Source: Anaerolineae bacterium (GTDB taxonomy: Bacteria > Chloroflexota > Anaerolineae > Epilineales > JAHCIE01). From it: DNA of 64,000 nucleotides. Shown one piece after another: positions 1 to 64,000 of this stretch. The notes beneath the pieces are model-generated. The model had not been told where the DNA came from. It saw only the letters and a list, made by a program, of their open reading frames with translations, and searched no databases. The number at the start of each line of letters is the position of its first letter. Position 1 is the first letter of the stretch. The stretch is from positions 109-64,108 of the forward strand of contig JAXLWJ010000031.1 of assembly GCA_046328535.1 (NCBI GenBank), written 5' to 3'. The position numbers and the translations under genes are program-made.

Positions 1-58
1 GGCGCAGAGACGCAGAGGAAGAAAACCCAACACGTCTTTGTCCGCGTTTTTGCGCCGC
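1..58. repeat. family-W word-stutter hairpin, possibly truncated by window edge
   Basis: Imperfect inverted arms GGCGCAGAGACGCAGAGGAAG ... CTTTGTCCGCGTTTTTGCGCC built from reiterated GCGCAGAG/GCGCAAAG-like words; same architecture as 11759-11832. Confidence 0.45.
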
Positions 59-92
59 TACGCTACGATCCCGTACATACTCGGAGGTCACG

Positions 93-2765
93 ATGACCGC
101 CTCGCCCTACGTCCTGCCTCTCGCCAGCCCCGACGCCACCCTGGCCCGTGTTGGCGGCAAGGGCGCGAGCCTCGCTCGCCTGAGCCGCGCCGGGCTGCCC
201 GTCCCGCCGGGTTTCCACGTCACCACCGACGCCTATCGCCGCTTCCTTGCCGCCAACGATCTCCACGCGCCCCTCGCCGCGCTGGCCGCGGTCCCCGACG
301 ACCCGGCCGCCCTCGACGCGGCCTCAGCGGCCATTCGCGCCCTCTTCGAGTCCGCGCCGATCCCGCCCGACGTCGCCGACGCCATTCGCGCCGCGTATGC
401 CGCGCTGCCGGCCGCGCCCGCCGTCGCGGTTCGCTCCAGCGCCACGGCCGAAGACCTGCCCGACGCCTCATTCGCCGGGCAGCAGGAGACCTACCTCAAC
501 ATCGTCGGCGCCGATGCCGTGCTCGACGCTGTGCGGCGGTGCTGGTCGTCCCTGTGGACGGCGCGGGCGATGAGCTACCGCCAGCGCAACGCCATCCCCT
601 CGGACGACGTGGCCCTGGCCGTCGTCGTGCAGGCTCTTGTGCCGTCCGAGGCGTCGGGCATCCTGTTCACCGCCAACCCGGTCAGCGGCCATCGCGGCCA
701 GGTCGTCATTGACGGCGCGTGGGGGCTAGGGGAAGCCATCGTCGGCGGGCTGGTGACGCCGGACCACTGGGTCGTGGACAAGGCCACGGGGCGCATCCTG
801 TCGGCGGAGGTTCACGATAAAGCGGTCATGACCGTGCGCGTGGCGGGCGGGTCGCGCGAGGAGACGACGCCGGCGGACAGACGGCGGCAGCCGTCGCTCA
901 CCGACGAACAGGTGCGGTCGCTGGCCGCGCTCGGCGCGCGCATCGAGGCGTTCTACGGCGCGCCGCAGGACATCGAGTGGGCCGTCGCGGAGGGCGCGGT
1001 CTACATCGTCCAGAGTCGCCCCATCACCTCTCTCTACCCGCAGCCGCCGCTGCCCGGCGATGGCCGCCTCCACGTCTACTTCAACGCCAACTACCTCCAG
1101 GGAATCGTCGAGCCGATCACCCCGGCCGGGCTGTCCTTCTTCCGCGACCTGGCCCGCGCCATCGGCAAGGCCGCCGACGTCCGCATCGTCTCCGACAGCG
1201 GCCCCTCGATCTTCAATGTCGTCGCGGGCCGGGTGTTCATTGATGTGACCAACGTCCTGCGCAATCCGCGCGGCCTCGCCCTCCTGCGCGGCATCCTCTC
1301 GGTCATAGACCCGCAATCCGGCGGCGGCGTTGACGCTCTACTTACCGATGGGCGCCTGAGCCCGCGCCCCGCCGGTCCAGCCTGGGCGGCGGTGTGGCGG
1401 CTGCGCTTCCTGCGCCCGCTCATCCCCGCCGTCGCGCCGCGTGTCCTGGCGCTGTGGCGCGCGCCCGACGCCGAGCGCCAGCGCATCATCTCCCATGTCC
1501 TCGACGGCATGGCCGACATCCACGACCGCGTGGCGAGCGCGACGACGCTCCAGGGGCGGGTCGCCGTCATGGACAGCCTCCCCGCCCTGGTGGCGCGCTA
1601 CGCCCCGCGCCTGATACCTCTCGCCGCCAGCGGCATCGCTCTCCAGCGGCTGACCCACATTCTCGTGCGGCGCTGGGGTGGCGACACGACAGCGCCCCTG
1701 GAGTTGCTGCGCGGCGTTCTCCACAATCCGACCACCATGATGGACCTGTTCCTGTGGCAGCTGGCCCGCCGCATGGCCGCCGACGCGCCCTCCGCTGCCG
1801 CCATGCGCGCCCCGACCGAGGAGGTCGTCGCCCGCTACCGCGCCGGCGCCCTGCCGCCGACCGCGCAGGCGGCCCTCGGAACGTTCCTGACCGAGTACGG
1901 CCATCGCGCCGTCCGCGAGGTTGACCTGGGCATGCCGCGCTGGGCCGACGAGCCGGGCTACATCGTGGACGTGCTGCGCACCTACATGGACATCAGCGAC
2001 CCGGCGCTGGCCCCCGATGCCCGCTTCCGCGAGGGCGAGGCGGCGGCCGAGGCGCGAGAGGCGGCGCTGCTGCGGCAGGTGGGCGCGGGTCCGCGCGGCT
2101 GGCTCCGCCGGCCGATCCTCAAGCTCGTGAGGGACCGCATGCGCGCGCTCATCGGGCTGCGCGAGATGCCCAAGTTCATCCTGGTGCGCGCCCTGAGTGA
2201 AGTGCGGGCGCTGTGGGAGGCGATGGGCCGCGACCTGACCGATCTCGGCCTCATCGCCGACCCGGCCGACGTGTTCTTCGTCACCGGCGATGAGATTCGC
2301 GCCGTCGCGCGGGGCAATCGCGCGCCGCTGGCGGAGCGCGTTGCGGCGCGCCAGGCAGAGTACGCCCTGGAGATGCGGCGCAAGCAAGCGCCGCGGCTCA
2401 TCACGAGCGAGGGCGTTGAGTTGTACAGTAGCGCGGCGGCCCACAGTGGGACGGCGCTCCAGGGTACCGGGGTCTCACCGGGTGTCTACAGCGGCGTCGT
2501 GCGCGTCGTCCTGGACGCCCACGGGGCGCAGCTCCAGCCGGGCGAAATCCTGGTCGCCCCCTCGACGGACCCGGCGTGGACGCCGCTGTTCATGGCCGCC
2601 GGCGCGCTGGTGATGGAGGCCGGCGGGGTCATGTCCCACGGCTCGGTCGTGGCGCGGGAGTACGGCATCCCCGCCGTCGTTGGCGTGGCCGATGCGACGC
2701 GCCGCCTGTCCACCGGCCAGCGCGTCACCGTGGACGGCTCCACGGGGCGGGTGATATTAGAATAA
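93..2765 (+). CDS. PEP-utilising enzyme, PpsA-like N-terminal ATP-grasp/PEP-binding domain plus C-terminal phosphohistidine swivel domain (rifampin-phosphotransferase-like architecture)
   Basis: 890-aa ORF; N-term LARVGGKGASLARLSRAGLPVPPGFHVTTDAY (PPDK_N-type), C-term GGVMSHGSVVAREYGIPAVVGV (PEP-utilisers mobile-domain His motif); no TIM-barrel PEP domain. Confidence 0.85.
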   Translation: MTASPYVLPLASPDATLARVGGKGASLARLSRAGLPVPPGFHVTTDAYRRFLAANDLHAPLAALAAVPDDPAALDAASAAIRALFESAPIPPDVADAIRAAYAALPAAPAVAVRSSATAEDLPDASFAGQQETYLNIVGADAVLDAVRRCWSSLWTARAMSYRQRNAIPSDDVALAVVVQALVPSEASGILFTANPVSGHRGQVVIDGAWGLGEAIVGGLVTPDHWVVDKATGRILSAEVHDKAVMTVRVAGGSREETTPADRRRQPSLTDEQVRSLAALGARIEAFYGAPQDIEWAVAEGAVYIVQSRPITSLYPQPPLPGDGRLHVYFNANYLQGIVEPITPAGLSFFRDLARAIGKAADVRIVSDSGPSIFNVVAGRVFIDVTNVLRNPRGLALLRGILSVIDPQSGGGVDALLTDGRLSPRPAGPAWAAVWRLRFLRPLIPAVAPRVLALWRAPDAERQRIISHVLDGMADIHDRVASATTLQGRVAVMDSLPALVARYAPRLIPLAASGIALQRLTHILVRRWGGDTTAPLELLRGVLHNPTTMMDLFLWQLARRMAADAPSAAAMRAPTEEVVARYRAGALPPTAQAALGTFLTEYGHRAVREVDLGMPRWADEPGYIVDVLRTYMDISDPALAPDARFREGEAAAEAREAALLRQVGAGPRGWLRRPILKLVRDRMRALIGLREMPKFILVRALSEVRALWEAMGRDLTDLGLIADPADVFFVTGDEIRAVARGNRAPLAERVAARQAEYALEMRRKQAPRLITSEGVELYSSAAAHSGTALQGTGVSPGVYSGVVRVVLDAHGAQLQPGEILVAPSTDPAWTPLFMAAGALVMEAGGVMSHGSVVAREYGIPAVVGVADATRRLSTGQRVTVDGSTGRVILE

Positions 2766-2769
2766 CCTG

Positions 2770-3015
2770 TCAGTCTTGGTAGACATCTTTACGGTGACGG
2801 ATACGAGTGAGGAGGATGAGCAGGATGTCATCGTGGATTTCATAGATGACACGGTAGTCACCAACGCGGACGCGATAGAGGTTGGCCCGCCCCTGAAGTT
2901 TGATGACACCTGGATGGCGTGGGTTCTCCACAAGAAGGTCAATGGCCGCCCTGACTCGCCGTTTTGCGTCTGTGGGCAGGCCGCGAAATTCCTTAGCTGC
3001 GGAGTTCAGTAACTC
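2770..3015 (-). pseudogene. RelE/ParE-family toxin gene, 5' end severed by IS3 insertion
   Basis: ...AELLNSAAKEFRGLPTDAKRRVRAAIDLLVENPRHPGVIKLQGRANLYRVRVGDYRVIYEIHDDILLILLTRIRHRKDVY is a typical RelE/ParE fold sequence; first 5 codons incl. GTG start lie at 4274-4291 on the other side of the IS. Confidence 0.8.
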
Positions 3016-3088
3016 TGACCTTGCATCGGAATAGTGGAGACGGAAAGAACTGGATATACTTCCGACCACTAGAGAGGGTGCATGGACA

Positions 3089-3382
3089 ATGGGACAACAC
3101 AAGCGTTACTCACGCCAGTTCAAGCTGGATGCCCTGGAGTTGGTGCGAACCAGCGGCAAGACCCAGACAGAGATCGAGCGCGACCTGGGCTTGTACGGTG
3201 GCCAACTGAGCGACTGGAAGAAGCAGTTGGCTCAGGACGGCGACAGCGCCTTCCCCGGCAGCGGCAACGTCAAAGAGAGCGACGCCGAGGTGCGACGGCT
3301 GCGCCGCGAGAACGAGCTCCTGCGACGGGAGCGGGACATTCTCAAGAAAGCTATCGCGATCTTCTCGCACCCAAAAGGGTGA
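3089..3382 (+). CDS. IS3 transposase OrfA (HTH)
   Basis: MGQHKRYSRQFKLDALELVRTSGKTQTEIERDLGL...RRLRRENELLRRERDILKKA, typical IS3 OrfA HTH + leucine-zipper. Confidence 0.9.
   Translation: MGQHKRYSRQFKLDALELVRTSGKTQTEIERDLGLYGGQLSDWKKQLAQDGDSAFPGSGNVKESDAEVRRLRRENELLRRERDILKKAIAIFSHPKG
3370..3376 (+). other. programmed -1 ribosomal frameshift heptamer CCCAAAA (X XXY YYZ) joining OrfA to OrfB
   Basis: 0-frame C CCA AAA GGG TGA; -1 frame CCC AAA AGG continues into OrfB (..APKRVRYEFIAGH..); orfB frame is -1 relative to orfA. Confidence 0.7.
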
Positions 3383-4254
3383 GATATGAGTTCATCGCCG
3401 GCCACAGCCGCGCGTACACGGTGACGGAGCTGTGTCGAGTGCTGAAGGTGTCGCCGAGCGGGTACTACGCCTGGCGCACACGCGTGCCCAGTCGGCGCCA
3501 GCAGGCCAACGTCGAGCTGACCCAGCGCATTCGGCAAGTCTACCAGGACAGCCGTCAGACGTATGGAAGTCCGAGGGTGCATGCCGAACTCTCTGAGGCG
3601 GGAGTGGCCTGCGGCCGCAATCGTGTGGCGCGTCTGATGCGGGTGCACGGCTTGCGCGCCAAGCAAGCCACGCGCACGACGGTCACGACTGATAGCCGAC
3701 ATGCCTATCCGATCGCGCCCAACATCCTCAACCGCGCGTTTGAGGCGGCGGATCCAAACCGCACTTGGCTGGCCGATATCACATACATCGACACGGTCGA
3801 AGGCTGGCTGTACCTGGCTGTCGTGTTGGACGTCTTCTCGCGCATGATCGTCGGTTGGGCGACGGCCGACCATCTTGAGACGAGCTTGGTCATCGAGGCT
3901 CTCGACATGGCGCTGTTCCAACGTCGTCCGCGCGACGGTCTGCTGCATCATTCTGATCGCGGCAGCCAGTACGCCAGCGCCGATTATCAACAGCGCCTCA
4001 AGGACGGGCGGATCCGAGTGAGCATGAGCCGCACGGGCAACTGCTACGACAACGCGATGATGGAGAGCTTCTTCGGCACGCTTAAGAACGAGTGTGTGGA
4101 GGGTCGCTATGAAAGCCGTGCCATTGCGCGATGCCACATCTTCGAGTATATCGCGGCCTGGTACAACCCGCGCCGTCGGCACTCGGCCTTGGGCTATCTC
4201 AGCCCCGCGTGTTTCGAGCAGCGTCACGCTTCCAGGCTTTCTTCTCTCCACTAA
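3376..4254 (+). CDS. IS3 transposase OrfB (DDE/rve integrase core), expressed as OrfAB fusion
   Basis: WLADITYI (D), HHSDRGSQYAS (D), NCYDNAMMESFFGTLKNE (E) catalytic triad context; ALGYLSP C-terminal motif. Confidence 0.9.
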   Translation, partial: RVRYEFIAGHSRAYTVTELCRVLKVSPSGYYAWRTRVPSRRQQANVELTQRIRQVYQDSRQTYGSPRVHAELSEAGVACGRNRVARLMRVHGLRAKQATRTTVTTDSRHAYPIAPNILNRAFEAADPNRTWLADITYIDTVEGWLYLAVVLDVFSRMIVGWATADHLETSLVIEALDMALFQRRPRDGLLHHSDRGSQYASADYQQRLKDGRIRVSMSRTGNCYDNAMMESFFGTLKNECVEGRYESRAIARCHIFEYIAAWYNPRRRHSALGYLSPACFEQRHASRLSSLH

Positions 4255-4271
4255 TTCCATGCAAGGTCAAC

Positions 4272-4475
4272 TCAGCGCGGTAGCGTGCCACCGTTTGCCT
4301 CGTCGCGGTCCATTTCCGCTTTCAAGTCGTCCCAGGACATCGTTGGCTCGCCTTTGCGCGACTCCGAAACGATGATGTCGTAGATGTCCTCCCAGATGTC
4401 ACCCCACTCGGCCAGGCTGATAATGACGGCCGTGCGATGGCCCGCCTCATCCGTCACATACTGGATGCCTTTCAT
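4272..4475 (-). CDS. type II antitoxin (Phd/YefM/RelB-like) of the disrupted relBE-like operon
   Basis: MKGIQYVTDEAGHRTAVIISLAEWGDIWEDIYDIIVSE...; GGAAGGAGAG RBS 5 nt upstream of ATG at 4475; its TGA stop (4272-4274) overlaps the IS target duplication. Confidence 0.7.
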   Translation of the reverse strand: MKGIQYVTDEAGHRTAVIISLAEWGDIWEDIYDIIVSESRKGEPTMSWDDLKAEMDRDEANGGTLPR

Positions 4476-4517
4476 CAACCGCTCTCCTTCCCGAATGAAC
4501 TGGCACTTGTGTCCTAA

Positions 4518-4545
4518 ATCATAGCACATCCCGTTCGTTCGGCAA
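4518..4545 (-). promoter_or_regulatory. candidate sigma70-type promoter of the TA operon
   Basis: On minus strand TTGCCG - 16 nt - TATGAT about 40 nt upstream of antitoxin ATG. Confidence 0.4.
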
Positions 4546-4712
4546 CCTAGCCCGCTCCCGCGTTGGCCGTCGCATGGAGGTGGTGACGATTTCCCCTGGC
4601 GTTAAGCTTTTTGCACAGACTACAAATTATAACAGTCATCTAGTTGACAAGCGGGGGGTATGATACACTGACGATACTGTTACATCTACAAACAAAGAGG
4701 AGGAACACGAGC

Positions 4713-5432
4713 ATGCGTTCAAGACAGCGATCTATCCTTGTGGCTGGGCTTGCTATATTCCTGGTTTCCTGTGGCGGCTCGGTCCTCTCCCCGGCAACAG
4801 CCCCAGCAGGGTCTACCGTATCGGCGCTCAACAGCACTACTCTCCAGCCATCAGCGAATCCTAGCCCACTTCCCGCCACAGCCACGACGCCTTCCGCCAC
4901 GCCGACCGCATCACCATCCCCGGCGCCCCCAACGGCATCCCCCTCCCCGGTGCCTCCAACGGCATCGCCATCGCCAGCCCCTCCCACTGCGGCTCCCTTC
5001 CCGATGCCGTTAGTCGTCGGAAACAGGCTTTGGTACTATGGAGCGACTCTTACAAAAGGTGATGGAGCCTTGACAATCATCGCCGCTGAGGAAGCTAGCG
5101 CCGACTATCGGTCGAAGACACCCGGACAAACACCTTTGCAAGTCTGGCTAGATTTGGCAGGCTCCGCTGCTTCTGAGGAGGTGAGTACTGGGGAAGGGAA
5201 GGTTGTGCTGGTAGATAGTGAGGGCAACACCTACAAGCCGGGCGTTGACGGCACTTTCAGTGGCAGCATCAGCATGTCCGATCAGTCAGGGCGGACCGCC
5301 CGGATTGAGCCGAAAAACCTGGGTCGCTTCTTTGTGTTCTCGGTTCCCAAGAACACCCAGGGGTTCAAACTCAGGTTCCTCGACTTCCCTGAGTTCGACC
5401 TTGGCTACCCATTACCTGCATCGCCGAAATGA
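4713..5432 (+). CDS. lipoprotein with Pro/Ser/Thr-rich linker, unknown function
   Basis: AGGAGG RBS; signal + lipobox MRSRQRSILVAGLAIFLVSCGG; PTASPSP repeats; C-terminal beta-rich domain. Confidence 0.65.
   Translation: MRSRQRSILVAGLAIFLVSCGGSVLSPATAPAGSTVSALNSTTLQPSANPSPLPATATTPSATPTASPSPAPPTASPSPVPPTASPSPAPPTAAPFPMPLVVGNRLWYYGATLTKGDGALTIIAAEEASADYRSKTPGQTPLQVWLDLAGSAASEEVSTGEGKVVLVDSEGNTYKPGVDGTFSGSISMSDQSGRTARIEPKNLGRFFVFSVPKNTQGFKLRFLDFPEFDLGYPLPASPK
4902..4982 (+). repeat. 3 x 27-bp in-frame tandem repeat (PTASPSP[A/V]P) inside lipoprotein gene
   Basis: ccgaccgcatcaccatccccggcgccc / ccaacggcatccccctccccggtgcct / ccaacggcatcgccatcgccagcccct. Confidence 0.85.
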
Positions 5433-5744
5433 GCGCGCAAATCCCTTTGCTTGCCGAGAAACAGAGCAGTAAGCTCTGCTTCTGCTGTCAATGGCCTCGG
5501 CGCCTGAAAGAAAACGCCATCGAAAGGAGCGCCAGATATGTCATGGCGTATATCGTTTTGCAACCAGACGTAAACCTGCGGCGGCTGCTCCGTCAGCAAA
5601 TGCGCAAGAAAATGTTCAGAACCCAACGGCGATGGCTGAAAAAGAAAACGAGGAGGGAACGCTGCCGTAGCCGATGCGGGGTCTCAAGACCCTCGTGCCA
5701 TCTGGGAGTCATGGGCGGACGGGCTCGGTAAGCTCTAGCGCGCG

Positions 5745-5965
5745 CATCCCATTTCTGGCTCCCTCGCCCCGTGGATTCAAGGGCGGACAGATGAAAGGCG
5801 GCGGTGGCTCGTCCCCCACCAACCCCCGCCTCGCCCCGCTCGGCTCCCCCTTCCTCCCCCACCTGTGGGGGGAGGAAGGGGGTTGGGGGGATGGAGGAGG
5901 GACGTTGTGGCCCCACCCCAAAAGGGCCTGTCCGCCCTTGATCCCCCCTGGGAGAGGGCGGGCCG
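5745..5965. repeat. family-P C/G-run hairpin cluster
   Basis: e.g. CCCCCTTCCTCCCCC-acctgt-GGGGGGAGGAAGGGGG (5846-5882); segments shared with 40560-40640 (cccatttctggc.ccctc.ccc). Confidence 0.7.
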
Positions 5966-5978
5966 GTGGCGGATGGTT

Positions 5979-6040
5979 GGACCACGAAGGACGCGAAAGG
6001 CACACGCTGGGCGACTCTTTTTGCGCGCCTTTCGTGGTCC
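5979..6040. repeat. family-W word-stutter hairpin
   Basis: GGACCACGAAGGACGCGAAAGGC ... GCGCGCCTTTCGTGGTCC. Confidence 0.7.
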
Positions 6041-6148
6041 GCGCCATTCACGCCCAAGTCTCAACGCCGGTGAAGCGGAAGTGTGATATGATGGAAGGGG
6101 GGGTCACACAGAAACGCAGTGGGGAGGATAGGAAAGGAGGCGCGCCGT

Positions 6149-7717
6149 ATGGCACCGCTCGGACCGCCGCCCACGCGCCTGCGCGCGGCTCTCGGCTGGC
6201 TGGCCGTGGGAGTCGTGGTGGCCGTGGTGATCGTCGCGTTGGCGTGGCTGGCCGTGTCGCGCCTGGCCGCGCCGGCGGCGATGTACTGGCCGACCAACGG
6301 CTGGCGCGCGACAACCCCCGAAGAGCAGGGCGTCAACTCGGCGAAGCTGGCCGAGGCGCTGACCGCCGCCCGCCAGCAGGACATGCGCCTCCACAGCCTG
6401 CTCATCGTCCGCAACGGGAACGTGCTGCTGGACGCCGCCTTCTACCCCTACGACGGGCAATCCGTTCATAATCTGGCGTCGGTGACCAAGAGCGTGATGA
6501 CGACGCTCGTCGCCATCGCTGCCGCCCAGGGCAAGCTGAACCTCGACGCCCCCATGGTCTCCTTCTTCCCCGACCGCACGATCGCCAATCGCGACGAACG
6601 CAAGGAGCGCATCACCGTGCGCCACCTAGCGAGCATGGCGTCGGGACTGGATAGCGTGGGCATGGCGCAGGACGAAGGCACGCTGGCAGCGATGGTGAAT
6701 AGCCCCGATTGGGTGCAGTTCGCCCTGGACCGCAAGGTCGTCAGCGAGCCGGGGGCGCAGTTCGTCTACGACAGCCCTGGCATGCACCTGTTGTCGGCGA
6801 TTCTCCAGCAGGCGACCGGGATGACGGCGCTGGAGTTCGCCCGCCAGACCCTGTTCGAGCCGCTGGGCATCCGCGACGCCATCTGGGAGAGCGACCCGCA
6901 GGGCATCACTCACGGTTGGGGTGATCTGTACCTGCGCCCTCAGGACGCCGCCAAGATCGGTTACCTCTGGCTCAACCAGGGCGTCTGGGATGGCAAGCAG
7001 CTCGTGCCGGCGCAGTGGGTGGCGGACTCGGTCAAGGTGCAGCACAAGACTGGCATGAGCGACGATTACGGCTACGGCTGGTGGATTTCGCCGGACAGTG
7101 GAACATACTCGGCGTCGGGCCGGGGCGGGCAGAACATCAAAGTCGTACCCGCGCTGGGCGCCATTGTCGTAACGACGGGCGGCGGCTTCGAGTACGACGC
7201 CCTGGACCCATACCTGATCGCGTCGGTCGGTGACCCAACAAAGCCGCTACCGCCGAACCCGGACGGCGCAGCCCGACTGGCGGCGGCGCGCCAGGCCGTT
7301 TTGCAGGCGCCCGCTCCGCAGCCGATTCCACCCCTACCGCCGAAAGCGAGCGAGATCTCCGGCAAGACCTACGTTTTGCAGCCGAACGCGCTGCGCCTGC
7401 GCACCCTGCGTCTGGATTTCGACGACTCGGCCGAAGCGACGTTGCAGTTGAGCTTCGACGACGGCCAGCCCGACCGGCGGCTGAAGGTCGGGCGGGATGG
7501 CGTCTATCGCATGGCCCCGGCGAAGCATGGGCTGCCGTCGGGGCAGCGCGGCTCGTGGCCGGACGACCGCACCTTCGTCCTGGACTACGACGGGATCGCC
7601 AACCTCGACGCCTATACGTTCCGCATGAGCTTCGTAGACGATCGGCTCATCATGCTAGGGCGCGAGCGCACCCGGTCCAGCGGGGTCATGGTCGAGGGGC
7701 AGGCGGCGCGCCCCTAA
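6149..7717 (+). CDS. serine hydrolase, beta-lactamase/PBP4-family, N-terminally membrane anchored
   Basis: GAAAGGAGG RBS before ATG 6149; TM segment WLAVGVVVAVVIVALAWLAV; S-x-x-K motif SVTKSV. Confidence 0.8.
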   Translation: MAPLGPPPTRLRAALGWLAVGVVVAVVIVALAWLAVSRLAAPAAMYWPTNGWRATTPEEQGVNSAKLAEALTAARQQDMRLHSLLIVRNGNVLLDAAFYPYDGQSVHNLASVTKSVMTTLVAIAAAQGKLNLDAPMVSFFPDRTIANRDERKERITVRHLASMASGLDSVGMAQDEGTLAAMVNSPDWVQFALDRKVVSEPGAQFVYDSPGMHLLSAILQQATGMTALEFARQTLFEPLGIRDAIWESDPQGITHGWGDLYLRPQDAAKIGYLWLNQGVWDGKQLVPAQWVADSVKVQHKTGMSDDYGYGWWISPDSGTYSASGRGGQNIKVVPALGAIVVTTGGGFEYDALDPYLIASVGDPTKPLPPNPDGAARLAAARQAVLQAPAPQPIPPLPPKASEISGKTYVLQPNALRLRTLRLDFDDSAEATLQLSFDDGQPDRRLKVGRDGVYRMAPAKHGLPSGQRGSWPDDRTFVLDYDGIANLDAYTFRMSFVDDRLIMLGRERTRSSGVMVEGQAARP

Positions 7718-7789
7718 CAAACGGGGCCGCGGCCCCGGATGCGCGCTGCACCCCCGGCCGCGGCCCCCGTATAGGGTTGTGACAAACTG

Positions 7790-8542
7790 CTACTGCTGCT
7801 CCGGCTGCGACTCCTTCTGGTCGGGGAAGACCATCGGCGCGCTATGCGGCAGCACGTTCGCCGGGATGAGGATGCGCTTGCCGGTGACGCGGTTCACATC
7901 AATCGAGATGCCGGTCGGCGTCAGGACTTCGGTCGCCCGCGCCGGGTCCATCGCCTCGGCGGTGTAGACGGCGTCCACGTCCAGCTCCAGCGGGCTGATG
8001 ATGACCAGGAAGCCGATGGTCAGCGGCGGCTCTGTCCCCATCTGCTGCCCCATCATGCGCCAGATGGCGTTACAGTCGTCCATCGTCGCGCCGTCCGGCC
8101 CGAGCTTGATGGTCTCGAAGATGTGCGTCTGTCCATCGGCGCCGGGGAGCGGGAAGGGGCTGACCACCTTCGGCTCGCGGCCGATGGGTTCGCCGTCCTT
8201 GACGAGGATAACGAGCTTCTTGTAGACGGGCAGGGCGGGCGTGGGCTGCGGCTGCGTGTCGTCGAGGGGGAGGCGGTAGAAGGGGTTGTGGATGTTGATC
8301 TCGGTCGCGTAGTTGCCCGGCTTGACGGGCGGCTCGCCCAACACCGCGCCGGCGGCGTTCACGAGAGGCTTCTGGTAGCCGCAGACGAACTTGGCGGCGT
8401 AGCTCCAGTAGTAGGGCGAGGGGACGATGCCCTGCGCTTCGGGGCTGGCCTGGGCGGACTGACGGGTCAACGCCGCGACGGCCACGACGGCCAGTGCTGC
8501 GGCCACCACAATCACACCGACGGTCCAATGCTTGCGAGTCAT
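7790..8542 (-). CDS. secreted/anchored hypothetical protein (KFVCG ... NYATEINIHNP motifs)
   Basis: GGAGGGTGA RBS; MTRKHWTVGVIVVAAALAVVAVAAL signal/anchor; no recognisable catalytic motif. Confidence 0.6.
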   Translation of the reverse strand: MTRKHWTVGVIVVAAALAVVAVAALTRQSAQASPEAQGIVPSPYYWSYAAKFVCGYQKPLVNAAGAVLGEPPVKPGNYATEINIHNPFYRLPLDDTQPQPTPALPVYKKLVILVKDGEPIGREPKVVSPFPLPGADGQTHIFETIKLGPDGATMDDCNAIWRMMGQQMGTEPPLTIGFLVIISPLELDVDAVYTAEAMDPARATEVLTPTGISIDVNRVTGKRILIPANVLPHSAPMVFPDQKESQPEQQ

Positions 8543-8617
8543 GCTCACCCTCCTGTGGGTCTGCCTTGTTAAAGACGGGTCGGCCGATACATAGAAGACG
8601 CACAAGGCCCCCCTATC

Positions 8618-8659
8618 GTTTCTCTCAAAGTAGACGAGTTTCTCTAAAATCCCTAGAAT
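8618..8659 (+). promoter_or_regulatory. direct repeats GTTTCTCT(C/A)AA x2 (8618, 8638; 20-bp spacing) plus -10 TAGAAT (8654-8659) 6 nt before the ATG: candidate leaderless promoter of the SARP gene
   Basis: No SD between -10 and ATG 8666; repeat 2 occupies the -35 region. Confidence 0.4.
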
Positions 8660-8665
8660 AGTCGC

Positions 8666-11600
8666 ATGTCACCCCCCCGACTGGCCTTTCTCGGCGCGCC
8701 GCGCATCGAGCGAGACGGCGTCGCCGCCGATCTCCCCGCCAAAGCGGTCGCGCTGCTGGCCTATCTCGCCCTTCAGGAGACGCCGCAGCCGCGCGAGCGC
8801 CTGCTCGACCTGCTCTGGCCGGCCAGCTACGCCGACGCCGGCCGCAAGAATCTCCGCAATGCCCTGTGGGCCATCCGCAAGGCGCTCGGCGACGAGGCGC
8901 TGGTCGCCGGCGACGCCAGCCTGGCCCTGTCCCCCGCGGTCTGGGTAGACACCCGCGAGCTGGAGCGACCCCTCCACCGCCTGACCGCGTCGTCCGGCGC
9001 GCCACCGCCCGACGATATCGCCGCCGTCTTGCAGCTCTATCGCGGCCCGTTCCTGGACACGCTGACCGTGCCGGATGCGCCCGACTTCGAGATCTGGCTG
9101 ACGACCGAGCGCGAGCGCCTGGCGCAGCTCTACCTGCGCGCCGCGACGGACCTTGTCAGCGCCTATGAGCGCGCCGGCCGTTGGCGCGACACCCTGGCCG
9201 TCGGCGAGCGCGCCCTGGCCCAGGACATCCTCCAGGAGCCGCTGCACCGCGCCGTCATGGCGGCCCACGCCCGGCTGGGCGAGCGGCCCGAGGCGCTGCG
9301 GCAGTACGACATGCTGCGGGCGGCGCTGGCCCGCGAGTTGGGCGTCGAGCCGCTGCCGGAGACCGATGCCCTGCGAGCGGCCATCCTGAGTGGCGACATC
9401 GGCCCCGCGCCCGCTGCGCCGCCCCCGGCCGCCGTCCCGCGCCGGGCTGCGCCCCCTCCGCCGACCGCCCCGACTACGCCGTTTGTCGGGCGCGCGGCAG
9501 AGTGCGCCATTCTCGACCACGAGTGTGCGGCGGCCGCCGAGGGGCACGTGCGGATCGTCGTGTTGACCGGCGAGATGGGGATCGGCAAGTCGCGGCTGTG
9601 GCGCGAGTGGGCCAATGGGCAGAACGCCGACACGGTGATCCTGTCGGGCCACGCCCTCGAAGCCACCCAGAGCCTGCCCTTCGCCCCCGTCGCCGAGATG
9701 CTGGGCGGCGAAGCGGATCGTCTCTTCGCGCCGAGTTCGCCCATCCCGCGGCTCTGGCTGGCGGAGATGACGCGCCTCTTCCCCGACATCCGCGCCCGCG
9801 TCCCCGACCTACCCACGCCAGCCGCGTTTCCAGCTGAAGAGGAGCGCCGCCGCCTGTTCGAGGCGCTAACCCAATCCCTGCTGGCCCTCGGCGGCCAGCC
9901 GCTCGTGCTGTTCCTGGACGATGCCCAGTGGGCGGACCGGGCCACGCTGGACTGGCTCGGCTACCTGGCCGACCGCCTACACGACGCCCCGCTGCTCATC
10001 GTCCTGGCGCAGCGGCCGGAGGAGACGTCGCCCGCCCTGGCCGCGCTGACCGCCGCGTGGGGCCGGCAGGGCCTCGCGCGGCGCATTCACCTGGAGCATC
10101 TGTCACCGGGCGAGGCCGCCGCCCTCATCGCCGCCCTGCGGGTAGACCCGCACCAGGCGCACCGCATCCAGGCGCAGAGCGCCGGCAACCCCTACTTCCT
10201 GGTCGAGCTGGCCCGCGCCAACGCCCAGCCGACCGAGCGGGAGTACGAACCGCTGACGCCGCCGGGTCTGACCGAGGTCATCGGCGCGCGCCTCGACCGC
10301 CTGCCCGCCTCGGCGCGCCAGGTACTCCAGGCAGCGGCCATTCTGGAGCCGGACTTCGACTTCGCCACGCTGCGCCGCGTCAGCGGCCGCGGCGAGGAAG
10401 AGACGCTGGACGCCGTGGACGTGCTCCTGGCGGCGGGGGTGTTCGTCGAGAACGGGGCGCGCTATGCCTTCGCTCACCCGCTGGTGGCGCAGGTGGTGCG
10501 CGACGGCCTGAGCAGCGCCCGCCGCGCCTTCGTCTCTCACCGCGCCGCCGAGGCCCTGGAGCTGACGCCGCCCGCCCGCCTGCCCCTCATCGCCGGCCGC
10601 CTGGCCCGCCTGTACACCGACGCCGGCGAGCCGAAGCGCGCCGCCCTGTACTCCGAGATGGCCGCCGAGCGCGCCCTGGCTCTGGCGGCCACCGATGAGG
10701 CCGTGGACTTCTACCGCCAGGCGCTGGCCCTCGACCCGACGCCGCTGCGGCAGCTCGGACTGGGGCGCGCCCTCCTGCGCCGCGCCGACCTCGCCGACGC
10801 CAACGCCGCCCTCAAGGCCGCCTTGACGGGCCTCATCACCGGCGGCGACGGCCACAACGCCGCCCACGCCGCGATGGACATCGCCGAGACCTACATTCAG
10901 ATGGGCCGCTTCGACGCCGCCGCCGAGTGGTTCCGCCGCAGCGCCGACTACCTCGACCCGCAGGACGAGCCGGGCCACTACGCCGCGGCGCAGTTCTTCC
11001 TGGACCTCAGCCCGCTCTTCGGGACTGTCGCGCCGGGCGAGATCGAGGCGCGGCTCGCCGAGGCCGACCGCCTGGCCCGCGAGCACCCCCAGCCCTCGAT
11101 GAATGCGCGGGTCTACTTCGCCCTGGGCAACCAGCTGGCCGAGCGCGGCGACCTGGCCCACGCCCGCGTCGCCTATGAGCGGGCCATCGCCCAGGCCCAC
11201 GTCGGTGGCGACGACTACCACGAGGTCCTCGCCCTCAACAACGCAGCCTACCACGCCCTCCTCGACGGCGACCGCGTGGCGGCCCACGAGCATGTCGCCC
11301 GGGCGCTCGCCCTCGCCGAGGCCCGCGCCCTGCGCCTGCCGCTCCAGCACCTCTACAGCACCCAGGGCGAAATCGCCCTGGCCGAGGAACACTGGGACGA
11401 GGCCGAGGGCTGGTTCGGGCTGGGGCTGGCCGAGGCCGAGCGCAACGGCAACCGCCGCGAGATGGGCAACTACCACGCCAACCTGGCCCTCGCCGCGCGC
11501 GGCCGGGGCGACCTCACTCGCGCACAGCGGCTGCTGGAGGAGGCGCGGACGCTCGTCGCCGACTCCGCCGACAAGTATCTCCAGATCAAGACCGACCTCT

Positions 11601-11746
11601 GGCTCGCCCAGGTGCGCCTCGAAGGGGGCGACCGCGCCGCCGCCGGGGAGACGCTGGCGCGCGCCGAGGCCGCCCTCGTCGGCAGCGACCGAACGCTCCT
11701 GACCACGTGGGCCGCCCGCCTCCGCGCGTCCCTCTCCCCCTTCTAG
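8666..11746 (+). CDS. SARP/AfsR-like regulator: winged-helix + BTAD + P-loop NTPase + TPR
   Basis: N-term LAFLGAPRIERDG..., BTAD signature LQLYRGPFL...EIWL..ERERL...HRAVMAAHARLGERPEALRQYDMLRAALARELGVEP; Walker A GEMGIGKSRL; C-terminal TPR-like Ala/Leu repeats. Confidence 0.85.
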   Translation: MSPPRLAFLGAPRIERDGVAADLPAKAVALLAYLALQETPQPRERLLDLLWPASYADAGRKNLRNALWAIRKALGDEALVAGDASLALSPAVWVDTRELERPLHRLTASSGAPPPDDIAAVLQLYRGPFLDTLTVPDAPDFEIWLTTERERLAQLYLRAATDLVSAYERAGRWRDTLAVGERALAQDILQEPLHRAVMAAHARLGERPEALRQYDMLRAALARELGVEPLPETDALRAAILSGDIGPAPAAPPPAAVPRRAAPPPPTAPTTPFVGRAAECAILDHECAAAAEGHVRIVVLTGEMGIGKSRLWREWANGQNADTVILSGHALEATQSLPFAPVAEMLGGEADRLFAPSSPIPRLWLAEMTRLFPDIRARVPDLPTPAAFPAEEERRRLFEALTQSLLALGGQPLVLFLDDAQWADRATLDWLGYLADRLHDAPLLIVLAQRPEETSPALAALTAAWGRQGLARRIHLEHLSPGEAAALIAALRVDPHQAHRIQAQSAGNPYFLVELARANAQPTEREYEPLTPPGLTEVIGARLDRLPASARQVLQAAAILEPDFDFATLRRVSGRGEEETLDAVDVLLAAGVFVENGARYAFAHPLVAQVVRDGLSSARRAFVSHRAAEALELTPPARLPLIAGRLARLYTDAGEPKRAALYSEMAAERALALAATDEAVDFYRQALALDPTPLRQLGLGRALLRRADLADANAALKAALTGLITGGDGHNAAHAAMDIAETYIQMGRFDAAAEWFRRSADYLDPQDEPGHYAAAQFFLDLSPLFGTVAPGEIEARLAEADRLAREHPQPSMNARVYFALGNQLAERGDLAHARVAYERAIAQAHVGGDDYHEVLALNNAAYHALLDGDRVAAHEHVARALALAEARALRLPLQHLYSTQGEIALAEEHWDEAEGWFGLGLAEAERNGNRREMGNYHANLALAARGRGDLTRAQRLLEEARTLVADSADKYLQIKTDLWLAQVRLEGGDRAAAGETLARAEAALVGSDRTLLTTWAARLRASLSPF

Positions 11747-11758
11747 AAATGAGATAGT

Positions 11759-11832
11759 AACGCAAAGGCGCAGAGGCGCAAAGGAAGAACACAAAACTGA
11801 TCTTTCCCTTTGCGTCTTTGCGCCTTTGCGTT
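11759..11832. repeat. family-W word-stutter hairpin (terminator-like, 3' of SARP gene)
   Basis: AACGCAAAGGCGCAGAGGCGCAAAGGAAG ... CTTTCCCTTTGCGTCTTTGCGCCTTTGCGTT. Confidence 0.75.
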
Positions 11833-11993
11833 CCCATCCTCTTCGTCCCGATCCTCTTCGCCCCAGCAATTCATTACGCCGCCGCCAAATATCGCAACCC
11901 GCTCGTAAGCGCCCGCTAAGGGCCGCGTAAGTGTCGCCGCGTACTATGATGCTGTCGGGCAATACCTGAGCAGCAACTCAAAGGAGACGACTG

Positions 11994-13130
11994 ATGACGA
12001 CGATGATGTTCCGGCGTTTGGTGGTGGGGGCGGTGGTGATGGCGGCGCTGGCGCTGGCGCTGGTCGTGGGCGCGGGAAGCGCCGCTGCCGATGGGAACGC
12101 GGGCGCGGTCTACACCCTGAGCAACGCGGCAAGCGGGAACGAGGTGGTGATGTTCAACCGCGCCGCCGATGGAACGCTCAGCATGGCCGGCCGCTACGGG
12201 ACGGGCGGCGCCGGCACCGGGAAGGGTCTCGGCTCCCAGGGCGCGGTTGTCCTGAGCGAGGACGGCACCTGGCTGTTCGCGGTGAACGCGGGCAGCAACA
12301 GCGTCTCGGTCTTCCGCGTGCGGCCGACTGGCTTGACCCTTGTGGACCGGCAGCCCTCCGGCGGCATGGCGCCGATCAGTGTGACCAGCCGTGGCGCGCT
12401 GCTGTACGTCCTCAACGCCGGCGACGCCTCGAACAGCGGCGCCAACATCACCGGCTTCCGCGTCGGTTGGACCGGGCGCCTGGCGCCCATTGACGGCTCG
12501 ACGCAGCCCCTGAGCCAGGCCAGCGGGACCGGCCCGGCGCAGGTATCGTTCGCGCCCGACGGCGACACGCTCGTCGTCACCGAGAAGGCGACGAACAAGA
12601 TTGACACGTACAGGGTGCGCTGGAACGGCGCGGCGAGCGCTCCGACCGTTCACAACTCCGCCGGTCAGACGCCGTTTGGCTTCGACTTCGGCAAGCGCGG
12701 CGCGCTGGTCGTCTCCGAGGCCTTCGGCGGCGCGGCGAACGCCAGCGCCCTGTCGTCCTACCGCGTCGCGGACGGCGGCTTCACCCTCGTCAGCGCCTCG
12801 GCGCTCACGAACCAGACGGCGGCGTGCTGGGTCGTCGTGACCGGCAACGGGAAATACGCCTACACGACGAACGCGGGCAGCGACTCGATCTCAAGCTATG
12901 CGGTCAACAACGACGACAGCCTGACCCTGCTCCAGAGCGTTGCGGCCAGCACCGGCGCAGGCAGCCACCCGACCGACATGGCGCTCAGCCACAACTCCCA
13001 GTACCTATACACCCTGAACGCGTTCACGCACACGATGAGCGGCTTTAGCGTGCAGTCCGACGGGAGCCTGACGCCGGTCATGTCCATGAACGGCATGCCA
13101 GAGTTCTCTGTTGGCCTCGCGGCGCGCTAA
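11994..13130 (+). CDS. secreted 7-bladed beta-propeller lactonase-family protein
   Basis: Signal peptide; repeated ..SN.VSVF.. / ..G..P..f.f.. blades (AVYTLSNAASGNEVVMFNRAADGTL; FAVNAGSNSVSVFRV; AYTTNAGSDSISSYAV). Confidence 0.6.
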   Translation: MTTMMFRRLVVGAVVMAALALALVVGAGSAAADGNAGAVYTLSNAASGNEVVMFNRAADGTLSMAGRYGTGGAGTGKGLGSQGAVVLSEDGTWLFAVNAGSNSVSVFRVRPTGLTLVDRQPSGGMAPISVTSRGALLYVLNAGDASNSGANITGFRVGWTGRLAPIDGSTQPLSQASGTGPAQVSFAPDGDTLVVTEKATNKIDTYRVRWNGAASAPTVHNSAGQTPFGFDFGKRGALVVSEAFGGAANASALSSYRVADGGFTLVSASALTNQTAACWVVVTGNGKYAYTTNAGSDSISSYAVNNDDSLTLLQSVAASTGAGSHPTDMALSHNSQYLYTLNAFTHTMSGFSVQSDGSLTPVMSMNGMPEFSVGLAAR

Positions 13131-13153
13131 CCCCAAACTCCTCGGAGTAGACA

Positions 13154-13193
13154 GCGGCGGCGGCGACGACATCCCTGTCGTCGCCGCCGCCGC
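13154..13193 (+). terminator. GC-rich stem-loop 3' of lactonase gene (no U-tract)
   Basis: GCGGCGGCGGCGACGAC-atccct-GTCGTCGCCGCCGCCGC, 17-bp perfect stem. Confidence 0.4.
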
Positions 13194-13285
13194 GTCTCGA
13201 CGCTCCGCCTGAACAACGGTAGAATGCTACCCCGACGGGTCTGGCGGACGCGCGCATTCGACGCGGACACAAAGGGAGAGTGGGC

Positions 13286-13798
13286 ATGGACACGGCAGGC
13301 GAGCCTGTCAAGCACCGCGCTGTCAACAGTCATAAGGTGTCAGAGTTCATCTACGGCGTCATTACCGCCATGGTCGTGATCGCCAGCCTCGTCCAGGAGC
13401 GCGAAGAGGCGTGGTGGGATGCTTTCCTGATCATCGTCGCCGGCGCGGCGGCGATCTGGATCGCCCACAGCTACGCGGAGGTTGTCGGCAGTCGCATAAC
13501 GATCAAGCGCCGTCTCACCTGGCACGACATCGGCGAGGCGCTCAGCGAATCCTGGCCTATCGTGACCTCGGGCTTCATCGTCGCGGCGCCGCTGCTCCTG
13601 GCCGGCGTCGGCATTATCACGGTCAGCGTGAGCCTCACGCTATCCAACATGATCGGCATCGCTATCCTCGCCATCGCCGGGTACCTGGCGGGGCTGCTGT
13701 CGAACGAGAGCTTCTGGTATCGCATGCTTCTCGCCGCAGAGTCGGCGGCCATTGGCGCGGCCGTCGTCGCCGTCGAGTATATCGTCCACCACATCTAA
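13286..13798 (+). CDS. integral membrane protein, unknown function
   Basis: 4-5 hydrophobic segments (FIYGVITAMVVIASL, AFLIIVAGAAAIWIA, IVTSGFIVAAPLLLAGVGIITV ...); GGGAGAG RBS. Confidence 0.55.
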   Translation: MDTAGEPVKHRAVNSHKVSEFIYGVITAMVVIASLVQEREEAWWDAFLIIVAGAAAIWIAHSYAEVVGSRITIKRRLTWHDIGEALSESWPIVTSGFIVAAPLLLAGVGIITVSVSLTLSNMIGIAILAIAGYLAGLLSNESFWYRMLLAAESAAIGAAVVAVEYIVHHI

Positions 13799-13848
13799 GG
13801 CGGCGGGCATGGTTTGACGAACGAAATGGTATCATATATAATACCACC

Positions 13849-14277
13849 ATGACGAGTCCCGCCGTCGTCCTCGACACGAATGTCATCATTGCCGCTCTTC
13901 GCTCGAGGCGTGGAGCGTCTTATCGTCTCCTCTCGTTGGTCGGTCAGGGCGTCTTTGAAATTAATGTTTCGGTCCCCCTGGTGCTTGAGTACGAGGACGC
14001 TGCCAAACGGTTGATCGGAGAAACAGACCTGACCGCACAAGATATTGACGATATTCTCGATTACCTGTGTTCAGTCGCCAACCGATACGCGGTCTTTTTC
14101 CTCTGGCGGCCTTTTCTGAGAGACGACAAAGACGATATGGTGCTTGAACTGGCGGTAGCATCGGGTTGTGACGCTATCGTTACGTACAACCAACGCGATT
14201 TTGTCGGCGTTCAGCAGTTCGGGATCCGCTTGCTGACACCGAAGGCATTTCTGGTAGAGTTGGGAGAGGCATCGTGA
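13849..14277 (+). CDS. PIN-domain toxin (putative TA toxin component)
   Basis: MTSPAVVLDTNVIIAAL...; ...DDKDDMVLELAVASGCDAIVTYNQRDF: PIN acidic residues. Confidence 0.8.
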   Translation: MTSPAVVLDTNVIIAALRSRRGASYRLLSLVGQGVFEINVSVPLVLEYEDAAKRLIGETDLTAQDIDDILDYLCSVANRYAVFFLWRPFLRDDKDDMVLELAVASGCDAIVTYNQRDFVGVQQFGIRLLTPKAFLVELGEAS

Positions 14278-14510
14278 GTACTATTAGTGTCCGCCTGCCG
14301 GACTCACTCCACCGCAAGCTGCGCGAGCTGGCCGACAAGGAGAATGTTTCGATCAATCAGCTCATTACGCTGGCCGTCGCCGAGAAGGTGTCCGCGCTGC
14401 TCACCGACGAGTATTTAGCCGAGCGTGCGACACGGGGGGAGCGTTCGAAGTTCGAGGCCGCCCTCGCCAGGGTTGGCGACGAGCCGCCGGACGAGCGCGA
14501 CCAGTTATGA
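14274..14510 (+). CDS. ribbon-helix-helix antitoxin-like protein
   Basis: MSTISVRLPDSLHRKLRELADKENVSINQLITLAVAEKV; GTG start overlaps PIN stop (GTGA). Confidence 0.7.
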   Translation: MSTISVRLPDSLHRKLRELADKENVSINQLITLAVAEKVSALLTDEYLAERATRGERSKFEAALARVGDEPPDERDQL

Positions 14511-14538
14511 GCGGATGCTGCGAGAATAGCGAGATGCA

Positions 14539-14570
14539 GCTGGCGCTGGAGATGGCTCTCCAGCGCCAGC
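14539..14570. repeat. family-L palindrome GCTGGCGCTGGAGA-tgg-CTCTCCAGCGCCAGC
   Basis: Second copy (loop inverted) at 22341-22366. Confidence 0.75.
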
Positions 14571-14584
14571 GCCATTGTAGCGGG

Positions 14585-16888
14585 TCAGCCCCCGTTCCGC
14601 GTCGCCTCGAACACCATCTCCGGCGTGATGGGCAGGTCGGGGACGCGCACGCCGATGGCGTCGCGCACCGCGTTGGCGATGGCCGCGCCCGGCGGGATGA
14701 TCGCCGGCTCACCGACGCCGCGCGCCCCGAATGGCCCGTGGGGCGACGGCACCTCAACGATGACCGCCTCCAGGTCCGGGGCGTGGGCGGCGCGGGGGAC
14801 AGCGTAGTCCATGAGGCTGCCGGTGAGAAGCTGGCCGGACTCATCGTGGACCATGCGCTCGTACAGGCTCCAGCCGATGCCCTGCACCGCGCCGCCGTGC
14901 ATCTGCCCCTCGATGGCCATCGGGTTGATGGCGCGGCCCACGTCCTGCACCGTAATCAGGCGCGTCACGCGCACCTCGCCCGTGTCCGCGTCCACCTCGA
15001 CCTCGGCCAGCGTGCCGGAGTAGCCCGGCGCCCGCTCCAGCTGCGCCGAGCGCCCGATGCCCGTGACCGGCTCGTAGCGCCCGCCGAACTGCATCGTCGC
15101 GTTCCCGATCTCCTGGAGCGATATCTTGCGCTCTGGGACGCCGCGCACCTGGACATGCCCATTGACCACGTCGAGGTCGTCCGGGTGAACCTCCAGCTTC
15201 TCGGCGGCCACGCTCAACAGGACGGTGCGGGCTTCCTGCGCCGCGCGCTGGACGGCCTGGCCGACGGTGTACGTAATCTTGCTGCCGCCGGAGCCGGCCG
15301 CGAACGGCGCGCTGTCGGTGTCGCCGGTCACGATGCGCACCTTGTCAATCGGCACGCCGAACACCTCGGCGGCGATAGCCGACATGGTCGTGTTCGTCCC
15401 GCTGATGTCCATCATCCCCAGATTCACCACCAGGGAGCCGTCGCGATCCATCTTGCACACCGCCGCCGCCGGCTCGGTCGCGCTCAGCCAGCCGCCGACC
15501 GCCGCCCCGACGCCGCGCCCCGTCCCGCCGCTCTTGTCCCGGTCGCGCCACAGGGGGTGCGCCAGCATCGTCTCGATGACGGTGCGCAGGCCGATCTTAG
15601 GCAGCGGCTGGCCGTTGGGCAGGAGGTCGCCCTCGTCCATGACGTTCTTGAGGCGCAGCTCAAGGGGGTCCATGCCCAACTCGCGCGCCAGGTCGTCCAT
15701 GTGCTGCTCCATCGTCAGCGTCGCCTGGGTCGCGCCCGGCCCGCGATACGCCCCGCCCGCCGCCTTGTGCGTCAGCACGTCCACCGCCTCGATCGCCAGG
15801 TGGGGGAAGCGATAGCAGCCGCCGAGCATCAGGCCCGCCAGGCTGCCCGGTGAGTTGGGGAAGCAGCCTGTGTCGAAGATGCAGCGCGCCTGGAGCGCCG
15901 TCAGCGTCCCGTCGCGCTTCGCCCCGACGCGGATCTCGAAGATGCTCTCCGGCGCGGGCGTGGCGGCCAGGAAGTCCTCGGAGCGGGTCAGGGCCAGGCG
16001 CACCGGACGGTTCAACACGAGGGCGGCGGCGGCGGTGAGGGGCTGGAAGACGGCGAACTTCGCGCCAAACGCCCCGCCGACCGTCGTCCCGACGACCTTG
16101 ACCGCCTCCTCCGGCAGCCCGACGATGTCGGCGACGGCGCGGCGCGCGCCGAAGATCGTCTGGGTCGCCGTCCACACGGTCAGGCCGTCGCCGAGCGGGT
16201 CCGGCGCGGCGACGGTGACGTGCGGCTCCAGGTACGCCTGGTAGATGCGGGGCGTGGTGTACGTGCGCTCCAGGATGACGTCGGCCTCGGCGAACCCCTG
16301 CGCCACATCGCCGCGCTTGAAGTGACTGGCCGAGACGATGTTGGTGTGTTCGCGGGGGGCGTCGGTATCGCCGGTTGGCGCCGCGCCGTGGGCCGCCAGC
16401 TCCTCCGACTCCGTCGGCAGGCCGGTGGGCCAGACGAGGGGCGCGCCCTTCTCCAGCGCGGCGCGGGCATCCACCACGGCGTCGAGCGCCTCGTAGTCCA
16501 CCTCGACCGCGTCCACGCCGTCCTCGGCGGCGGCCTCGCTCTCGGCGACGACGGCGGCCACGGGCTGCCCACGGAACAGAACGCGCTCGTGAGCCAGCAT
16601 GGCCTGGGCGCGGGAGCGGGGGCGGCGGCCGCGCGGCGGCAGGTCGGCGGCGGTCAAGACGGCGACGACGCCGGGGATGGCGAGGGCGGCGTCACGGCTG
16701 ATGCCCAGGATGCGGGCGTGGGCGTAGGGGCTGAGGACGAGGCGCATGTGGAGCATGCCGGGCAGGGTCAGGTCGGTGCCGAAGCGCGTCTTGCCCGTCA
16801 CCTTCTCCCGCCCGTCCTGCATCTTGTGGGGCTTGCCAATGGTGTGCATCTGGTCGTGGCTGCGAGTCTCGTAACCTGGCATTGTCAC
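14585..16888 (-). CDS. xanthine dehydrogenase/aldehyde oxidase-family molybdopterin-binding large subunit
   Basis: 767 aa; GKTRFGTDL, a/b-hammerhead and MoCo-binding regions (GGAFGAK, GSGGSKITY, GVGEPAIIP). Confidence 0.9.
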   Translation of the reverse strand: MTMPGYETRSHDQMHTIGKPHKMQDGREKVTGKTRFGTDLTLPGMLHMRLVLSPYAHARILGISRDAALAIPGVVAVLTAADLPPRGRRPRSRAQAMLAHERVLFRGQPVAAVVAESEAAAEDGVDAVEVDYEALDAVVDARAALEKGAPLVWPTGLPTESEELAAHGAAPTGDTDAPREHTNIVSASHFKRGDVAQGFAEADVILERTYTTPRIYQAYLEPHVTVAAPDPLGDGLTVWTATQTIFGARRAVADIVGLPEEAVKVVGTTVGGAFGAKFAVFQPLTAAAALVLNRPVRLALTRSEDFLAATPAPESIFEIRVGAKRDGTLTALQARCIFDTGCFPNSPGSLAGLMLGGCYRFPHLAIEAVDVLTHKAAGGAYRGPGATQATLTMEQHMDDLARELGMDPLELRLKNVMDEGDLLPNGQPLPKIGLRTVIETMLAHPLWRDRDKSGGTGRGVGAAVGGWLSATEPAAAVCKMDRDGSLVVNLGMMDISGTNTTMSAIAAEVFGVPIDKVRIVTGDTDSAPFAAGSGGSKITYTVGQAVQRAAQEARTVLLSVAAEKLEVHPDDLDVVNGHVQVRGVPERKISLQEIGNATMQFGGRYEPVTGIGRSAQLERAPGYSGTLAEVEVDADTGEVRVTRLITVQDVGRAINPMAIEGQMHGGAVQGIGWSLYERMVHDESGQLLTGSLMDYAVPRAAHAPDLEAVIVEVPSPHGPFGARGVGEPAIIPPGAAIANAVRDAIGVRVPDLPITPEMVFEATRNGG

Positions 16889-17135
16889 TCTCCGCGCTCA
16901 TGTCGATTGTAGACAAGAATAGGCTGCGGGAATCATAGGGAAGATAATGGGCCGAGTCAATTTGAACCCCGCCCGTGACTATAATATGACTATGTTTCGC
17001 CGTTCGCTGAATGGCAACGCCCCATCGGGCGGGCGAGACAGGGGGGTTCGTGGGGGCCTGCGGCCCCACACCTGCACAGCAAAGTGCAAAGATAGACATC
17101 GCTATTACTCTAGACCGAACACTACAGGAGGAAGC

Positions 17136-17549
17136 ATGGCGACAGAGAACGCGACACCGACGTGTCGTCTCGTGCAGGCCGGCGCGCCGTTCGAGGGCAA
17201 GCAGGGTCTCACCTACGCCGTCGGCATCTCGGCGGAGAGCGTGGGCGCGACGGGCATCAACATGCAGTTCGTGACGATACCGCCGAAGGCGCGGGCTAAG
17301 GCGCACCTCCACGAGGCCCACGAGACGGCGATCTACATGGTGCAGGGCGAGGTCGTCATGTGGTACGGCGAGGGGTTGCGCGAAGAGATGGTCGCCCGCG
17401 CCGGCGACTTCATCTGTATTCCGGCCAACACGCCGCACCTGCCGTCCAACCCGAGCGCGACGGAGACGGCGGTGGCGCTGATCGCCCGCACCGACCCCAA
17501 CGACCAGGAGAGCGTCGTCCTCCTGTCGGCGCTGGACGCGACCCGCTGA
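17136..17549 (+). CDS. cupin-domain protein
   Basis: GGAGGAAGC RBS; ...AHLHEAHETAIYMVQGEVVMWYG...GDFICIPANTPHLPSN cupin motifs. Confidence 0.75.
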   Translation: MATENATPTCRLVQAGAPFEGKQGLTYAVGISAESVGATGINMQFVTIPPKARAKAHLHEAHETAIYMVQGEVVMWYGEGLREEMVARAGDFICIPANTPHLPSNPSATETAVALIARTDPNDQESVVLLSALDATR

Positions 17550-17574
17550 CGAATTCCCAGTCGGCCTCACATCC

Positions 17575-17637
17575 GACCACGGAACACACGGAATGAAGAG
17601 ATAGACTCCCCTTCCGTGTCGTCCGTGTGTTCCGTGG
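17575..17637. repeat. family-W word-stutter hairpin between convergent genes
   Basis: ACCACGGAACACACGGAATGAAG ... CTTCCGTGTCGTCCGTGTGTTCCGTGGT. Confidence 0.75.
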
Positions 17638-17645
17638 TTCCTTCT

Positions 17646-20354
17646 CTACGGCTGCGGGGCGCAGATCAGGCGGAACGTCGCCTCGTTGGAGATGAGGTTG
17701 TTCGGCGTGAGGATGTGCAGCCGCAGCCAGTGGTCGCCCTCAGCGCCCAACTCCCACGTGTCCCCAACCGTCTGCGCCCCGGCGCTGGAAAACGTGATCT
17801 GCTCCACAGGCGCGAGAGCGCCGTCGCTGCGCTCCCACTGATAGCGCACCACGCCCGCCCCGTTCGTCGAAATCGTGCCGCTGGCCGTGAACGTCGTCGG
17901 GCAGACGCGGCTGATAGGCGGCTCCACCGAAACCTTGGCGCTAACGACATCGAACGCGGGCGGCAGGACGATAGCGTAGATGCCATCCTCGGCGATAGGC
18001 GTCGTCACCCAGCCGCGGAACTCGGCGCCCTTCGGGCTGACCAGGCGCTCGGTGACCTGCCACTGGCCGCCGCCGCTCCCGCTGCGGACGAGATGGGCGA
18101 TGCGGAGCTGCGCGGCGCTGAAGCCGTGGCGCGCCAGGAGCTGCGGGTCGTAGGATAGGCTCAGCGTCGTGCCAGGCGGCAGCGGCATGTTGCCGCCCTC
18201 CGGCGGCCTGCGGTCCTGGAGCGCGACCTTCACGTCCAGCGGCAGGCCGAGGGTGCCGCCGACGCCGGCGGGCAGCTGGTCGAACAGGCGGTCGTTGGTG
18301 GCGGGCATGTACAGGACGGCGCTCGCGCCGCGAAAAGCGTCGAGGGGCGCGCTGACCGTCGCCAGACTGTCGTCGAGGGGGGCGAAGCCGGGCATATGGG
18401 CCGGGCCGACGCCGCCGGCCGCCTGGTACCAGCGCATCAGCGTCCCGGCGCTGCCCGCGTCAATGCGCAGGACGCCGTGGCGCGGCAGGGTGGCGTCGGC
18501 CGGGACGGTGTACGACGCCGTCCACGTCGCCCCTGACCCGGACATCGTCTGCCGACAGTCGCCGCACACCGGCGCGGCATCGGGCGCGACGAGGGTGATG
18601 TCCGGCGCGGATGGCAGCGAGACGCCGGCGTCCAGGCTGATGTTCACGCGGCGCACCTGGGGGCCGTTGAGGTCGAAGGTCACGTTGAGGCTCGGCCGCC
18701 ACGGCGAGTTGGACAGCTTCAGCACGTCGCCGTCCTTGACCGGGTCCGGTGTGTCGCCGGGCGCGGGGTAGACGTAGTGTCGCGCCACCGTCGTGCCGCC
18801 GCCGGACACATACTGGTCGGCGTAGACGTAGGCTTGCGCCTTCTCGCCGAGGCCGAGCAGGGCGATGCGGCCGAGGTTGGTCGGGTCGCCGCCCGCCCCC
18901 TGCGGCTGACCCTGGTAGACGATCGCGGGCGAGTCGGGATCCGGGACGACGTACACCTGGGCCAGCCCGATGCTCGCCGCCGAACCGCCGCCCGGCAGAT
19001 GCACCTCGACCATCGCGTCCGACGCCTGCGGCGCGCCGGGGGCCACGGCGCGGCGCGCACTGGCGCGGAGGTCCGGCGGCGCGAGGGAGAGCAGCGGCAG
19101 GGCGACGCGGAACGCTGGCTCGGTGTCGAACAGGGCCTCGGCGATGGACGAGGGGGACACGGGGTCGAGGCGCGCCGGCGCCCGCAGCCACTCCGGCGAC
19201 AGGCCCTGGATGGCGGACCACCGCTCCAGCGTGCTCCAATCGGCCTCGCCGTTCACCTGGTCCTGATCGGTGTTGACGCACGGCGGCGGCGGGACCGGGG
19301 TGCCGCCCACGCTGCCATTCTGCAACGGATGCCAGAACTCGCCGGCGGTGTACTGGAACGCCATCAGGGACGCCGCCTCCGACGGGGAGACACCGGCGCA
19401 CACGGTCGGTGGCGTCGGCGTGCCGGGCGCGGGCGTCGCGCCGACCAGCGGCAGATCGCTGCACGTGCAGTACGTCGCCGGGCCACCCGACTGGCGGTAC
19501 TCATCGTAGAGGAAGAGGGCGTAGTGCGCCCACTCGTGAACCAGGGTACGGTAGCCGTCGGGGTAGGACCAGCGGCCGCCGTCCATGTCCGCCGCCCGCT
19601 CGCCGTCCCACGCTCGGCCCAGGAAGATTTCGGCAGGGGCGTAGAGGGTGCGGACGCCCTTCGGCGAGGTGTAGGTGGTGAGCTTCGGCACGATGCCGCC
19701 GACATACGCGGCGGGCATGAAGTCGTTGGCGGCCAGGACGCGGATGTCCGCGCCGTCCCACGCCTCGGCGTTGGTGTGAATCTCGACCTTGCCGAACGCC
19801 ATCTGGCCGGCCGACGCGGTGTAGAGGTAGGCCGACGCCTGGCGCAGCGCCTCGCGCATCGTGTCGAGATAGTCGGACGACGACGGCTGCCACTCCAGGC
19901 TGACGACGACGCGGAAGAGAACGAGCGGGTGGTGGGCGCTGAGCTTGATGTCGCCGTTGGCCGCTGTCGGCGCGCTCGCGCCGGGCGCCCAGCTCGTGGC
20001 GTAGACATCGTAGGCGACGCCGTGGCCCGGCTTGTTCGTGTCCTGGCTGCCGAGCCTGGTGAGCGCGGCGAGGGCGTCACACGGGATGGGCAGGTTCTGC
20101 GGGTGGCCGTCGCCGTCGGTGGTCGTCGGGATGTCGGAGGTCAGGCGATAGCCGGTGAGGGTCTCGGTGTAGCACAGGACGCGCAGCGGCGCGCTGGCGA
20201 GGGGGGTGTCGGCGTCGTCCACGAAGCGCAGCGGCGCGTCGGCGGCGGCGGCGCGGGGCGGGGTGGGCGAGAGGGGGGCGTCGGGCGAGGTGATCCCGAG
20301 GGCGGCAAGAGCGCCGGCCGCCAGAAGAACGAGCAATAGCCACCTGTTGCGCAT
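17646..20354 (-). CDS. large secreted protein with HExxH...DEY zinc-metalloprotease-like motif
   Basis: Signal MRNRWLLLVLLAAGALAAL; LVHEWAHYALFLYDEY resembles M64/M6-type HExxH-x(n)-DEY; rest unassigned. Confidence 0.6.
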   Translation of the reverse strand: MRNRWLLLVLLAAGALAALGITSPDAPLSPTPPRAAAADAPLRFVDDADTPLASAPLRVLCYTETLTGYRLTSDIPTTTDGDGHPQNLPIPCDALAALTRLGSQDTNKPGHGVAYDVYATSWAPGASAPTAANGDIKLSAHHPLVLFRVVVSLEWQPSSSDYLDTMREALRQASAYLYTASAGQMAFGKVEIHTNAEAWDGADIRVLAANDFMPAAYVGGIVPKLTTYTSPKGVRTLYAPAEIFLGRAWDGERAADMDGGRWSYPDGYRTLVHEWAHYALFLYDEYRQSGGPATYCTCSDLPLVGATPAPGTPTPPTVCAGVSPSEAASLMAFQYTAGEFWHPLQNGSVGGTPVPPPPCVNTDQDQVNGEADWSTLERWSAIQGLSPEWLRAPARLDPVSPSSIAEALFDTEPAFRVALPLLSLAPPDLRASARRAVAPGAPQASDAMVEVHLPGGGSAASIGLAQVYVVPDPDSPAIVYQGQPQGAGGDPTNLGRIALLGLGEKAQAYVYADQYVSGGGTTVARHYVYPAPGDTPDPVKDGDVLKLSNSPWRPSLNVTFDLNGPQVRRVNISLDAGVSLPSAPDITLVAPDAAPVCGDCRQTMSGSGATWTASYTVPADATLPRHGVLRIDAGSAGTLMRWYQAAGGVGPAHMPGFAPLDDSLATVSAPLDAFRGASAVLYMPATNDRLFDQLPAGVGGTLGLPLDVKVALQDRRPPEGGNMPLPPGTTLSLSYDPQLLARHGFSAAQLRIAHLVRSGSGGGQWQVTERLVSPKGAEFRGWVTTPIAEDGIYAIVLPPAFDVVSAKVSVEPPISRVCPTTFTASGTISTNGAGVVRYQWERSDGALAPVEQITFSSAGAQTVGDTWELGAEGDHWLRLHILTPNNLISNEATFRLICAPQP

Positions 20355-20495
20355 GGGATACCTCCAGGGTCATCGCGCGTGAAGGCGCCAGGGCGGCGCG
20401 CTCCTGAGTGGGGGACGCAGAGCGGCGGCGAACGCTTTCCATAGATTGTATCACACCCGCGCAAGGGGCTGGGGAGGCGCCCACGGAACCCGCTG

Positions 20496-20589
20496 TCAAC
20501 GGATGGGAACGGATCAACGGATACTGACACATCGCCAGACAGCCCCCGCAAGGCGAGACTATCCGTTTATCCGTTCCACCATCCGTTGA
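20496..20589. repeat. family-W word-stutter hairpin (AACGGAT words)
   Basis: TCAACGGATGGGAACGGATCAACGGATA ... TATCCGTTTATCCGTTCCACCATCCGTTGA. Confidence 0.75.
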
Positions 20590-20622
20590 CCGATGGCATG
20601 ACAGCTCAGGCGCTGCGTCTGC

Positions 20623-20712
20623 GGACTACGAAGGTCACGAATGGCGCGAAAGGCGCACGGAGGGCGGCTCTTTTTTCGCGTCTTTCGCGTCGTTTTCGCG
20701 CCTTTCGTGGTC
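20623..20712. repeat. family-W word-stutter hairpin (CGAAAGG words)
   Basis: GGACTACGAAGGTCACGAATGGCGCGAAAGGCGC ... TTTTCGCGTCTTTCGCGTCGTTTTCGCGCCTTTCGTGGTCC; related to 5979-6040. Confidence 0.75.
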
Positions 20713-20743
20713 CAACAGGTTCCCTTTGCGCCGTGGCGTTGCC

Positions 20744-22195
20744 CTACTCCTGGTCGGGGCGGTCGAGGAAGTCGCGGACGCGCTCCATGTAGGCGGTGCG
20801 GTCGTGGGCGGCGAACATCGCGCCGGCCATGCGCACCGGGTCCCCGAAGAAGAAGCGCTCGTACAGCACCTGGCGCGCGCCGAACGCCGACGCCGCCACG
20901 TCCCACGCCAGGTGGAACAGCTTGAGGCGCTCGCGGGCGTCGGCCCGCGCCGCCTGGAAGTACCTGTCCACCAGCGGCGCGAGCGCCGGGTTCTGGAGGT
21001 CAGCCGCGGTCGGCAGGGCCATCAGGCCGCTGGCCGAGAGGAGCTGGATGATCTCGACCATGCGCGGGTAGAGGCGGGGGAACATGTTACGCGCTGCGTC
21101 GAGGGGCGGCCACGCCGGCGTCATGACGCCCCAGCGGTCCAGCTCGGCGTCGGCCTCGGCGGCGCGGGCGAAGGCTCGCATGGCCTCCAGGTCCACGATG
21201 ATCTCGGCGATCTTCTCCTGGACGTGCTGGAAGCCCTCGATGCCGATGGTGTGGACGATGAGGGAGGCCAGGCCGAGGATGAACTCCGTCTTGGCGATGT
21301 TCTTGGTGACGACCTGGTGCGACATGTGGACGACGGCGTTGGAGACGGCGAAGGCGCGGTTGCAGCGCGCCACGTCGTGGTAGAGGAAGACGCGCTCCCA
21401 CGGCACAAGGACGTCGTCGAACACGGCGACGGCGTCCATCTCCTCGAAGCGCGCGCCGAGCGGGTGGTCGAACACGGAGCGGTCGTAGTCGAAGCTCTCG
21501 CGGCAGATGAACTTCAGGCCCGGCGTGGCGCACGGGAGGGCGAAGGCGAAGGCATACGGCGCGTCTTCCTGGGTCGCCTTGAGCAAGGTGGAGGGGAAGA
21601 CGAGGATCTCGTCGGCGATGGGCAGGGTCGCCATCATGCGCGCGCCGCGGACGATGAAGCCAGCGTCCGTCTCCTTGACGACGCGGGCGGCCAGGTAAGG
21701 GTCGGCCTGCTGCGCCGGGCCGACGGCGCGGTTGGCCTGGGGGTTGATGAGGGAGTGGGTCAGGGTCAGGTCGTTCTCGCGGACGTAGTCGTAGTAGGCG
21801 CGGATGTGTTCGCCGTGGCGCGGGTCGTTCTCGGCCATGTAGTCGGCGGCGGCGGCGTAGGCCATCACGGCGCGGTTGAGGTAGTCGGGCGAGCGGCCGA
21901 GCATCCCGCCGGAGGCGTCGGCCCAGCGCTTCATCATGGCCCGCACGCGGGGCAGGTCGTCGCGGGTGCGGGGCGTCAGATGGGACAGGCCGACGCGCGC
22001 GCCGCTGGTCGGGGAGGTGTAGGTCATGTCGTCGAGGTGGGCGCACTGGATGTCGTAGAGGTCGGCGAGGCTGCGCGCGCCGCGGCGGAAGGCGGGGTGC
22101 GTGGTCACATCCTCGACCAGCGCGCCCTGGTAGTAGATTTCCCTGGGAGTATTCCGCAGCCGCTCGATGACCTGCTCGCCACTCCGTGCGCCCAT
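20744..22195 (-). CDS. 4-hydroxyphenylacetate 3-monooxygenase oxygenase-component family (HpaB-like) flavin monooxygenase
   Basis: MGARSGEQVIERLRNTPREIYYQGALVEDVTTHPAFR...; full-length HpaB/4-BUDH-family similarity by eye. Confidence 0.7.
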   Translation of the reverse strand: MGARSGEQVIERLRNTPREIYYQGALVEDVTTHPAFRRGARSLADLYDIQCAHLDDMTYTSPTSGARVGLSHLTPRTRDDLPRVRAMMKRWADASGGMLGRSPDYLNRAVMAYAAAADYMAENDPRHGEHIRAYYDYVRENDLTLTHSLINPQANRAVGPAQQADPYLAARVVKETDAGFIVRGARMMATLPIADEILVFPSTLLKATQEDAPYAFAFALPCATPGLKFICRESFDYDRSVFDHPLGARFEEMDAVAVFDDVLVPWERVFLYHDVARCNRAFAVSNAVVHMSHQVVTKNIAKTEFILGLASLIVHTIGIEGFQHVQEKIAEIIVDLEAMRAFARAAEADAELDRWGVMTPAWPPLDAARNMFPRLYPRMVEIIQLLSASGLMALPTAADLQNPALAPLVDRYFQAARADARERLKLFHLAWDVAASAFGARQVLYERFFFGDPVRMAGAMFAAHDRTAYMERVRDFLDRPDQE

Positions 22196-22286
22196 ATTCA
22201 AACCTCTTACTCGGATAAACCGTCGCCGTCGCCGCCGACTCAAGTCGGCGGCTGAGTACACAAAGCCTGCTGATGAGGATCAACTA

Positions 22287-22386
22287 ATTATTGCCGCATT
22301 CCGCTCGCGGTGGAGTGCCAACTCCACCGCCCTTATCGGAGGCGCTGGAGAGCCATCTCCAGCGCCAGCTCGATTACGGCAATAAT
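22287..22386. repeat. about 100-bp composite element with terminal IR ATTATTGCCG/CGGCAATAAT, inner hairpin GCGGTGGAGT-gcca-ACTCCACCGC and a family-L palindrome
   Basis: Read directly; family-L core GGCGCTGGAGAGCCATCTCCAGCGCC at 22341-22366. Confidence 0.65.
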
Positions 22387-22596
22387 TACGCAAGGTTCAT
22401 AAGCAGGCTGCTTCTGAAGCGCCATCCCCCAAGCCTGCCTCGGCAGGCTTCGCCCTATCAGGCTCAGACTTCGAGTCTGAGCCGCCGCTGGACGAGAGCG
22501 TCGCACATCGTTGGCTGCGCCACGCCCAGGTGTCTTGACCGGGCGCGACGAGCCACCCGTCGAATTCCTGGACGACCGCAACATCCTCCCGTAACC

Positions 22597-23025
22597 CTAC
22601 AAATCCGGCGCGGTGATGCCGTCGCCCTGGAGCAGCACGTACATCGGCACGTTGTCGCCCTTCCACGTGTCCACGCCGGAGCGAAAGATGCCCATGAGCG
22701 TGCGCCAGTTGCCGGGGTGCTGGCGGGCGAACTTGTCAGCGTCGGTGTAGAGGATGACGTAGCCGGGCGCTTTCGCCCACCCCAGATCGCGGATCGCCTC
22801 CTCGAATGCGTCCCAGTTGGCCGCGACGTAGCTCGGAAAGCCCATCGCCTGGCTGGCGGTCTTGAGAAACGTCGCCTTGTCGGTGACCTGGCTGCCGTCA
22901 ATCTCGAAGAGACGCCAGCCCTGCTCGGCGGCCGCGCGGCGCAGGGCATCGGGCGTGACCGCCTCGGGCAGGTTGTAGATGCCGGCCGGGCGCCGACCGG
23001 AGAACATGGCCGCCAGGTCGCTCAT
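22597..23025 (-). CDS. barstar-family RNase inhibitor
   Basis: ...IDGSQVTDKATFLKTASQAMGFPSYVAANWDAFEEAIRDL...: barstar core (G.NWDAl.D.l.dL). Confidence 0.8.
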   Translation of the reverse strand: MSDLAAMFSGRRPAGIYNLPEAVTPDALRRAAAEQGWRLFEIDGSQVTDKATFLKTASQAMGFPSYVAANWDAFEEAIRDLGWAKAPGYVILYTDADKFARQHPGNWRTLMGIFRSGVDTWKGDNVPMYVLLQGDGITAPDL

Positions 23026-23555
23026 TTGACTACCCTCACAAATGTGTCGTAGTGATCGTCGGTGTAGTAGATTTCGCCGTTCTTCCCGGTGATGATGCGC
23101 CGCGCGCCACGGTCCGCTGAGCCGGGCGTCTCGACGGTGTACTCGTGATAGTAGCCAGACGGCTTGCTCGGCAGCCGTCCCTCGCGGTTCTCGAACACGA
23201 TGCCGTCGCGCGAGTAGGGGAACGGCCCGCCCTTCTCGATGAGGGCGAGGGTCTTGCGCGCCTCCGGCGGCAGGTCATTGGGGCTGACGACCTTCAGCCC
23301 GTCCATCGTCTTGGCGGCGACGGTCGGGGTCGGGGCGGCCTGGCGCGTGGCGGTGGGTTTGGGCTTCGCCGCCTCGGGCGCGCTCGTGGCGGCGGCCTGG
23401 CCTATGGTGGCGACCGTCGGCGCGGCGACCCCCGTTGCTGTGTTTGCGCTCCCGCCGCCGCAGCCGACGGCGGCGACGACCAGCAAGAGCAGCAGGGTGA
23501 TGAGCGATGCCCGCCTGGCCCAGGTGAGGGCGGAGAGCGATGAGAGTCCAGGCAT
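23022..23555 (-). CDS. secreted guanyl-specific ribonuclease (barnase/RNase Sa family), lipoprotein-type signal
   Basis: Signal + VAAVGCGGGS lipobox; LPPEARKTLALIEKGGPFPYSRDGIVFENREGRLPSKPSGYYHEYTVETPG...RGARRII... matches RNase Sa/N1 catalytic core; 4-bp overlap with barstar gene. Confidence 0.85.
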   Translation of the reverse strand: MPGLSSLSALTWARRASLITLLLLLVVAAVGCGGGSANTATGVAAPTVATIGQAAATSAPEAAKPKPTATRQAAPTPTVAAKTMDGLKVVSPNDLPPEARKTLALIEKGGPFPYSRDGIVFENREGRLPSKPSGYYHEYTVETPGSADRGARRIITGKNGEIYYTDDHYDTFVRVVK

Positions 23556-23785
23556 GGGTCCTTCCTTAATCTGGATGTGACAGTCGCGGCAACACCGCAC
23601 GCTGACCTGAATTCCTCCAGGCTTTTGAATTGTATGTCAACGTGAACGATTCCTCAAGGCCGCGTGACATCGGGGTTCGGGTACGGTATAATGTGGGTGG
23701 CCGCACAGGAGCGGCCTGTATCGGTTGGCCGTCCCACCCACCACCACTGCGCCCTGCTGCCTGAAGGGAAGGAGGCTCGTTCACC

Positions 23786-24799
23786 ATGAAAGTCATCCGT
23801 TGGCTCGCGCCCCTCGTGGCGCTATTTTTGCTTTGCACTGCCGCCGCGCCGGGGCTTGTCTCCGCGCAAGGCTCGATTCAGATCAACCGGCCCGAAGCCG
23901 GCAGCGTCGTCACCTCGCCGCTGCGTGTCACCGGCTACACCGCCGCCCCCACCGACTCGATGAACTTCACCGTCGTCGGCGTCGTGTCGGGCCAGCTCGG
24001 ATCGGGCAGTTTCCCCGTCAAAAGCCCCTTTGATCCGCCGTTCGATTTCACCGGCACGGTCACGTTTGACACGCCGCAGCCCGGCGAAACGCTCATCATC
24101 ACGTTGTCGGGCGGCGACGGCTCGACCGCCTCGGTCAACGTGGTTGGGCCTGGGACAGCGCCGGTCGTCGCGCAGTCCATCGTGATTACCTCGCCCCCGA
24201 ACGGCACGCAGGTCGGCAGCCCGGTCACGCTCACCGGCTTCACCACGAGCTTCCCGCCCGGCGGCCTGCTCAACTTCGCCATCACGAGCGCAGCCGGCGT
24301 TCCCCTCGGCCAGGGCGTGTTCCCGGTGCAGCCGGCAGGCGCTGGCTCCACGTGGGCGGCCTCGCTCCAGTTCCAGGCGCCGGCCGGCGGCGGAGACATC
24401 ACGGCGACGGTGTTCCAGACGAACCCGGCGACCGGGCAGACCGTCGCCAGCTCCGCCGTGGCGCTGACCACTGAGGCCCCGGCGGCCGGCCAGGTCATCG
24501 TCATCACGTCGCCGCCGCCTGGCGCCACGGTCGGCAGCCCGATGACCGTGACCGGCTTCACGACCCAGTACCCGGTGAACGGCGTGCTGGCCTTCGTCGT
24601 GCGTCAGGCGAACGGCAATATCATCGGCAGCGGGACGTTCCCGGTGACACCCCTGGGAGGCGGCTCGACGTTCGTCGGCTCCGTCACCTTCGCCGTCCCG
24701 GCGACGGGCCAACCCCTCACCGTGACATTGGCCGACTACAACTTCGCGGCGGCGCAGGTCGTCGCCCGCACCGATCTGCCCGTCACGACAGCGCGCTAG
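23786..24799 (+). CDS. secreted protein with 3 Gmad2-type Ig-like repeats
   Basis: Signal peptide; three about 100-aa repeats I.I..P..G..V.SP..VTG.T......L.F......G. Confidence 0.7.
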   Translation: MKVIRWLAPLVALFLLCTAAAPGLVSAQGSIQINRPEAGSVVTSPLRVTGYTAAPTDSMNFTVVGVVSGQLGSGSFPVKSPFDPPFDFTGTVTFDTPQPGETLIITLSGGDGSTASVNVVGPGTAPVVAQSIVITSPPNGTQVGSPVTLTGFTTSFPPGGLLNFAITSAAGVPLGQGVFPVQPAGAGSTWAASLQFQAPAGGGDITATVFQTNPATGQTVASSAVALTTEAPAAGQVIVITSPPPGATVGSPMTVTGFTTQYPVNGVLAFVVRQANGNIIGSGTFPVTPLGGGSTFVGSVTFAVPATGQPLTVTLADYNFAAAQVVARTDLPVTTAR

Positions 24800-24977
24800 T
24801 GCAAGGACAACGGACCTGATAGGCTAGCCAGGCTCGCCTGACCGTAGAACGGTCAGGCTACGGCGTGCAAGCCTGAGAGGCTACCTCTCAGCCCCTCGGG
24901 CTTCCATCCAGTAGCGCGACGCTTCGAGCGTCGCGCGGGCGCACGATGCCGAATATGTCCTCTGACTATGCGCTAGG
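24797..24977 (+). repeat. family-S structured element, copy A (candidate ncRNA/MITE)
   Basis: Starts at the TAG stop of the upstream gene; multi-hairpin; about 88% similar by eye to copy B. Confidence 0.8.
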
Positions 24978-24990
24978 GGTTTATTGCACA

Positions 24991-25055
24991 GTCGCCCTGA
25001 GCGGAGCGAAGGGCCTCCGAAGCGTCGGGGGATGCTTGGCTCTGCTCAGCATGAC
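24991..25055. repeat. family-G double unit (GTC-stem-GAGCG.AGCGA-stem)
   Basis: GTCGCCCTGAGCGGAGCGAAGGGCC (+) and GATGCTTGGCTCTGCTCAGCATGAC (inverted unit). Confidence 0.75.
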
Positions 25056-25088
25056 GGCCGAAGCCCGTTTTCAACGAAGGAGATGCCT

Positions 25089-26498
25089 ATGCGCCTACGT
25101 ATCGGCCTGGTGTTGCTCATCCTGAGCCTGGTGGCGGTCGCCGCGCTGCCCAACATCGCCGCCGCTCAGCCGTCCGTTCAGATCACTCAGCCCCAGGCCG
25201 GCGCCGAAGTGACCAGCCCTGTGCTCGTCAGCGGCGCGACCTCGGAGCCAACCGATAGCCTGAACTTCAGTGTCCGCGGCGCGCTTTCGGGCGACCTCGG
25301 GTCGGGGAGTTTCCCGGTCAAAAGCCCGGCGGATCCGCCGTTCGATTTCTCGGCGCGGATTAGTTTCAACACGCCCCGGCCAGGCGAGGCGCTGTTCATC
25401 AGCGTCTGGGCGGATGGCGGCCCGACCGCCACGGTGGCCGTCGTCGCGCCCGGCGCCCCGCCCCCGCCGGCCCCGCAGCAGATTATCATCACCTCGCCGC
25501 CGTCGGGGACGACGGTGGGCAGCCCGGTGACCATCACCGGCACGACGGCGCGCATGCCGGCGTCGGGCGGCCTGACCTTTGCGGTCACCAACGCCCAGGG
25601 CGCGACCATCTCGCAAGGCGGCATCCCGGTGGCCGCGTCGGGGAGCGGCGGCGCGTTCGTCGCCTCCATCAGCTTCCCGATCCCGCCGCAGGGCGGCATC
25701 GTCCGCGTCACGTTGACGGACATCAACCCGGCGACGGGCGCGGTTGACGCCAGCAGCAGCATTGACCTGTTCACCCAGGGAACCGTGCCGACCGCCGTGC
25801 CGCCGCCGCCGCCACCCACCGGCCCGACGCCGGCGCCGCCCCAGGAGCCGCAGCAAATCGTGATCGAGTCGCCACTGCCGGGCGCCTCGGTCACCAGCCC
25901 CATGACGCTGAGCGGCTACAGCATTGTGTTCCCGATCAACGGCACGCTGAACTACACCCTCGCCACGCAGCAGGGCGTCGCCCTCGCGTCCGGCACGTTC
26001 GAGGTGCAGACGACGGGGCAGCGGGTGCAGTTCGTCCCGTTCACCTTCAACACGCAGATTGCGTTCAGCGCCGCGGCGGGGACGCCGATGGTATTGACGG
26101 TGTTCGACCAGAACCCCGACACCGGCGCGATCCCGATGTCGGTCGGCGTCAATCTCGTCGTTGCTGGCGGCGCTCCATCCGGCTCGATTGTCGGCCTGAC
26201 CATTGACTCGCCGCCGGCCAACGCCAACGTGACATTGCCGGGGGCGGTGGTCGGACGCACGGACCTGTACCCCAATGGCGGGAACCTCAATTTCCGCGTG
26301 CTGAACGGCGCCGGCCAGACCCTGGTTGACGGCACGATCCCCGTGCGGGCGTCCTATCTCCAGCCGGTCGCGTGGAACGCCAACTTCAACTACTCGACGT
26401 TCACCGGGCCGGTGGTTTTCCAGGTGTGGGCGCTCAACCCGACGACGGGCGAGGTCATGGCCTCAGTCTCGCGCGTCTACTTCGTCGGCGGCCAGTAA
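25089..26498 (+). CDS. secreted protein with 5 Gmad2-type Ig-like repeats (paralogue of 23786-24799)
   Basis: GAAGGAG RBS; signal MRLRIGLVLLILSLVAVAALPNIAAAQ; first repeat near-identical in parts to paralogue (SGSFPVKSP.DPPFDF). Confidence 0.7.
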   Translation: MRLRIGLVLLILSLVAVAALPNIAAAQPSVQITQPQAGAEVTSPVLVSGATSEPTDSLNFSVRGALSGDLGSGSFPVKSPADPPFDFSARISFNTPRPGEALFISVWADGGPTATVAVVAPGAPPPPAPQQIIITSPPSGTTVGSPVTITGTTARMPASGGLTFAVTNAQGATISQGGIPVAASGSGGAFVASISFPIPPQGGIVRVTLTDINPATGAVDASSSIDLFTQGTVPTAVPPPPPPTGPTPAPPQEPQQIVIESPLPGASVTSPMTLSGYSIVFPINGTLNYTLATQQGVALASGTFEVQTTGQRVQFVPFTFNTQIAFSAAAGTPMVLTVFDQNPDTGAIPMSVGVNLVVAGGAPSGSIVGLTIDSPPANANVTLPGAVVGRTDLYPNGGNLNFRVLNGAGQTLVDGTIPVRASYLQPVAWNANFNYSTFTGPVVFQVWALNPTTGEVMASVSRVYFVGGQ

Positions 26499-26612
26499 AC
26501 CCTCGTCCCTCTCCCCCTTCCCCCTCTCCCAAGATGGGAGAGGGGGAAGATGAGGCCTCTTTCTGGCCCCCCTTCTCCCCGTGTGGGAGAAGGGGCGGGG
26601 GGATGAGGGACG
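26499..26612 (+). repeat. family-P bipartite hairpin element
   Basis: CTTCCCCCTCTCCC-aagat-GGGAGAGGGGGAAG (26517-26549) and CCCCTTCTCCC-cgtgt-GGGAGAAGGGG; colinear with 29849-29957. Confidence 0.75.
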
Positions 26613-26709
26613 CTGCGCCCCCTTTGACACCCCGACCCTTCTTTGATATACTCACCCCGCTCTGTTCGCGATGCCCTATAGCCCAATACGCCCCTCAAGG
26701 AGGAGACCC

Positions 26710-27981
26710 ATGCGCCCGAGTCGGCTGACCGTGCTCGCTCTGCTCCTGTCCCTGACGGCTTTCCTGGCTATCGCCTGCGGGGGACAACCGGCCGCGCCGG
26801 CCGCCCAGGCCCCCGCGCAACCGGCTGCCCAACAGGCCCCCGCTCCACCAGCCCCCGCCCAACCGCAGGCGGCCGCCGCGACCGGCGACCCGTACAAGAT
26901 CGGCGTCCTGGCCGCGATTACCGGCCCCTCGTCCTCGCTCGGCGTGCCGGAGCGAAACACTGTCCAGATGCTCGTGGACCAAATCAATGCGAAGGGTGGC
27001 GTGAAAGGCCCGGACGGGAAGACCCACCCCCTCCAGGCCGTCATCTACGACACCAAGAGCGACAACACCGAGGCGCTGGTCGCCGCCAAGAAGCTCATTG
27101 ACGAGGACAAGGTGTCGGTCATCATTGGGCCGACGCTCACCGGCGAGAGCCTCGCCATCGTGGACGCCGTCACGAAAGCCGAAATCCCCCTCATCTCGAT
27201 GGCCGCCGGCATCAAAATCGTCGAGCCGGTCGCCGACCGCAAGTGGATATTCAAGACGCCCCAGTCCGACCGCCTCGTCCTGCAGGCCATCGCCGACCAC
27301 CTCAAGCAGGGCAACCTCGACAAGGTCGCCTGGATGAGCGTGGCGACCGCCTACGGGGACGGCGGGAAGGCCGAGTGGGACGCCATCGCCCAGAAGGCGG
27401 GCCTGACCACGGTAGCGAACGAACGCTTCAACGAGACCGATACCGACATGACGGCCCAGCTCACCAAGGTCAAGGGCGCGGACCCGAAGGCGATCCTGGT
27501 CTGGGCCATCCCGCCGGCGGCGGGCGTCGTGAGCAAGAACCGCAACGAGATGGGCATGCAGACGCCCATCTTCCAGAGCCACGGCGTGGCGAATCAGGCG
27601 TTCATTGACATTGCCACGAAGCCGGGCGCCGAGGGGACGCAGCTGTACGCGGGCAAGCTGCTCGTCGCCGACCAGCTCCCCGACAACGACCCGATGAAGC
27701 CCGTCCTCCAGCAGTACATGAAGGACTACCAGGCGAAGTACAACAGCCCGCCCAGTCCCTTCGGCGGCTACGCCTACGACGCTATCGCCATCCTCACCAA
27801 AGCGATGGAGACGGCGGGGAACGACCGCGCCAAGCTGCGCGACGCCATCGAGAACACCAAGGGGTTGGTTAGCGTCAGCGGCGCGTTCAACATGAGTCCG
27901 CAGGACCACAACGGCCTCAGCCCGGCCGACGCCGTGACCTTGATCGAGATCAAGGACGGAAAGTGGACCGCTAAGAAATAG
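26710..27981 (+). CDS. ABC transporter substrate-binding protein, LivJ/branched-chain amino-acid family, lipoprotein
   Basis: AAGGAGGAG RBS; signal + IACGG lipobox; Ala/Pro/Gln linker; periplasmic_binding type I body. Confidence 0.8.
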   Translation: MRPSRLTVLALLLSLTAFLAIACGGQPAAPAAQAPAQPAAQQAPAPPAPAQPQAAAATGDPYKIGVLAAITGPSSSLGVPERNTVQMLVDQINAKGGVKGPDGKTHPLQAVIYDTKSDNTEALVAAKKLIDEDKVSVIIGPTLTGESLAIVDAVTKAEIPLISMAAGIKIVEPVADRKWIFKTPQSDRLVLQAIADHLKQGNLDKVAWMSVATAYGDGGKAEWDAIAQKAGLTTVANERFNETDTDMTAQLTKVKGADPKAILVWAIPPAAGVVSKNRNEMGMQTPIFQSHGVANQAFIDIATKPGAEGTQLYAGKLLVADQLPDNDPMKPVLQQYMKDYQAKYNSPPSPFGGYAYDAIAILTKAMETAGNDRAKLRDAIENTKGLVSVSGAFNMSPQDHNGLSPADAVTLIEIKDGKWTAKK

Positions 27982-27984
27982 CTG

Positions 27985-28869
27985 ATGCCTAGCCTGCAAC
28001 AGCTCACCCAATACTTTATCACCGGCGTGACGAACGGCAGCGTCTACGCGCTCATCGCCCTGGGCTTTGTGACCATCTTCACCGTAACCGAGGTCATCAA
28101 CTTCGCCCAGGGCGAGTTCGTCATGCTCGGCTCGATGCTGACCATCAGCATCATGCGCGTCGGCCTGCCCCTGCCGGTCGCCGCCGCGCTCGGCATCCTG
28201 CTCGTCGCGCTGCTGTCGGGCGCGTTCTACTGGACGTCCCTGCGTACCGCGCGGCGCGCCTCGCTCATCAGCCTGCTCGTCATCACCATCGGCGCGTCCA
28301 TCGTCATCCGCGGCGTGTCGCTCATCATCTGGGGCACCGAGCCGTACACCCTGGCCCCATTCACCGCCGGCGCGCCGTTGACCGTCTTCAGCGCCATCAT
28401 GCGGCTCCAGAGCGTGTGGGTGCTGGTGACGACGGTGATCGTCCTCGCGGCGACCGGCTACTTCTTCAACCGCTCCCGCACCGGGCAGGCGATGCGCGCC
28501 GTCGCCATGAACCGGCAGGCGGCCGAGATTTTCGGCATCGTCCCTAGCCACATGGCCTTCCTCGCCTTCGTCATCGCCGGCGCCATCGCCGCCATCGCCG
28601 GCGTCGTCATCGCTCCGCTCAGCTTTGCGACGTATGACATGGGGCTGGCGATGGGGCTGAAGGGATTCGCGGCGGCGGCCGTCGGCGGCCTCACCAACCC
28701 GGCCATCGCGGTCATGGGCGGCCTGTTGCTCGGCATCCTGGAGGCGTTCGGCGCGGGCCTGCTGCCCTCCGGCTACAAGGACGGCATCGCCGTCGGCATT
28801 CTGCTCGCAGTTCTCATCTACCAGGGCCTGCGCCACCGGGGGCAGTTCTGGGCCGTCGCCGAGCGTTGA
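27985..28869 (+). CDS. branched-chain amino-acid ABC permease (LivH-like)
   Basis: MPSLQQLTQYFITGVTNGSVYALIALGF..INFAQGEF. Confidence 0.85.
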   Translation: MPSLQQLTQYFITGVTNGSVYALIALGFVTIFTVTEVINFAQGEFVMLGSMLTISIMRVGLPLPVAAALGILLVALLSGAFYWTSLRTARRASLISLLVITIGASIVIRGVSLIIWGTEPYTLAPFTAGAPLTVFSAIMRLQSVWVLVTTVIVLAATGYFFNRSRTGQAMRAVAMNRQAAEIFGIVPSHMAFLAFVIAGAIAAIAGVVIAPLSFATYDMGLAMGLKGFAAAAVGGLTNPAIAVMGGLLLGILEAFGAGLLPSGYKDGIAVGILLAVLIYQGLRHRGQFWAVAER

Positions 28870-28879
28870 GGAAGGACCC

Positions 28880-29941
28880 ATGCGCGCCACTCGCCGCTTC
28901 CGCGCTGTCAATCAGATGTCCGTCCTCATCTTCCTCGCGCTGGGCGCCCTCCTGCCCCTCGTCGTCACCAGCCCCTACTGGCACAGCCTGTTCATCGTCA
29001 TCGGCCTGTATACGATGCTGGGCGTGGGCCTGGCCCTGCTCATGGGCTACGCCGGGCAGGTGTCGCTGGGGCAGCCGGCCTTCTACGGCCTGGGCGCGTA
29101 CACCGCCGCTATCCTCACCACGCGCCTGACCCTCAATCCGTGGCTGGCGCTCGTGGCCGGCATCGTCGTCGCCAGCCTCATGGCGGTGCTCATCGGCGTC
29201 CCGCTGTTCTACCTGCGCGGCCACGCCCTGGCGATGGGGACACTGGCCCTGACGCTCATTTTCTACGTCCTGGTCAACGAGACGGTGGCCCTCACCCTCG
29301 GCCCCAGCGGCATCACCGGCATTCCCACGCTGACCATCGGCCCCTTCGCCTTCGACAGTGACGTGCGCTACTACTACCTCGTCCTCGTCGCCGTGAGCGC
29401 GGTCCTGTTCGTCTCACTGCGCCTCGTCAACTCCCATATCGGCCGCGCCCTGCGCGCGATCCGCGACTCCGAGCTGGCCGCCGAGACGATGGGGGTGGAC
29501 ACGGCGCGGCACAAGCGCCTCGTCTTCATCATCGCCGCCGCCTTCGCGGGCCTGGCCGGTGGGCTGTACGCCTTCTATCTTCACTTCGTCAGCCCGCCGC
29601 CGTTCAGCTTCGGCCTGTCGGCGGTGCTGATTACGATGGTGGTGGTGGGGGGTCTCGCCAGTGTGTGGGGGTCTATGGTGGGGGTGGCCGCGGTCACGCT
29701 GCTCACCGAGGCGATCCGCTCGCTGGCCGCGCCGCTGGCCGGGCAGTCGTCGGCGGAGTATCAGATCGTGGTCTACGGGCTGCTGTTGATGGTAATCATG
29801 ATCTTCTTCCCCGACGGGCTGGGGCGGACGATCATTGACCGTGTCGCGGCCTCGTCCCTCTCCCCCGGCCCCTCTCCCAAAATGGGCGAGGGGGGGCCAG
29901 AGAGTTCCCCCCCTTCCTCCCGTGCTGGGAGGAAGGGGTAG
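28880..29941 (+). CDS. branched-chain amino-acid ABC permease (LivM-like) with repeat-derived C-terminal extension
   Basis: LGYAGQVSLGQPAFYGLGAY motif; last about 35 codons (..SLSPGPSPKMGEGGPESSPPSSRAGRKG) are encoded by a family-P element. Confidence 0.8.
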   Translation: MRATRRFRAVNQMSVLIFLALGALLPLVVTSPYWHSLFIVIGLYTMLGVGLALLMGYAGQVSLGQPAFYGLGAYTAAILTTRLTLNPWLALVAGIVVASLMAVLIGVPLFYLRGHALAMGTLALTLIFYVLVNETVALTLGPSGITGIPTLTIGPFAFDSDVRYYYLVLVAVSAVLFVSLRLVNSHIGRALRAIRDSELAAETMGVDTARHKRLVFIIAAAFAGLAGGLYAFYLHFVSPPPFSFGLSAVLITMVVVGGLASVWGSMVGVAAVTLLTEAIRSLAAPLAGQSSAEYQIVVYGLLLMVIMIFFPDGLGRTIIDRVAASSLSPGPSPKMGEGGPESSPPSSRAGRKG

Positions 29942-29957
29942 GGGGATGGAGGGCGGG
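29849..29957 (+). repeat. family-P bipartite hairpin element overlapping 3' end of LivM-like gene
   Basis: CCCCTCTCCC-aaaat-GGGCGAGGGGG and CCCCCTTCCTCCC-gtgct-GGGAGGAAGGGG. Confidence 0.75.
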
Positions 29958-30671
29958 TCACTCCTTGCGCAGGCTGTAGCCGAAGCCGCGGTCCGTCAGG
30001 ACGTACTCCGGGTTGCTCGGGTCGTCCTCGATCTTCTGGCGCAGGTACCAGACGTAGCGCTTGATGTAGTCCGTGTCGCCGAGGTACTCGTCGCCCCAGA
30101 CGCGGGAGAGGAGCTGCTCGCGCGACACCACCCGCCCCGGCGTCTCGGCCAGCACGGCCAGGAGCTTGTACTCCGTCGGCGTCAGGTTGAGGATCTCGCC
30201 GTTCTTGGTGACGCGGCGGTTCTCCAGGTCCACGACCAGGTCGCCGACGCGATGCTCGCGGCGGATGCGCACCGGCGCCACCTGCCGCGCGCGGTTGAGG
30301 ACGGCGCCAACGCGCGCCGTCAGCTCGCTAAAGCTGAACGGCTTGGTGACGTAGTCGTCCACGCCGGCGGCGAACCCGCGCAGCTTGTCCGCCTCCTCGT
30401 CCTTCGCCGTCAGCATGATGACCGGAATGTGGGACACCTCGCGGATGCGGGAGACCGTCTCCCAGCCGTCCATGCGCGGCATCATCACGTCCAGCACGAT
30501 CAAATCGGGCCGATGCTCGTACATCTGCTGCAAGCCGGCCAGCCCGTTGGCCGCCGTCTGCACGGTGTAGCCGGCGCGCTCCAGGGATTGGCGAAGCAGC
30601 ACCAACAACGTCGAATCGTCGTCAATGACGAGAACCTGGGCGCCTAATTTAGTGGTTTGAGTTGCAATCAT
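29958..30671 (-). CDS. OmpR/PhoB-family response regulator
   Basis: Receiver DLIVLDVMMPRMDG; winged-helix C-term LTPTEYKLLAVLA...GFGY. Confidence 0.9.
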   Translation of the reverse strand: MIATQTTKLGAQVLVIDDDSTLLVLLRQSLERAGYTVQTAANGLAGLQQMYEHRPDLIVLDVMMPRMDGWETVSRIREVSHIPVIMLTAKDEEADKLRGFAAGVDDYVTKPFSFSELTARVGAVLNRARQVAPVRIRREHRVGDLVVDLENRRVTKNGEILNLTPTEYKLLAVLAETPGRVVSREQLLSRVWGDEYLGDTDYIKRYVWYLRQKIEDDPSNPEYVLTDRGFGYSLRKE

Positions 30672-31828
30672 GGCACGCTCCGTTGTGAGCCATTTGAGAG
30701 TCGCGAATAAGCCGGCGAAGAGGCCGCCGCGACCTGCGCCGCCTCGGCCTCGGCCTGCAGGGCGGCGGCGTGCGGGCCGTCGGCCGTGGGCAGGGTGAAG
30801 TAGAACGTAGACCCCTCGCCCTCGGTGCTTTCGACCCAGATGCGCCCGCCGAGCGCCTCCACCAGCGCCCGCGCAATGTACAGCCCCAGGCCGTGGCCGT
30901 ATGTCTCCCGGTCGTCGCCCTGTTCCACACGGTGGAACTTCTCGAAGATGCGGTGGATCTGCTGGGTGGGAATGCCGACCCCGCGGTCGCTCACTGCAAT
31001 CACCACCTCATCCTCGACGATTGAACCCTGAACGACGACCAAAGACGACGGCTCGGAATATTTCAGCGCATTGTCAATCAGATTTGTCAACACTTCCTCG
31101 ACCCGGTCCGCGTCGGCCCACGCCACCAGCGGCCTGGCCGGTAGCATGACGTCCACGCTGCGGGTCGAGATACTCCCTGTATTTTGCGCCACCCGGCAGA
31201 CAAGAGCGCTCACGTCCACGTTCTCCTGGCGGAGCTGAAGCCGCCCCGCCTCGATCCGCGAGACGTTGAGGATGCCCTGAACCAGGCGCGTCAGGCGCTG
31301 CGTCTGCTCGCCGATGATCTGGAGCATGGTGCGCTGATGCGGGTCCAGCACGCCATCCAGCATGAGCAGCTCGACCGCGCCGTTGATGTTGGTCAGCGGC
31401 GCGCGCAGTTCGTGGCTGACCATCGAGACGAACTCCGACTTGAGGCGGTCTAGCTCGGTCAGCTCCTGATTCGCCAGCTCCAGCTCCTCATTGCGGTCCT
31501 GAAGCTGCTGCAAGGCGTCGCGGAGTTGGCCGGTGCGCTGCGTGACTCGCTCCTCAAGCTCGCGGTTGAGCAGGCGGATCTGCTCCTCCGCCGCCTCCTG
31601 CCGCCGCAGGTTCGCCGCGATCCACGTCAGCACCCACCACGTCACCATCGGCCCGATGAGGCCGTAGACGAGGACGCTCGTGGTGAAGCGCGCGTTGGGG
31701 CCGAGCGGGTCTATGAAGCGCTGCTCGATCAGCAACTCGCCGACGACGAAGAGCAGGATGAGAATGGGCAGCCCCCAACGCAGGCGCTCGACAATCTGGA
31801 TAGGCCGCGTATTGGGTAGGAAGGGCAT
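30668..31828 (-). CDS. sensor histidine kinase
   Basis: 2 TM + coiled coil; H-box FVSMVSHELRAPLTNI; N/G boxes NLIDNALKY, DRGVGIP, GHGLGLYIA. Confidence 0.9.
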   Translation of the reverse strand: MPFLPNTRPIQIVERLRWGLPILILLFVVGELLIEQRFIDPLGPNARFTTSVLVYGLIGPMVTWWVLTWIAANLRRQEAAEEQIRLLNRELEERVTQRTGQLRDALQQLQDRNEELELANQELTELDRLKSEFVSMVSHELRAPLTNINGAVELLMLDGVLDPHQRTMLQIIGEQTQRLTRLVQGILNVSRIEAGRLQLRQENVDVSALVCRVAQNTGSISTRSVDVMLPARPLVAWADADRVEEVLTNLIDNALKYSEPSSLVVVQGSIVEDEVVIAVSDRGVGIPTQQIHRIFEKFHRVEQGDDRETYGHGLGLYIARALVEALGGRIWVESTEGEGSTFYFTLPTADGPHAAALQAEAEAAQVAAASSPAYSRLSNGSQRSVP

Positions 31829-32077
31829 TGTCTCCGTACTCGCAATCGTTTTCGTCTGACCACCACAATTATAGCCGACCGTAAGGAGGCGAACAAGACC
31901 CTCATCTTTCCTTAAGATTTGGGTGTCAAGGTGTGAATTTTTCGGGACCCGGCGCGGCCGACGATGACGAACCCACAGCGCCTGTAATTAGTTGCGCCGG
32001 TGCGCCCTATCACCCCTATATAGCCCAAAGTCGGCCAAACTGCCACGGGCGACTTGTACACAAGAACATCCGTGCCA

Positions 32078-32106
32078 TTGCGTCGAATTCGAATCTGGGC
32101 TACAAT
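32078..32106 (+). promoter_or_regulatory. candidate sigma70 promoter (TTGCGT-17-TACAAT) about 250 nt upstream of dnaA
   Basis: ccaTTGCGTcgaattcgaatctgggcTACAATgtgg. Confidence 0.45.
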
Positions 32107-32309
32107 GTGGCTCCACAGTACGCAGACCCCTGCCCACTCGGGTTCTCCCTGCTCAAAGGGACACGCAAAACCCGCCTTCCGTGTCATCCATGATGACAAG
32201 CCCAGGGCGACTGCGCGGCAGATACGCACTCAATCCCGTTTCACCTCTGTCGTTCGCGGCAATCTTTGCTGTACATGCCGCCGTGTGTCTTTTTGTGTCT
32301 TTTTCGGGC

Positions 32310-32337
32310 GCGACTCTCTGATCCGAGTCGCTATTTT
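32310..32337 (+). terminator. terminator-like hairpin + T-run in dnaA leader
   Basis: GCGACTC-tctgatcc-GAGTCGC followed by TATTTT; preceded by direct repeat GTGTCTTTTT x2. Confidence 0.35.
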
Positions 32338-32355
32338 GGCACAGAGTTAGGCTTT

Positions 32356-33729
32356 ATGAGCGCTATGTCCTCACATCAGACCCCCGACGAATTGTGGCAA
32401 GCCGCCCTGGGCGACCTCGAGCTGAGCGTCACGGCGGCGACGTATGACACATGGCTGCGGCCCACGCGCGCTATCGGCTTTGACGGCGACCTTCTGCTCA
32501 TCAGTACGCCCAATGCGTATGGCAAAGACTGGATTGAGAACCGCCTCGGCGCCGAAGTGCGCCGCGCCATCAGCCGCATCGCGTGCCGCCCCCTCGACTT
32601 CCGCGTCGTTGTCAGCGCCAGCAGCGCCAACGGGAACCGCCCCATCGAGTCGCGCTCGACCGGCGAGAACGGGAGTAAGCCTCACACCCCCAAGCCCAGC
32701 CAGGCGACCCTCACCCTCGAGCGTCCCGAGCTAAACGCCAAGTACACCTTCGCCAACTTCATCGTCGGCGACAGCAACAAACTCGCCGTGGCCGCCGCGA
32801 GCGCGGTCGCCGAAAGCCCCGCCAGCCGCTTCAACCCGCTGTTCCTCTACGGCGGGGTCGGGCTAGGCAAGACCCATCTCCTGCAAGCCATCGGCCACCA
32901 CCTGGCGGCCCGCCGCTACCGCGTGCGCTACGTGACGACCGAGACGTTCACGAACGACCTGGTCGGCGCGATCCGCACCCAGACCCAGGAAGAGTTCCGC
33001 AACCGCTACCGCCAGGTGGACGTCCTCCTGCTGGACGACATCCAGTTCCTCATCGGAAAGGAAATGACCCAGGAAGAGGTCTTCCACACGTTCAACGCCA
33101 TGCACGGCGCCAACCGCCAGATCGTCATCTCCAGCGACCGCCGGCCCCACGCTCTGATGCCCCTGGAAGCGCGCCTGCGCTCCCGCTTCGAGGCCGGTCT
33201 CGTCGCCGATATCCAGCCGCCGGACCTGGAGATGCGCATCGCCATCCTCAAGTCCCACGCCGAGGCGAAACACCTCGCCGTCTCGGACGACGTGCTCCAG
33301 ATCATCGCCCAGCGTGTGCAGAGCAACATCCGCGAGCTGGAGGGCGCGCTCGTGCAGGTCGTCGGCCGGACGCAGCTCACCCACGAACCGCTGACCGTTC
33401 AGACGGCGCAGCGCATCCTGAGCGCCGACGTCGCCCGGCCGGCGCCGGGCATGGACGTCATCCTCGAAGCTGTGGCCGAACACTACCGCGTCTCCCTGGA
33501 GGAGATGCTGAGCAGCAAGCGCACCCAGCGCATCGTCACCCCGCGCCACGTCGCCATGTACCTCATGCGCGAGGACGGGCGCGCGTCTCTACCCCAGATC
33601 GGGCTGAAGCTGCGCCGCGACCACACCACCGTGCTCCACGGCATCGAGCGAATCGCGCAGCAGGAGGAGACCAACGAGGCCTTGCGCAAGGACATCATCG
33701 CTATCCGCGAGCGCCTTTTCCGCCGCTGA
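32356..33729 (+). CDS. dnaA: chromosomal replication initiator protein DnaA
   Basis: N-term ..LWQAALGDLEL...TYDTWL; Walker A GGVGLGKTHLLQAIG; Walker B LLLDDIQF; sensor/Arg finger; C-term DNA-binding ..RHVAMYLMRE...SLPQIGLKLRRDHTTVLHG. Confidence 0.97.
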   Translation: MSAMSSHQTPDELWQAALGDLELSVTAATYDTWLRPTRAIGFDGDLLLISTPNAYGKDWIENRLGAEVRRAISRIACRPLDFRVVVSASSANGNRPIESRSTGENGSKPHTPKPSQATLTLERPELNAKYTFANFIVGDSNKLAVAAASAVAESPASRFNPLFLYGGVGLGKTHLLQAIGHHLAARRYRVRYVTTETFTNDLVGAIRTQTQEEFRNRYRQVDVLLLDDIQFLIGKEMTQEEVFHTFNAMHGANRQIVISSDRRPHALMPLEARLRSRFEAGLVADIQPPDLEMRIAILKSHAEAKHLAVSDDVLQIIAQRVQSNIRELEGALVQVVGRTQLTHEPLTVQTAQRILSADVARPAPGMDVILEAVAEHYRVSLEEMLSSKRTQRIVTPRHVAMYLMREDGRASLPQIGLKLRRDHTTVLHGIERIAQQEETNEALRKDIIAIRERLFRR

Positions 33730-33789
33730 GGCGCTCGCCGAAGTTCACGCCTAAACCCAGCCGGTTGTCCCGCGCCCCCAAATAGCAGA

Positions 33790-34250
33790 GCCTTCCCCGC
33801 GCCTGTGGATAACCCCTTAAAGTATGGGGAAAACTGCCGCCAGGTGGGGATAACATATCCCCGCCTGGCGCTATTATGTCTTGTGGACGGCCCTGGGGAT
33901 AATGGGCGCGCAGCCCCCCGCGGCATCCCCACAATCCCCAGCCGGTTCTCCTCAGCCGGGCGCCCCCTTGTGCCGCGGCCGCGAACGCGCCCCTACCGGT
34001 GGCGCGGCCCGGACAAGCGCCGTTCGGTGTGGACCACCTGTCCGGCGCTATCCACAGACAACGCCGGTCCACAGGGTGGGCGCTGGCGGCCGTGCCACAA
34101 CCGGCGCGTTCCCCGCGCGAGCGGGCGCGGCTATGTTGCGGCGTTGCCGCCCGCTCGCGCCGTTATCCACATTTCCCAAGCCCCTACGACGACTACATTT
34201 TTAATGAATCATCATGATCGAATGAAGATTCTTTCCCGCCCCGTGCAGCT
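33790..34250. other. candidate oriC: DnaA-box cluster plus AT-rich unwinding region
   Basis: Perfect boxes TGTGGATAA (33804-33812) and TTATCCACA (34163-34171); 1-mismatch boxes TGGGGATAA (33845-33853, 33894-33902), CTATCCACA (34048-34056); AT-rich catttttaatgaatcatcatgatcgaatgaagattctttc (about 34195-34236). Confidence 0.8.
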
Positions 34251-34295
34251 TTCACCACAGACGGATGAGGAATCCACTATAGTAGAGCGCGAAGA

Positions 34296-34340
34296 TTTGT
34301 GGTATAATGCTATTGGCGCACTGCGTCATTATACCACAAA
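34296..34340 (+). promoter_or_regulatory. extended -10 promoter (TGgTATAAT, 34300-34308) embedded in a perfect 14-bp inverted repeat TTTGTGGTATAATG / CATTATACCACAAA
   Basis: IR arms 34296-34309 and 34327-34340, 17-nt spacer; about 110 nt upstream of ATG 34421. Confidence 0.45.
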
Positions 34341-34420
34341 TCTGTGGTACGTGCGCTACGCTGCGATGCTCGACCCCATTCACTCGACACAAATGCGCAG
34401 CCAAAACATAGGAATTCACT

Positions 34421-35185
34421 ATGGACGTGAAACCCATTCGGCAGTTGAAACAAAACGTGACGGACGCGCCTAAGAAGAGCGTCAAGCTCGCGCAACACAC
34501 GGCTCACACAACCTTCCGCATCACGATCGGCTCTATCGTCACCACGGAGCAGGAATCGGTGCGCGCGGTTCGGGCGGTGATTCGGCGCGGTCGTGGTCAC
34601 CCGCCCGAGTGGCGCGGTCGTTGGCCGCGCCGCCTGCGCCGCCAGAGCGAGCGCGACTTCGAGAAGTACATCGAGGATTACGTCAGATACCTCCTTCAGA
34701 TCCGTCGGATGCCGACGCTCACTGAGGTCAAGCAGCTCGAAGAAACCATCGGCCGCCTCATGCAGGCCCTGGACCAGGTGATCGAGGAGAAGACGCGCGT
34801 CAAGGCGGAGCACGCCGGCGAGGTTCCGTCGGAGTGGCTCGAGGAGATGGCCGCCATGCTCGGCCGCAAGCCGCGCCCGAGCGACATCCCCGCGGCGCCG
34901 CCGCCCCTCGTCAGCGCGCCGCCGCCCGTCGGCGATCCTACGCCCGTTGCGGACGGCGCGCCGGCGCGCGCTGACGGGACAAGCGCCCAGGCGGCCAAGT
35001 CGGTCCCTCGCATGAAGGAGCCGTTCCCCGGCTACCGGACCCTGTCTGCGCCCCAGATTCTGATGCAGATACCCGCCCTGACGCCGCAGCAGCTGCGGCA
35101 CGTGCAGCAGTATGAAGAGCGGCACCATCGGCGCATCACCATCCTGCGCGCCGTCGAATCGCAGCTCGCCGCGCTGGGCGCGTAG
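34421..35185 (+). CDS. hypothetical protein adjacent to oriC
   Basis: 254-aa ORF, charged coiled-coil-like middle, Pro/Ala-rich linker, conserved-looking C-terminal PGYRTLSAPQILMQIPALTPQQLRHVQQYEERHHRRITILRAVESQL. Confidence 0.5.
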   Translation: MDVKPIRQLKQNVTDAPKKSVKLAQHTAHTTFRITIGSIVTTEQESVRAVRAVIRRGRGHPPEWRGRWPRRLRRQSERDFEKYIEDYVRYLLQIRRMPTLTEVKQLEETIGRLMQALDQVIEEKTRVKAEHAGEVPSEWLEEMAAMLGRKPRPSDIPAAPPPLVSAPPPVGDPTPVADGAPARADGTSAQAAKSVPRMKEPFPGYRTLSAPQILMQIPALTPQQLRHVQQYEERHHRRITILRAVESQLAALGA

Positions 35186-35211
35186 TCTGAAGAGGTCCTG
35201 TCGCGCCGAGT

Positions 35212-35392
35212 TAGTGCAAGGACACCGGACCTGATAGGCTATCCAGGCCCGCCTGCCCGTCGAACGGGCAGGCTACGACAGGCAAGCCTGAGAGGCTCCC
35301 TCTTAGCCCCTCGGGCTTCCATCCCGTAGCGCGACGCTCGAAGCGTCGCGCGGGCGCACGATGCCGAACATGTCCTCTGATTATGCATTAGG
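35212..35392 (+). repeat. family-S structured element, copy B
   Basis: 27 nt after stop of 34421-35185; colinear with copy A over full length. Confidence 0.8.
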
Positions 35393-35599
35393 AAGGCGTT
35401 CCGAGAAGAAAATCCAATAGACGCACAAGCCACCCGCCTCGAGTTCCGTGGCGGACCGGTCTGCCACATGACTCGGGACAGCGTGTCTCGGGGGGACAAC
35501 GATGCTGGCCGGGGGCGGATACCATCTAGAGCAGGTTCTCAGCCGCGCTGGTTGCAGCGATATGCGCGGAGGGGGAATCTGCTTTTTTTGCGTCCCGTG

Positions 35600-35621
35600 G
35601 AGACGCGCCATGGCGCGTCTC
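35600..35621. repeat. family-N perfect palindrome GAGACGCGCCATGGCGCGTCTC
   Basis: Second, longer copy at 60934-60965. Confidence 0.8.
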
Positions 35622-35636
35622 TACTAGGAGGATACC

Positions 35637-38600
35637 ATGCCATCACTAAAGAGAGCTTTCGCAAATCTCAAACGTTTCGGACAATGGCTCCCGTTGCTGA
35701 CGCTTCTCATCGCCGCCGGCCTGCTCGGCTTCCTGCTCGCCCTGCCCGCCGTCGCCGGTCCCGCCGCCCAGGAACCAGCGGCCTTCCACGGGCAGGGCCG
35801 TGTGAGCCGGCCAATCACGCTGGACCATCCACTGCCGTCGAGTCCCGTGTTGAAGCTCCCGCTCAAGGCGGACGACTGGACGGTGCTGCTCGACGAGAAT
35901 TTCGACGGTGTCTGGCCGAACGGCCTGTGGTCAACGCGGGATGCCAACGGCGCGACGGGCGGGGAGTACTACTGGGCGAACCGCTGCGCCAACGGTGCGA
36001 ATCACCTCAACTGGGCGATAGGGGGTGGAGGGAACGGTTCGACCCTGCCGTGCGACGGTCCCTATGCCGCAAACACCAACTCGTGGACGTTTTACGGTCC
36101 GATTGACTTGACGAATGCCACGGCCGGCCTGCTCTACTACGACTACTGAACGGCGAGCTGGTGCTCTGGCGCCAACTGCTCCGGTGGGGCAGACTATCTC
36201 AAGGCTCTCGTTTCGATTGACGGTTACAACTTCTACGGCCACTGGACGGCCGGCCATAACGCGGATTGGTCGCCCTACTGCGGGCGCGACCACCTTGATC
36301 TCAGCAACATTGACGGCGCCGGTACGAGCGCTCTCGGCCACTCGCCGGTGTGGGTCGCTTTCGTTTTCCAGAGCGCCAGCGCCGCGACGCGCCCCAACGA
36401 CTTTGGCGCGTACATTGACAACGTCCAGCTGACCGTCAATACAGTGGAATGCGCGGCGACGGCGACGATCAACACCCTGACGACGGACACGCACTGCTAC
36501 GTCCCCGGCGCGACCATTGGCGCGTTCATCGCCATCGGCAGTCCATCTAGCCAGTCGGTGCGTGTCGAAGCCGACCTCTGGGCCTCCGGCGGCGACACGA
36601 TCTGGGGCCACGCCGAGCGCACCGTGACCGCGCCCGGCTCCCTGGTGCTGCCGGTGCCCATCACGAGCGCGCCCGCGCCGTTCCCCGGCGACTACGACCT
36701 GATCGTGAGCGTCTACGACGCCAGCGGCGCCTGTCTCCAGGACACCAAGAAGGTCACGGTGCGTGTGAACCCGACGTGCGGGTCGGTGACGCCGCCCATC
36801 TCAGTGACGCCGACACCGACACTGACAGTGACATGGACACCGACGCGCACCGTCACACCGTCGCCGTCGGTGACGCGAACGCCGACGCCAACCGCCAGCT
36901 TCGGACCGACGCTCTGCCCCGGCCAGTCGGCGCACGAGACGAAGCACATCTACTTGCCGCCCGCGCCGGGGCGCGCCGACATTGTCTTCGCCTTCGACGC
37001 CTCGGGCAGCATGCGCAATGAGATTGGCGCGGCCCAAACCAACGCCATCGGGATCATGAATGACCTGGCCGCCCTGATCCCGGACGTTCAGTTCGGCGTC
37101 ATGGACTTCCTCGACTACCCCAGTGACCCCTATGGCGGGACCAACGACCACGCCTACTTGTTGCGCCAGGCGGTCACCGGCAATCGCGCCGCCGTTCAGT
37201 CGGCCATCAACGCGATTACGACGGGCTATGGCGGCGACGAGCCGGAGGCCTACACCCGCGCCCTCTACGAAAGCTACTCCGACGGGGCCATCGGTTGGCG
37301 GCGCGACGCCCGACGCTTCGTGATCATGTTCGGCGATAGCGTCGCCCACGACGACAACCTGAATTACGGTGTCCCCAGCCCACCCTATCACGCCGGCGCG
37401 ACCTGGCGCACCGGCTACGCGCCGAGCTATCTCGATCCGGGGCGAGACGGAGTCCCCGGCACCGGCGATGACCTGGACCTTCAGACGGTGCTGCGCGGCA
37501 TGGAGGCCAGCGGCGTCACGCTGCTCTTCGTGGTCCCCAATCACTACGCGCAGATATTCCCCGACCTGCCATCGGCCAGTGTGGACACCCTCTACGCCTA
37601 CTGGCAGTGGTGGGCCGACCAGACCGGCGCGGGCGGGGACGCGGTGAAGCTGGCGAACGCGGCGGACCTGCCGACGGCGATTCGGAACCTCGTGACGTCG
37701 GCGAGCAGCCGCATCTCGCGGCTGGAATTGCTGACCGATCCGCCAGACTACCAGTCGTGGCTGACCGTCAGCCCGCTGGCCTACACCAATCTAGTGATTC
37801 CGCCATCCGGCTTGACCGTTGATTTCGAGGTTGACATCCGTGTCCCGCCGGGGACGGCCGTCGGGCGAGACTACGCCTTCGCCGTGCGCGCTATCGGCGA
37901 CGGCGCGGTCTACGGCGGTCAGGGTGTTGTTGTTCATGTGCCCGCGAACTGCATCACGGTGACGCCGACGCGAACGGCGACCCCGACGGCGACGTGGACG
38001 CCCACGCCGACCGTGACGCCGACCTGTGTGCCGCCCAGACCCTCAGTCGTGCCAGAGTGTCCGCCGAACAGTGCGCCGAATGCCATCCGCAACCCGCACT
38101 TCTACGACGGCAACCGCAGCTGGGGCGAGTACAGCCGGCTTGGGCGCGAGCTTGTCGAGACGAGCGACGACCGCGCCGTCTTCGAAGGGCCGCCGGGGGT
38201 CGCTACCCACGAGCTACTGTATCAGATGGTCAGCATTCCGCTGGACGCGCAGAGCGTCAGTTTCTGGGTCGGCGACCACGGCGGGTTTGCGTCGTGGTGG
38301 GGCAGCGGCGACCCGCAGCAGATTCCGGCGAATGAGCCGAACTTCCTGCGCGCCTCGATCTACGACATGACGCTGACCACGGAGCTGGTGCGCCTGTGGC
38401 AGGTCAGCCTTGTGCGGCAGCCGGGCTGCGATCAGGACGCGCCGACCTACAACCTGACGGCCGATGATCTGGCGCTCGTGCGCGGCCAGACGGTCGCCGT
38501 CGTCTTCGAGTTCCAGAAGACGACCACCGTCTACAACTTCACCGCCGGCGGCTACGCGGACGATATCCACCTGCACGTTTGCTCGCCGAGCGGGCCGTGC

Positions 38601-40481
38601 CACGTCAACCGCGACAAGACGGCCAGCCCGACGACGGTGCAGCCCGGCGGCGAAGTCACCGTGTTCCTCGACCTGGCGGGCCTGGATGGCGCGTGCCTGC
38701 CGGCGCGCCAGCCGGTGGATGTGATGCTCGCCATGGATCGGTCCGCCACAATGGCCGGACTCAAGCTCGCGGCCGCCAAGACCGCGGCGAAGGGCTTCTT
38801 GGACCGGCTGGACATGGCGACGGACCAGGCGGGGCTTGCCTCGTTCGATAGCTCGTCGGGGCTTCTGGACGCGGCTCTGACATCGAGCCTCGGGCCGGTT
38901 CGCGCTGCCATTGACAGTCTGGTGGCGGGCGGCACGATCAGAGACATGACCCTCGGCATCAACATCGCGCAGTCTGAGCTGGCCGGCCCGCGCCACCGGA
39001 CCGGCGCCACGCCGATCATGATCATCCTCAGCGACGGTCGTCCGACCACGACTGATGCGCGGACCGCGGCAGCGGCCGCGAAGGCCGCCGGCACACGCAT
39101 CTTCACCATCGGCCTGGGCAACAACGTGGACGCGAGCCTGATGCGCGACGTGGCCTCCTCGCCGACCGACTATTACTACGCGCCGGACGCGGCGGGCCTC
39201 GACGCCGTCTACCAGCAGATCGCCGGCGCCATCGGCGGCGCGCCCGCGACGAACATCGTCATCACGGACCGGCTGTCGCCCTACGTGACCCTGGTCCCCA
39301 ACTCCTTCAGCGGCGCGCCGCCGCCGAGCGTGAGCGCCGACGGCAAGACGCTCACCTGGCGTATTCCGCGCCTGGGCCTGGAGACGCGGCGCTGGAGCTA
39401 TCGCGTCACGATGACCCAGACGGCCGGTACGTGGCCGACGAACGACTACGCCACGGCGACGTACACCAACTCGCGCGGCCAGCCGGGCAGCCTGACGTTC
39501 CCGATTCCGCAAGTGACCGTCCTTCCACCGGCGGCCAAGAACCCGCAGGTGATGTGCAAGGACTATCCCTCCGATAGCGGGCGCGTACCGTCGAACCCGA
39601 ACGGCGAGGCGTGGTGGGATAGCCCCGACATCTGGGTGCGCAACGGCCCCGACGGCGTGGAGATTCACCAGAATCCCATCGCCGGACAGCCAAACACCGT
39701 CTATGTCCGGGTGCGCAACATCGGCGACGCGGGCGTGAACGATATCCGGGTGCATCTGTACGACGCGCCCGGCGCGTCCAATATCCGCTGGCCGGATGAC
39801 TGGGTACCGGAGATCGGGTCGGCCACTATCCCGCTGCTGGCCGTCGGTCAGAACGGCATCGTCGCCATCCCGTGGACGCCGACGAACGAGGGCCACTACT
39901 GCTTCCTGGCGCGCATCGAGGCCCCGACCGACCCGATCACCGCCGACGGCTGGGTCCCCTTCGACAACAACCTGTGCCAGAAGAACACGCAGATCATCGG
40001 CGGCGGCGCGTCGAGTGGCGCGGTGAGCGTCGGCAACGCCAACCACGGGAGCGGCTACGGCTCAGCCACGATCAGCTCGCCGCCGGTAGCGCCCGGCACG
40101 GGCGTCCGCGCGACCTTCACGGACCCGACGGTGTTCAACCGCTGGCAGGGGGCCGGCGGGACGGTCACTGGCGGGGCCGTCATTCCCGGCACGACGTCCA
40201 TCCAGCTCGGCACAACGCCGACGTCGCCGATGTGGGTGATGGGGCAGGAGTCGCTGGTGGGCGACGCGGCGGCGGTGGTGAGCGCGACCATTGACCGCAT
40301 CCCGTTCGCCGGCGACGAGAAGACGCAGATCGTGTTCGACGTCTCGACGCCGGCCGGCGCTGACCCGCCGACGCTCACCGTGACGCAGTACGTGGATGGG
40401 CTGGCGGTCGGCGGCAACGTGCTGCGGCCGCAGGCGCAGCCGATGATCTACCTGCCGTTGCTGACGATGCGCGGGCCGTGA
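35637..40481 (+). CDS. giant secreted protein (2 vWA domains, Thr/Pro linkers) interrupted by one in-frame TGA at 36147-36149
   Basis: TAGGAGG RBS + signal/TM (WLPLLTLLIAAGLLGFLLALPAVAG) only at 35637; 35637-36149 and 36150-40481 share one frame with no other stop; MIDAS motifs DASGSM (about 36990) and DRSATM (about 38740). Confidence 0.7.
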
Positions 40482-40770
40482 GGCATCCCTCCATCCCCCG
40501 GCCCTTCCTCCCAGAACGGGAGGAAGGGGGGTCAGAAAACTTCTCCCGCCCCTCTCCCATTTTGGTTCAAGGGTGGACAGGCGCGAGTTTGGGGCGATCT
40601 TGTCCCATTTCTGGCCCCCCTCTCCCTGTGGGAGAGGGTTGGGGTGAGGGTCTTGAAACCTGGCGAGCCTCTTAAGACCCTCACCCAGCCTCTCCCAGTG
40701 GGAGAGGGGCCAGACCTTTCCGCCCCTGAACCCATTTTGGGAGAGGGGACGGGGGTGAGGGACAAAGACG
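40482..40770. repeat. family-P hairpin cluster (at least 5 hairpins) between convergent genes
   Basis: 40486-40570 is an inverted copy of 29869-29955; GGGTGAGGGTCTT...AAGACCCTCACCC (40640-40686); CCTCTCCC-agt-GGGAGAGG etc. Confidence 0.75.
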
Positions 40771-40820
40771 CGCCCAGTGGGCCATGGTTCGCTGGGCGCG
40801 TGGATTCCGACACGTAACGA

Positions 40821-41207
40821 TTATGAATATTCAGATGACGCCGTGAGTAGTGGAAGACGGTGAACTCGGATACGTCCGCGATGGACGGTGACAAGCGCGC
40901 CCGCGTCGAGGTCGGTTCCACACTGCTCGATGACGTACAGAAGTAAGGCGACTAAAGCAGGACCGCGCAAACTCTGGAGTCTGACTCGGATGACCGAGGG
41001 GGTAGTGTGACCTGCGAGAGCCATTAGGGTGTGGAAATCCGCGTCCAGCGTGACCACGACGCGAGTCTCTTCACGCGCCTTTGCCAGTATGACGATATCC
41101 TCAGCCGTTGCATAGCCTATATCGCCAACATGGACAGTATCAATACCCGCTTCGTTGAGCAGCCTCACCGCCGAACGTGGTAGACCCTGGTCAAGAAGCA
41201 GCTTCAT
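40821..41207 (-). CDS. DUF5615/Mut7-C-like PIN-fold putative toxin
   Basis: MKLLLDQGLPRSAVRLLNEAGIDTVHVGDIGYATAEDIVILAKAREETRVVVTLDADF. Confidence 0.65.
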   Translation of the reverse strand: MKLLLDQGLPRSAVRLLNEAGIDTVHVGDIGYATAEDIVILAKAREETRVVVTLDADFHTLMALAGHTTPSVIRVRLQSLRGPALVALLLYVIEQCGTDLDAGALVTVHRGRIRVHRLPLLTASSEYS

Positions 41208-41436
41208 ACGTCAGCGGGAGGTCAATGATTTCATCGTCGAGGGTGCTGGCGGCGTAAAGCAGGGCCTGGCGAATGTCCTCTTCTTCCAGCTCTGGGTATT
41301 CCTGAAACAGTACATCTCTCTCTGGATAGATAGCAAGCATCTCGACGACGCGACGGACCGTCAAACGCAGATTGCGCACGCAGGGTTGCCCGTTCAGGCG
41401 GGCGGGATTGACGGTAATTCGGTCAAGCGCCATCAT
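41191..41436 (-). CDS. DUF433-type putative antitoxin
   Basis: MMALDRITVNPARLNGQPCVRNLRLTVRRVVEMLA...EEDIRQALLYAA; overlaps downstream PIN-like gene. Confidence 0.65.
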   Translation of the reverse strand: MMALDRITVNPARLNGQPCVRNLRLTVRRVVEMLAIYPERDVLFQEYPELEEEDIRQALLYAASTLDDEIIDLPLTYEAAS

Positions 41437-41555
41437 GCCTCCTTCGTTCACGTCACACCCTCGAAGTATAGCCTGGTCCAGCCGCAGTGGCAACGCCCGC
41501 AGGAAACGTGTAGTAGCGACTTAGAATCTTAACTGTTTAGCGCAGCAATCGGATT

Positions 41556-41570
41556 GTCATGCTGAGCGAA
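41556..41570. repeat. family-G half unit (GTCATGCTGAGCGAA) abutting family-S copy C
   Basis: Unit is interrupted where copy C begins. Confidence 0.5.
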
Positions 41571-41721
41571 TGCGAGGCCCGCACGACGCTCGAAGCGTCG
41601 CGCTACTGGATGGAAGCCCAAGGGGCTGAGAGGGAGCCTCCCAGGCTTACACGTCGTAGCCTGCCCGTTCTACGGGCAGGCGGGCTTGGGTAGCCGACGA
41701 GGTCCGATGTCCTCGCACTAG
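41571..41721 (-). repeat. family-S structured element, copy C (shorter, inverted)
   Basis: Reverse complement aligns to A/B from CTAGTGC.AGGACA through GCGTCG.GCGGGC; about 87 nt 3' of the ATPase stop, sense to it. Confidence 0.75.
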
Positions 41722-41722
41722 G

Positions 41723-41748
41723 GGACGCTTCGCTCCGTTCAGCGTGAC
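41723..41748 (-). repeat. family-G unit GTC-ACGCT-GAACGGAGCGA-AGCGT-CC
   Basis: Read as reverse complement of ggacgcttcgctccgttcagcgtgac. Confidence 0.7.
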
Positions 41749-41808
41749 AGCCAGGAATTGCGGCGATAATTGGTGAAAGTTCATCAGTCGTCACTACATC
41801 GAATTCGG

Positions 41809-44202
41809 TTAGGCGTGGCGGGCGACGGGTTGCGCCGGCGCGCCGGCGGCGTTCGCCGGCGCGTGGAGCTTGGGCTTGTAGTTCAGCAGGCGCAGGCCGT
41901 TCAGGACGACGATGACCGTGCTGCCCTCGTGGCCGATGACGCCCAGCGGCAGCCCGATCACGCCGACGAACGTGGACAGGATGAGGATGACGATGACGCT
42001 CAGGGCGAAGGCGAGGTTCTGCTTGACCACCCGCGTCGCCTGCCGCCCCAGGGCGATGGCGTAGGGCAGCTTCATCAGGTCGTCGGCCATCAACACCACG
42101 TCGGCCGTCTCCAGCGCCACATCTGATCCCGCCGCGCCCATGGCGATGCCGACGGTGGCGGCGGCCAGGGCCGGCGCGTCGTTCACGCCGTCGCCGATGA
42201 CGGCGGCGTCCCCATACTGCGCCTGGAGCGCTTTGGCGAGGCGCACCTTGTCGGCGGGCAGCAGCTCGGCGTGGACCTCGTCCACGCCGGCCTGGCGGGC
42301 AATCGCTTCGGCGGCGCGGCGGTTGTCGCCGGTGAGCATGACGACCTTCTGCACGCCCAGCCCCTTGAGCGCCGCAATCGCGGCGACGGCCTGGGGCCGT
42401 ATCGTGTCGGCGACGGCGATGAGGCCGAGGGGCCGGTCCGCGCCGACGGCGACCACGGTCTTGCCCTGGCTCTCCAGGGTGGCGAGCTGCGCCAGCGCGC
42501 CTTCGCCGATGGTGGCCCCCTGCTCCGCCGCCAGGCCCGGCTTGCCGACCCAGACGACCCTGTCGTCCACCGTGCCGAGGATGCCCTGGCCGTGGAGCGC
42601 CTTGCCGTCCTTCGCGGCGGGGACCGGCAGGCCCCGGTCCCTGGCGGCATTGACGACGGCGGTGGCGATGGGATGCTCGGACAGGCCCTCGACGGCGGCG
42701 GCCAGGCGCAACACCTCGTCCTCGGTCGCGCCGTCGAACGCGACGATGTCCGTCACCTTCGGCCGGCCGTAGGTCAGCGTGCCGGTCTTGTCGAAGGCGA
42801 CGACCTTGATGCCGGCCGCGTTCTCCAGGTGCGCGCCGCCCTTGAACAGGATGCCGTTGCGCGCGCCGTTGGCGATGGCCGACAGGAACGACGCCGGCGT
42901 CGAGATGACCAGGGCGCACGGCGACGCCACGACCAGCAGGGTCATCGCGCGGTAGAAGGCCGTCGAGAAGTCCTGGCCCAGCACGAGCCAGGGAACGACG
43001 ATCATGATCGCCGTGACCGTGACCACACCCCAGGCGTACTTCTCCTCGAAGGTCTCGATGAACCGCTGCGTCGGCGACTTCTCGCTGCGCGCTTCCTCCA
43101 CCATCTGCACGATCTTCGCCAGGGTGGTGTCCTGGGCTGTCTTGGCGACGCGCACCTCGAGCGCGCCGGAGCCGTTCAAGGTCCCGGCGAATACCGTGTC
43201 GCCGGTGTCCTTGTCCACCGGGACGGACTCGCCGGTGATGGCGGCCTGGTCCACCGCCGACTGCCCGACGACGATGGTCCCGTCGGCCGGGATCTTCTCG
43301 CCGGGGCGGACGAGTACCATGTCGCCGACGGCGAGGGCCTCGACCGGGACGACGCGCTCCTCGCGGGCGCCGTTGACCAGGCTAATGCGCGTCGCCTGCT
43401 GCGGGCTGAGGTCCATCAGGGCGCGGATGGCGTTGCGCGTGCGGCCAAGGGCGTAGTGCTCCAGGGTGTTGCCCAGGGAGAAGAGGAACAGCAGGACTGC
43501 GCCCTCCTCCCAATGGTCAATGGCCGCCGCGCCGAGCGCCGCCGCCACCATCAGGAAGTCCACGTCGAGGGCCAGGGAGAAGAGCGCCTTGATGCCGTTC
43601 TGCGCGGCGTAGAAGCCACCGGCGATGTAGGAGCCGATGAAGAAGGCGAGGGCGAGGTTGTGGGGGCCGCCGAGCCACTGGGTGAGAAGTCCGCCGACCA
43701 GGCAGACGCCAGCCACCGCCGTCAGGAAGGCGTCGCGGTGCTTGACCCAGACCGGCTCCTCCTCCTCGTCTTTCGTGCGCACGTGGTAGCCCATGTCGGA
43801 GACCTTGCGCTCGATCTCGGCGGGGGTGACGTCGGCCACGTCGTATTGCACGCCGAGGACGCCGGCGGCGGGGTTGGCCGAGGCGTGGACGATGCCTGGC
43901 ACAGCCGTCAGGCCGTGCTCCAGGCGCAGGGCGCACTGGTCACACGTCAGCCCGGTGACGCCCATGGCGCACGCCTGGAACTGGCGGCCCAGGGTGATGC
44001 CGAGGTCATCGGCGACGCCCTCGACGGTCACCAGCGAGGCGCGCTCAGGGTCGTACTTCAGGGTCAGCACCGAGCGGCTGGCGTCGAGTTGGGCGCCGAG
44101 GATGCCGTCGTTGGTGGTCAGGGCCTCGATGAGGGCGTCGGCGCAGTAGTGCGGCTCTTGCTCCGGCATCGTGACCGGGATAGCGATTTCTTGCGTTTTC
44201 AC
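41809..44202 (-). CDS. heavy-metal translocating P1B-type ATPase (SPC / HEGST signature, N-terminal HMA domain)
   Basis: DKTGTLT, TGES, GDGVNDAPAL; TM motif VVASPCALVISTP; HEGSTVIVVLNGLRL; HMA with CDQC. Confidence 0.9.
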   Translation of the reverse strand: MKTQEIAIPVTMPEQEPHYCADALIEALTTNDGILGAQLDASRSVLTLKYDPERASLVTVEGVADDLGITLGRQFQACAMGVTGLTCDQCALRLEHGLTAVPGIVHASANPAAGVLGVQYDVADVTPAEIERKVSDMGYHVRTKDEEEEPVWVKHRDAFLTAVAGVCLVGGLLTQWLGGPHNLALAFFIGSYIAGGFYAAQNGIKALFSLALDVDFLMVAAALGAAAIDHWEEGAVLLFLFSLGNTLEHYALGRTRNAIRALMDLSPQQATRISLVNGAREERVVPVEALAVGDMVLVRPGEKIPADGTIVVGQSAVDQAAITGESVPVDKDTGDTVFAGTLNGSGALEVRVAKTAQDTTLAKIVQMVEEARSEKSPTQRFIETFEEKYAWGVVTVTAIMIVVPWLVLGQDFSTAFYRAMTLLVVASPCALVISTPASFLSAIANGARNGILFKGGAHLENAAGIKVVAFDKTGTLTYGRPKVTDIVAFDGATEDEVLRLAAAVEGLSEHPIATAVVNAARDRGLPVPAAKDGKALHGQGILGTVDDRVVWVGKPGLAAEQGATIGEGALAQLATLESQGKTVVAVGADRPLGLIAVADTIRPQAVAAIAALKGLGVQKVVMLTGDNRRAAEAIARQAGVDEVHAELLPADKVRLAKALQAQYGDAAVIGDGVNDAPALAAATVGIAMGAAGSDVALETADVVLMADDLMKLPYAIALGRQATRVVKQNLAFALSVIVILILSTFVGVIGLPLGVIGHEGSTVIVVLNGLRLLNYKPKLHAPANAAGAPAQPVARHA

Positions 44203-44220
44203 GATGATGCTCCTCAGCCG

Positions 44221-44688
44221 CTATGAACTCGACATCTTCGCGCGGCAGGCGGCGCAGACGCCGAAAAACTCGATGTGGCCGCCGCGCAGCTCGAACCCGG
44301 TCTCGGCGGCGGCGTCCTCGACCCAGGGAATGCTCAGGCCGGTTGTCTCGTCCGGTCCGTCCGGATCGTCCATCACCGGGTGAATGTCCATCACCTGGCC
44401 GCATATCTGGCACACCAGGTTGATGTGGGGCTGGAGATTGGCCTCGAACCGAGCGCCGCCGCTGCCGAAGCCCGTCTCGACGACCTCGCCCATGTCGCGC
44501 AGCATCTCTAGCGTCTTGTACACCGTGGCGAGGCCCATCATGGGGTAGCGCGGGCGCACCTGCTCGTACAGCTCGTAGGCGGTCGGGTGGGCGCGGCTAA
44601 GCGCCAGCGTCTCGACAATCGCCAGGCGCTGCGGCGTCAGCTTGTACCCCTGGGCGCGCATGCGCTCCACCACCGAAGTCACATCCAT
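44221..44688 (-). CDS. Fur-family metalloregulator
   Basis: LTPQRLAIVETLA...HPTAYELYEQV...GLATVYKTLEML; CQIC ... CAAC metal site; 18 nt upstream of ATPase gene. Confidence 0.85.
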   Translation of the reverse strand: MDVTSVVERMRAQGYKLTPQRLAIVETLALSRAHPTAYELYEQVRPRYPMMGLATVYKTLEMLRDMGEVVETGFGSGGARFEANLQPHINLVCQICGQVMDIHPVMDDPDGPDETTGLSIPWVEDAAAETGFELRGGHIEFFGVCAACRAKMSSS

Positions 44689-44742
44689 CGAACACTGCCC
44701 TGCTCTCGTCTCGAATAAACACGATCTCAATAATCAAAAGTA

Positions 44743-44766
44743 GCTAATAATCATTCTTAATTATAG
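44743..44766. promoter_or_regulatory. Fur-box-like AT-rich operator upstream of the fur-ATPase operon
   Basis: gcTAATAATCATTCTTAATTATag resembles GATAATGATAATCATTATC; only AT-rich patch in the gap. Confidence 0.45.
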
Positions 44767-44814
44767 CAAGATGTGGGCCATCTGTCAATAGGCGTGAGGC
44801 TGGAATGAGGGGAG

Positions 44815-45492
44815 TTAGTCCTGGCGCTTGTCTTGGTCGCCCGTGACGTAGGTGGCGACGGCGACGCTCTTCCAGTTGTACCGGATCGTGACCATACGAG
44901 CGATGAAGAAGGCCGTGATCGTGATCCATGCCGCCCAGTTGGCGTCCATGCCATACACCCGGGCGAGGCCCAGGTACAGTAGACACGCCAGGAACACATA
45001 GAAGGTGCTGAACTGGCCGGGTTGCAGCAGGACCGGCACCCGCATCGTCATCATGTCGCGCAGGATGCCGCCGCCGACGCCGCTAATGATGCCGATGAGA
45101 AGCACGCCGGGCAGCGAGAGCGGGGCGACCAGCCCAAGCTGAAGGCCGACGATGCAGAACGCCGGCGTGCCGATGGCGTCAATGTAGCTGATGACCTTGT
45201 CCAGGTACTTAACGCGCAACACGAAACGGCCTAGCAGCAGGATCACCAACACCGCGATAGATACGATCGCCAGGTACATCGGTTCGGTGGCGACGACGGG
45301 CGGGCGGTTGAGGAACAGCCCGTCCCGAATGATGCCGCCGCCGAAGGCCGAGACCAGGGCGATCACGAAAACGCCGACCTCGTCGAAGCCCTGGCGGACG
45401 CCGACAATCGCGCCGCTCAACGCCCAGGCGAACGTGGCGATCAGCTCGAGAAATAGCGGAACGTTGAACTCGTATGCGCCAAAGGGGGTCAT
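44815..45492 (-). CDS. TRIC/UPF0126-family cation channel membrane protein
   Basis: Two UPF0126 repeats: ALSGAIVGVRQGFDEVGVFVIALVSAFGGGIIRD and ..ISGVGGGILRD. Confidence 0.8.
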   Translation of the reverse strand: MTPFGAYEFNVPLFLELIATFAWALSGAIVGVRQGFDEVGVFVIALVSAFGGGIIRDGLFLNRPPVVATEPMYLAIVSIAVLVILLLGRFVLRVKYLDKVISYIDAIGTPAFCIVGLQLGLVAPLSLPGVLLIGIISGVGGGILRDMMTMRVPVLLQPGQFSTFYVFLACLLYLGLARVYGMDANWAAWITITAFFIARMVTIRYNWKSVAVATYVTGDQDKRQD

Positions 45493-45613
45493 AAGCCTGC
45501 TGTTCTCCGCGTCGGGTTAGCCGAAGCGTAGCAAGTATCTTCATCCGACGGGAGAATGTCAAAGACTCTTGACCCCGCCTGCCTGCCCCGCTATACTGGG
45601 CCTACCACTCTCT

Positions 45614-47137
45614 ATGGAGCGTAGCCCTATGGCCGATTTCCCCCTTGAAGAATGGAGTATCGCCCGCCTGCAAGCCGCCATGTCGCGCGGCGAGCTGACG
45701 TCGGCGCAGATCGTGGACCACTATCTCGCGCGCATCGAGGCCGTGGACCGCGCCGGCCCGCGCCTCAACGCGATTATCGAGGTCAACCCGGACGCCCGCG
45801 CCATCGCCGCCGAGCTGGACCGGCGCCGCCCGTCCCCCGGCGACGTTGGGCCGCTGTACGGCATCCCGATCATCCTCAAGGACAACATTGATACGGCGGA
45901 CCGCATGCAGACGACCGCCGGCTCCCTGGCCCTCGTCGGCCAGCCGCCGGCCCAGGACGCGACGGTCGTCGCCCGGCTGCGCGCAGCAGGCGCGGTCATC
46001 CTCGGCAAGGCCAACCTGAGCGAGTGGGCCAACTTCCGCTCGACCCGCTCCAGCAGCGGGTGGAGCGGGCGCGGCGGGCAGACGCGCAACCCCTACATCC
46101 TCGACCGCAACCCGTGCGGCTCCAGCTCCGGCTCCGCCGCCGCCGTCTCCGCCAACCTGTGCGCGGCGGCGCTTGGCACGGAGACCGACGGCTCCATCGT
46201 CTGTCCCTCCCACGCCAGCGGCGTCGCCGGCATCAAGCCCACCGTCGGCCTGACCAGCCGCGCCGGCGTCGTCCCCATCTCCCACAGCCAGGACACGGTC
46301 GGCCCGCATGGGCGCACCGTGGCCGACGCGGCGGCGGTGCTGGGCGCGCTGGTCGGCGTGGACGAGCGGGATGGGGCCACGGCGGCGAGCGCCGGCCACT
46401 TCCACACCGACTACACCCGGTTCCTCGACGCCGATGGGCTGCGCGGGGCGCGCATCGGCGTCGCCCGCAAACGTTACGCCGGCTACAGCCCGCACGCGGA
46501 CCGGGTGCTGGACGAGGCGCTGGCCGTGATGCGGGCGGCGGGCGCGGTCATCGTGGACCCGGCGGACCTGCCCACGGCCGAGGAGATGGGCGAGGACAAG
46601 TCCGAGCTGGAGGTGCTGCTCTATGAGTTCAAGGCCGACCTGAACGCCTACCTGGCGACGCGGAGCGGGGTCCCGATCCGCACGCTGGCCGACGCCATCG
46701 CCTTCAACGAGGCCCACGGGGCCGAGGAGATGGCGTACTTCGGCCAGGAAATCTTCCTCCAGGCGCAGGCGAAAGGGCCGCTGACCGACGCGGACTACCT
46801 GGCCGCACTCGAAAAGAGCCGCCGCCTCGGTGGGGCCGACGGCATAGACGCGGCGCTGCGCGCCCACGACCTGGACGCCATCGTCGCGCCGACGGGCGCG
46901 CCCGCCTGGCCGACCGACTGGGTCAACGGCAACCGCTTCATGGGCGGCAGCTCGTCGCCCGCCGCCCGCGCCGGCTACCCGCTGGTCACGCTGCCGGCCG
47001 GCTACGTCTTCGGGCTGCCGGTCAACATCACCTTCATGGGGACGGCGTGGAGCGAACCAACGCTGATCCGGCTCGCCTACGCCTTCGAGGGCGCGCGCGG
47101 TCCGCGTCAGGCGCCCCGCTTCCTGCCGAGCCTGTAA
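45614..47137 (+). CDS. amidase-signature family amidase
   Basis: GGSSSGSAAAVSANLCAAALGTETDGSI signature; start 45614 vs 45629 uncertain. Confidence 0.9.
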   Translation: MERSPMADFPLEEWSIARLQAAMSRGELTSAQIVDHYLARIEAVDRAGPRLNAIIEVNPDARAIAAELDRRRPSPGDVGPLYGIPIILKDNIDTADRMQTTAGSLALVGQPPAQDATVVARLRAAGAVILGKANLSEWANFRSTRSSSGWSGRGGQTRNPYILDRNPCGSSSGSAAAVSANLCAAALGTETDGSIVCPSHASGVAGIKPTVGLTSRAGVVPISHSQDTVGPHGRTVADAAAVLGALVGVDERDGATAASAGHFHTDYTRFLDADGLRGARIGVARKRYAGYSPHADRVLDEALAVMRAAGAVIVDPADLPTAEEMGEDKSELEVLLYEFKADLNAYLATRSGVPIRTLADAIAFNEAHGAEEMAYFGQEIFLQAQAKGPLTDADYLAALEKSRRLGGADGIDAALRAHDLDAIVAPTGAPAWPTDWVNGNRFMGGSSSPAARAGYPLVTLPAGYVFGLPVNITFMGTAWSEPTLIRLAYAFEGARGPRQAPRFLPSL

Positions 47138-47158
47138 CGAGGTTCATCGAGGTTCATC

Positions 47159-48274
47159 ATGTCACAGTCCAATCGAATATTCTTCCTGGATAACCTGCGC
47201 GCCCTGGTCGTCGTGCTGGTCATCGTTCTCCACGGCTCGATGACGTACATGGCCTTCGCGCCCGAGTGGTGGTACGTGGTTGATACACAGACCAGCCTCC
47301 TGTTCACCATGCTGGTGCTGCTCATTGACGTGCCAATCATGCCGATCATGTTCTTCATCGCGGGGTACTTCGCGCTGCCGTCCCTCGACAAGCGCGGCGC
47401 GCGGGGCTTCGTGAAGGAGAAGACGGTGCGCGTCGGCCTGCCGTGGGCCTTCGGCGCGATCTTCCTGGCGCCGTTGACCGCCTACATGACGTACGTCTCC
47501 CGCCAGGTACCCATGGGCTACCTGGAGTTCTGGGCGACCGACTTCTGGACGAAGCTGTATCAGCAATCGGTATACTGGTATCTGGGCGTCCTGTTCGCCA
47601 TGTTCCTCGTGCTGGTCGCGGTCTACGCGGCGAGCGGCCGCCTGCGGAACGCCGTCCCCCACGTCTCGACGCCGCCGCGCTGGCTGTTCGCCGCCTTCCC
47701 CGTGCTGACGGCGGCGGGCTTCCTGCTGCTGGGCCTGGTCTACCCGCCGGACACGTGGTCCCACTGGCTCGTGTTCTTTTTCCAGCCGCTGCGCGTCTCG
47801 TTCTACATCGGCTATTTCATCCTCGGCCTGTACGCGCTGTGGCGGGGCTGGTTCACCGCCGCCGGCTACCGGCCCCGCGTCTGGCCCTGGGTGTGGGCGT
47901 GTGTCATCAGCGGCCTGGCTTACCTGAGCATGCGCCTGATCGCGCCGACCTCACCGCAAGCGCCCCTGACGGTGCAGGCGCTGACGGCCATCCTGTTCGG
48001 CGTGTTCTGCATGGCCGCGCTGTTCGCCGGGCTGGCCGTCTTCCAGGCGAAGGTCAACGGCCAGGGACCGGTGTGGCGGAGCCTGGCGGCCAACTCCTAC
48101 GGCATGTACTACGTCCACCCGCTCATCCTCTACCCGCTGGCATACCTGTTCGTCGGCATTGCGCTGCCGCTGGTCGTGAAAGCGCCGCTCGTGATCGGCC
48201 TGGCCGTTGGGCTGTCGTGGGCATTCAGCGCGTTTGTGCTGAAGAAAGTTCCCCTGCTGCGCCAGGTGTTCTAG
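47159..48274 (+). CDS. membrane acyltransferase (acyltransferase_3 family)
   Basis: NRIFFLDNLRALVVVLVIVLHG; about 10 TM segments. Confidence 0.8.
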   Translation: MSQSNRIFFLDNLRALVVVLVIVLHGSMTYMAFAPEWWYVVDTQTSLLFTMLVLLIDVPIMPIMFFIAGYFALPSLDKRGARGFVKEKTVRVGLPWAFGAIFLAPLTAYMTYVSRQVPMGYLEFWATDFWTKLYQQSVYWYLGVLFAMFLVLVAVYAASGRLRNAVPHVSTPPRWLFAAFPVLTAAGFLLLGLVYPPDTWSHWLVFFFQPLRVSFYIGYFILGLYALWRGWFTAAGYRPRVWPWVWACVISGLAYLSMRLIAPTSPQAPLTVQALTAILFGVFCMAALFAGLAVFQAKVNGQGPVWRSLAANSYGMYYVHPLILYPLAYLFVGIALPLVVKAPLVIGLAVGLSWAFSAFVLKKVPLLRQVF

Positions 48275-48286
48275 AAAGGGATACTC

Positions 48287-49705
48287 ATGCGAATTGCAAT
48301 TGGTGGAATTGCTACGGAAAGCTGCACCTTTTCCCCACTGCCGACGCGACTGGAGGATTTCGCCGTGGACCGGGGCGACGCCTTCCTGGATCGCTATCCC
48401 TTCCTGGCGGAGATGAACGTCGAGGCCGTGCCGCTGCTCAAGGCGCGGGCGCTGCCGGGCGGCTCGGTCGCCCAGGACGCCTATGCCGCGCTCAAGGCCG
48501 AGTTCCTGGACCGGCTGCGCGCCGCCGCCCCCCTGGACGGCGTCTACCTGGACCTTCACGGCGCGATGAACGTCCAGGGCATGGACGACGCCGAGGGCGA
48601 CTGGATCGCCAGCGTCCGCGAGGTCGTCGGCCCGGCGGTGCTCATCTCGGCCAGCTTCGACCTCCACGGCAACATCAGCCGCCGCGTCGCCGAAAACCTG
48701 GACATGCTGAGCGCCTACCGCACCGCGCCCCACGTGGACACGGAGGAGACGCGCCGCAAGGCGTTCTCGATCCTGGTGGACTGCCTCGACCGGGGCATCC
48801 GGCCCCTGCGCGCCTGGGTCCGCGTGCCGGTGGCGCTGCCCGGTGAGAAGACGAGCACGGAGTGGGAGCCGGGGCGGCGCGTGTACGCGGCGCTGCCACA
48901 GACGGACCGCGCGCGCGGCGTCATAGACGCCTCGATCCTGGTCGGCTATGCCTGGGCCGACGAGCCGCGCGCCGCCGCGACGGTGATCGTCAGCGGCACG
49001 GATCGAGACACGCTTCTGGGTGAGGCCGCGCGGCTGGCCCGCGTCTACTGGGAGGCCCGGCGTGGGTTCGATTTCGGCGTGCGCGCCGGGAGCATTGACG
49101 ACTGCATCACCTGGGCGCTCGCCGCGCCGCAGCCGAGCGTGTTCATCAGCGACTCCGGCGATAACCCGACGGCCGGCGGGGCGGGGGACGTGCCGCTGTT
49201 CCTGAAGGCTCTCGTGGAGCGGGGCGTGGACTCGGCGCTCGTCGCCGGGCTGGCCGACGCGCCGGCGGTGGCGGCGTGCCAGGCGGCGGGCGTCGGCGCG
49301 GAGATCGAGGTGGCGCTGGGCGGCAAGCTGGACGGGCGCACGAGCGCGCCGCTGCCGGTCCGCGCCCGGGTGCTGAACATCGTCGAGAGTGAAAACACTG
49401 AGGCGCTGCTGGAGATCGGCGGGGTGAAGGTCATCGTCAGCCGCCGCCGCCGCCCCTACCACTTCGTCCGCGACATGGCGCGCGTCGGCGTCGAGCCGCT
49501 GGCGCACAAGATCGTCGTGGTCAAGATCGGCTACCTGGAGCCGGACCTCAAGCGCCACGCGCCGCTGAATTTCCTGGCGCTCAGTCCCGGCGCGGTGGAC
49601 CAGGACCTCGTCCGCCTGCCATACCAGCGCATTGAGCGCCCAATCTTCCCCCTGGACCCGGACCTGGCGTGGTCGCCGCAGCCGGTCCTTTTCCCCTCAC
49701 CCTAG
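48287..49705 (+). CDS. M81-family metallopeptidase (MlrC-like)
   Basis: MRIAIGGIATESCTFSP..., ..LDLHGAM.., MlrC C-terminal region. Confidence 0.8.
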   Translation: MRIAIGGIATESCTFSPLPTRLEDFAVDRGDAFLDRYPFLAEMNVEAVPLLKARALPGGSVAQDAYAALKAEFLDRLRAAAPLDGVYLDLHGAMNVQGMDDAEGDWIASVREVVGPAVLISASFDLHGNISRRVAENLDMLSAYRTAPHVDTEETRRKAFSILVDCLDRGIRPLRAWVRVPVALPGEKTSTEWEPGRRVYAALPQTDRARGVIDASILVGYAWADEPRAAATVIVSGTDRDTLLGEAARLARVYWEARRGFDFGVRAGSIDDCITWALAAPQPSVFISDSGDNPTAGGAGDVPLFLKALVERGVDSALVAGLADAPAVAACQAAGVGAEIEVALGGKLDGRTSAPLPVRARVLNIVESENTEALLEIGGVKVIVSRRRRPYHFVRDMARVGVEPLAHKIVVVKIGYLEPDLKRHAPLNFLALSPGAVDQDLVRLPYQRIERPIFPLDPDLAWSPQPVLFPSP

Positions 49706-49714
49706 CCCGTCCCG

Positions 49715-50611
49715 CTACCCCACCAGGCGCAGCAGGAGGCAGGCGACCGGCAGGGCGACCAGGGTGCTGTCAATGCGGTCGAGTAGGCCGCCGAAGCCCG
49801 GCAGCCACGTCCCCGCGTCCTTCACACCCGCCGCCCGCTTGACCCACGACTCTAGCAGGTCGCCGACGGTCCCGGCGACGGCGACCACCGGCGGCAGGCC
49901 CCAGTAGACGAGGGGCGACACGGCCGGGTGGAGGAAGGCGAAGGCGGCGAAGGCCACATACGCGCCGCCGACCGCCCCGGCCAGCCCGCTCCACGTCTTG
50001 CCGGGGCTGATGGCCGGGGCGAGCTTCGGCCCGCCGAGCTTGCCGCCGACGAGGCAGGCAAACACGTCGGCAAGGGCGACGGCGAGGCCGAGGGTCATGA
50101 GCCACGCGATGCCGCCGGGGGCAGCGCCGAGGCGCACGATGAAGGCGGGCAGCCAACCGGTCCACACGTAGCCGAGGACGGCGCGGCCGGCGGCGCTCGG
50201 CGAGTCGACCCTGTCTCGCGCCAGCGGGAGCAGGACGGCGAGGAGGGTGAACGCGGCGGGCAGCCACGGCAGCAGGTCCGGGGCGACACCGCCCAACACC
50301 ACGGTCGCGGGGGCGGCGGCGACGAGCGTTCGGCGATACGCCGACGGCAGGCCCAGCAGCGTTGCGGCCTCCCGCGCGCTCTGCCAGGCGACGGCGGCGA
50401 TCATGACGATGGCGGCCGGCCGGCCGAGCCACAGCGCGCCGAGGATGACGGCGGCGATGGCGATCCAGGTACACCAGCGTTTGAACCAGACGTGGGCGAC
50501 GAGGGCGCGCAGGTTGCCGTGGACCATGGCGACGAGGCCCGCCAGGCCGGCCACGAACATCACGGCCAACGCCTCGACGACGTAGACCAGGGTGACGTCA
50601 GCTGTCATCAT
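49715..50611 (-). CDS. cdsA: phosphatidate cytidylyltransferase
   Basis: ISPGKTWSGLAGAVGG and SWVKRAAGVKDAGTWLPGFGGLLDRIDS signature; GGAGGTG RBS before ATGATG at 50611. Confidence 0.85.
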   Translation of the reverse strand: MMTADVTLVYVVEALAVMFVAGLAGLVAMVHGNLRALVAHVWFKRWCTWIAIAAVILGALWLGRPAAIVMIAAVAWQSAREAATLLGLPSAYRRTLVAAAPATVVLGGVAPDLLPWLPAAFTLLAVLLPLARDRVDSPSAAGRAVLGYVWTGWLPAFIVRLGAAPGGIAWLMTLGLAVALADVFACLVGGKLGGPKLAPAISPGKTWSGLAGAVGGAYVAFAAFAFLHPAVSPLVYWGLPPVVAVAGTVGDLLESWVKRAAGVKDAGTWLPGFGGLLDRIDSTLVALPVACLLLRLVG

Positions 50612-50624
50612 ACACCTCCATTTC

Positions 50625-50760
50625 GTCATTGCGAGACCCCTATGGCTGTGGCGGCATGCGCCGACACAAGAAACGTCTAGGCTGTCACCCCGAGCGCAGC
50701 GAGGGGTCTGGACTGCGGTGCAGAGGCGGCCCAGATGCTTCGCCTTCGGCTCAGCATGAC
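50625..50760. repeat. family-G elements (truncated GTCATTGCGAG; double unit 50684-50708 / 50734-50760)
   Basis: GTCACCCCGAGCGCAGCGAGGGGTC ... GATGCTTCGCCTTCGGCTCAGCATGAC. Confidence 0.75.
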
Positions 50761-50805
50761 ATCCTTCGCCTCCCGGCTATGCACGGTCACTACCGCCAAC
50801 TGGTA

Positions 50806-51405
50806 TCAAGTGGCCCGGCGCAGCCAAGCGAGGCGCTGGGCGAGGGTGACGAGGGCGCCGACGAGGATCGCCCAGAACAGGACGAGCAGCGGCCAGGACG
50901 CGCCGGCGATGAGCGCCAGGGGGTAGAGGGCGGCGAGGGCCAGCATCCGGTCAGCCTTGGCAAACACGCCCAGGGTCAGCCGCCCCAGACCCAGGCTCGC
51001 CGCCAGGACACCGCACAGGCTGCTGAGGAGCATGGCGCACAGGGCGGTCAGCCCGATGGCGGCGGGGACACCGCCGACCAGAGCGATGGGGGCGAGGAAC
51101 AAGACGTCAGCGGCGCGGTCGCCCATCTCGTTGAGTACCGCGCCCCAGGGCCGCGCCGTCCCCGTGCGCCGCGCGACCTGCCCATCCAGGGCGTTGAGAC
51201 CCAGACGGATGAGGGCGAGGGGCGGGATGAGCCACAGCGCGAGGGCTTGCCCCGCCCAGCCGGTGAGATGGATGATAGCGGCGAGGGCGGCGGCCCCGAC
51301 GGCGGCGGCGGTGAGCCAGTCGGCCTTGACATGTCGGGCGACGAGCAGGTCTTCGACGCCACGAAGCGCCGCCTGAAATCGCGGCTTAGCAATGTAGATG
51401 CCCAT
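50806..51405 (-). CDS. CDP-alcohol phosphatidyltransferase-family protein
   Basis: NALDGQVARRTGTARPWGAVLNEMGDRAAD = D-G-x2-A-R-x8-G-x3-D-x3-D motif; AGGAGG RBS. Confidence 0.85.
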   Translation of the reverse strand: MGIYIAKPRFQAALRGVEDLLVARHVKADWLTAAAVGAAALAAIIHLTGWAGQALALWLIPPLALIRLGLNALDGQVARRTGTARPWGAVLNEMGDRAADVLFLAPIALVGGVPAAIGLTALCAMLLSSLCGVLAASLGLGRLTLGVFAKADRMLALAALYPLALIAGASWPLLVLFWAILVGALVTLAQRLAWLRRAT

Positions 51406-51503
51406 AATGTGCCTCCTAAGAGAATGACCACGGAACACACGGTAAGGGACGGGACGCTCACTTGCCGGTGGTGGCGCGCCAACGCCACCACCGTTACGAG
51501 CGT

Positions 51504-52322
51504 TCACCGCGCCAACCGCGCGGTGGTGACGGTGAACAGGCCGAGCGGCTCGGCGACGGTGCGGCAGTTGGTGAAGCCGGCCCATTTGGCCCACGCCTCG
51601 ACAAGCGTCGTTGAGCGCAGCTTCATGACCCACGGCTGGCCGTAGCGATCCGTCAGGACGTGGGCGATCATCTCCAGTTGCGGGTGGCGTACCTGGGTAG
51701 TGAAGATGAGCGTGCCGCCGGGGGCCAGGGCCTTCGCAATCAGGGCGAGGGACGATTGCACCGCCTCGTCGAACAGCAGAATCTCGTAGAAGCCGGAGGC
51801 GATGGCGACGTTTGGGGCGGGTGTGAGGCCCTGGAAGGCGGCCTGGTCGAAGGCGTCGGCCTGGACGAAGCGCACGGTTGTGAGGCCCAGCTCGGCCGCG
51901 CGCCGCTCGCCCCGCCGCAGCGCCGCCGCATCCGTGTCGCGGCACTCGGCGCTGAGGTCGGCGCCGCCATCCTCGGCCAACGTCTCTAGCAGGTAGTCGG
52001 CGGCGCCGGCGGCCACGTCGAGGACGTGGGTCGGTCGGCCGGCGTCGCGGTTGGCCGCGATGGCGTCGCGCAGGGCAGCCTTCAAGAGACGCTTGCGGCC
52101 GCGCAACCCGCGACACCCGACTTGCTGCAAGTAGACCCAGTCGGCGAGCGTGCCGATGCCGTAGCGCCCGTGGGCGTGGTTGTCGTAGATGTAGGCCATT
52201 GACTCGCCGGAGTCGAAGCCGCGCTCGAGGCCGAGGGCGATACCGTCGCTCGTCCGGCCGACGGTGCGGAGGATGCCGCGCATCGCGGCCCACTTCCAAT
52301 CGGTGTAATACAGAGCTTCCAT
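51504..52322 (-). CDS. class I SAM-dependent methyltransferase
   Basis: VLDVAAGAADY (motif I), ..PGGTLIFT..; GGAGGTG RBS. Confidence 0.7.
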   Translation of the reverse strand: MEALYYTDWKWAAMRGILRTVGRTSDGIALGLERGFDSGESMAYIYDNHAHGRYGIGTLADWVYLQQVGCRGLRGRKRLLKAALRDAIAANRDAGRPTHVLDVAAGAADYLLETLAEDGGADLSAECRDTDAAALRRGERRAAELGLTTVRFVQADAFDQAAFQGLTPAPNVAIASGFYEILLFDEAVQSSLALIAKALAPGGTLIFTTQVRHPQLEMIAHVLTDRYGQPWVMKLRSTTLVEAWAKWAGFTNCRTVAEPLGLFTVTTARLAR

Positions 52323-52507
52323 GATAACACCTCCATGATGTCTGAGGATGGATTGCCGCTCTACACCTCCATTACACCCCGAACGAGCCGCCAGAACCAG
52401 AGCGGCAACTGCCAGAAACCGCCAAACTTCCCCCCGTGGCCGTTGTGTGCTAGAATTGCACCGATTCGCGCTCCATCCTTTGGAGCTAACTTCCGGGGAC
52501 ATTGCGT

Positions 52508-53242
52508 ATGGAACTCAGGGATTATGGGCAGATGCTGCGCCGCCGCGGCTGGATCATCCTCGCGGTCGCCGTCATTGCGGCGATCAGCGCCTTCGTGTTC
52601 AGCCGTTTCCTGGTGACGCCGGCGTACCGCTCCGAGGTGCTCCTGAGCGTCCTCTCGACGCGGACGGCGGACTACGGCTCGAACCTGGGCGCGAAAGGCG
52701 TGGTCAACAACTTCGCCGAGACCATTCGCCAGGACGACGCCCTCGCCGCCCAGGTGGCGGACCGGCTCAAGCTCGACCTGCCGCCCGATACCATCAAGGG
52801 CCGCATCCAGGTGGACCCGGACGAGCTGAACGTCACCATCCGCATCCGCGCCGAGGACGGCGACCCCATCATCGCCAAGAACATCGCCCAGACCTACGCC
52901 CAGGCGTTCGTCGAGCAGCGCGACATCGCCAACCAACAGATGGACCAGCGGGACCGCGTCGAGGTGCGCATCCTGCGCAACGCCCGCGACGGCGACCGCT
53001 TCAAGCCGCAGACGCGCACAAATACGCTGGCCGGCCTCGCCGTCGGGGCGCTGCTCGGCCTGCTCGTCGTGTTCGCCCTGGAGTACGCCTCGGCGGGAAC
53101 GATCCGCACCGCGAGCGACATCGAGCGCTACATCGGCGCGCCGGTTCTCGGCATGATCCCGCCGGCCGAGGGCGCTTCGCCGCGCCGACAGGCGGCCGGC
53201 CAGGGACGCGAGAGCGGCGCCCGCGCGACGCCCGCGAAGTAA
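52508..53242 (+). CDS. Wzz/chain-length-determinant (CapA-like) membrane protein
   Basis: MELRDYGQMLRRRGWIILAVAVIAAISAFVFSRFLVTPAYRSEVLL; second TM near C-term. Confidence 0.8.
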   Translation: MELRDYGQMLRRRGWIILAVAVIAAISAFVFSRFLVTPAYRSEVLLSVLSTRTADYGSNLGAKGVVNNFAETIRQDDALAAQVADRLKLDLPPDTIKGRIQVDPDELNVTIRIRAEDGDPIIAKNIAQTYAQAFVEQRDIANQQMDQRDRVEVRILRNARDGDRFKPQTRTNTLAGLAVGALLGLLVVFALEYASAGTIRTASDIERYIGAPVLGMIPPAEGASPRRQAAGQGRESGARATPAK

Positions 53243-53254
53243 GAAGGAGATGGC

Positions 53255-53944
53255 GTGGCCGACCCGCGCTCAACATCGGACCTCATTACCCTGACCCACC
53301 CGCGCAGCGCGGCCGCCGAGGCCTATCGCACGCTGCGCACCAGCCTCGACTTCTCCAGCCTCGACCAGGCCATCCACAGCGTCGTCATCACCTCGTCCGC
53401 GCCGGATGAGGGCAAGTCCACGACGCTCGCCAACCTTGCCGTGACGCTGGCCCAGGCCGGCCGCCGCACTGTCTGCGTGGACGCCGACCTACGCCGCCCA
53501 TCGCTGCACCGCCTGTTCGGCCTGCCCAACACCGCCGGCCTGACGACGATGATGCTGGACGACGCGGCCCTGGCGGCGCCGCCGCTCCAGGCGGGGCCGA
53601 CGGCCAACCTGCGCATCCTGACCAGCGGTCCGCTGCCGCCGAACCCGGCCGAGCTGCTGGCCGCGCGCCGCGTGGACGATGTGTTGGAGCGGCTGCGGGC
53701 GGATAGCGACATCGTGCTGTTCGACGCGCCGCCGCTCATCGCCGTGTCCGACGCCGCCGTGCTTGCCACGCGCGTTGACGGGGTGATCCTCGTCGTCCAG
53801 GCGGAGAAGACGCGGCGGGAGCAGGTGCAGCGCGCCAAGACGGTGCTGGAGCGCGTCAACGCCCGGCTCATCGGCGCGGTGCTCACCAACGCGCAGCTCG
53901 ACCGCAGCATGTCCTACTATGGTAGCGAGGGCGACGGCGGGTAA
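53255..53944 (+). CDS. BY-kinase (CpsD/CapB-type tyrosine protein kinase)
   Basis: Walker A SSAPDEGKSTT, A' VCVDADLRRP, B IVLFDAPP; C-terminal Tyr (SYYGSEGD). Confidence 0.85.
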   Translation: MADPRSTSDLITLTHPRSAAAEAYRTLRTSLDFSSLDQAIHSVVITSSAPDEGKSTTLANLAVTLAQAGRRTVCVDADLRRPSLHRLFGLPNTAGLTTMMLDDAALAAPPLQAGPTANLRILTSGPLPPNPAELLAARRVDDVLERLRADSDIVLFDAPPLIAVSDAAVLATRVDGVILVVQAEKTRREQVQRAKTVLERVNARLIGAVLTNAQLDRSMSYYGSEGDGG

Positions 53945-53956
53945 GAAGCCTACCCC

Positions 53957-54712
53957 ATGATTGACCTTCACTCGCACATCCTGCCCGGCCTCGACGACGG
54001 CGCGCGCACCCCCGACGAGTCGGTGACGATGGCGCGGGAGTGGGTCGCCGCCGGCGTGACGACCGTCGCCTGCACCCCCCACAGCGAGCCGCACATCCCG
54101 AGATCCTCCCTGGCCGTCGCCGTGGACCGGCTGCAAAGCGCCCTGGACGCGGCGGGCATCCCGCTGCGGCTGGCGCTGGGCATCGAGGTGTTCCTGGAGC
54201 CGGACATGGCGCCGCTCATCGAGCGGGAGTATGCCTTCACCCTGGCCGGCACACGCTACATGCTGGTCGAGCTGCCGTTCGAGATCTGGCCGCAGTATAC
54301 CGAGCAGACCCTGTTCGAGCTACAGGTGCGGGGGATCACGCCGATCCTGGCGCACCCGGAGCGCTACCGCGCCGTGCAGCTTCAGCCGGGGCGCGTCGCG
54401 CCCCTGGTGGAGCGCGGGGTACTGATGCAGCTCACGGCGTACTCGCTGACGGGGCGCGGCGGGCGCGAGTTTCAGAAGGCGGCGGAGGCGCTGCTGCGTC
54501 ACGGCCTCGTTCACCTGATCGCCAGCGACAGCCACCGGCCGGGCCAGCCGTCCAATCTGCCGCCAGCGATGGCGGCGGCGGCGAAGATTGTGGGCGAGGC
54601 GGGGGCGCGAACGCTGGTCGAGGCCAACCCGGCGGCGATCCTGGCCGACGCGGAGCCGTCGAACATCATTGCCCCGCCCGCGCTGCACAGCCGCCGCTGG
54701 CCGTTCGGGTAG
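53957..54712 (+). CDS. PHP-family tyrosine-protein phosphatase (CpsB/YwqE-like)
   Basis: MIDLHSHILPGLDDGA...; ..AHPERY..; ..IASDSH. Confidence 0.85.
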   Translation: MIDLHSHILPGLDDGARTPDESVTMAREWVAAGVTTVACTPHSEPHIPRSSLAVAVDRLQSALDAAGIPLRLALGIEVFLEPDMAPLIEREYAFTLAGTRYMLVELPFEIWPQYTEQTLFELQVRGITPILAHPERYRAVQLQPGRVAPLVERGVLMQLTAYSLTGRGGREFQKAAEALLRHGLVHLIASDSHRPGQPSNLPPAMAAAAKIVGEAGARTLVEANPAAILADAEPSNIIAPPALHSRRWPFG

Positions 54713-54774
54713 GTCTGAGAGGCGCCACAGGGTTAAACATGAATTTGCGTCCACCATCGCGCATGAAAATAGCT

Positions 54775-54841
54775 GTCACCCCGAACGCAGTGAGGGGTCT
54801 GGACTGCGGCGGCCCAGATGCTTCGCTTTGCTCAGCATGAC
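54775..54841. repeat. family-G double unit
   Basis: GTCACCCCGAACGCAGTGAGGGGTC ... GATGCTTCGCTTTGCTCAGCATGAC; near-identical layout to 50684-50760. Confidence 0.75.
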
Positions 54842-54938
54842 AATTGAAGGCTATTTTCAGGGTAGGACGCAACGAAGAAGCAGGTAAGACCCAATGTCAC
54901 CCGAAGAGGTTAACCACGGAATACACGGAACATAAGGT

Positions 54939-56003
54939 ATGAAAGCTCTCATTTTGAGTGGGGGAAAGGGGACGCGGCTGCGGCCCTTCACATTCACCAG
55001 CGCCAAGCAGCTCGTGCCGGTGGCGAACAAGCCGGTGCTGTTCCGCGTCATCGAGACGGTGCGCGACGCGGGCATCACCGAGGTCGGCGTGGTCGTGGGC
55101 GACACGGCGCAGGAGATCATGGCGGCGGTCGGCGGCGGCAAACGCTTCGGCGTCCACATCGAGTACATCCCGCAGGATGCGCCCCTCGGCCTGGCCCACG
55201 CGGTGAAGATTAGCCAGCCGTACATTGGCGACGACCGCTTCGTCATGTTCCTCGGCGACAACGTCATCCAGGGCGGGATCAACCGGCTCATCGGCGAGTT
55301 CGCGTCGAGCGACTGGAACGCGCAGATCGTGCTGACGCGGGTGGCGGAGCCGGAGCACTACGGCGTGGCGGTCGTGGAGGACGGCCAGATCGTGCGGCTC
55401 GTCGAGAAGCCGCGGGTGCCGCCGAGCGACCTGGCGCTGGTGGGCATCTACATGTTCGACGGCCACATCTTCGAGGCGGTCAACGCCATCACGCCATCGT
55501 GGCGCGGCGAGCTGGAGATTACCGACGCCATTCAGTGGCTCGTCCAGCATGATTACCGCGTCCACCCCTACATTCATACCGGCTGGTGGATTGACACCGG
55601 GAAGGCCAGCGACATGCTCGCGGCGAATCGCCTGGTGCTGGAGGAGATCGAGCCGAGCATCGGGGGCTACGTGGACCGCGACTCGCAGATCGTCGGCAAG
55701 GTGACGGTCGAGAAGGGCGCAGAGATCATCAACTCCGTCATTCGCGGCCCGGCGATCATCGGCGAGGAGACGCGCATCGTCAACTCGTACATCGGGCCGT
55801 TCACGGCGGTGTACCACCACTGCCTCGTCGAGAACTCCGAGATCGAGCACTCCATTATCCTGGAGGGGTGCGCCATCAAGGACCTGCCGGCGCGGCTGGA
55901 AGACTCCCTCGTCGGGCGCAACGTGACCATCGCCCGCTCGCCCATCAAGCCGAAGGCGTACAAGCTGACCCTGGGCGACTACTCGTCGGTGGGCGTGCTC
56001 TAG
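54939..56003 (+). CDS. rmlA: glucose-1-phosphate thymidylyltransferase, long form (NTP-transferase + LbH)
   Basis: MKALILSGGKGTRLRPFTFTSAKQLVPVANKPVL; C-terminal hexapeptide-repeat region. Confidence 0.8.
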   Translation: MKALILSGGKGTRLRPFTFTSAKQLVPVANKPVLFRVIETVRDAGITEVGVVVGDTAQEIMAAVGGGKRFGVHIEYIPQDAPLGLAHAVKISQPYIGDDRFVMFLGDNVIQGGINRLIGEFASSDWNAQIVLTRVAEPEHYGVAVVEDGQIVRLVEKPRVPPSDLALVGIYMFDGHIFEAVNAITPSWRGELEITDAIQWLVQHDYRVHPYIHTGWWIDTGKASDMLAANRLVLEEIEPSIGGYVDRDSQIVGKVTVEKGAEIINSVIRGPAIIGEETRIVNSYIGPFTAVYHHCLVENSEIEHSIILEGCAIKDLPARLEDSLVGRNVTIARSPIKPKAYKLTLGDYSSVGVL

Positions 56004-56032
56004 CGGCCTGTCACACGTAAGTTGCGAGTTTT

Positions 56033-56226
56033 GTAGTGACGACTTCAGTCGTTCTGCGGCCTGGGAAACGACTAAAGTCGTTACTACATTTCTGTCATTG
56101 TTCGTGTGACACACTACTAGCGAGCCTACGGTAATGTAGCAACGACTTCCAGTCGTTCCGGGGAGAAGAAACGACCGAGGTCGTTACTACCGGGAAGCGG
56201 CGCTGTAGTAACGACTTCCAGTCGTT
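56033..56226. repeat. REP array: five units GTAG(T/C)(A/G)ACGAC-loop-GTCGTT in alternating orientation
   Basis: 56033-56053 (+), 56067-56087 (-), 56136-56157 (+), 56170-56190 (-), 56205-56226 (+). Confidence 0.85.
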
Positions 56227-56256
56227 TCTTCGCCTCGATGAGGGAGGAGCGAAGGG

Positions 56257-56859
56257 TTGCCTCCAGACGAGTATCCCAAGCTGTCTGCTGAGGAACGTGA
56301 CGAGATTTTGCGCGCACGCCGAGAGCAAGGATTTCCGCTGCATGCGCCGCCGCATCCGTATCGCCACGAAGCGTGGTACCTCATCACGGCGGCCAACTTC
56401 GAGCACGCAGCGATCATGTCCACGGCATTAAGGCGAACTGAGTTTGCACGTCACTTGCTGTCGGCTGCTGCGGAAATCGAGGCTGAGGTCGCCGGTTGGG
56501 TGATTCTACCCAATCACTACCACATTCTTCTGCATGTCGACTCCCTTAATCTGATATCGGGTGCGCTCAAGCTCCTACATGGCAGAACCGCTCACGACTG
56601 GAATCGAGATGACGGCCTAACCGGACGGCGGCGCGTCTGGTATCACTTTTATGATCAGATCATACGGGATGAGGACAATTTCTATCGAGCGTTGAATTAC
56701 GTCCATATCAACCCTGTCAAGCATGGTTATGTTCAGGATCCGTATGAGTGGCCCTGGTCGAGTCTGCACGACTACCTCGAAATGCAGGGCCGCGAGTGGT
56801 TGCGCGAAAACTGGCGTACGCATCAACCAGGTAACTTTGGGTGTGGGTGGGATGATTGA
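56257..56859 (+). CDS. REP-associated tyrosine transposase (RAYT, IS200/IS605 Y1 HUH family)
   Basis: HUH motif ILPNHYHILLHV; catalytic Tyr motif ALNYVHINPVKHGYV; flanked by REP hairpins; probable TTG start after GGGAGGAG. Confidence 0.85.
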   Translation: MPPDEYPKLSAEERDEILRARREQGFPLHAPPHPYRHEAWYLITAANFEHAAIMSTALRRTEFARHLLSAAAEIEAEVAGWVILPNHYHILLHVDSLNLISGALKLLHGRTAHDWNRDDGLTGRRRVWYHFYDQIIRDEDNFYRALNYVHINPVKHGYVQDPYEWPWSSLHDYLEMQGREWLRENWRTHQPGNFGCGWDD

Positions 56860-56871
56860 TCACGTCGAAGA

Positions 56872-56892
56872 AACGACCGAGGTCGTTACTAC
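56872..56892 (-). repeat. REP unit 3' of RAYT
   Basis: AACGACCGAGGTCGTTACTAC, identical to unit at 56170-56190. Confidence 0.85.
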
Positions 56893-56905
56893 GGGGAGAA
56901 TTAAC

Positions 56906-57940
56906 ATGAAACGGCTGTTAATCACCGGCGGGGCCGGGTTCATCGGCTCCAACTTCACGCGCTATATGCTGGAGACTTACGACGACCTGTCCGTCGTCGT
57001 GTACGACAAGCTCACCTACGCCGGCCGGCTGGAGAACCTCCAGGACGTGGCTGAGCGATTCGGGGGGCGCTATGCCTTTGTGCGCGGCGACATCGCCGAC
57101 CGGGCGCTGGTCGAGGCGACGGCCCGCGCCCACGCCATAGACACCATCGTCAACTTCGCCGCCGAGACGCACGTGGATCGCTCCATCCTGGACCCCGATG
57201 CGTTCATCCGCACGAGCTGCCTGGGAACATACGCCCTGCTCGAAGCGGCGCGGGCGTTGGGCAACCTGCGCTTCCATCAGATTAGCACCGACGAGGTGTA
57301 CGGGTATGTGCGCGATGGGGCGTCGGTCGAGACGGACCCGCTGGCCCCGCGCTCGCCCTACGCGGCGAGCAAGGCCAGCGCCGACCTGCTGACCCTGGCG
57401 TACCACGTGACGTATGGCCTGCCGGTGACCATCACGCGGGGGGCGAACAACGTCGGCCCGTACCAGTACCCGGAGAAGGCCGTGCCGCTGTTCGTGACCA
57501 ACGCCCTGGACGATATCCCGCTGCCGGTGTACGGCGACGGCCAGCAGATGCGCGACTATCAGTGGGTGGTGGACCACTGCGAGGCGGTGGATATCGTGGT
57601 GCGGCGCGGGCGCATCGGCGAGGTGTACAACATCGGCACGGGGCAAGAGATTCCGAACCTGGATATGGTGGACATCGTGCTGGAGCGCCTCGGCAAGCCG
57701 CGCTCGCTCATCCACTTCGTCGAGGACCGCGCCGGCCACGACCGCCGCTACAGCCTGAACGTGGACAAGGTGCGGGCGCTCGGCTGGCAGCCGCGCCACA
57801 CGTGCGAGGAGGCCGTCGCGCTGACGGTGGACTGGTATCGGGACAACGAGTGGTGGTGGCGGCCCATCAAGTCGGGCGAGTTCCAGGAGTACTACGCGCG
57901 GCAGTATGGAAATCGGGCGGTGCTGAAGGTGGGGACATAA
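56906..57940 (+). CDS. rmlB: dTDP-glucose 4,6-dehydratase
   Basis: MKRLLITGGAGFIGSNF; YAASKASADLL (YxxxK); ...RPGHDRRYSL... Confidence 0.92.
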   Translation: MKRLLITGGAGFIGSNFTRYMLETYDDLSVVVYDKLTYAGRLENLQDVAERFGGRYAFVRGDIADRALVEATARAHAIDTIVNFAAETHVDRSILDPDAFIRTSCLGTYALLEAARALGNLRFHQISTDEVYGYVRDGASVETDPLAPRSPYAASKASADLLTLAYHVTYGLPVTITRGANNVGPYQYPEKAVPLFVTNALDDIPLPVYGDGQQMRDYQWVVDHCEAVDIVVRRGRIGEVYNIGTGQEIPNLDMVDIVLERLGKPRSLIHFVEDRAGHDRRYSLNVDKVRALGWQPRHTCEEAVALTVDWYRDNEWWWRPIKSGEFQEYYARQYGNRAVLKVGT

Positions 57941-57982
57941 CGCCAGATTCCAGCCGGTCCCGGATTTCCCACCGTAAACCCC

Positions 57983-58011
57983 TTGACAACGCACGTTTCT
58001 TGCGGTACAAT
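57983..58011 (+). promoter_or_regulatory. consensus sigma70 promoter TTGACA-17-TACAAT for lacI-family gene
   Basis: ccTTGACAacgcacgtttcttgcggTACAATgc. Confidence 0.6.
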
Positions 58012-58030
58012 GCAACTGAAAGTGGTTTTA

Positions 58031-58044
58031 TGAAAGCACTTTCA
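58031..58044. promoter_or_regulatory. LacI-family operator-like palindrome TGAAAGCACTTTCA
   Basis: Just downstream of predicted TSS; also 8-bp IR TGAAAGTG (58017) / CACTTTCA (58037). Confidence 0.5.
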
Positions 58045-58114
58045 ACCCCCTAAAACTCCGAAGCGTAGTTTGACCTGTCCGCGTTGCCGCGGCTCGCCCC
58101 AAGGTGGGAGTGCG

Positions 58115-59110
58115 ATGGCTGAGGCCACTGTCTACGACGTCGCCCGACACGCCAATGTGAGCATAGCCACCGTCTCGCGTGTGCTCAACACGCCGGACAA
58201 AGTCAACCCGGCGACGCGCGCGCGGGTCATCGCCGCCATTGACGCCCTCGGCTTCGTGCCGAACGCTGAGGCGACGGCGCGGGCGCGCAAGACGAGCGGG
58301 CGCATCGGGGTCCTCGCGCCTTTCTTCACCTATCCCTCGTTTGTGGAACGGCTGCGCGGCGTCGCCACGGCGCTGGCCGGCGCGAGCTACGAGTTCGTCG
58401 TCTATGCCGTGGATGCGGCGGCGCAGCGCGACGCCAACCTGGCGAGCATCGTCGTGACGCGGCGCGTGGACGGCCTGGTGATCATGGCGCTGCCGTTCGA
58501 CGACCGCATGGCCCACCGCCTGGCGGATGCGCGCATTGAAGCCACGCTGGTCGAGTTCAGCCACAATGGGTTCAACAGTATCGAGATAGACGATGTCGAG
58601 GGTGGCCGCCTGGCGGCGGCGCACTTTCTGGCGACGGGCCGGCGGCGCTGCGCCTTCGTCGGCGACAGCGATCTGCCCGACTACGCCATCCACCCCAGCG
58701 ACACGCGGCTGGCGGGCTATCGCCGCGCGCTGGCCGAGGCCGGCTGCCGGCTGCCCGACGAGTATCTTGGCTTAGCGCCCCACGGGCTGGAGACGGCGCG
58801 CCAGGCGACCCTGGCGCTGCTGGACCTGCCCCGGCCGCCGGACGCTATCTTCGCCGTCAGCGATACCCAGGCGATGGGCGTGCTGAAGGCGGCGCGGGAC
58901 CGGGGCCTCAAGGTCCCGGACGACCTGGCGGTGATTGGGTTCGACGACATCGAAGTGTCAGAATACATCGGCTTGACGACGGTGCGGCAGCCGCTGCAAG
59001 AGTCGGGGCGCATCGCGGTCGAGTTGGTGCTGAGCCGCCTGGCGGATCCGTCGCGGCCGGTGCAGCACGTGCGCCTGCCGCTGACGCTGGTGGTGCGGGA
59101 GACCGCGTGA
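58115..59110 (+). CDS. LacI-family transcriptional regulator
   Basis: MAEATVYDVARHANVSIATVSRVLN HTH; periplasmic-binding-like effector domain. Confidence 0.9.
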   Translation: MAEATVYDVARHANVSIATVSRVLNTPDKVNPATRARVIAAIDALGFVPNAEATARARKTSGRIGVLAPFFTYPSFVERLRGVATALAGASYEFVVYAVDAAAQRDANLASIVVTRRVDGLVIMALPFDDRMAHRLADARIEATLVEFSHNGFNSIEIDDVEGGRLAAAHFLATGRRRCAFVGDSDLPDYAIHPSDTRLAGYRRALAEAGCRLPDEYLGLAPHGLETARQATLALLDLPRPPDAIFAVSDTQAMGVLKAARDRGLKVPDDLAVIGFDDIEVSEYIGLTTVRQPLQESGRIAVELVLSRLADPSRPVQHVRLPLTLVVRETA

Positions 59111-59122
59111 TGAAGAGGCGGG

Positions 59123-59203
59123 GTGACGAAGAGGCGGGTGGCGAGGTGACGGAGTGACGGAGTGACGGGAAAGGGTTCAATCGTCACATCGCCACATCGC
59201 CAC
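59123..59203. repeat. family-W word-stutter hairpin (GTGACGGA words), imperfect
   Basis: GGTGGCGAGGTGACGGAGTGACGGAGTGACGGG ... TCGTCACATCGCCACATCGCCAC. Confidence 0.55.
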
Positions 59204-59328
59204 TTGTGAGTGAGGAGGTGTGGATGGCGTAAAAAAGGGTCGTGTTGCCAAGTTTGCGCATCTGCATATTATAGAGACAACGTGGATCCACCGTCAGTTC
59301 TGACGGTCTATCACTAAGGAGGAACCTG

Positions 59329-60903
59329 ATGTCACGTCGTATGTTGTTTGTGTTGCTGACGGTCGCCATCATGGCGGTCATCGTCAGCGCGTGCGGTGGC
59401 GCGGCCGCCCCGGCCGCAGCGCCGACCACCGCGCCAGCCGCGGCGGCGCAGCCGAAGGCCGCCGAGCCGACGGCGGCGCCGAAGGCGGCGGCCCCGACCG
59501 AGGCCCCGAAGGCGGCCGTGGCGACGGTCGCCCCGACGGTTGCGGCGGCGGCGAAAGCGGCGGCCACAAGCGCCCCGACCCTGGCGGCAGCGGCCGGCGC
59601 GGCCGGCGGCTCGTGCAAGGAGTCCATTGGCGCGAGTGCCGATGGCGCCAAGTCCAAGGGCCTGATGGAGCTGGCCGACGCCTACGCCGGCAAGTTCAAG
59701 GGCCAGAAGGTCACGATGACCGGCCCGTTCACGGGCGAGGACGAGGCCCGCTTCAACAACTCGATCAAGAAGTTCGAGGACGCGACCGGCATTGATATCC
59801 AGTACGCCGGCTCGAAGGAGTTCGAGGCGACCATCGCGGCGCGCATCGCCGCCGCCGACGCCCCGGATATCATTGACTTCCCGCAGCCGGGTCTGGCCGC
59901 GACGTTCATGAAGCAGGGCAAGCTCGTCCCGACGAGCAAGCTCGGCATCCCCGATGCCTGGCTGAAGGAGAACTACCTGCAGTCGTGGATTGACATGGCC
60001 CAGATGCCCGGCGCCGACGGCAAGCCGGTGACGGGTGGCGTCTGGCAGCGCTTCAACGGTAAGGACCTGGTGTGGTATCCGAAGGCCGCCTTCGACAAGG
60101 CCGGCTACAAGGTTCCGACCACCTGGGACGAGATGATGGCGCTGACCGACCAGATCGCGAAGGACGGCGACACGCCGTGGTGCATCGGCATCGAGTCGGG
60201 CGCGGCCACCGGCTGGCCGGCCACCGACTGGATCGAGGGCATCATGCTGCGCACGACCTCGCCGCAGAACTACGACAAGTGGGTCACGGGCGATCTGAAG
60301 TTTGATTCGCCCGAGGTGCGCAAGGCCCTCGATTACATGTCGAAGATCTGGCTGAACGACAAGTACGTCCAGGGTGGCAAGGCCAAGATCGTCACGACGA
60401 ACTTCGGCGACGCGCCGGCGGGCATGTTCCAGACCCCGCCGAAGTGCTGGCTGCACAAGCAGGGCAACTTCATCATGGCCTTCTTCCCCAAGACGGCCAA
60501 GGCGCTGACGGACTACGACTTCTTCTACCTGCCGCCGATTGACTCGGCCCAGGGCAAGCCGTTCCTGGTGGCTGGCGACCTGATGGCGGCGACGAACGAC
60601 AAGCCGGCGACTAAGGCCGTGATGCAGTGGTTCTCCACGGGCGACGGCGTCAAGGGCTGGCTGGCCGCCGGTGGCGCCCTCGGTCCGCAGAAGGACGTGT
60701 GTCTGGACTGGTACGGCGACCCGGTCGAGAAGAAGATCGCCGGTATCTATCAAGGCTCGACGGTCGTCCGCTTCGACGGTTCGGACCTGATGCCGGGTAA
60801 GGTCGGCGCTGGTTCGTTCTGGAAGGGCATGACCGACTGGTTGTCCGGGGCGGCGCCGCTCGACACGGTGCTTAAGGAGATTGACGCCTCCTGGCCGCGG
60901 TAA
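59329..60903 (+). CDS. sugar ABC transporter substrate-binding lipoprotein (family 1 SBP)
   Basis: AAGGAGG RBS; signal + VSACGG lipobox; Ala/Pro linker; SBP_bac_1 body. Confidence 0.85.
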   Translation: MSRRMLFVLLTVAIMAVIVSACGGAAAPAAAPTTAPAAAAQPKAAEPTAAPKAAAPTEAPKAAVATVAPTVAAAAKAAATSAPTLAAAAGAAGGSCKESIGASADGAKSKGLMELADAYAGKFKGQKVTMTGPFTGEDEARFNNSIKKFEDATGIDIQYAGSKEFEATIAARIAAADAPDIIDFPQPGLAATFMKQGKLVPTSKLGIPDAWLKENYLQSWIDMAQMPGADGKPVTGGVWQRFNGKDLVWYPKAAFDKAGYKVPTTWDEMMALTDQIAKDGDTPWCIGIESGAATGWPATDWIEGIMLRTTSPQNYDKWVTGDLKFDSPEVRKALDYMSKIWLNDKYVQGGKAKIVTTNFGDAPAGMFQTPPKCWLHKQGNFIMAFFPKTAKALTDYDFFYLPPIDSAQGKPFLVAGDLMAATNDKPATKAVMQWFSTGDGVKGWLAAGGALGPQKDVCLDWYGDPVEKKIAGIYQGSTVVRFDGSDLMPGKVGAGSFWKGMTDWLSGAAPLDTVLKEIDASWPR

Positions 60904-60933
60904 GCCATATCGCTGCGGTAGGCTTTGTGTTCT

Positions 60934-60965
60934 CCGTAGAGACGCGCCATGGCGCGTCTCTACGG
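60934..60965. repeat. family-N 32-bp perfect palindrome CCGTAGAGACGCGCCATGGCGCGTCTCTACGG
   Basis: Between SBP and permease genes. Confidence 0.85.
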
Positions 60966-61022
60966 GACGGCTACGGGTAGAGCACATCACGAATCTGTCT
61001 CTCGCCAACAGAGGAGGGCAGG

Positions 61023-62183
61023 ATGGATGACCAGTTTGTCGAGGTAACCCCGCAGAAAGTCCCGACGCCCCTCGCGCCGCCGCCAGGCTCCGACAAGCCG
61101 CAGAGCGGCCTCGGCTGGCTGGGGACCAACATCAGCCGTATTCTCATCTCGATTGCTATCCCGCTGATCGCGTTTTTCGTCCTGTATGAAGGCTTCATCT
61201 TTCTGCGCGACACCAACGCGCCGAAAGGTGTAGTCGCTGTCATTGCCATCATCTGGGGTGTCGGGGGCGTCGCGCTGCTGTACTGGGTGGCGAACTGGGT
61301 TGTCGAGCGCATGGGCGGCGGGGTTGTCTCTCGCGTTCAGCCGTTCGTGTTCGTCGGTCCGGCCATCGCCATTCTCGCCTGGTACCTGTTCCTGCCGACG
61401 ATCCGCACGTTCGAGCTGAGCTTCATGGGGCCGACGGGCGAGAACTTCGTCGGGCTGGCGAACTACCAGGAAGTCTTTACCGACCGCACGATGTTTACGG
61501 CGTTTTTTAACAACATCCTGTGGATCATCTTCGGCGCGTCGTTCTGTATCATCCTCGGCCTGCTCGTGGCCGTGCTGGCGGATCGCAGCCGCTACGAAAC
61601 GGCAGCCAAGGCGCTGATCTTCATGCCGATGGCGATCTCGATGGTGGGCGCGTCCATCATCTTCCGACTGATCTACGCGGTCAACCCCAACGTCGGCTTG
61701 CTGAACGCCATCTACACCAATTTCACCGGGAATGACCCTGTCGCCTGGACGGCCTCGGCGCAGCTCAGCCCGTGGAACAACCTGTTCCTGATCGCCGTCA
61801 TGATCTGGCTCCAGACGGGCTACTGCATGGTGCTCTTCTCGGCCGCCATTAAGGGCATTCCGGCGGATATGCTGGAAGCGGCGCGCGTGGACGGCGCGAA
61901 CGAGTTCCAGGTGTTCTTCCGCATCATGATCCCGTCCATCATGGGGACGATTATCGCCGTCGGCACGACGGTCATCATCTTCACCCTCAAGATCTTCGAC
62001 GTGGTCTGGGTCATGACAGGCGGCCAGTTCAACACCCAGGTGATCGCGACGCAGTACTACCGCGAGTACTTCACGGCGCAGAACTCGGGTACCGGCTCGG
62101 CCATCGCCATCGTGCTGCTGATCTGCGTGATTCCGGTGATGATCTACAACCTGCGCGGGTTTAGCGAGAGGGAGGCGTTCTAA
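61023..62183 (+). CDS. sugar ABC transporter permease (MalF-like)
   Basis: EAARVDGANEFQVFFRIMIPS (EAA loop); 6+ TM. Confidence 0.85.
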   Translation: MDDQFVEVTPQKVPTPLAPPPGSDKPQSGLGWLGTNISRILISIAIPLIAFFVLYEGFIFLRDTNAPKGVVAVIAIIWGVGGVALLYWVANWVVERMGGGVVSRVQPFVFVGPAIAILAWYLFLPTIRTFELSFMGPTGENFVGLANYQEVFTDRTMFTAFFNNILWIIFGASFCIILGLLVAVLADRSRYETAAKALIFMPMAISMVGASIIFRLIYAVNPNVGLLNAIYTNFTGNDPVAWTASAQLSPWNNLFLIAVMIWLQTGYCMVLFSAAIKGIPADMLEAARVDGANEFQVFFRIMIPSIMGTIIAVGTTVIIFTLKIFDVVWVMTGGQFNTQVIATQYYREYFTAQNSGTGSAIAIVLLICVIPVMIYNLRGFSEREAF

Positions 62184-63352
62184 TGGCTACCGCTGCTGCG
62201 ACGCAAACCACGGCTGCCGCGACGACGGCCACTAAGAAGAAGCGAAAGTCGCCCTGGGGCCAGGTCTTCGTGAACGGCGTCCTGCTGCTCCTCGTGCTTG
62301 TCTGGATCATCCCGACGCTGGGCCTGTTCATCACATCCTTCCGCACCCGCTTCGACATCCAGACGTCCGGGTGGTGGACCATCTTCCCCCACCGCGACTA
62401 TGTGACGGTGGCGACATTCCCCGTTCCCGACGACGCCGGCGACCGCAACGGGACGATGAAAATCGTGCCGCCTGGCTCGCCTGAGGCGGCCGTTGGCACC
62501 TTCGAGCAGTTCCGCGACGGGGTGAAGACGCCGGACGGCCAGTACAAGCTGGTTTGGGTCGGGAACCGCCGCACGGGCGAAATCGCCGTTCAGCAGCAAC
62601 AGTGGGTTGCCAACACCAACTTCACCACGGAAAACTATCAGCAGGTGCTCGGCACGACAAGCTATGAGATCCGGCAGCCGGATGGGACGACGATCACCGA
62701 AACGGGGACGAACTTCACCAACGCCTTCATCAACAGCATCATCGTGACGATCCCGGCGACGGTGATTCCGATCCTTATCGCCGCGTTCGCCGCCTACGGC
62801 TTCGCGTGGATGCGCTTCCCGCTGCGCCGCTGGTTCTTCATCCTCGTCATCGCGCTGCTGGTCGTGCCACTCCAGACGGCCCTGGTGCCGATCCTGACGG
62901 ACTACGTGAAGCTGAACCTGAACGGCACGTTCCTGGGTATCTGGCTGGCGCACACCGGCTTCGGTTTGCCCCTGGCGACGTACCTCTTATATAGCTACAT
63001 CAGCGGGCTGCCGCGGGACATCCTGGAGTCGGCGTTCATAGACGGCGCGTCCCATTTCACCATCTTCACGCAACTCATCCTGCCGCTGTCGGTACCCGCC
63101 CTGGCGTCGTTCGCCATCTTCCAGTTCCTCTGGACGTGGAACGACTACCTGGTGGCGTTGATCTTCATCGGCGCGAAGCCGGACGTGCAGGTGCTCACCA
63201 TGCGCATGGCGGACATGATCGGGACGCGCGGCAACGACTGGCACCTGCTGACGGCGGGCGCGTTCGTCTCGATGATCCTGCCGCTGGTGGTGTTCTTCTC
63301 GCTGCAGCGCTACTTCGTGCGCGGCCTGATGGCCGGCTCGGTGAAGGGATAG
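62183..63352 (+). CDS. sugar ABC transporter permease (MalG-like) with large extracytoplasmic loop
   Basis: ESAFIDGASHFTIFTQLILP (EAA loop); about 130-aa loop after TM1. Confidence 0.85.
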   Translation: MATAAATQTTAAATTATKKKRKSPWGQVFVNGVLLLLVLVWIIPTLGLFITSFRTRFDIQTSGWWTIFPHRDYVTVATFPVPDDAGDRNGTMKIVPPGSPEAAVGTFEQFRDGVKTPDGQYKLVWVGNRRTGEIAVQQQQWVANTNFTTENYQQVLGTTSYEIRQPDGTTITETGTNFTNAFINSIIVTIPATVIPILIAAFAAYGFAWMRFPLRRWFFILVIALLVVPLQTALVPILTDYVKLNLNGTFLGIWLAHTGFGLPLATYLLYSYISGLPRDILESAFIDGASHFTIFTQLILPLSVPALASFAIFQFLWTWNDYLVALIFIGAKPDVQVLTMRMADMIGTRGNDWHLLTAGAFVSMILPLVVFFSLQRYFVRGLMAGSVKG

Positions 63353-63360
63353 ACCGGTTC

Positions 63361-63482
63361 CGTCATTGCGAGCGTCAGCGAAGCAATCCCCCGTTGGGGA
63401 AAGGGCAGTCTAGTACGAGCATAGCATACCCTCGACTGTCGGGAGATTGCTTCGTCGTCCTATCGTCCTCTTCGCAATGACG
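63361..63482. repeat. family-G long hairpin (two inverted units)
   Basis: GTCATTGCGAGCGTCAGCGAAGCAATC ... GATTGCTTCGTCG...CTCTTCGCAATGAC. Confidence 0.75.
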
Positions 63483-63552
63483 CCCTCCACAACCCGCTGA
63501 TGGCCCTCCATCAGCGGGTTTCCATAGCCCATGCGGACGAGGAGAGACCCCC

Positions 63553-64000
63553 ATGCCGACGGTCGTCTGTCACGGCGAGCTTCTGATTGACTTTGTTCCC
63601 ACCGTCTCTGGCGTTGACTTGATCGAGGCGCCGGCGTTCAAGAAGGCGGCCGGCGGCGGCGTCGCCAATGTGTCGGTCGGGCTGGCCCGCCTCGGCGTGT
63701 CCAGCGGGTTCATGGGCCAGGTGGGGGACGATCCGTTCGGCCACTTCCTGGCCCTGACGTTGGATGAGGCGGGCGTGGATACGTCCACGCTGTGCTTCTC
63801 CGCTGACGCGCGCACGATGCTGGCCTTCGTCGCTCTCAAGGCCGACGGCGAGCGCGACTTCATCTTCTACCGCAACCCCAGCGCCGACATGCTCTATCGG
63901 CCGGACCAGGTCGCCCAGGACTACGTGCGCGGCGCGACCCTGCTGCACGTCAGCTCCATCAGCACGATCACCGAGCCGGCGCGCAGCGCGACGATGCTGG
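63553..64000 (+). CDS. PfkB-family carbohydrate kinase (fructokinase-like), 3'-truncated by window end
   Basis: MPTVVCHGELLIDFVPT...FKKAAGGGVANVSVGLARLG...; open to window end so absent from ORF track. Confidence 0.8.
   Translation, partial: MPTVVCHGELLIDFVPTVSGVDLIEAPAFKKAAGGGVANVSVGLARLGVSSGFMGQVGDDPFGHFLALTLDEAGVDTSTLCFSADARTMLAFVALKADGERDFIFYRNPSADMLYRPDQVAQDYVRGATLLHVSSISTITEPARSATML

Follow-up and report, generated by a model that had tools for sequence, protein, structure and literature searches.

A short, hairpin-rich sequence occurs three times in a 64,000-nucleotide stretch of DNA (the window) from an uncultured Anaerolineae bacterium, known as an NCBI metagenome-assembled genome of 67% G+C, and each time it lies close behind a gene. 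The question that this arrangement raises is whether the element, here called S, belongs to the messages of the genes that it follows or is a mobile sequence that has settled behind them. A previous interpretation of this DNA (the sequence-only reading) had left both possibilities standing, a structured RNA of the 3' untranslated region (3' UTR) or a MITE (miniature inverted-repeat transposable element). We conclude, with a probability of about 70%, that S is a lineage-specific, non-autonomous, MITE-like mobile repeat of this bacterium. The repetition of the element, its absence from orthologous sites, the anatomy of its junctions, its nesting within other repeats, its structural potential and the conservation of its stems were all observed directly, and are described below together with the explanations that compete for them.

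Three copies of one element

BLASTN alignments and conserved k-mers placed three copies at the positions and on the strands given by the sequence-only reading, and the three hairpins that it quoted are present exactly as written. Family S comprises elements of 144–181 nt that are 87–90% identical, with hairpin content and order common to all (Table 1). Copies A and B are 89.5% identical over 181 nt (E = 3e-66), A and C 88.9% over 144 nt, and B and C 86.8% over 144 nt (BLASTN). Two conserved 21–25-mers match exactly these three sites in the window, where shuffled sequences lead one to expect 0.00–0.01 matches, and nhmmer and covariance-model searches of the window found no further copy or fragment. 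The 5' boundary is common to all three copies and the 3' boundary to A and B; beyond these sharp limits the flanks have nothing in common. Only the extent of copy C, originally set at 41571–41721, had to be revised: positions 41571–41576 are the flank of another repeat, and the 3' tail is missing. Each reading frame of S is interrupted by stops in at least one copy, so that the element is non-coding, and translated searches gave no match to a protein.

The family was sampled as three copies in one 64-kb contig, too few to establish its size, orientation bias or target-site consensus, and this weighs against the mobile reading. Integron attC sites were considered as an identity for S and rejected: the copies lie 6–10 kb apart, one of them inverted, with ordinary housekeeping genes in between, and the core motifs RYYYAAC...GTTRRRY are absent.

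Table 1. Coordinates of element S, its predicted helices and neighbouring features in the window
Feature	Position	Strand	Description
S copy A	24797..24977	+	Full length, 181 nt; BLASTN alignment and fold
S copy B	35212..35392	+	Full length; BLASTN alignment and fold
S copy C	41577..41720	-	Core only, columns 1-144; lacks the 3' 35-nt tail
Copy A closing helix / inverted repeat, 5' arm	24797..24809	+	TAGTGCA + AGGACA; would pair with 24956-24975 (MFE)
Copy A closing helix / inverted repeat, 3' arm	24956..24977	+	TGTCCT...TGCGCTA; ends CTAG(G)
Copy A four-way junction core	24832..24940	+	RNAalifold consensus; no unpaired bases between helices
Copy A P2 GCUC/GGGC	24832-24835 with 24937-24940	+	RNAalifold
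Copy A hairpin 1	24836-24858	+	RNAalifold; perfect stem
Copy A hairpin 2	24859-24913	+	RNAalifold
Copy A hairpin 3	24914-24936	+	RNAalifold; perfect stem
Gene upstream of copy A	23786..24799	+	337 aa, Gmad2 Ig-like domain
Gene upstream of copy B	34421..35185	+	254 aa, no Pfam family, after dnaA; NCBI: hypothetical protein U0641_15490
Gene upstream of copy C	41809..44202	-	Heavy-metal P-type ATPase
T-family palindromic repeat, left arm enclosing copy C	41721..41748	-	GTCACGCTGAACGGAGCGAAGCGTCCCC; pairs with right arm in locus fold
T-family repeat, right arm at copy C	41556..41575	-	TCGCATTCGCTCAGCATGAC; shorter than in other T copies
Separate T-family repeat	24991..25055	+	13 nt downstream of copy A; outside S

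Sites of the copies and their counterparts in relatives

Every copy is oriented in the sense of its upstream gene and lies between co-directional genes (three of three), an agreement that is not significant taken alone. The first three bases of copy A are the TAG stop codon of the Gmad2-domain gene, copy B starts 27 nt past the stop at 35185, and copy C starts 88 nt past the ATPase stop at 41809–41811; these placements agree with those first described (about 87 nt for copy C). Replication strand is not favoured as a cause of the orientation. GC skew in the window tracks gene orientation and locates no origin, and if the origin lay beside dnaA (32.3–33.7 kb), A and B would fall on different replichores although their orientation is the same.

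The sequence-only reading had also proposed a search for empty sites, and these were found in two syntenic loci from other species (L046 and L049; orthologs 61–63% identical). Gene order is the same in both, and by nhmmer and covariance model S is missing in L046 at each of the three orthologous sites and in L049 at B and C, the two that this locus covers. At site A the L046 ortholog ends at the same residue (...DLPVTTGR-TAA, versus ...DLPVTTAR-TAG in the window), from which it follows that S begins in the stop codon and left the protein end unchanged; the intergenic spacer measures 110 nt in L046 versus 290 nt in the window. Site B has, further downstream, a non-coding block that is kept in all three genomes; in the window alone, S separates this block from the stop codon. 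A 56-nt GTAG REP doublet (16150–16205) is intact at site C in L046; its outer arms lie about 265 nt apart in the window and bracket a T-family repeat, between the two arms of which copy C is nested. This locus is therefore a repeat within a repeat within a repeat, and a T repeat also lies beside copy A, the same intergenic sites gathering several repeat families.

These empty sites belong to other species (about 62% protein identity) rather than to strains of the same species, which counts against a mobile element. Among Logan short-read contigs no same-species empty site was found, the sampled populations all carrying S. Logan contigs from seven samples start or end inside the element, at all three loci; those covering copy B all end, in five samples, at S position 52, and those at copy C start inside S. 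The break positions at A and B are unexplained by the three copies in the window, which implies that the genome holds more.

Both full-length copies are bordered by short direct repeats, (GCG)CTAG on the two sides of copy A and TTAG, just 4 nt, on the two sides of copy B. They look like target-site duplications in these two copies, and TAG is also part of the terminal inverted repeat; since the flanking TAG/YTAG is inseparable from that repeat, a duplication is unproven. The motif YTAG occurs 62 times per 64 kb, at a density four times higher in non-coding DNA.

The mobile or MITE possibility raised at the outset is well supported by absence at orthologous sites, a start within a stop codon that leaves the protein end as it was, flanks resembling target duplications in A and B, the nesting of copy C and contigs that break inside the element.

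Predicted fold and conservation of its stems

A transcript of S would fold into a closing helix and a perfect four-way junction with three hairpins. Predicted minimum free energies are −92 to −95 kcal/mol, with z-scores of −5.3 to −6.3 (−92 and −5.3 for copy A). The closing helix, arranged in copy B as in A, is formed by a terminal inverted repeat in which TAGTGCA and AGGACA face TGTCCT, 7 nt and TGCRYTA; it has 13 bp with one wobble per copy, and its ends can be written TGCAAGGACA...TGTCCT. The repeat is weak (7 + 6 bp, separated by a 7-nt bulge) and is not found at the 3' end of copy C. In that tail-less copy a local 6-bp helix arises from three linked changes (columns 7, 22 and 23), and when the locus is folded the arms of the surrounding T repeat pair into a new closing helix. 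Two mutually exclusive pairings are available to the tip of hairpin 2; the CUGAGAGG/CCUCUCAG pairing of the original description is one of them, and the energy model favours the other, AAGCCUGAG/CUCGGGCUU with GGCU/AGCC.

Across the three copies, 8 of 100 paired columns vary versus 18 of 46 unpaired ones (Fisher p = 1.4e-5). The differences between copies had been described as compensatory. One is a true double change (column 45/57, A-T versus C-G), and the other stem changes are one-sided, from G-C or A-U to G-U on the sense strand (5/5 in the core, 7/7 with the closing helix; two-sided binomial p = 0.06–0.016). Besides these there is a single broken pair, G.A in copy B (column 70/110). On the sense strand 99.3% of cells are paired, versus 91.3% on the antisense strand.

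These properties invite the view that S is first of all a structured RNA with a function, whether a cis-acting 3'-UTR or intercistronic module, a discrete small RNA or a protein-binding scaffold, and that selection acts on the RNA while dispersal is secondary. We consider this unlikely. Its case includes the consistent sense orientation between co-directional genes, the direction of the wobble changes, the compensatory pair, the excess conservation of stems over loops, a compact junction with z below −5, and the helices that copy C, which lacks the tail, gains through its linked changes and the T arms. The same data have a second side: covariation among the three copies does not rise above that of shuffled alignments (167/500), and the antisense consensus fold is as good as the sense one (−72.9 versus −73.4 kcal/mol). 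Stems could also stay conserved because mobility is selected for, or because palindromes are repaired with themselves as template, and evidence that such DNA-level events occur in S comes from the loop of hairpin 3, which is inverted in copy B (TCGAA) relative to A (TTCGA); the G-U asymmetry would likewise fit a single-stranded DNA intermediate. No promoter-like site lies within S, and no G+C-rich hairpin with a U-tract lies in or beside any copy, GGGC following directly after hairpin 3, so that an intrinsic terminator failed as a candidate. The absence of S beside the same genes in relatives indicates that their regulation can do without it. The original argument for an RNA-level structure is suggestive, at n = 3. 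With one compensatory pair, covariation that is not significant and an equal antisense fold, a role of S in RNA, as a 3'-UTR stabiliser or processing site, is plausible and unproven.

Searches of public collections

S has no relative in Rfam, in agreement with the sequence-only reading, which recognised no known RNA family. The whole window gave 0 Rfam matches at the gathering threshold, where the families covered include riboswitches, ribozymes, sRNAs and transposon-associated RNAs such as HEARO and omega RNA, and at E ≤ 10 the surroundings of copy A gave two chance matches only, both to hairpin 3. ARAGORN found no tRNA or tmRNA, and hammerhead and TPP-like motifs failed on the sequence as well as in Rfam. 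Exact-pattern scans returned 32 matches in 185,579 species-representative genomes, all chance and in coding genes, and 3 in JGI metagenomes, again all chance; IMG/VR contained nothing real, and blastn found no match among PLSDB plasmids or GenBank phages. Three of the six frames of S, searched against protein sets of 5.8 billion and 1.84 billion, met one repetitive 713-aa chance match only. This lack of relatives in Rfam, in protein searches and in exact-pattern DNA scans also speaks against a primarily functional RNA.

Tagged hairpins and a possible single-strand route

A further explanation, which we judge quite unlikely, likens S to a REP cluster or REPIN that is moved as single-stranded DNA by an HUH tyrosine transposase (a RAYT or an IS200/IS605-type TnpA). 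Hairpins 1 and 3 would then be the recognised GTAG-tagged palindromes, lying tail to tail with a structured spacer between them, and the strand-specific G.T wobbles would mark the DNA strand handled by the enzyme, not an RNA. Indeed, CTAC follows hairpin 1 and GTAG precedes hairpin 3, giving two tagged palindromes that face each other, and of the 37 perfect hairpins in the window, those of S and one further family alone carry the tag. Each tag, however, has its last base in the stem of hairpin 1 or 3, and at the base of hairpin 2 the GTA and TAC triplets pair with each other; the tags are thus not independent, with a chance probability of roughly 0.03–0.06. Classical GTAG REP doublets, a hallmark of RAYT activity (PMC3733652), are present as family U in the window (56033–56087) and in L046, and REP dimers can have structured spacers of 20–100 bp, be heterodimers and, in some cases, be embedded in longer palindromes (PMC3733652). 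The conserved stems and strand-specific wobbles of S are also in keeping with such a route, and YTAG at the left flank and right end fits the target and cleavage tetranucleotide of the IS200/IS605 type.

Against it, stand-alone hairpin 1 or hairpin 3 is absent from the 64-kb window, and the repeated unit reaches 39 nt past hairpin 1 and 41 nt past hairpin 3. HUH enzymes make no target duplication, whereas the flank repeats of A and B match and their flank-specific base co-varies (C/C, T/T). Pfam scans of 38 ORFs found no Y1 transposase gene in the window.

There is a slim chance that S represents a new structured-RNA class, its stems selected in the sense strand and its copies spread as a portable 3'-UTR module; it might then serve as an exonuclease-resistant cap, a docking platform for proteins or RNases, or a guide-like RNA serving the enzyme that mobilises it, and mobility would distribute a function rather than be purely selfish. 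Segmental duplication or gene conversion of one local sequence, neither mobile nor functional, is very improbable: all copies do lie within 17 kb and none was found in the public collections searched, but their flanks are unlike, one copy is inverted, the three intergenic contexts differ with copy C nested in another repeat, assembly graphs break inside S where additional copies are needed, and a divergence of 10–13% with conserved stems is unlike a recent local duplication.

A probable non-autonomous mobile repeat

The mobile repeat that we favour would be MITE- or REP-cluster-like, and S would be another case of the known miniature mobile repeats rather than a new kind of RNA gene, recently inserted after three genes. 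Bacterial MITEs are typically shorter than 200 bp, with terminal inverted repeats and target duplications, and often lie at the 3' ends of genes, where they are co-transcribed and affect mRNA stability (PMC3184786). A transposase whose gene lies in another part of the genome would move S, which would land at YTAG/TA sites; these are rare in 67% G+C DNA and lie for the most part within stop codons or between genes, and its targets would include loops of other palindromic repeats. With S beginning with G after TA, insertion into TAA or TAG would remake the stop codon, and the upstream protein would therefore be untouched.

The enzyme may be a DDE cut-and-paste transposase that duplicates YTAG/TA, for which we see a little less than an even chance; an HUH/RAYT-type enzyme with a single-strand mechanism is rather unlikely. 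The strong conservation of internal stems would be unexpected if only the termini matter to a DDE transposase, and to that degree argues against a MITE. The weak terminal inverted repeat and the ambiguity of the flanking repeats count on the same side. No transposase with ends matching S lies in the window. The sole insertion sequence in the window is an IS3-family member (3016–4269) with unrelated 25-bp ends. As a parent of S this element was rejected: its ends share only TGCAAGG.CA with S, a resemblance for which chance alone predicts about 0.3 matches.

Because all three copies lie in sense orientation between co-directional genes, we infer that S is probably transcribed, within a 3' UTR or the intercistronic part of an mRNA. 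It would there form a very stable closing helix and four-way junction with three hairpins, which, judged from REP/BIME, ERIC and Correia elements, would most likely block 3'-5' exonucleases or act as an RNase processing site.

Through small mobile repeats that enter their mRNAs, bacteria are known to gain preformed RNA structures at the ends of genes. Nearly all work on these repeats has concerned Proteobacteria, Firmicutes and Cyanobacteria, and S adds an uncultured member of the Anaerolineae (Chloroflexota). Unusual in S are the very clean way in which it entered a stop codon, the nested repeats and the elaborate predicted fold with conserved stems. The element explains why short-read assemblies break at these sites and offers a marker for strain typing. 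If RNA-level constraint were true across the full family, S would be a good system in which to study host domestication of such repeats as 3'-UTR stabilisers.

Comparison with known systems

S resembles ERIC/IRU of the Enterobacteriaceae and RU-type elements in size (about 127–170 bp for these), in being non-coding and imperfectly palindromic with TA at both termini, and in its intergenic position, often just 3' of genes; ERIC is co-transcribed, and its structured RNA alters mRNA decay (PMC3184786). It differs in that it has no sequence similarity to ERIC, belongs to another phylum and has no known partner transposase. ERIC forms one long imperfect hairpin, whereas S would form a closing helix and a four-way junction with three separate hairpins.

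The Correia elements of Neisseria (CREE/NEMIS) and RUP of Streptococcus pneumoniae, both listed as MITEs (PMC3184786), are similar in another respect, being 100–160 bp long and lying in 3' UTRs and intercistronic regions. Their RNA form is processed by RNases and changes transcript stability. Both elements duplicate TA on insertion. The terminal inverted repeats of Correia elements are clean and 26 bp long, and RUP agrees with the ends of IS630-Spn1, while S has its weak 7 + 6-bp repeat and no identified parent; unlike in Correia and RUP, its internal stems are more conserved than its termini.

REP dimers, BIMEs and REPINs, which RAYT transposases mobilise, are inverted pairs of G+C-rich, perfect, GTAG-tagged hairpins around a spacer of 20–100 bp that may be structured, an arrangement that the putatively tagged hairpins of S resemble. 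REP dimers, too, are found chiefly on the downstream side of genes, where the neighbouring ORFs are co-directional or convergent, and some lie inside longer palindromes. GTAG-tagged REP dimers have been reported in Chloroflexi (PMC3733652), and the genome that carries S also has a classical GTAG doublet family. In contrast to REP dimers, hairpins 1 and 3 of S are unrelated in sequence, occur in the window in no single units and are part of a much larger unit, and the flanks of S, unlike those of RAYT/HUH products, resemble a target duplication.

Mycobacterial MIRU elements are intercistronic and oriented with the operon, and their ends overlap neighbouring stop or start codons. S has these features in common with them, copy A overlapping a stop codon. 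MIRU are tandem direct repeats of 46–101 bp with small ORFs, whereas S is a single-unit, dispersed and palindrome-rich element.

Copies of family S

The multi-hairpin repeat element designated family S is present in the window as three copies (two full copies, A and B, and the core copy C), and the three stretches read exactly as the sequence-only reading had given them, which confirms that observation. A conserved 25-mer (GGGCTTCCATCCNGTAGCGCGACGC) and a conserved 21-mer (TAGTGCRAGGACANCGGACCT) are both found once in every copy and nowhere else in the window, against an expectation of 0.00–0.01 in dinucleotide shuffles. BLASTN identities are 89.5% for A and B across 181 nt, and 88.9% for A and C and 86.8% for B and C across 144 nt; homology of copy C is confined to the 144-nt core, and its sequence past GCGGGC is unrelated. 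The covariance-model search proposed in that reading, run on the 64-kb window together with a profile HMM (both built from the copies), returned only A, B and C.

The window has 67% G+C, carries dnaA at 32266–33729 and is rich in small palindromic repeat families. The 254-aa protein encoded upstream of copy B corresponds to the NCBI entry 'MAG: hypothetical protein U0641_15490 [Anaerolineae bacterium]'; other exact copies of window proteins were found only on short Logan contigs (short-read assemblies from SRR14234082-88 and SRR26348422). These contigs end or begin within S at all three loci, stopping at S position 29 at site A (2 samples) and at position 52 at site B (5 samples), which requires further near-identical copies outside the window. 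Species-representative genomes, JGI metagenomes, IMG/VR, plasmids and phages yielded chance matches to S only.

Repeat copies and neighbouring features (window coordinates unless a related locus, L046, L049 or L053, is named)
Feature	Position	Strand	Remarks
S copy A	24797-24977	+	conserved 25-mer and 21-mer matches
S copy B	35212-35392	+	conserved 25-mer and 21-mer matches
S copy C	41577-41720	-	conserved 25-mer and 21-mer matches; core only
T family, palindromic repeats	24991-25055; 41721-41748 + 41556-41575; 50683-50760; 54775-54841		GTCAYSCYGARCGSAGYGARG ... GATGCTTSGC..GCTCAGCATGAC; variable loops
T-like copies in relatives	L049 10778-10897; L053 1016-1041		
U family, GTAG-tagged REP doublets	56033-56087 (intact); 56137-56190; 56205-56230; L046 16150-16205		GTAGTGACGACTTCAGTCGT ... 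ACGACTAAAGTCGTTACTAC
U arms, split copy	41786-41797 + 41510-41521		
Further short palindromic families	5846-5882; 26517-26595; 29860-29953; 40502-40707; 35591-35624; 60934-60969; 11753-11838		intergenic; CCCCTTCCTCCC..GGGAGGAAGGGG, CCCTCTCCCA..TGGGAGAGGG, GTAGAGACGCGCCATGGCGCGTCTCTAC, GCAAAGGCGCAGAGG units
Conserved non-coding block, ~145 nt	35428-35575; L046 10800-10960; L049 10915-11075	+	common to three Anaerolineae genomes
DUF433 antitoxin and DUF5615/PIN-like toxin pair	40821-41433	-	between VWA gene and ATPase

S had not been recognised as a known RNA family in the sequence-only reading, and Rfam likewise gave no match when the whole window was scanned at gathering thresholds and nothing but two chance hits to hairpin 3 when the surroundings of copy A were scanned at E ≤ 10. 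No tRNA or tmRNA identity was found, and that of an integron attC array was rejected, as was a coding function: no frame is open across all copies, and protein searches with three of its six frames translated found nothing beyond a chance hit. No copy contains a promoter-like or terminator-like site.

Absence of S from orthologous sites

We compared the window with two related MAGs (L046 and L049) of common gene order, whose orthologues are 61–63% identical to the window proteins. The order is Gmad2, Gmad2, ..., dnaA, 254-aa homologue, 170-aa gene, VWA protein and ATPase in L046, and dnaA, 254-aa homologue, large protein and ATPase in L049. Neither nhmmer nor the covariance model detected S in these loci, which cover all three sites in L046 and sites B and C in L049 and belong to other species, not to the related strains in which the sequence-only reading proposed to look for empty sites. 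After the Gmad2-domain gene (site A), TAA follows the last residues ...DLPVTTGR of the L046 protein; in the window the protein has ...DLPVTTAR at its end, and the TAG stop next to it, which copy A was first described as overlapping, supplies the first three bases of S; the spacer up to the next gene is 290 nt in the window versus 110 nt in L046. After the 254-aa gene (site B), S separates the stop codon from a conserved downstream block in the window only, and L049 and a third relative, L053, have a T-like repeat at this position instead. Directly 3' of the P-type ATPase gene (site C), L046 carries an intact 56-nt GTAG-tagged REP doublet; in the window the outer arms of such a doublet lie ∼265 nt apart, and between them the arms of a T-family palindrome enclose the S core in their loop. 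A T copy of a relative holds a different insert of ∼57 nt. The locus of copy C is a repeat within a repeat within a repeat, and S at these sites is an insertion.

The block beyond site B lies between the 254-aa and 170-aa genes, has the motifs CCGCCTCGGG..GGCGGACCGGTC..CTACCCGAGACAGCGTTTCTCGGGGG..CCGGGGGCGGATA..CTCAGCCGCGCTGG..GCGCGGAGGGGA and no Rfam match, and may represent a leader or a structured RNA. Downstream of copy C, the DUF433/PIN toxin-antitoxin pair is preceded by its own promoter-like site (TTGCCA-17-TATACT, 41493–41465); the pair is missing at this position in both relatives, implying that the whole 40.5–41.8-kb interval is an insertion hot spot. Separately, a barnase-type ribonuclease gene and its barstar inhibitor (22597–23600, minus strand; assigned from the Pfam families of Logan contig L001) lie directly upstream of the Gmad2 gene pair.

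Predicted fold and variation among copies

In the predicted fold of the full copies, the two ends pair as a closing helix (TAGTGCA/TGCRYTA and AGGACA/TGTCCT) surrounding the short P2 helix (GCYC/GGGC) and three hairpins, which abut with zero unpaired bases between them as a perfect four-way junction. The two folds reach −92 and −95 kcal/mol, which is 5.3 and 6.3 SD below shuffles. The hairpins listed in the sequence-only reading are there, but the tip of the middle one has two mutually exclusive pairings, of which the one listed (CUGAGAGG/CCUCUCAG) is the less stable.

Among core columns 26/146 vary, comprising 8/100 paired and 18/46 unpaired columns (Fisher p = 1.4e-5); since paired columns vary far less, the stems of S are kept, and the constraint on its hairpins is real. 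Of the compensatory changes claimed earlier, a single pair (45/57) is a true double change, A-U in copy A being replaced by C-G in the other two; one pair cell in the core is broken, and covariation measures are no higher than in shuffles (167/500; n=3 sequences). One-sided changes affect five pairs, and each of them gains or loses a G-U on the sense strand; two further G-U cases distinguish A from B in the closing helix (two-sided binomial p 0.06 for 5/5, 0.016 for 7/7). On the antisense strand these pairs become A.C mismatches (cells paired 99.3% sense versus 91.3% antisense). This strand preference is suggestive but unproven. The antisense strand also folds well as RNA (z −4.0; consensus energy −72.9 versus −73.4 kcal/mol for sense), and as DNA S gives z ∼ −4.3 on either strand; with antisense folding about equal and covariation at shuffle level, an RNA-level structure is plausible, not demonstrated. 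Constraint and strand preference fit RNA and single-stranded DNA alike. The 5-nt loop of hairpin 3, between identical stems, is TTCGA in A (24923–24927) and its exact reverse complement TCGAA in B (35338–35342), a DNA-level palindrome event typical of palindrome-mediated template switching.

Insertion and possible function

Copies A (junctions gcGCGCTAG|TGCAAGG ... CTATGCGCTAG|GGG) and B (junctions GAGTTAG|TGCAAGG ... TATGCATTAG|GAA) are bracketed by direct repeats, CTAG (extendable to GCGCTAG) and TTAG respectively, and in each full copy flank-specific bases match on both sides. This pattern would be expected from a 2–4-bp target duplication at TA/YTAG, but in these two copies it coincides with the terminal inverted repeat and may instead belong to that. 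YTAG sites are rare (62 in the 64-kb window, CTAG being under-represented five-fold), and their density is four times higher in non-coding DNA. With TA or YTAG as the target, the placement of S in or directly past stop codons would need no further explanation, and because S begins with G after TA, insertion into TAA or TAG restores the stop codon.

No transposase with ends matching S is present in the window, and Pfam scans of its 38 ORFs detected no Y1/RAYT or IS630/IS5 transposase. The sole IS is an IS3-family element (3016–4269) whose 390-aa transposase has HTH_21 and rve domains; its 25-bp inverted ends (TGACCTTGCATCGGAATAGTGGAGA) are its own, and ACTC is duplicated at its borders. It is located in a lower-G+C stretch and apparently splits small minus-strand ORFs at 2770–3102 and 4272–4529.

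A serious rival is movement by an HUH/RAYT-type single-strand mechanism, which would also account for the conservation of the stems and for G.T wobbles on one strand only. A CTAC lies after hairpin 1 and a GTAG before hairpin 3, the same genome holds classical GTAG doublets (implying RAYT-type activity in the lineage), and GTAG REP dimers with structured spacers, some embedded in longer palindromes, are known, Chloroflexi included (PMC3733652). However, the two tags are paired with each other and so not independent, no single hairpin units were found in the window, and S has flanks resembling target site duplications.

The best-supported reading is that S is a non-autonomous mobile repeat, as the mobile element or MITE suggestion had it; the absence of S from the sites in relatives, the nested copy C and the bracketing direct repeats support this. 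It would insert at TA/YTAG sites without a transposase of its own and become part of the upstream gene's 3' UTR or of intercistronic RNA: each copy is in sense orientation, as originally described, and has co-directional genes on its two sides. There, by analogy with known bacterial MITEs, it would most likely act as a 3' structural barrier or RNase entry site.

S is a structured miniature mobile repeat of a kind already known, in a poorly studied host phylum. It shares its size class and post-gene position with ERIC, Correia and RUP, bacterial MITEs described as being co-transcribed at 3' gene ends into long folded RNA structures and as changing mRNA stability (PMC3184786).

Follow-up and report, generated by a model that had tools for sequence, protein, structure and literature searches.

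A secreted vWA protein gene of an Anaerolineae bacterium contains a conserved in-frame UGA that is very likely read as selenocysteine

Introduction

To our knowledge, almost every described bacterial selenoprotein is a redox enzyme located inside the cell or in the periplasm, with selenocysteine (Sec) in place of a catalytic Cys. The closest described genetic systems are the bacterial genes with an intragenic SECIS, for which fdhF of E. coli is the prototype: an in-frame UGA is followed 16–37 nt downstream by a hairpin whose loop begins with G, a Cys orthologue exists, selA, selB and selC are encoded in the genome, and the annotation splits the gene in two. In the bacterial SECIS consensus (Zhang and Gladyshev model, PMC13188914), the loop measures 3–9 nt with a G in positions 1–2, the stem comprises 4–16 bp, 16–37 nt separate the UGA from the loop, and the MFE is −7.5 kcal/mol or lower.

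The gene described here is alike in all of these genetic traits. It occupies positions 35637–40481 (+ strand) of the window, the whole stretch of 64,000 nucleotides that was analysed, and its codon 171 is a UGA. Comparative sequence evidence indicates that this UGA is very likely decoded as selenocysteine with the help of a hairpin of the gene's own, which would insert selenium into a secreted protein. This reading is supported by conservation of the UGA, a Sec/Cys pair at its column, purifying selection, the decoding machinery and selection that acts on the hairpin at the RNA level.

Results

Reading frame and domain architecture

The frame starts at an ATG at 35637, 5 nt downstream of a Shine-Dalgarno sequence (AGGAGG, 35626–35631, + strand), and stays open to the TGA at 40479–40481 save for one TGA at 36147–36149 (+ strand), so that the gene has 1,614 codons with the putative Sec codon at 171 and the genuine stop at 40479–40481. 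The residues immediately before the UGA are GLLYYDY, and the surrounding peptide reads TNATAGLLYYDY, then codon 171, then TASWCSGANCSGGADYLK. A Sec-type signal peptide is predicted by eye at residues 1–40 (35637–35756, + strand), where the sequence displays a K/R-rich start, a hydrophobic core and AVA at 38–40, with LALPAVA preceding GP at the expected cleavage point; the structural model places a helix at residues 4–34. These features confirm the original prediction of a lone in-frame TGA in a frame of about 1,600 codons with a ribosome-binding site and a signal segment. TGA also terminates dnaA (33727–33729), the split gene itself and 40% of the long high-GC3 ORFs of the genome, where it is the commonest stop; a global reassignment of TGA, already considered unlikely in that prediction, is therefore excluded.

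The putative Sec residue resides in an N-terminal jelly-roll β-sandwich (approximately residues 78–268; 35868–36440, + strand), delineated by an AlphaFold (AF2) model and Foldseek. The model covers residues 1–330, was built from a 12-sequence alignment, and has a pLDDT of 62 overall and 73–90 in the core. At this moderate confidence, residue 171 lies at the end of the strand formed by residues 161–172, a strand that spans the interrupting codon and bears out the earlier view that the stop cuts a single domain in two. Foldseek matches the domain to the gingipain cleaved-adhesin domain, several CBMs and MAM (structures 3m1h, 8jiy and 5l73) with E values of 6e-5 to 5e-4 and a probability of 1.00. 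No Pfam family matched the jelly-roll domain, and its family is very large, with 1,170 homologous representatives at E ≤ 1e-3.

Downstream of the jelly-roll, a first vWA domain (residues 448–571 matched; 36978–37349, + strand) gives weak VWA_4 and Integrin_beta matches and displays a DxSxS MIDAS motif, FDASGSM. The second vWA domain (residues 1028–1192; 38718–39212, + strand) matches PF00092 at 90.8 bits (cut-off 23.8; E value 1.6e-25), and its MIDAS reads MDRSATM. It is followed by a GBS104-like tip-pilin Ig domain (residues 1206–1293) and a CARDB-like domain (residues 1343–1427), together at 39252–39917 (+ strand), both scoring just under the Pfam cut-offs. Neither a thioredoxin Pfam match nor a sortase LPXTG signal was seen in the split protein. 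The product is a modular, fast-evolving surface protein, for which an adhesin function appears plausible.

The gene is flanked upstream by dnaA and downstream, on the other strand, by a DUF5615/PIN-like gene and an HMA P-type ATPase gene. In GCA_039810265, the same dnaA-to-ATPase synteny holds a paralogous 1,909-aa protein (P0165), which is 63% identical to the split protein in the signal peptide and 69% in the first vWA domain, carries a different N-terminal module, and has its jelly-roll, here W-less, at the C-terminus.

Conservation of the UGA

The window's genome (G000) is a MAG from an uncultured member of the Anaerolineae; it measures 4.89 Mb, with 66% G+C and 68% completeness. Orthologues were sought in all six frames of 41 related genomes, and a search with the 170-aa fragment added the contigs L027 and L029. 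In protein and DNA alignments, five distinct sequences (G000, G001, G003, G009 and L027) share a TGA at one column. They comprise four Anaerolineae species from two genera and a metagenome contig, with protein identities of 74–85%. Specifically, G001 and G003 belong to the window's genus (84–85% identity; frames of 1,654 and 1,643 aa) and contain exactly one TGA each, and G009, from the other genus (74% identity), likewise has exactly one in-frame TGA. The Logan contig L027 is 82% identical and keeps the TGA, followed by a 3-nt insertion. Additionally, L029, an ENA contig assembled independently from the window's species and 99% identical in protein sequence, has the same TGA.

In metagenome scans, neither a protein pattern nor a 20-nt exact probe gave a match, and no further Sec orthologue was found in the GTDB order (35 genomes). 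Two candidates were set aside. L028 (P0006), considered as a sixth Sec sequence, resembles the Cys-coding orthologue G007 described below as far as a 28-nt shared block and is then 100% identical to G009; this abrupt mosaic probably reflects a chimeric assembly, and L028 was left out of the count. P0161 (L030), considered as a truncated Sec form, has a TAG as its in-frame stop, located in a different N-terminal module.

Residues at column 171 and Cys215

The nearest stop-free orthologue, G007 (JAHCIP01 TGS_CHL14; 55% identity), carries TGT (Cys) at column 171 and is the only Cys homologue at this position, alongside the five Sec sequences known. The seven more distant homologues of the first alignment have Trp or Tyr here, as do 24 of 24 further vWA orthologues aligned; across the wider family, Trp is found at the column more often than any other residue (35 of the 71 representatives aligned). 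The original prediction, which expected Trp in the orthologues, is thus borne out among the distant homologues, with their Trp or Tyr, but not in the closest TGA-free orthologue. A Sec/Cys pair is a hallmark of a selenoprotein gene; the predominance of Trp/Tyr, not Cys, in the wider family is unusual for a selenoprotein.

A second Cys distinguishes the Sec/Cys clade. Cys215, encoded at 36279–36281 (+ strand), lies in the context SPYCGR in the window and APWCTG in G007, and occurs in none of the 24 W/Y-type vWA orthologues aligned. Among about 150 family representatives, Cys at column 215 is rare, with two aligned cases, both lacking Cys at 171. Cys176 and Cys181 are conserved alike across the W-, Y-, C- and U-forms. 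The motif at the putative Sec is U-T-A-S-W-C, giving a U-x4-C-x4-C spacing plus the distant Cys215, the proposed partner of Sec171; the two residues may form a selenylsulfide, with a disulfide as its counterpart in G007.

Selenocysteine machinery and other selenoproteins

The original prediction had pointed to selA, selB and selC as genes to look for, and all three are found in the window's genome. It encodes a canonical bacterial tRNA-Sec of the 8/5 form (Rfam score 70.7 bits): the anticodon is UCA, the acceptor stem measures 8 bp, the T stem 5 bp and the D stem 6 bp, the variable arm is long, and the discriminator base is G73. SelA scores 434 bits, and SelB, with 301 bits, is the only SelB-class gene above the NCBIfam cut-off. 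No SelD was recovered from the assembly, which is 68% complete. SelA, SelB and SelD are found in the other TGA carriers, SelD being present in G001, G003 and G009, and in G001 and G003 the SelD gene itself contains an in-frame TGA. An in-frame TGA in SelD is classical. The supposition that the Cys-form genome G007 is devoid of Sec machinery was rejected, as it contains SelA and tRNA-Sec.

As positive controls, a crude GC3-based scan of the window's genome for split ORFs, whose thresholds missed the target gene itself, identified Pfam-verified candidate selenoproteins of known type, among them a DsbA/Thioredoxin_4 lipoprotein with the motif FSDFQ-U-PFC (C41:13063) and an AhpC-TSA_2 protein. The families of both are included in Table 1 of PMC9312934. 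With the machinery and these in-frame-TGA genes of known families in the same genome, Sec decoding therefore appears to be in use in this organism, exported proteins included.

Candidate SECIS hairpin

The SECIS-like stem-loop whose search had also been suggested was found in candidate form at 36176–36192 (+ strand). The sequence CUGCUCC-GGU-GGGGCAG forms a 7-bp stem capped by a 3-nt loop, begins 26 nt after the UGA, and is conserved in the five Sec forms with a UGA-to-loop spacing of 33 nt (36 nt in L027). The window's hairpin has a folding energy of −10.2 kcal/mol (z −3.2); in G001, G009 and L027 the 3′ arm reads GGAGCAG, and the energy is −11.1 kcal/mol, with z down to −4.1 (about −4). In all five Sec forms the hairpin lies within the four limits of the consensus for loop, stem, spacing and energy. 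The counterpart in the Cys form (G007), CUGUUCU-GGC-GGGGCGG, contains G·U pairs and reaches −4.2 to −5.3 kcal/mol, short of the energy limit.

Since a conforming hairpin also follows 11% of random TGA triplets in the genome (4.5% at ≤ −10.2 kcal/mol), the hairpin taken by itself is weak evidence. The only stem variation among the Sec forms is a U-G/U-A switch, with no true compensatory change. An Rfam scan of 35000–41000 returned no SECIS, giving only spurious miRNA-like matches on a downstream palindrome, and the whole region around the TGA folds no more stably than shuffles (z −0.72); the local 17-nt hairpin alone stands out.

Independent support comes from the codon usage of the stem. In every Sec form the stem codons encode Cys-Ser...Gly-Ala as UGC-UCC...GGR-GCA, and these codons are rare in the gene: GCA accounts for 4 of 185 Ala codons (2%), UCC for 10% of Ser and GGR for 24% of Gly. 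The corresponding codons of G007 are UGU-UCU...GGG-GCG. For comparison, when four genomes are compared elsewhere in the gene, only 30% of the four-fold codons with a conserved residue are identical. The third loop base varies among U, A and C; the E. coli-type GGUC loop requires U. With rare stem codons kept, the loop wobble base free and the Cys form drifted, the pattern is read as selection on RNA structure. Moreover, the best hairpin of the DsbA-like control gene also lies at a 33-nt spacing. Binding of the hairpin by SelB is the function predicted from these features.

Decoding of codon 171

In the proposed mechanism, one gene would encode the signal peptide, the jelly-roll, Ig-like domains, two vWA domains and a pilin-tip-like Ig domain, and its UGA at codon 171 would be decoded by the host's SelA, SelB and tRNA-Sec. 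The 7-bp hairpin with its GGN loop, located inside the coding sequence, would serve as the SECIS that brings SelB and Sec-tRNA to the ribosome paused at the UGA, and the TGA at 40479, placed outside such a hairpin context, would direct termination. A Trp/Tyr position would have become Cys/Sec in a small clade together with the new Cys215, and the resulting Sec171–Cys215 pair could form an extracellular selenylsulfide that either stabilises the domain or constitutes a redox-reactive site.

An alternative that we consider unlikely is a leaky stop, in which the UGA is misread by a near-cognate tRNA, most plausibly tRNA-Trp, so that full-length synthesis is throttled and mostly the 170-residue fragment is released. 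Trp is indeed the commonest residue at the column, and W/Y occupies it in all 24 further vWA orthologues aligned, yet Cys stands there in the nearest TGA-free orthologue, and Cys215 arose together with the Sec/Cys state. Likewise, TGG to TGA is a single transition after which Trp would restore the ancestral residue, and the base following the UGA is A in all five TGA sequences; but the rare-codon hairpin is kept only in the TGA forms, the genome encodes SelA, SelB and tRNA-Sec along with other selenoproteins, and the 170-aa product would amount to half a β-sandwich.

Recoding of the UGA to Cys by a tRNA-Sec-like tRNA-Cys (selC*) acting with a SelB paralogue is very unlikely. In the system described by Mukai et al. 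(PMC5389517), a U73 tRNA with a UCA anticodon is combined with a second selB copy, an arrangement that would likewise produce a conserved UGA, a hairpin and a Cys homologue. However, the only UCA tRNA found in the 68%-complete assembly has G73 and the 8/5 structure, not U73, SelB is represented there by a single gene above cut-off, and selC* was not found in Chloroflexi by PMC5389517.

Selection downstream of the UGA

Translation beyond the UGA was assessed from dN/dS by the Nei-Gojobori method, comparing the window gene with G003 and G001. Past the TGA, purifying selection on the DNA is strong, with dN/dS of 0.11–0.26 at dS of 0.5–0.8. The first in-frame ATG, GTG or TTG past the TGA at 36147 is a GTG at 36348, 66 codons on, and dN/dS over these 66 codons is 0.11–0.16. 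The 66 start-less codons under purifying selection must therefore be translated through the UGA. The arrangement that the original prediction set against its own reading, orthologues that end at the stop ahead of a self-initiated downstream gene, was not encountered: in four of the five TGA sequences, no ATG, GTG or TTG occurs within the 66 codons.

These data bear directly on a two-product reading, in which a 170-residue secreted protein and a second protein self-initiated at GTG 36348 are made separately. This corresponds to the gene callers' annotation (P0002/P0003, 170 aa; P0157–P0159, about 1,377–1,398 aa), and the GTG at codon 237 is conserved; nevertheless it is highly improbable, as the codons between TGA and GTG are constrained (omega 0.11–0.16) and belong to the same β-sandwich domain, the downstream product would start mid-domain with no signal peptide, and the TGA-free orthologues are all single proteins.

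A young pseudogene (TGG to TGA) or a sequencing or assembly error, both entertained in the original prediction, has nothing beyond the stop itself in its favour and is refuted by a TGA present in five diverged lineages at dS 0.5–1.0, about 1,440 downstream codons free of any other stop or frameshift in G000, G001 and G003, purifying selection on that frame, and the agreement of independent assemblies. The third explanation offered there, programmed recoding, is supported, specifically as selenocysteine.

Discussion

The split gene very probably represents an undescribed kind of bacterial selenium protein, not a broken gene. The mechanism is a known one; what is unusual is the secreted, non-redox host protein together with a column that passes through Trp/Tyr, Cys and Sec. 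If this reading is true, the known uses of selenium would extend to a structural β-sandwich in a very large secreted protein with vWA domains, and the W/Y–Cys–Sec series at one column would provide natural material on the birth of a Sec codon and its SECIS, the candidate SECIS being the very codons for Cys-Ser-Gly-Gly-Ala. The annotation is corrected as well: the database's 170-aa hypothetical protein and truncated "VWA domain-containing protein" are one gene. Homology-based selenoprotein finders that need many Cys homologues would miss such cases.

A more far-reaching proposal is tentative and may well not hold. It sees here the first secreted, adhesin-like, non-oxidoreductase Sec family, in which Sec emerged at an ancestrally aromatic (Trp/Tyr) structural site of a jelly-roll domain, possibly from TGG directly through a single transition, where a fortuitous hairpin coded by Cys-Ser/Gly-Ala was put to use as a SECIS and an extracellular selenylsulfide with the co-evolved Cys215 created a redox-switchable or covalently reactive site on the surface protein. 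No vWA, adhesin or jelly-roll family appears among the 87 prokaryotic selenoprotein families listed in 2022 (PMC9312934) or among the nine deep-Sep additions (PMC12013277), and none is named in the text of a 2026 review or in the text of BSepDB outside its family table.

Compared with fdhF-type genes, whose genetic layout it shares, the split gene encodes a secreted adhesin-like protein of 1,614 residues that is not an oxidoreductase; Trp or Tyr occupies the Sec column in most homologues, and the hairpin is capped by a GGN triloop whose third base varies. The exported thiol-disulfide selenoproteins (DsbA-like, DsbG-like and thiol:disulfide interchange proteins with UxxC; PMC9312934) are similar in being extracytoplasmic with Sec near a Cys, and one of them is encoded in the same organism (C41:13063) alongside the same machinery. 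Unlike these thioredoxin-fold UxxC/CxxU proteins, the split protein has neither the thioredoxin fold nor UxxC, its domain being a jelly-roll by Foldseek.

Sec is also placed outside the cytoplasm in a TonB-dependent receptor, MtrB/PioB, a trypsin-like protease and SaoB/SaoC (PMC12013277, PMC9312934, bioRxiv 10.1101/2022.07.06.499078). As with the split protein, no oxidoreductase role is obvious for this group, and the evidence comes from comparative genomics only; the folds, however, are unrelated, and none of its members has vWA or cleaved-adhesin/MAM-like domains. In architecture, the nearest counterparts are the GBS104/RrgA-type pilus-tip adhesins of Gram-positive bacteria, likewise secreted and modular, with a vWA domain bearing a DxSxS MIDAS followed by a GBS104-like Ig domain. 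The split protein differs from them in its much larger size, its Chloroflexota host, its Sec codon and the lack of a visible LPXTG signal; its N-terminal module is swapped between close relatives, as in those modular adhesins.

Additional in-frame TGA genes

Outside the window, its source genome (G000) carries a cobalamin-independent methionine-synthase-like gene (G000:C26:1771–2874, − strand; Meth_synt_2, E 5e-35) containing a single in-frame TGA at 2274 in the context ...RRTFM-U-ATLA..., with a good hairpin bearing the loop CGUGAU 18 nt downstream of this codon. The TGA is kept in G003, a same-genus species, and in G009 from another genus (89–90% identity), and homologues at 57–60% identity are without the stop. 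Because the Meth_synt_2-type family is absent from the 2022 selenoprotein list (PMC9312934), this gene may represent a second new selenoprotein of the lineage. Two further candidates in G000 belong to known families and are unannotated: a DsbA/Thioredoxin_4 lipoprotein (G000:C41:13063, + strand; FSDFQ-U-PFC) and an AhpC-TSA_2 protein (G000:C19:20443, + strand; FLRHYG-U-LFP). SelD was not found in the 68%-complete G000 assembly; in three sister genomes it is a classical Sec-SelD with one in-frame TGA (G001:C16:1358026–1358964, G002:C11:68578–69516 and G003:C8:1380926–1381864).

Constraint upstream of the UGA and relatives of the locus

In the probable vWA selenoprotein gene, the eight codons abutting the UGA on its upstream side (window 36123–36146, AGLLYYDY) show zero synonymous variation across the five Sec sequences. 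In an alternative fold, the upstream CUGCUCUACU is able to base-pair with the candidate SECIS hairpin's 3′ arm. This may reflect an additional constraint acting on the RNA, or chance (rough odds of about 0.1).

The syntenic locus of a relative, running from dnaA to the HMA ATPase (L031; GCA_039810265.1, JBDHWS010000025.1:22175–32904), encodes a 1,909-aa protein that has the signal peptide and first vWA domain in common with the window's gene and a swapped N-terminal module, so that the locus shows module shuffling. The N-terminal module also differs in P0161, an orthologue at 60% identity (L030:2165–2510; JGI 3300010938, Ga0137716_10004798), and in this single sequence an in-frame TAG separates a 103-aa ORF with a signal peptide from the remainder (...GSYYQ*GWAKTC...), for which error, pseudogene formation or read-through are the candidate causes. 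Contig L028 (ENA ERZ27282990 k141_1393451) is ~97% G007-like (the Cys form) up to a 28-nt block common to both types, where it abruptly becomes 100% G009-like. Chimeric assembly is the probable explanation, and recombination between alleles of the Cys and Sec types a possible one.

Downstream neighbors and a dispersed palindrome

Downstream of the vWA gene, the opposite strand (−) carries a DUF5615/PIN-like gene (window 40824–41207), whose product is a possible TA-pair toxin, and the gene for an HMA-domain heavy-metal P-type ATPase (window 41812–44202); no functional tie of either gene to the selenoprotein is evident. Approximately 130 nt past the vWA stop lies a near-perfect 105-nt hairpin (window 40610–40714; −79 kcal/mol, z −6.8), the source of spurious Rfam miRNA matches in this region. 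At least 12 near-full-length copies (87–96% identity) occur on other G000 contigs; the hairpin is a dispersed palindromic repeat and therefore resembles a REP or MITE element.
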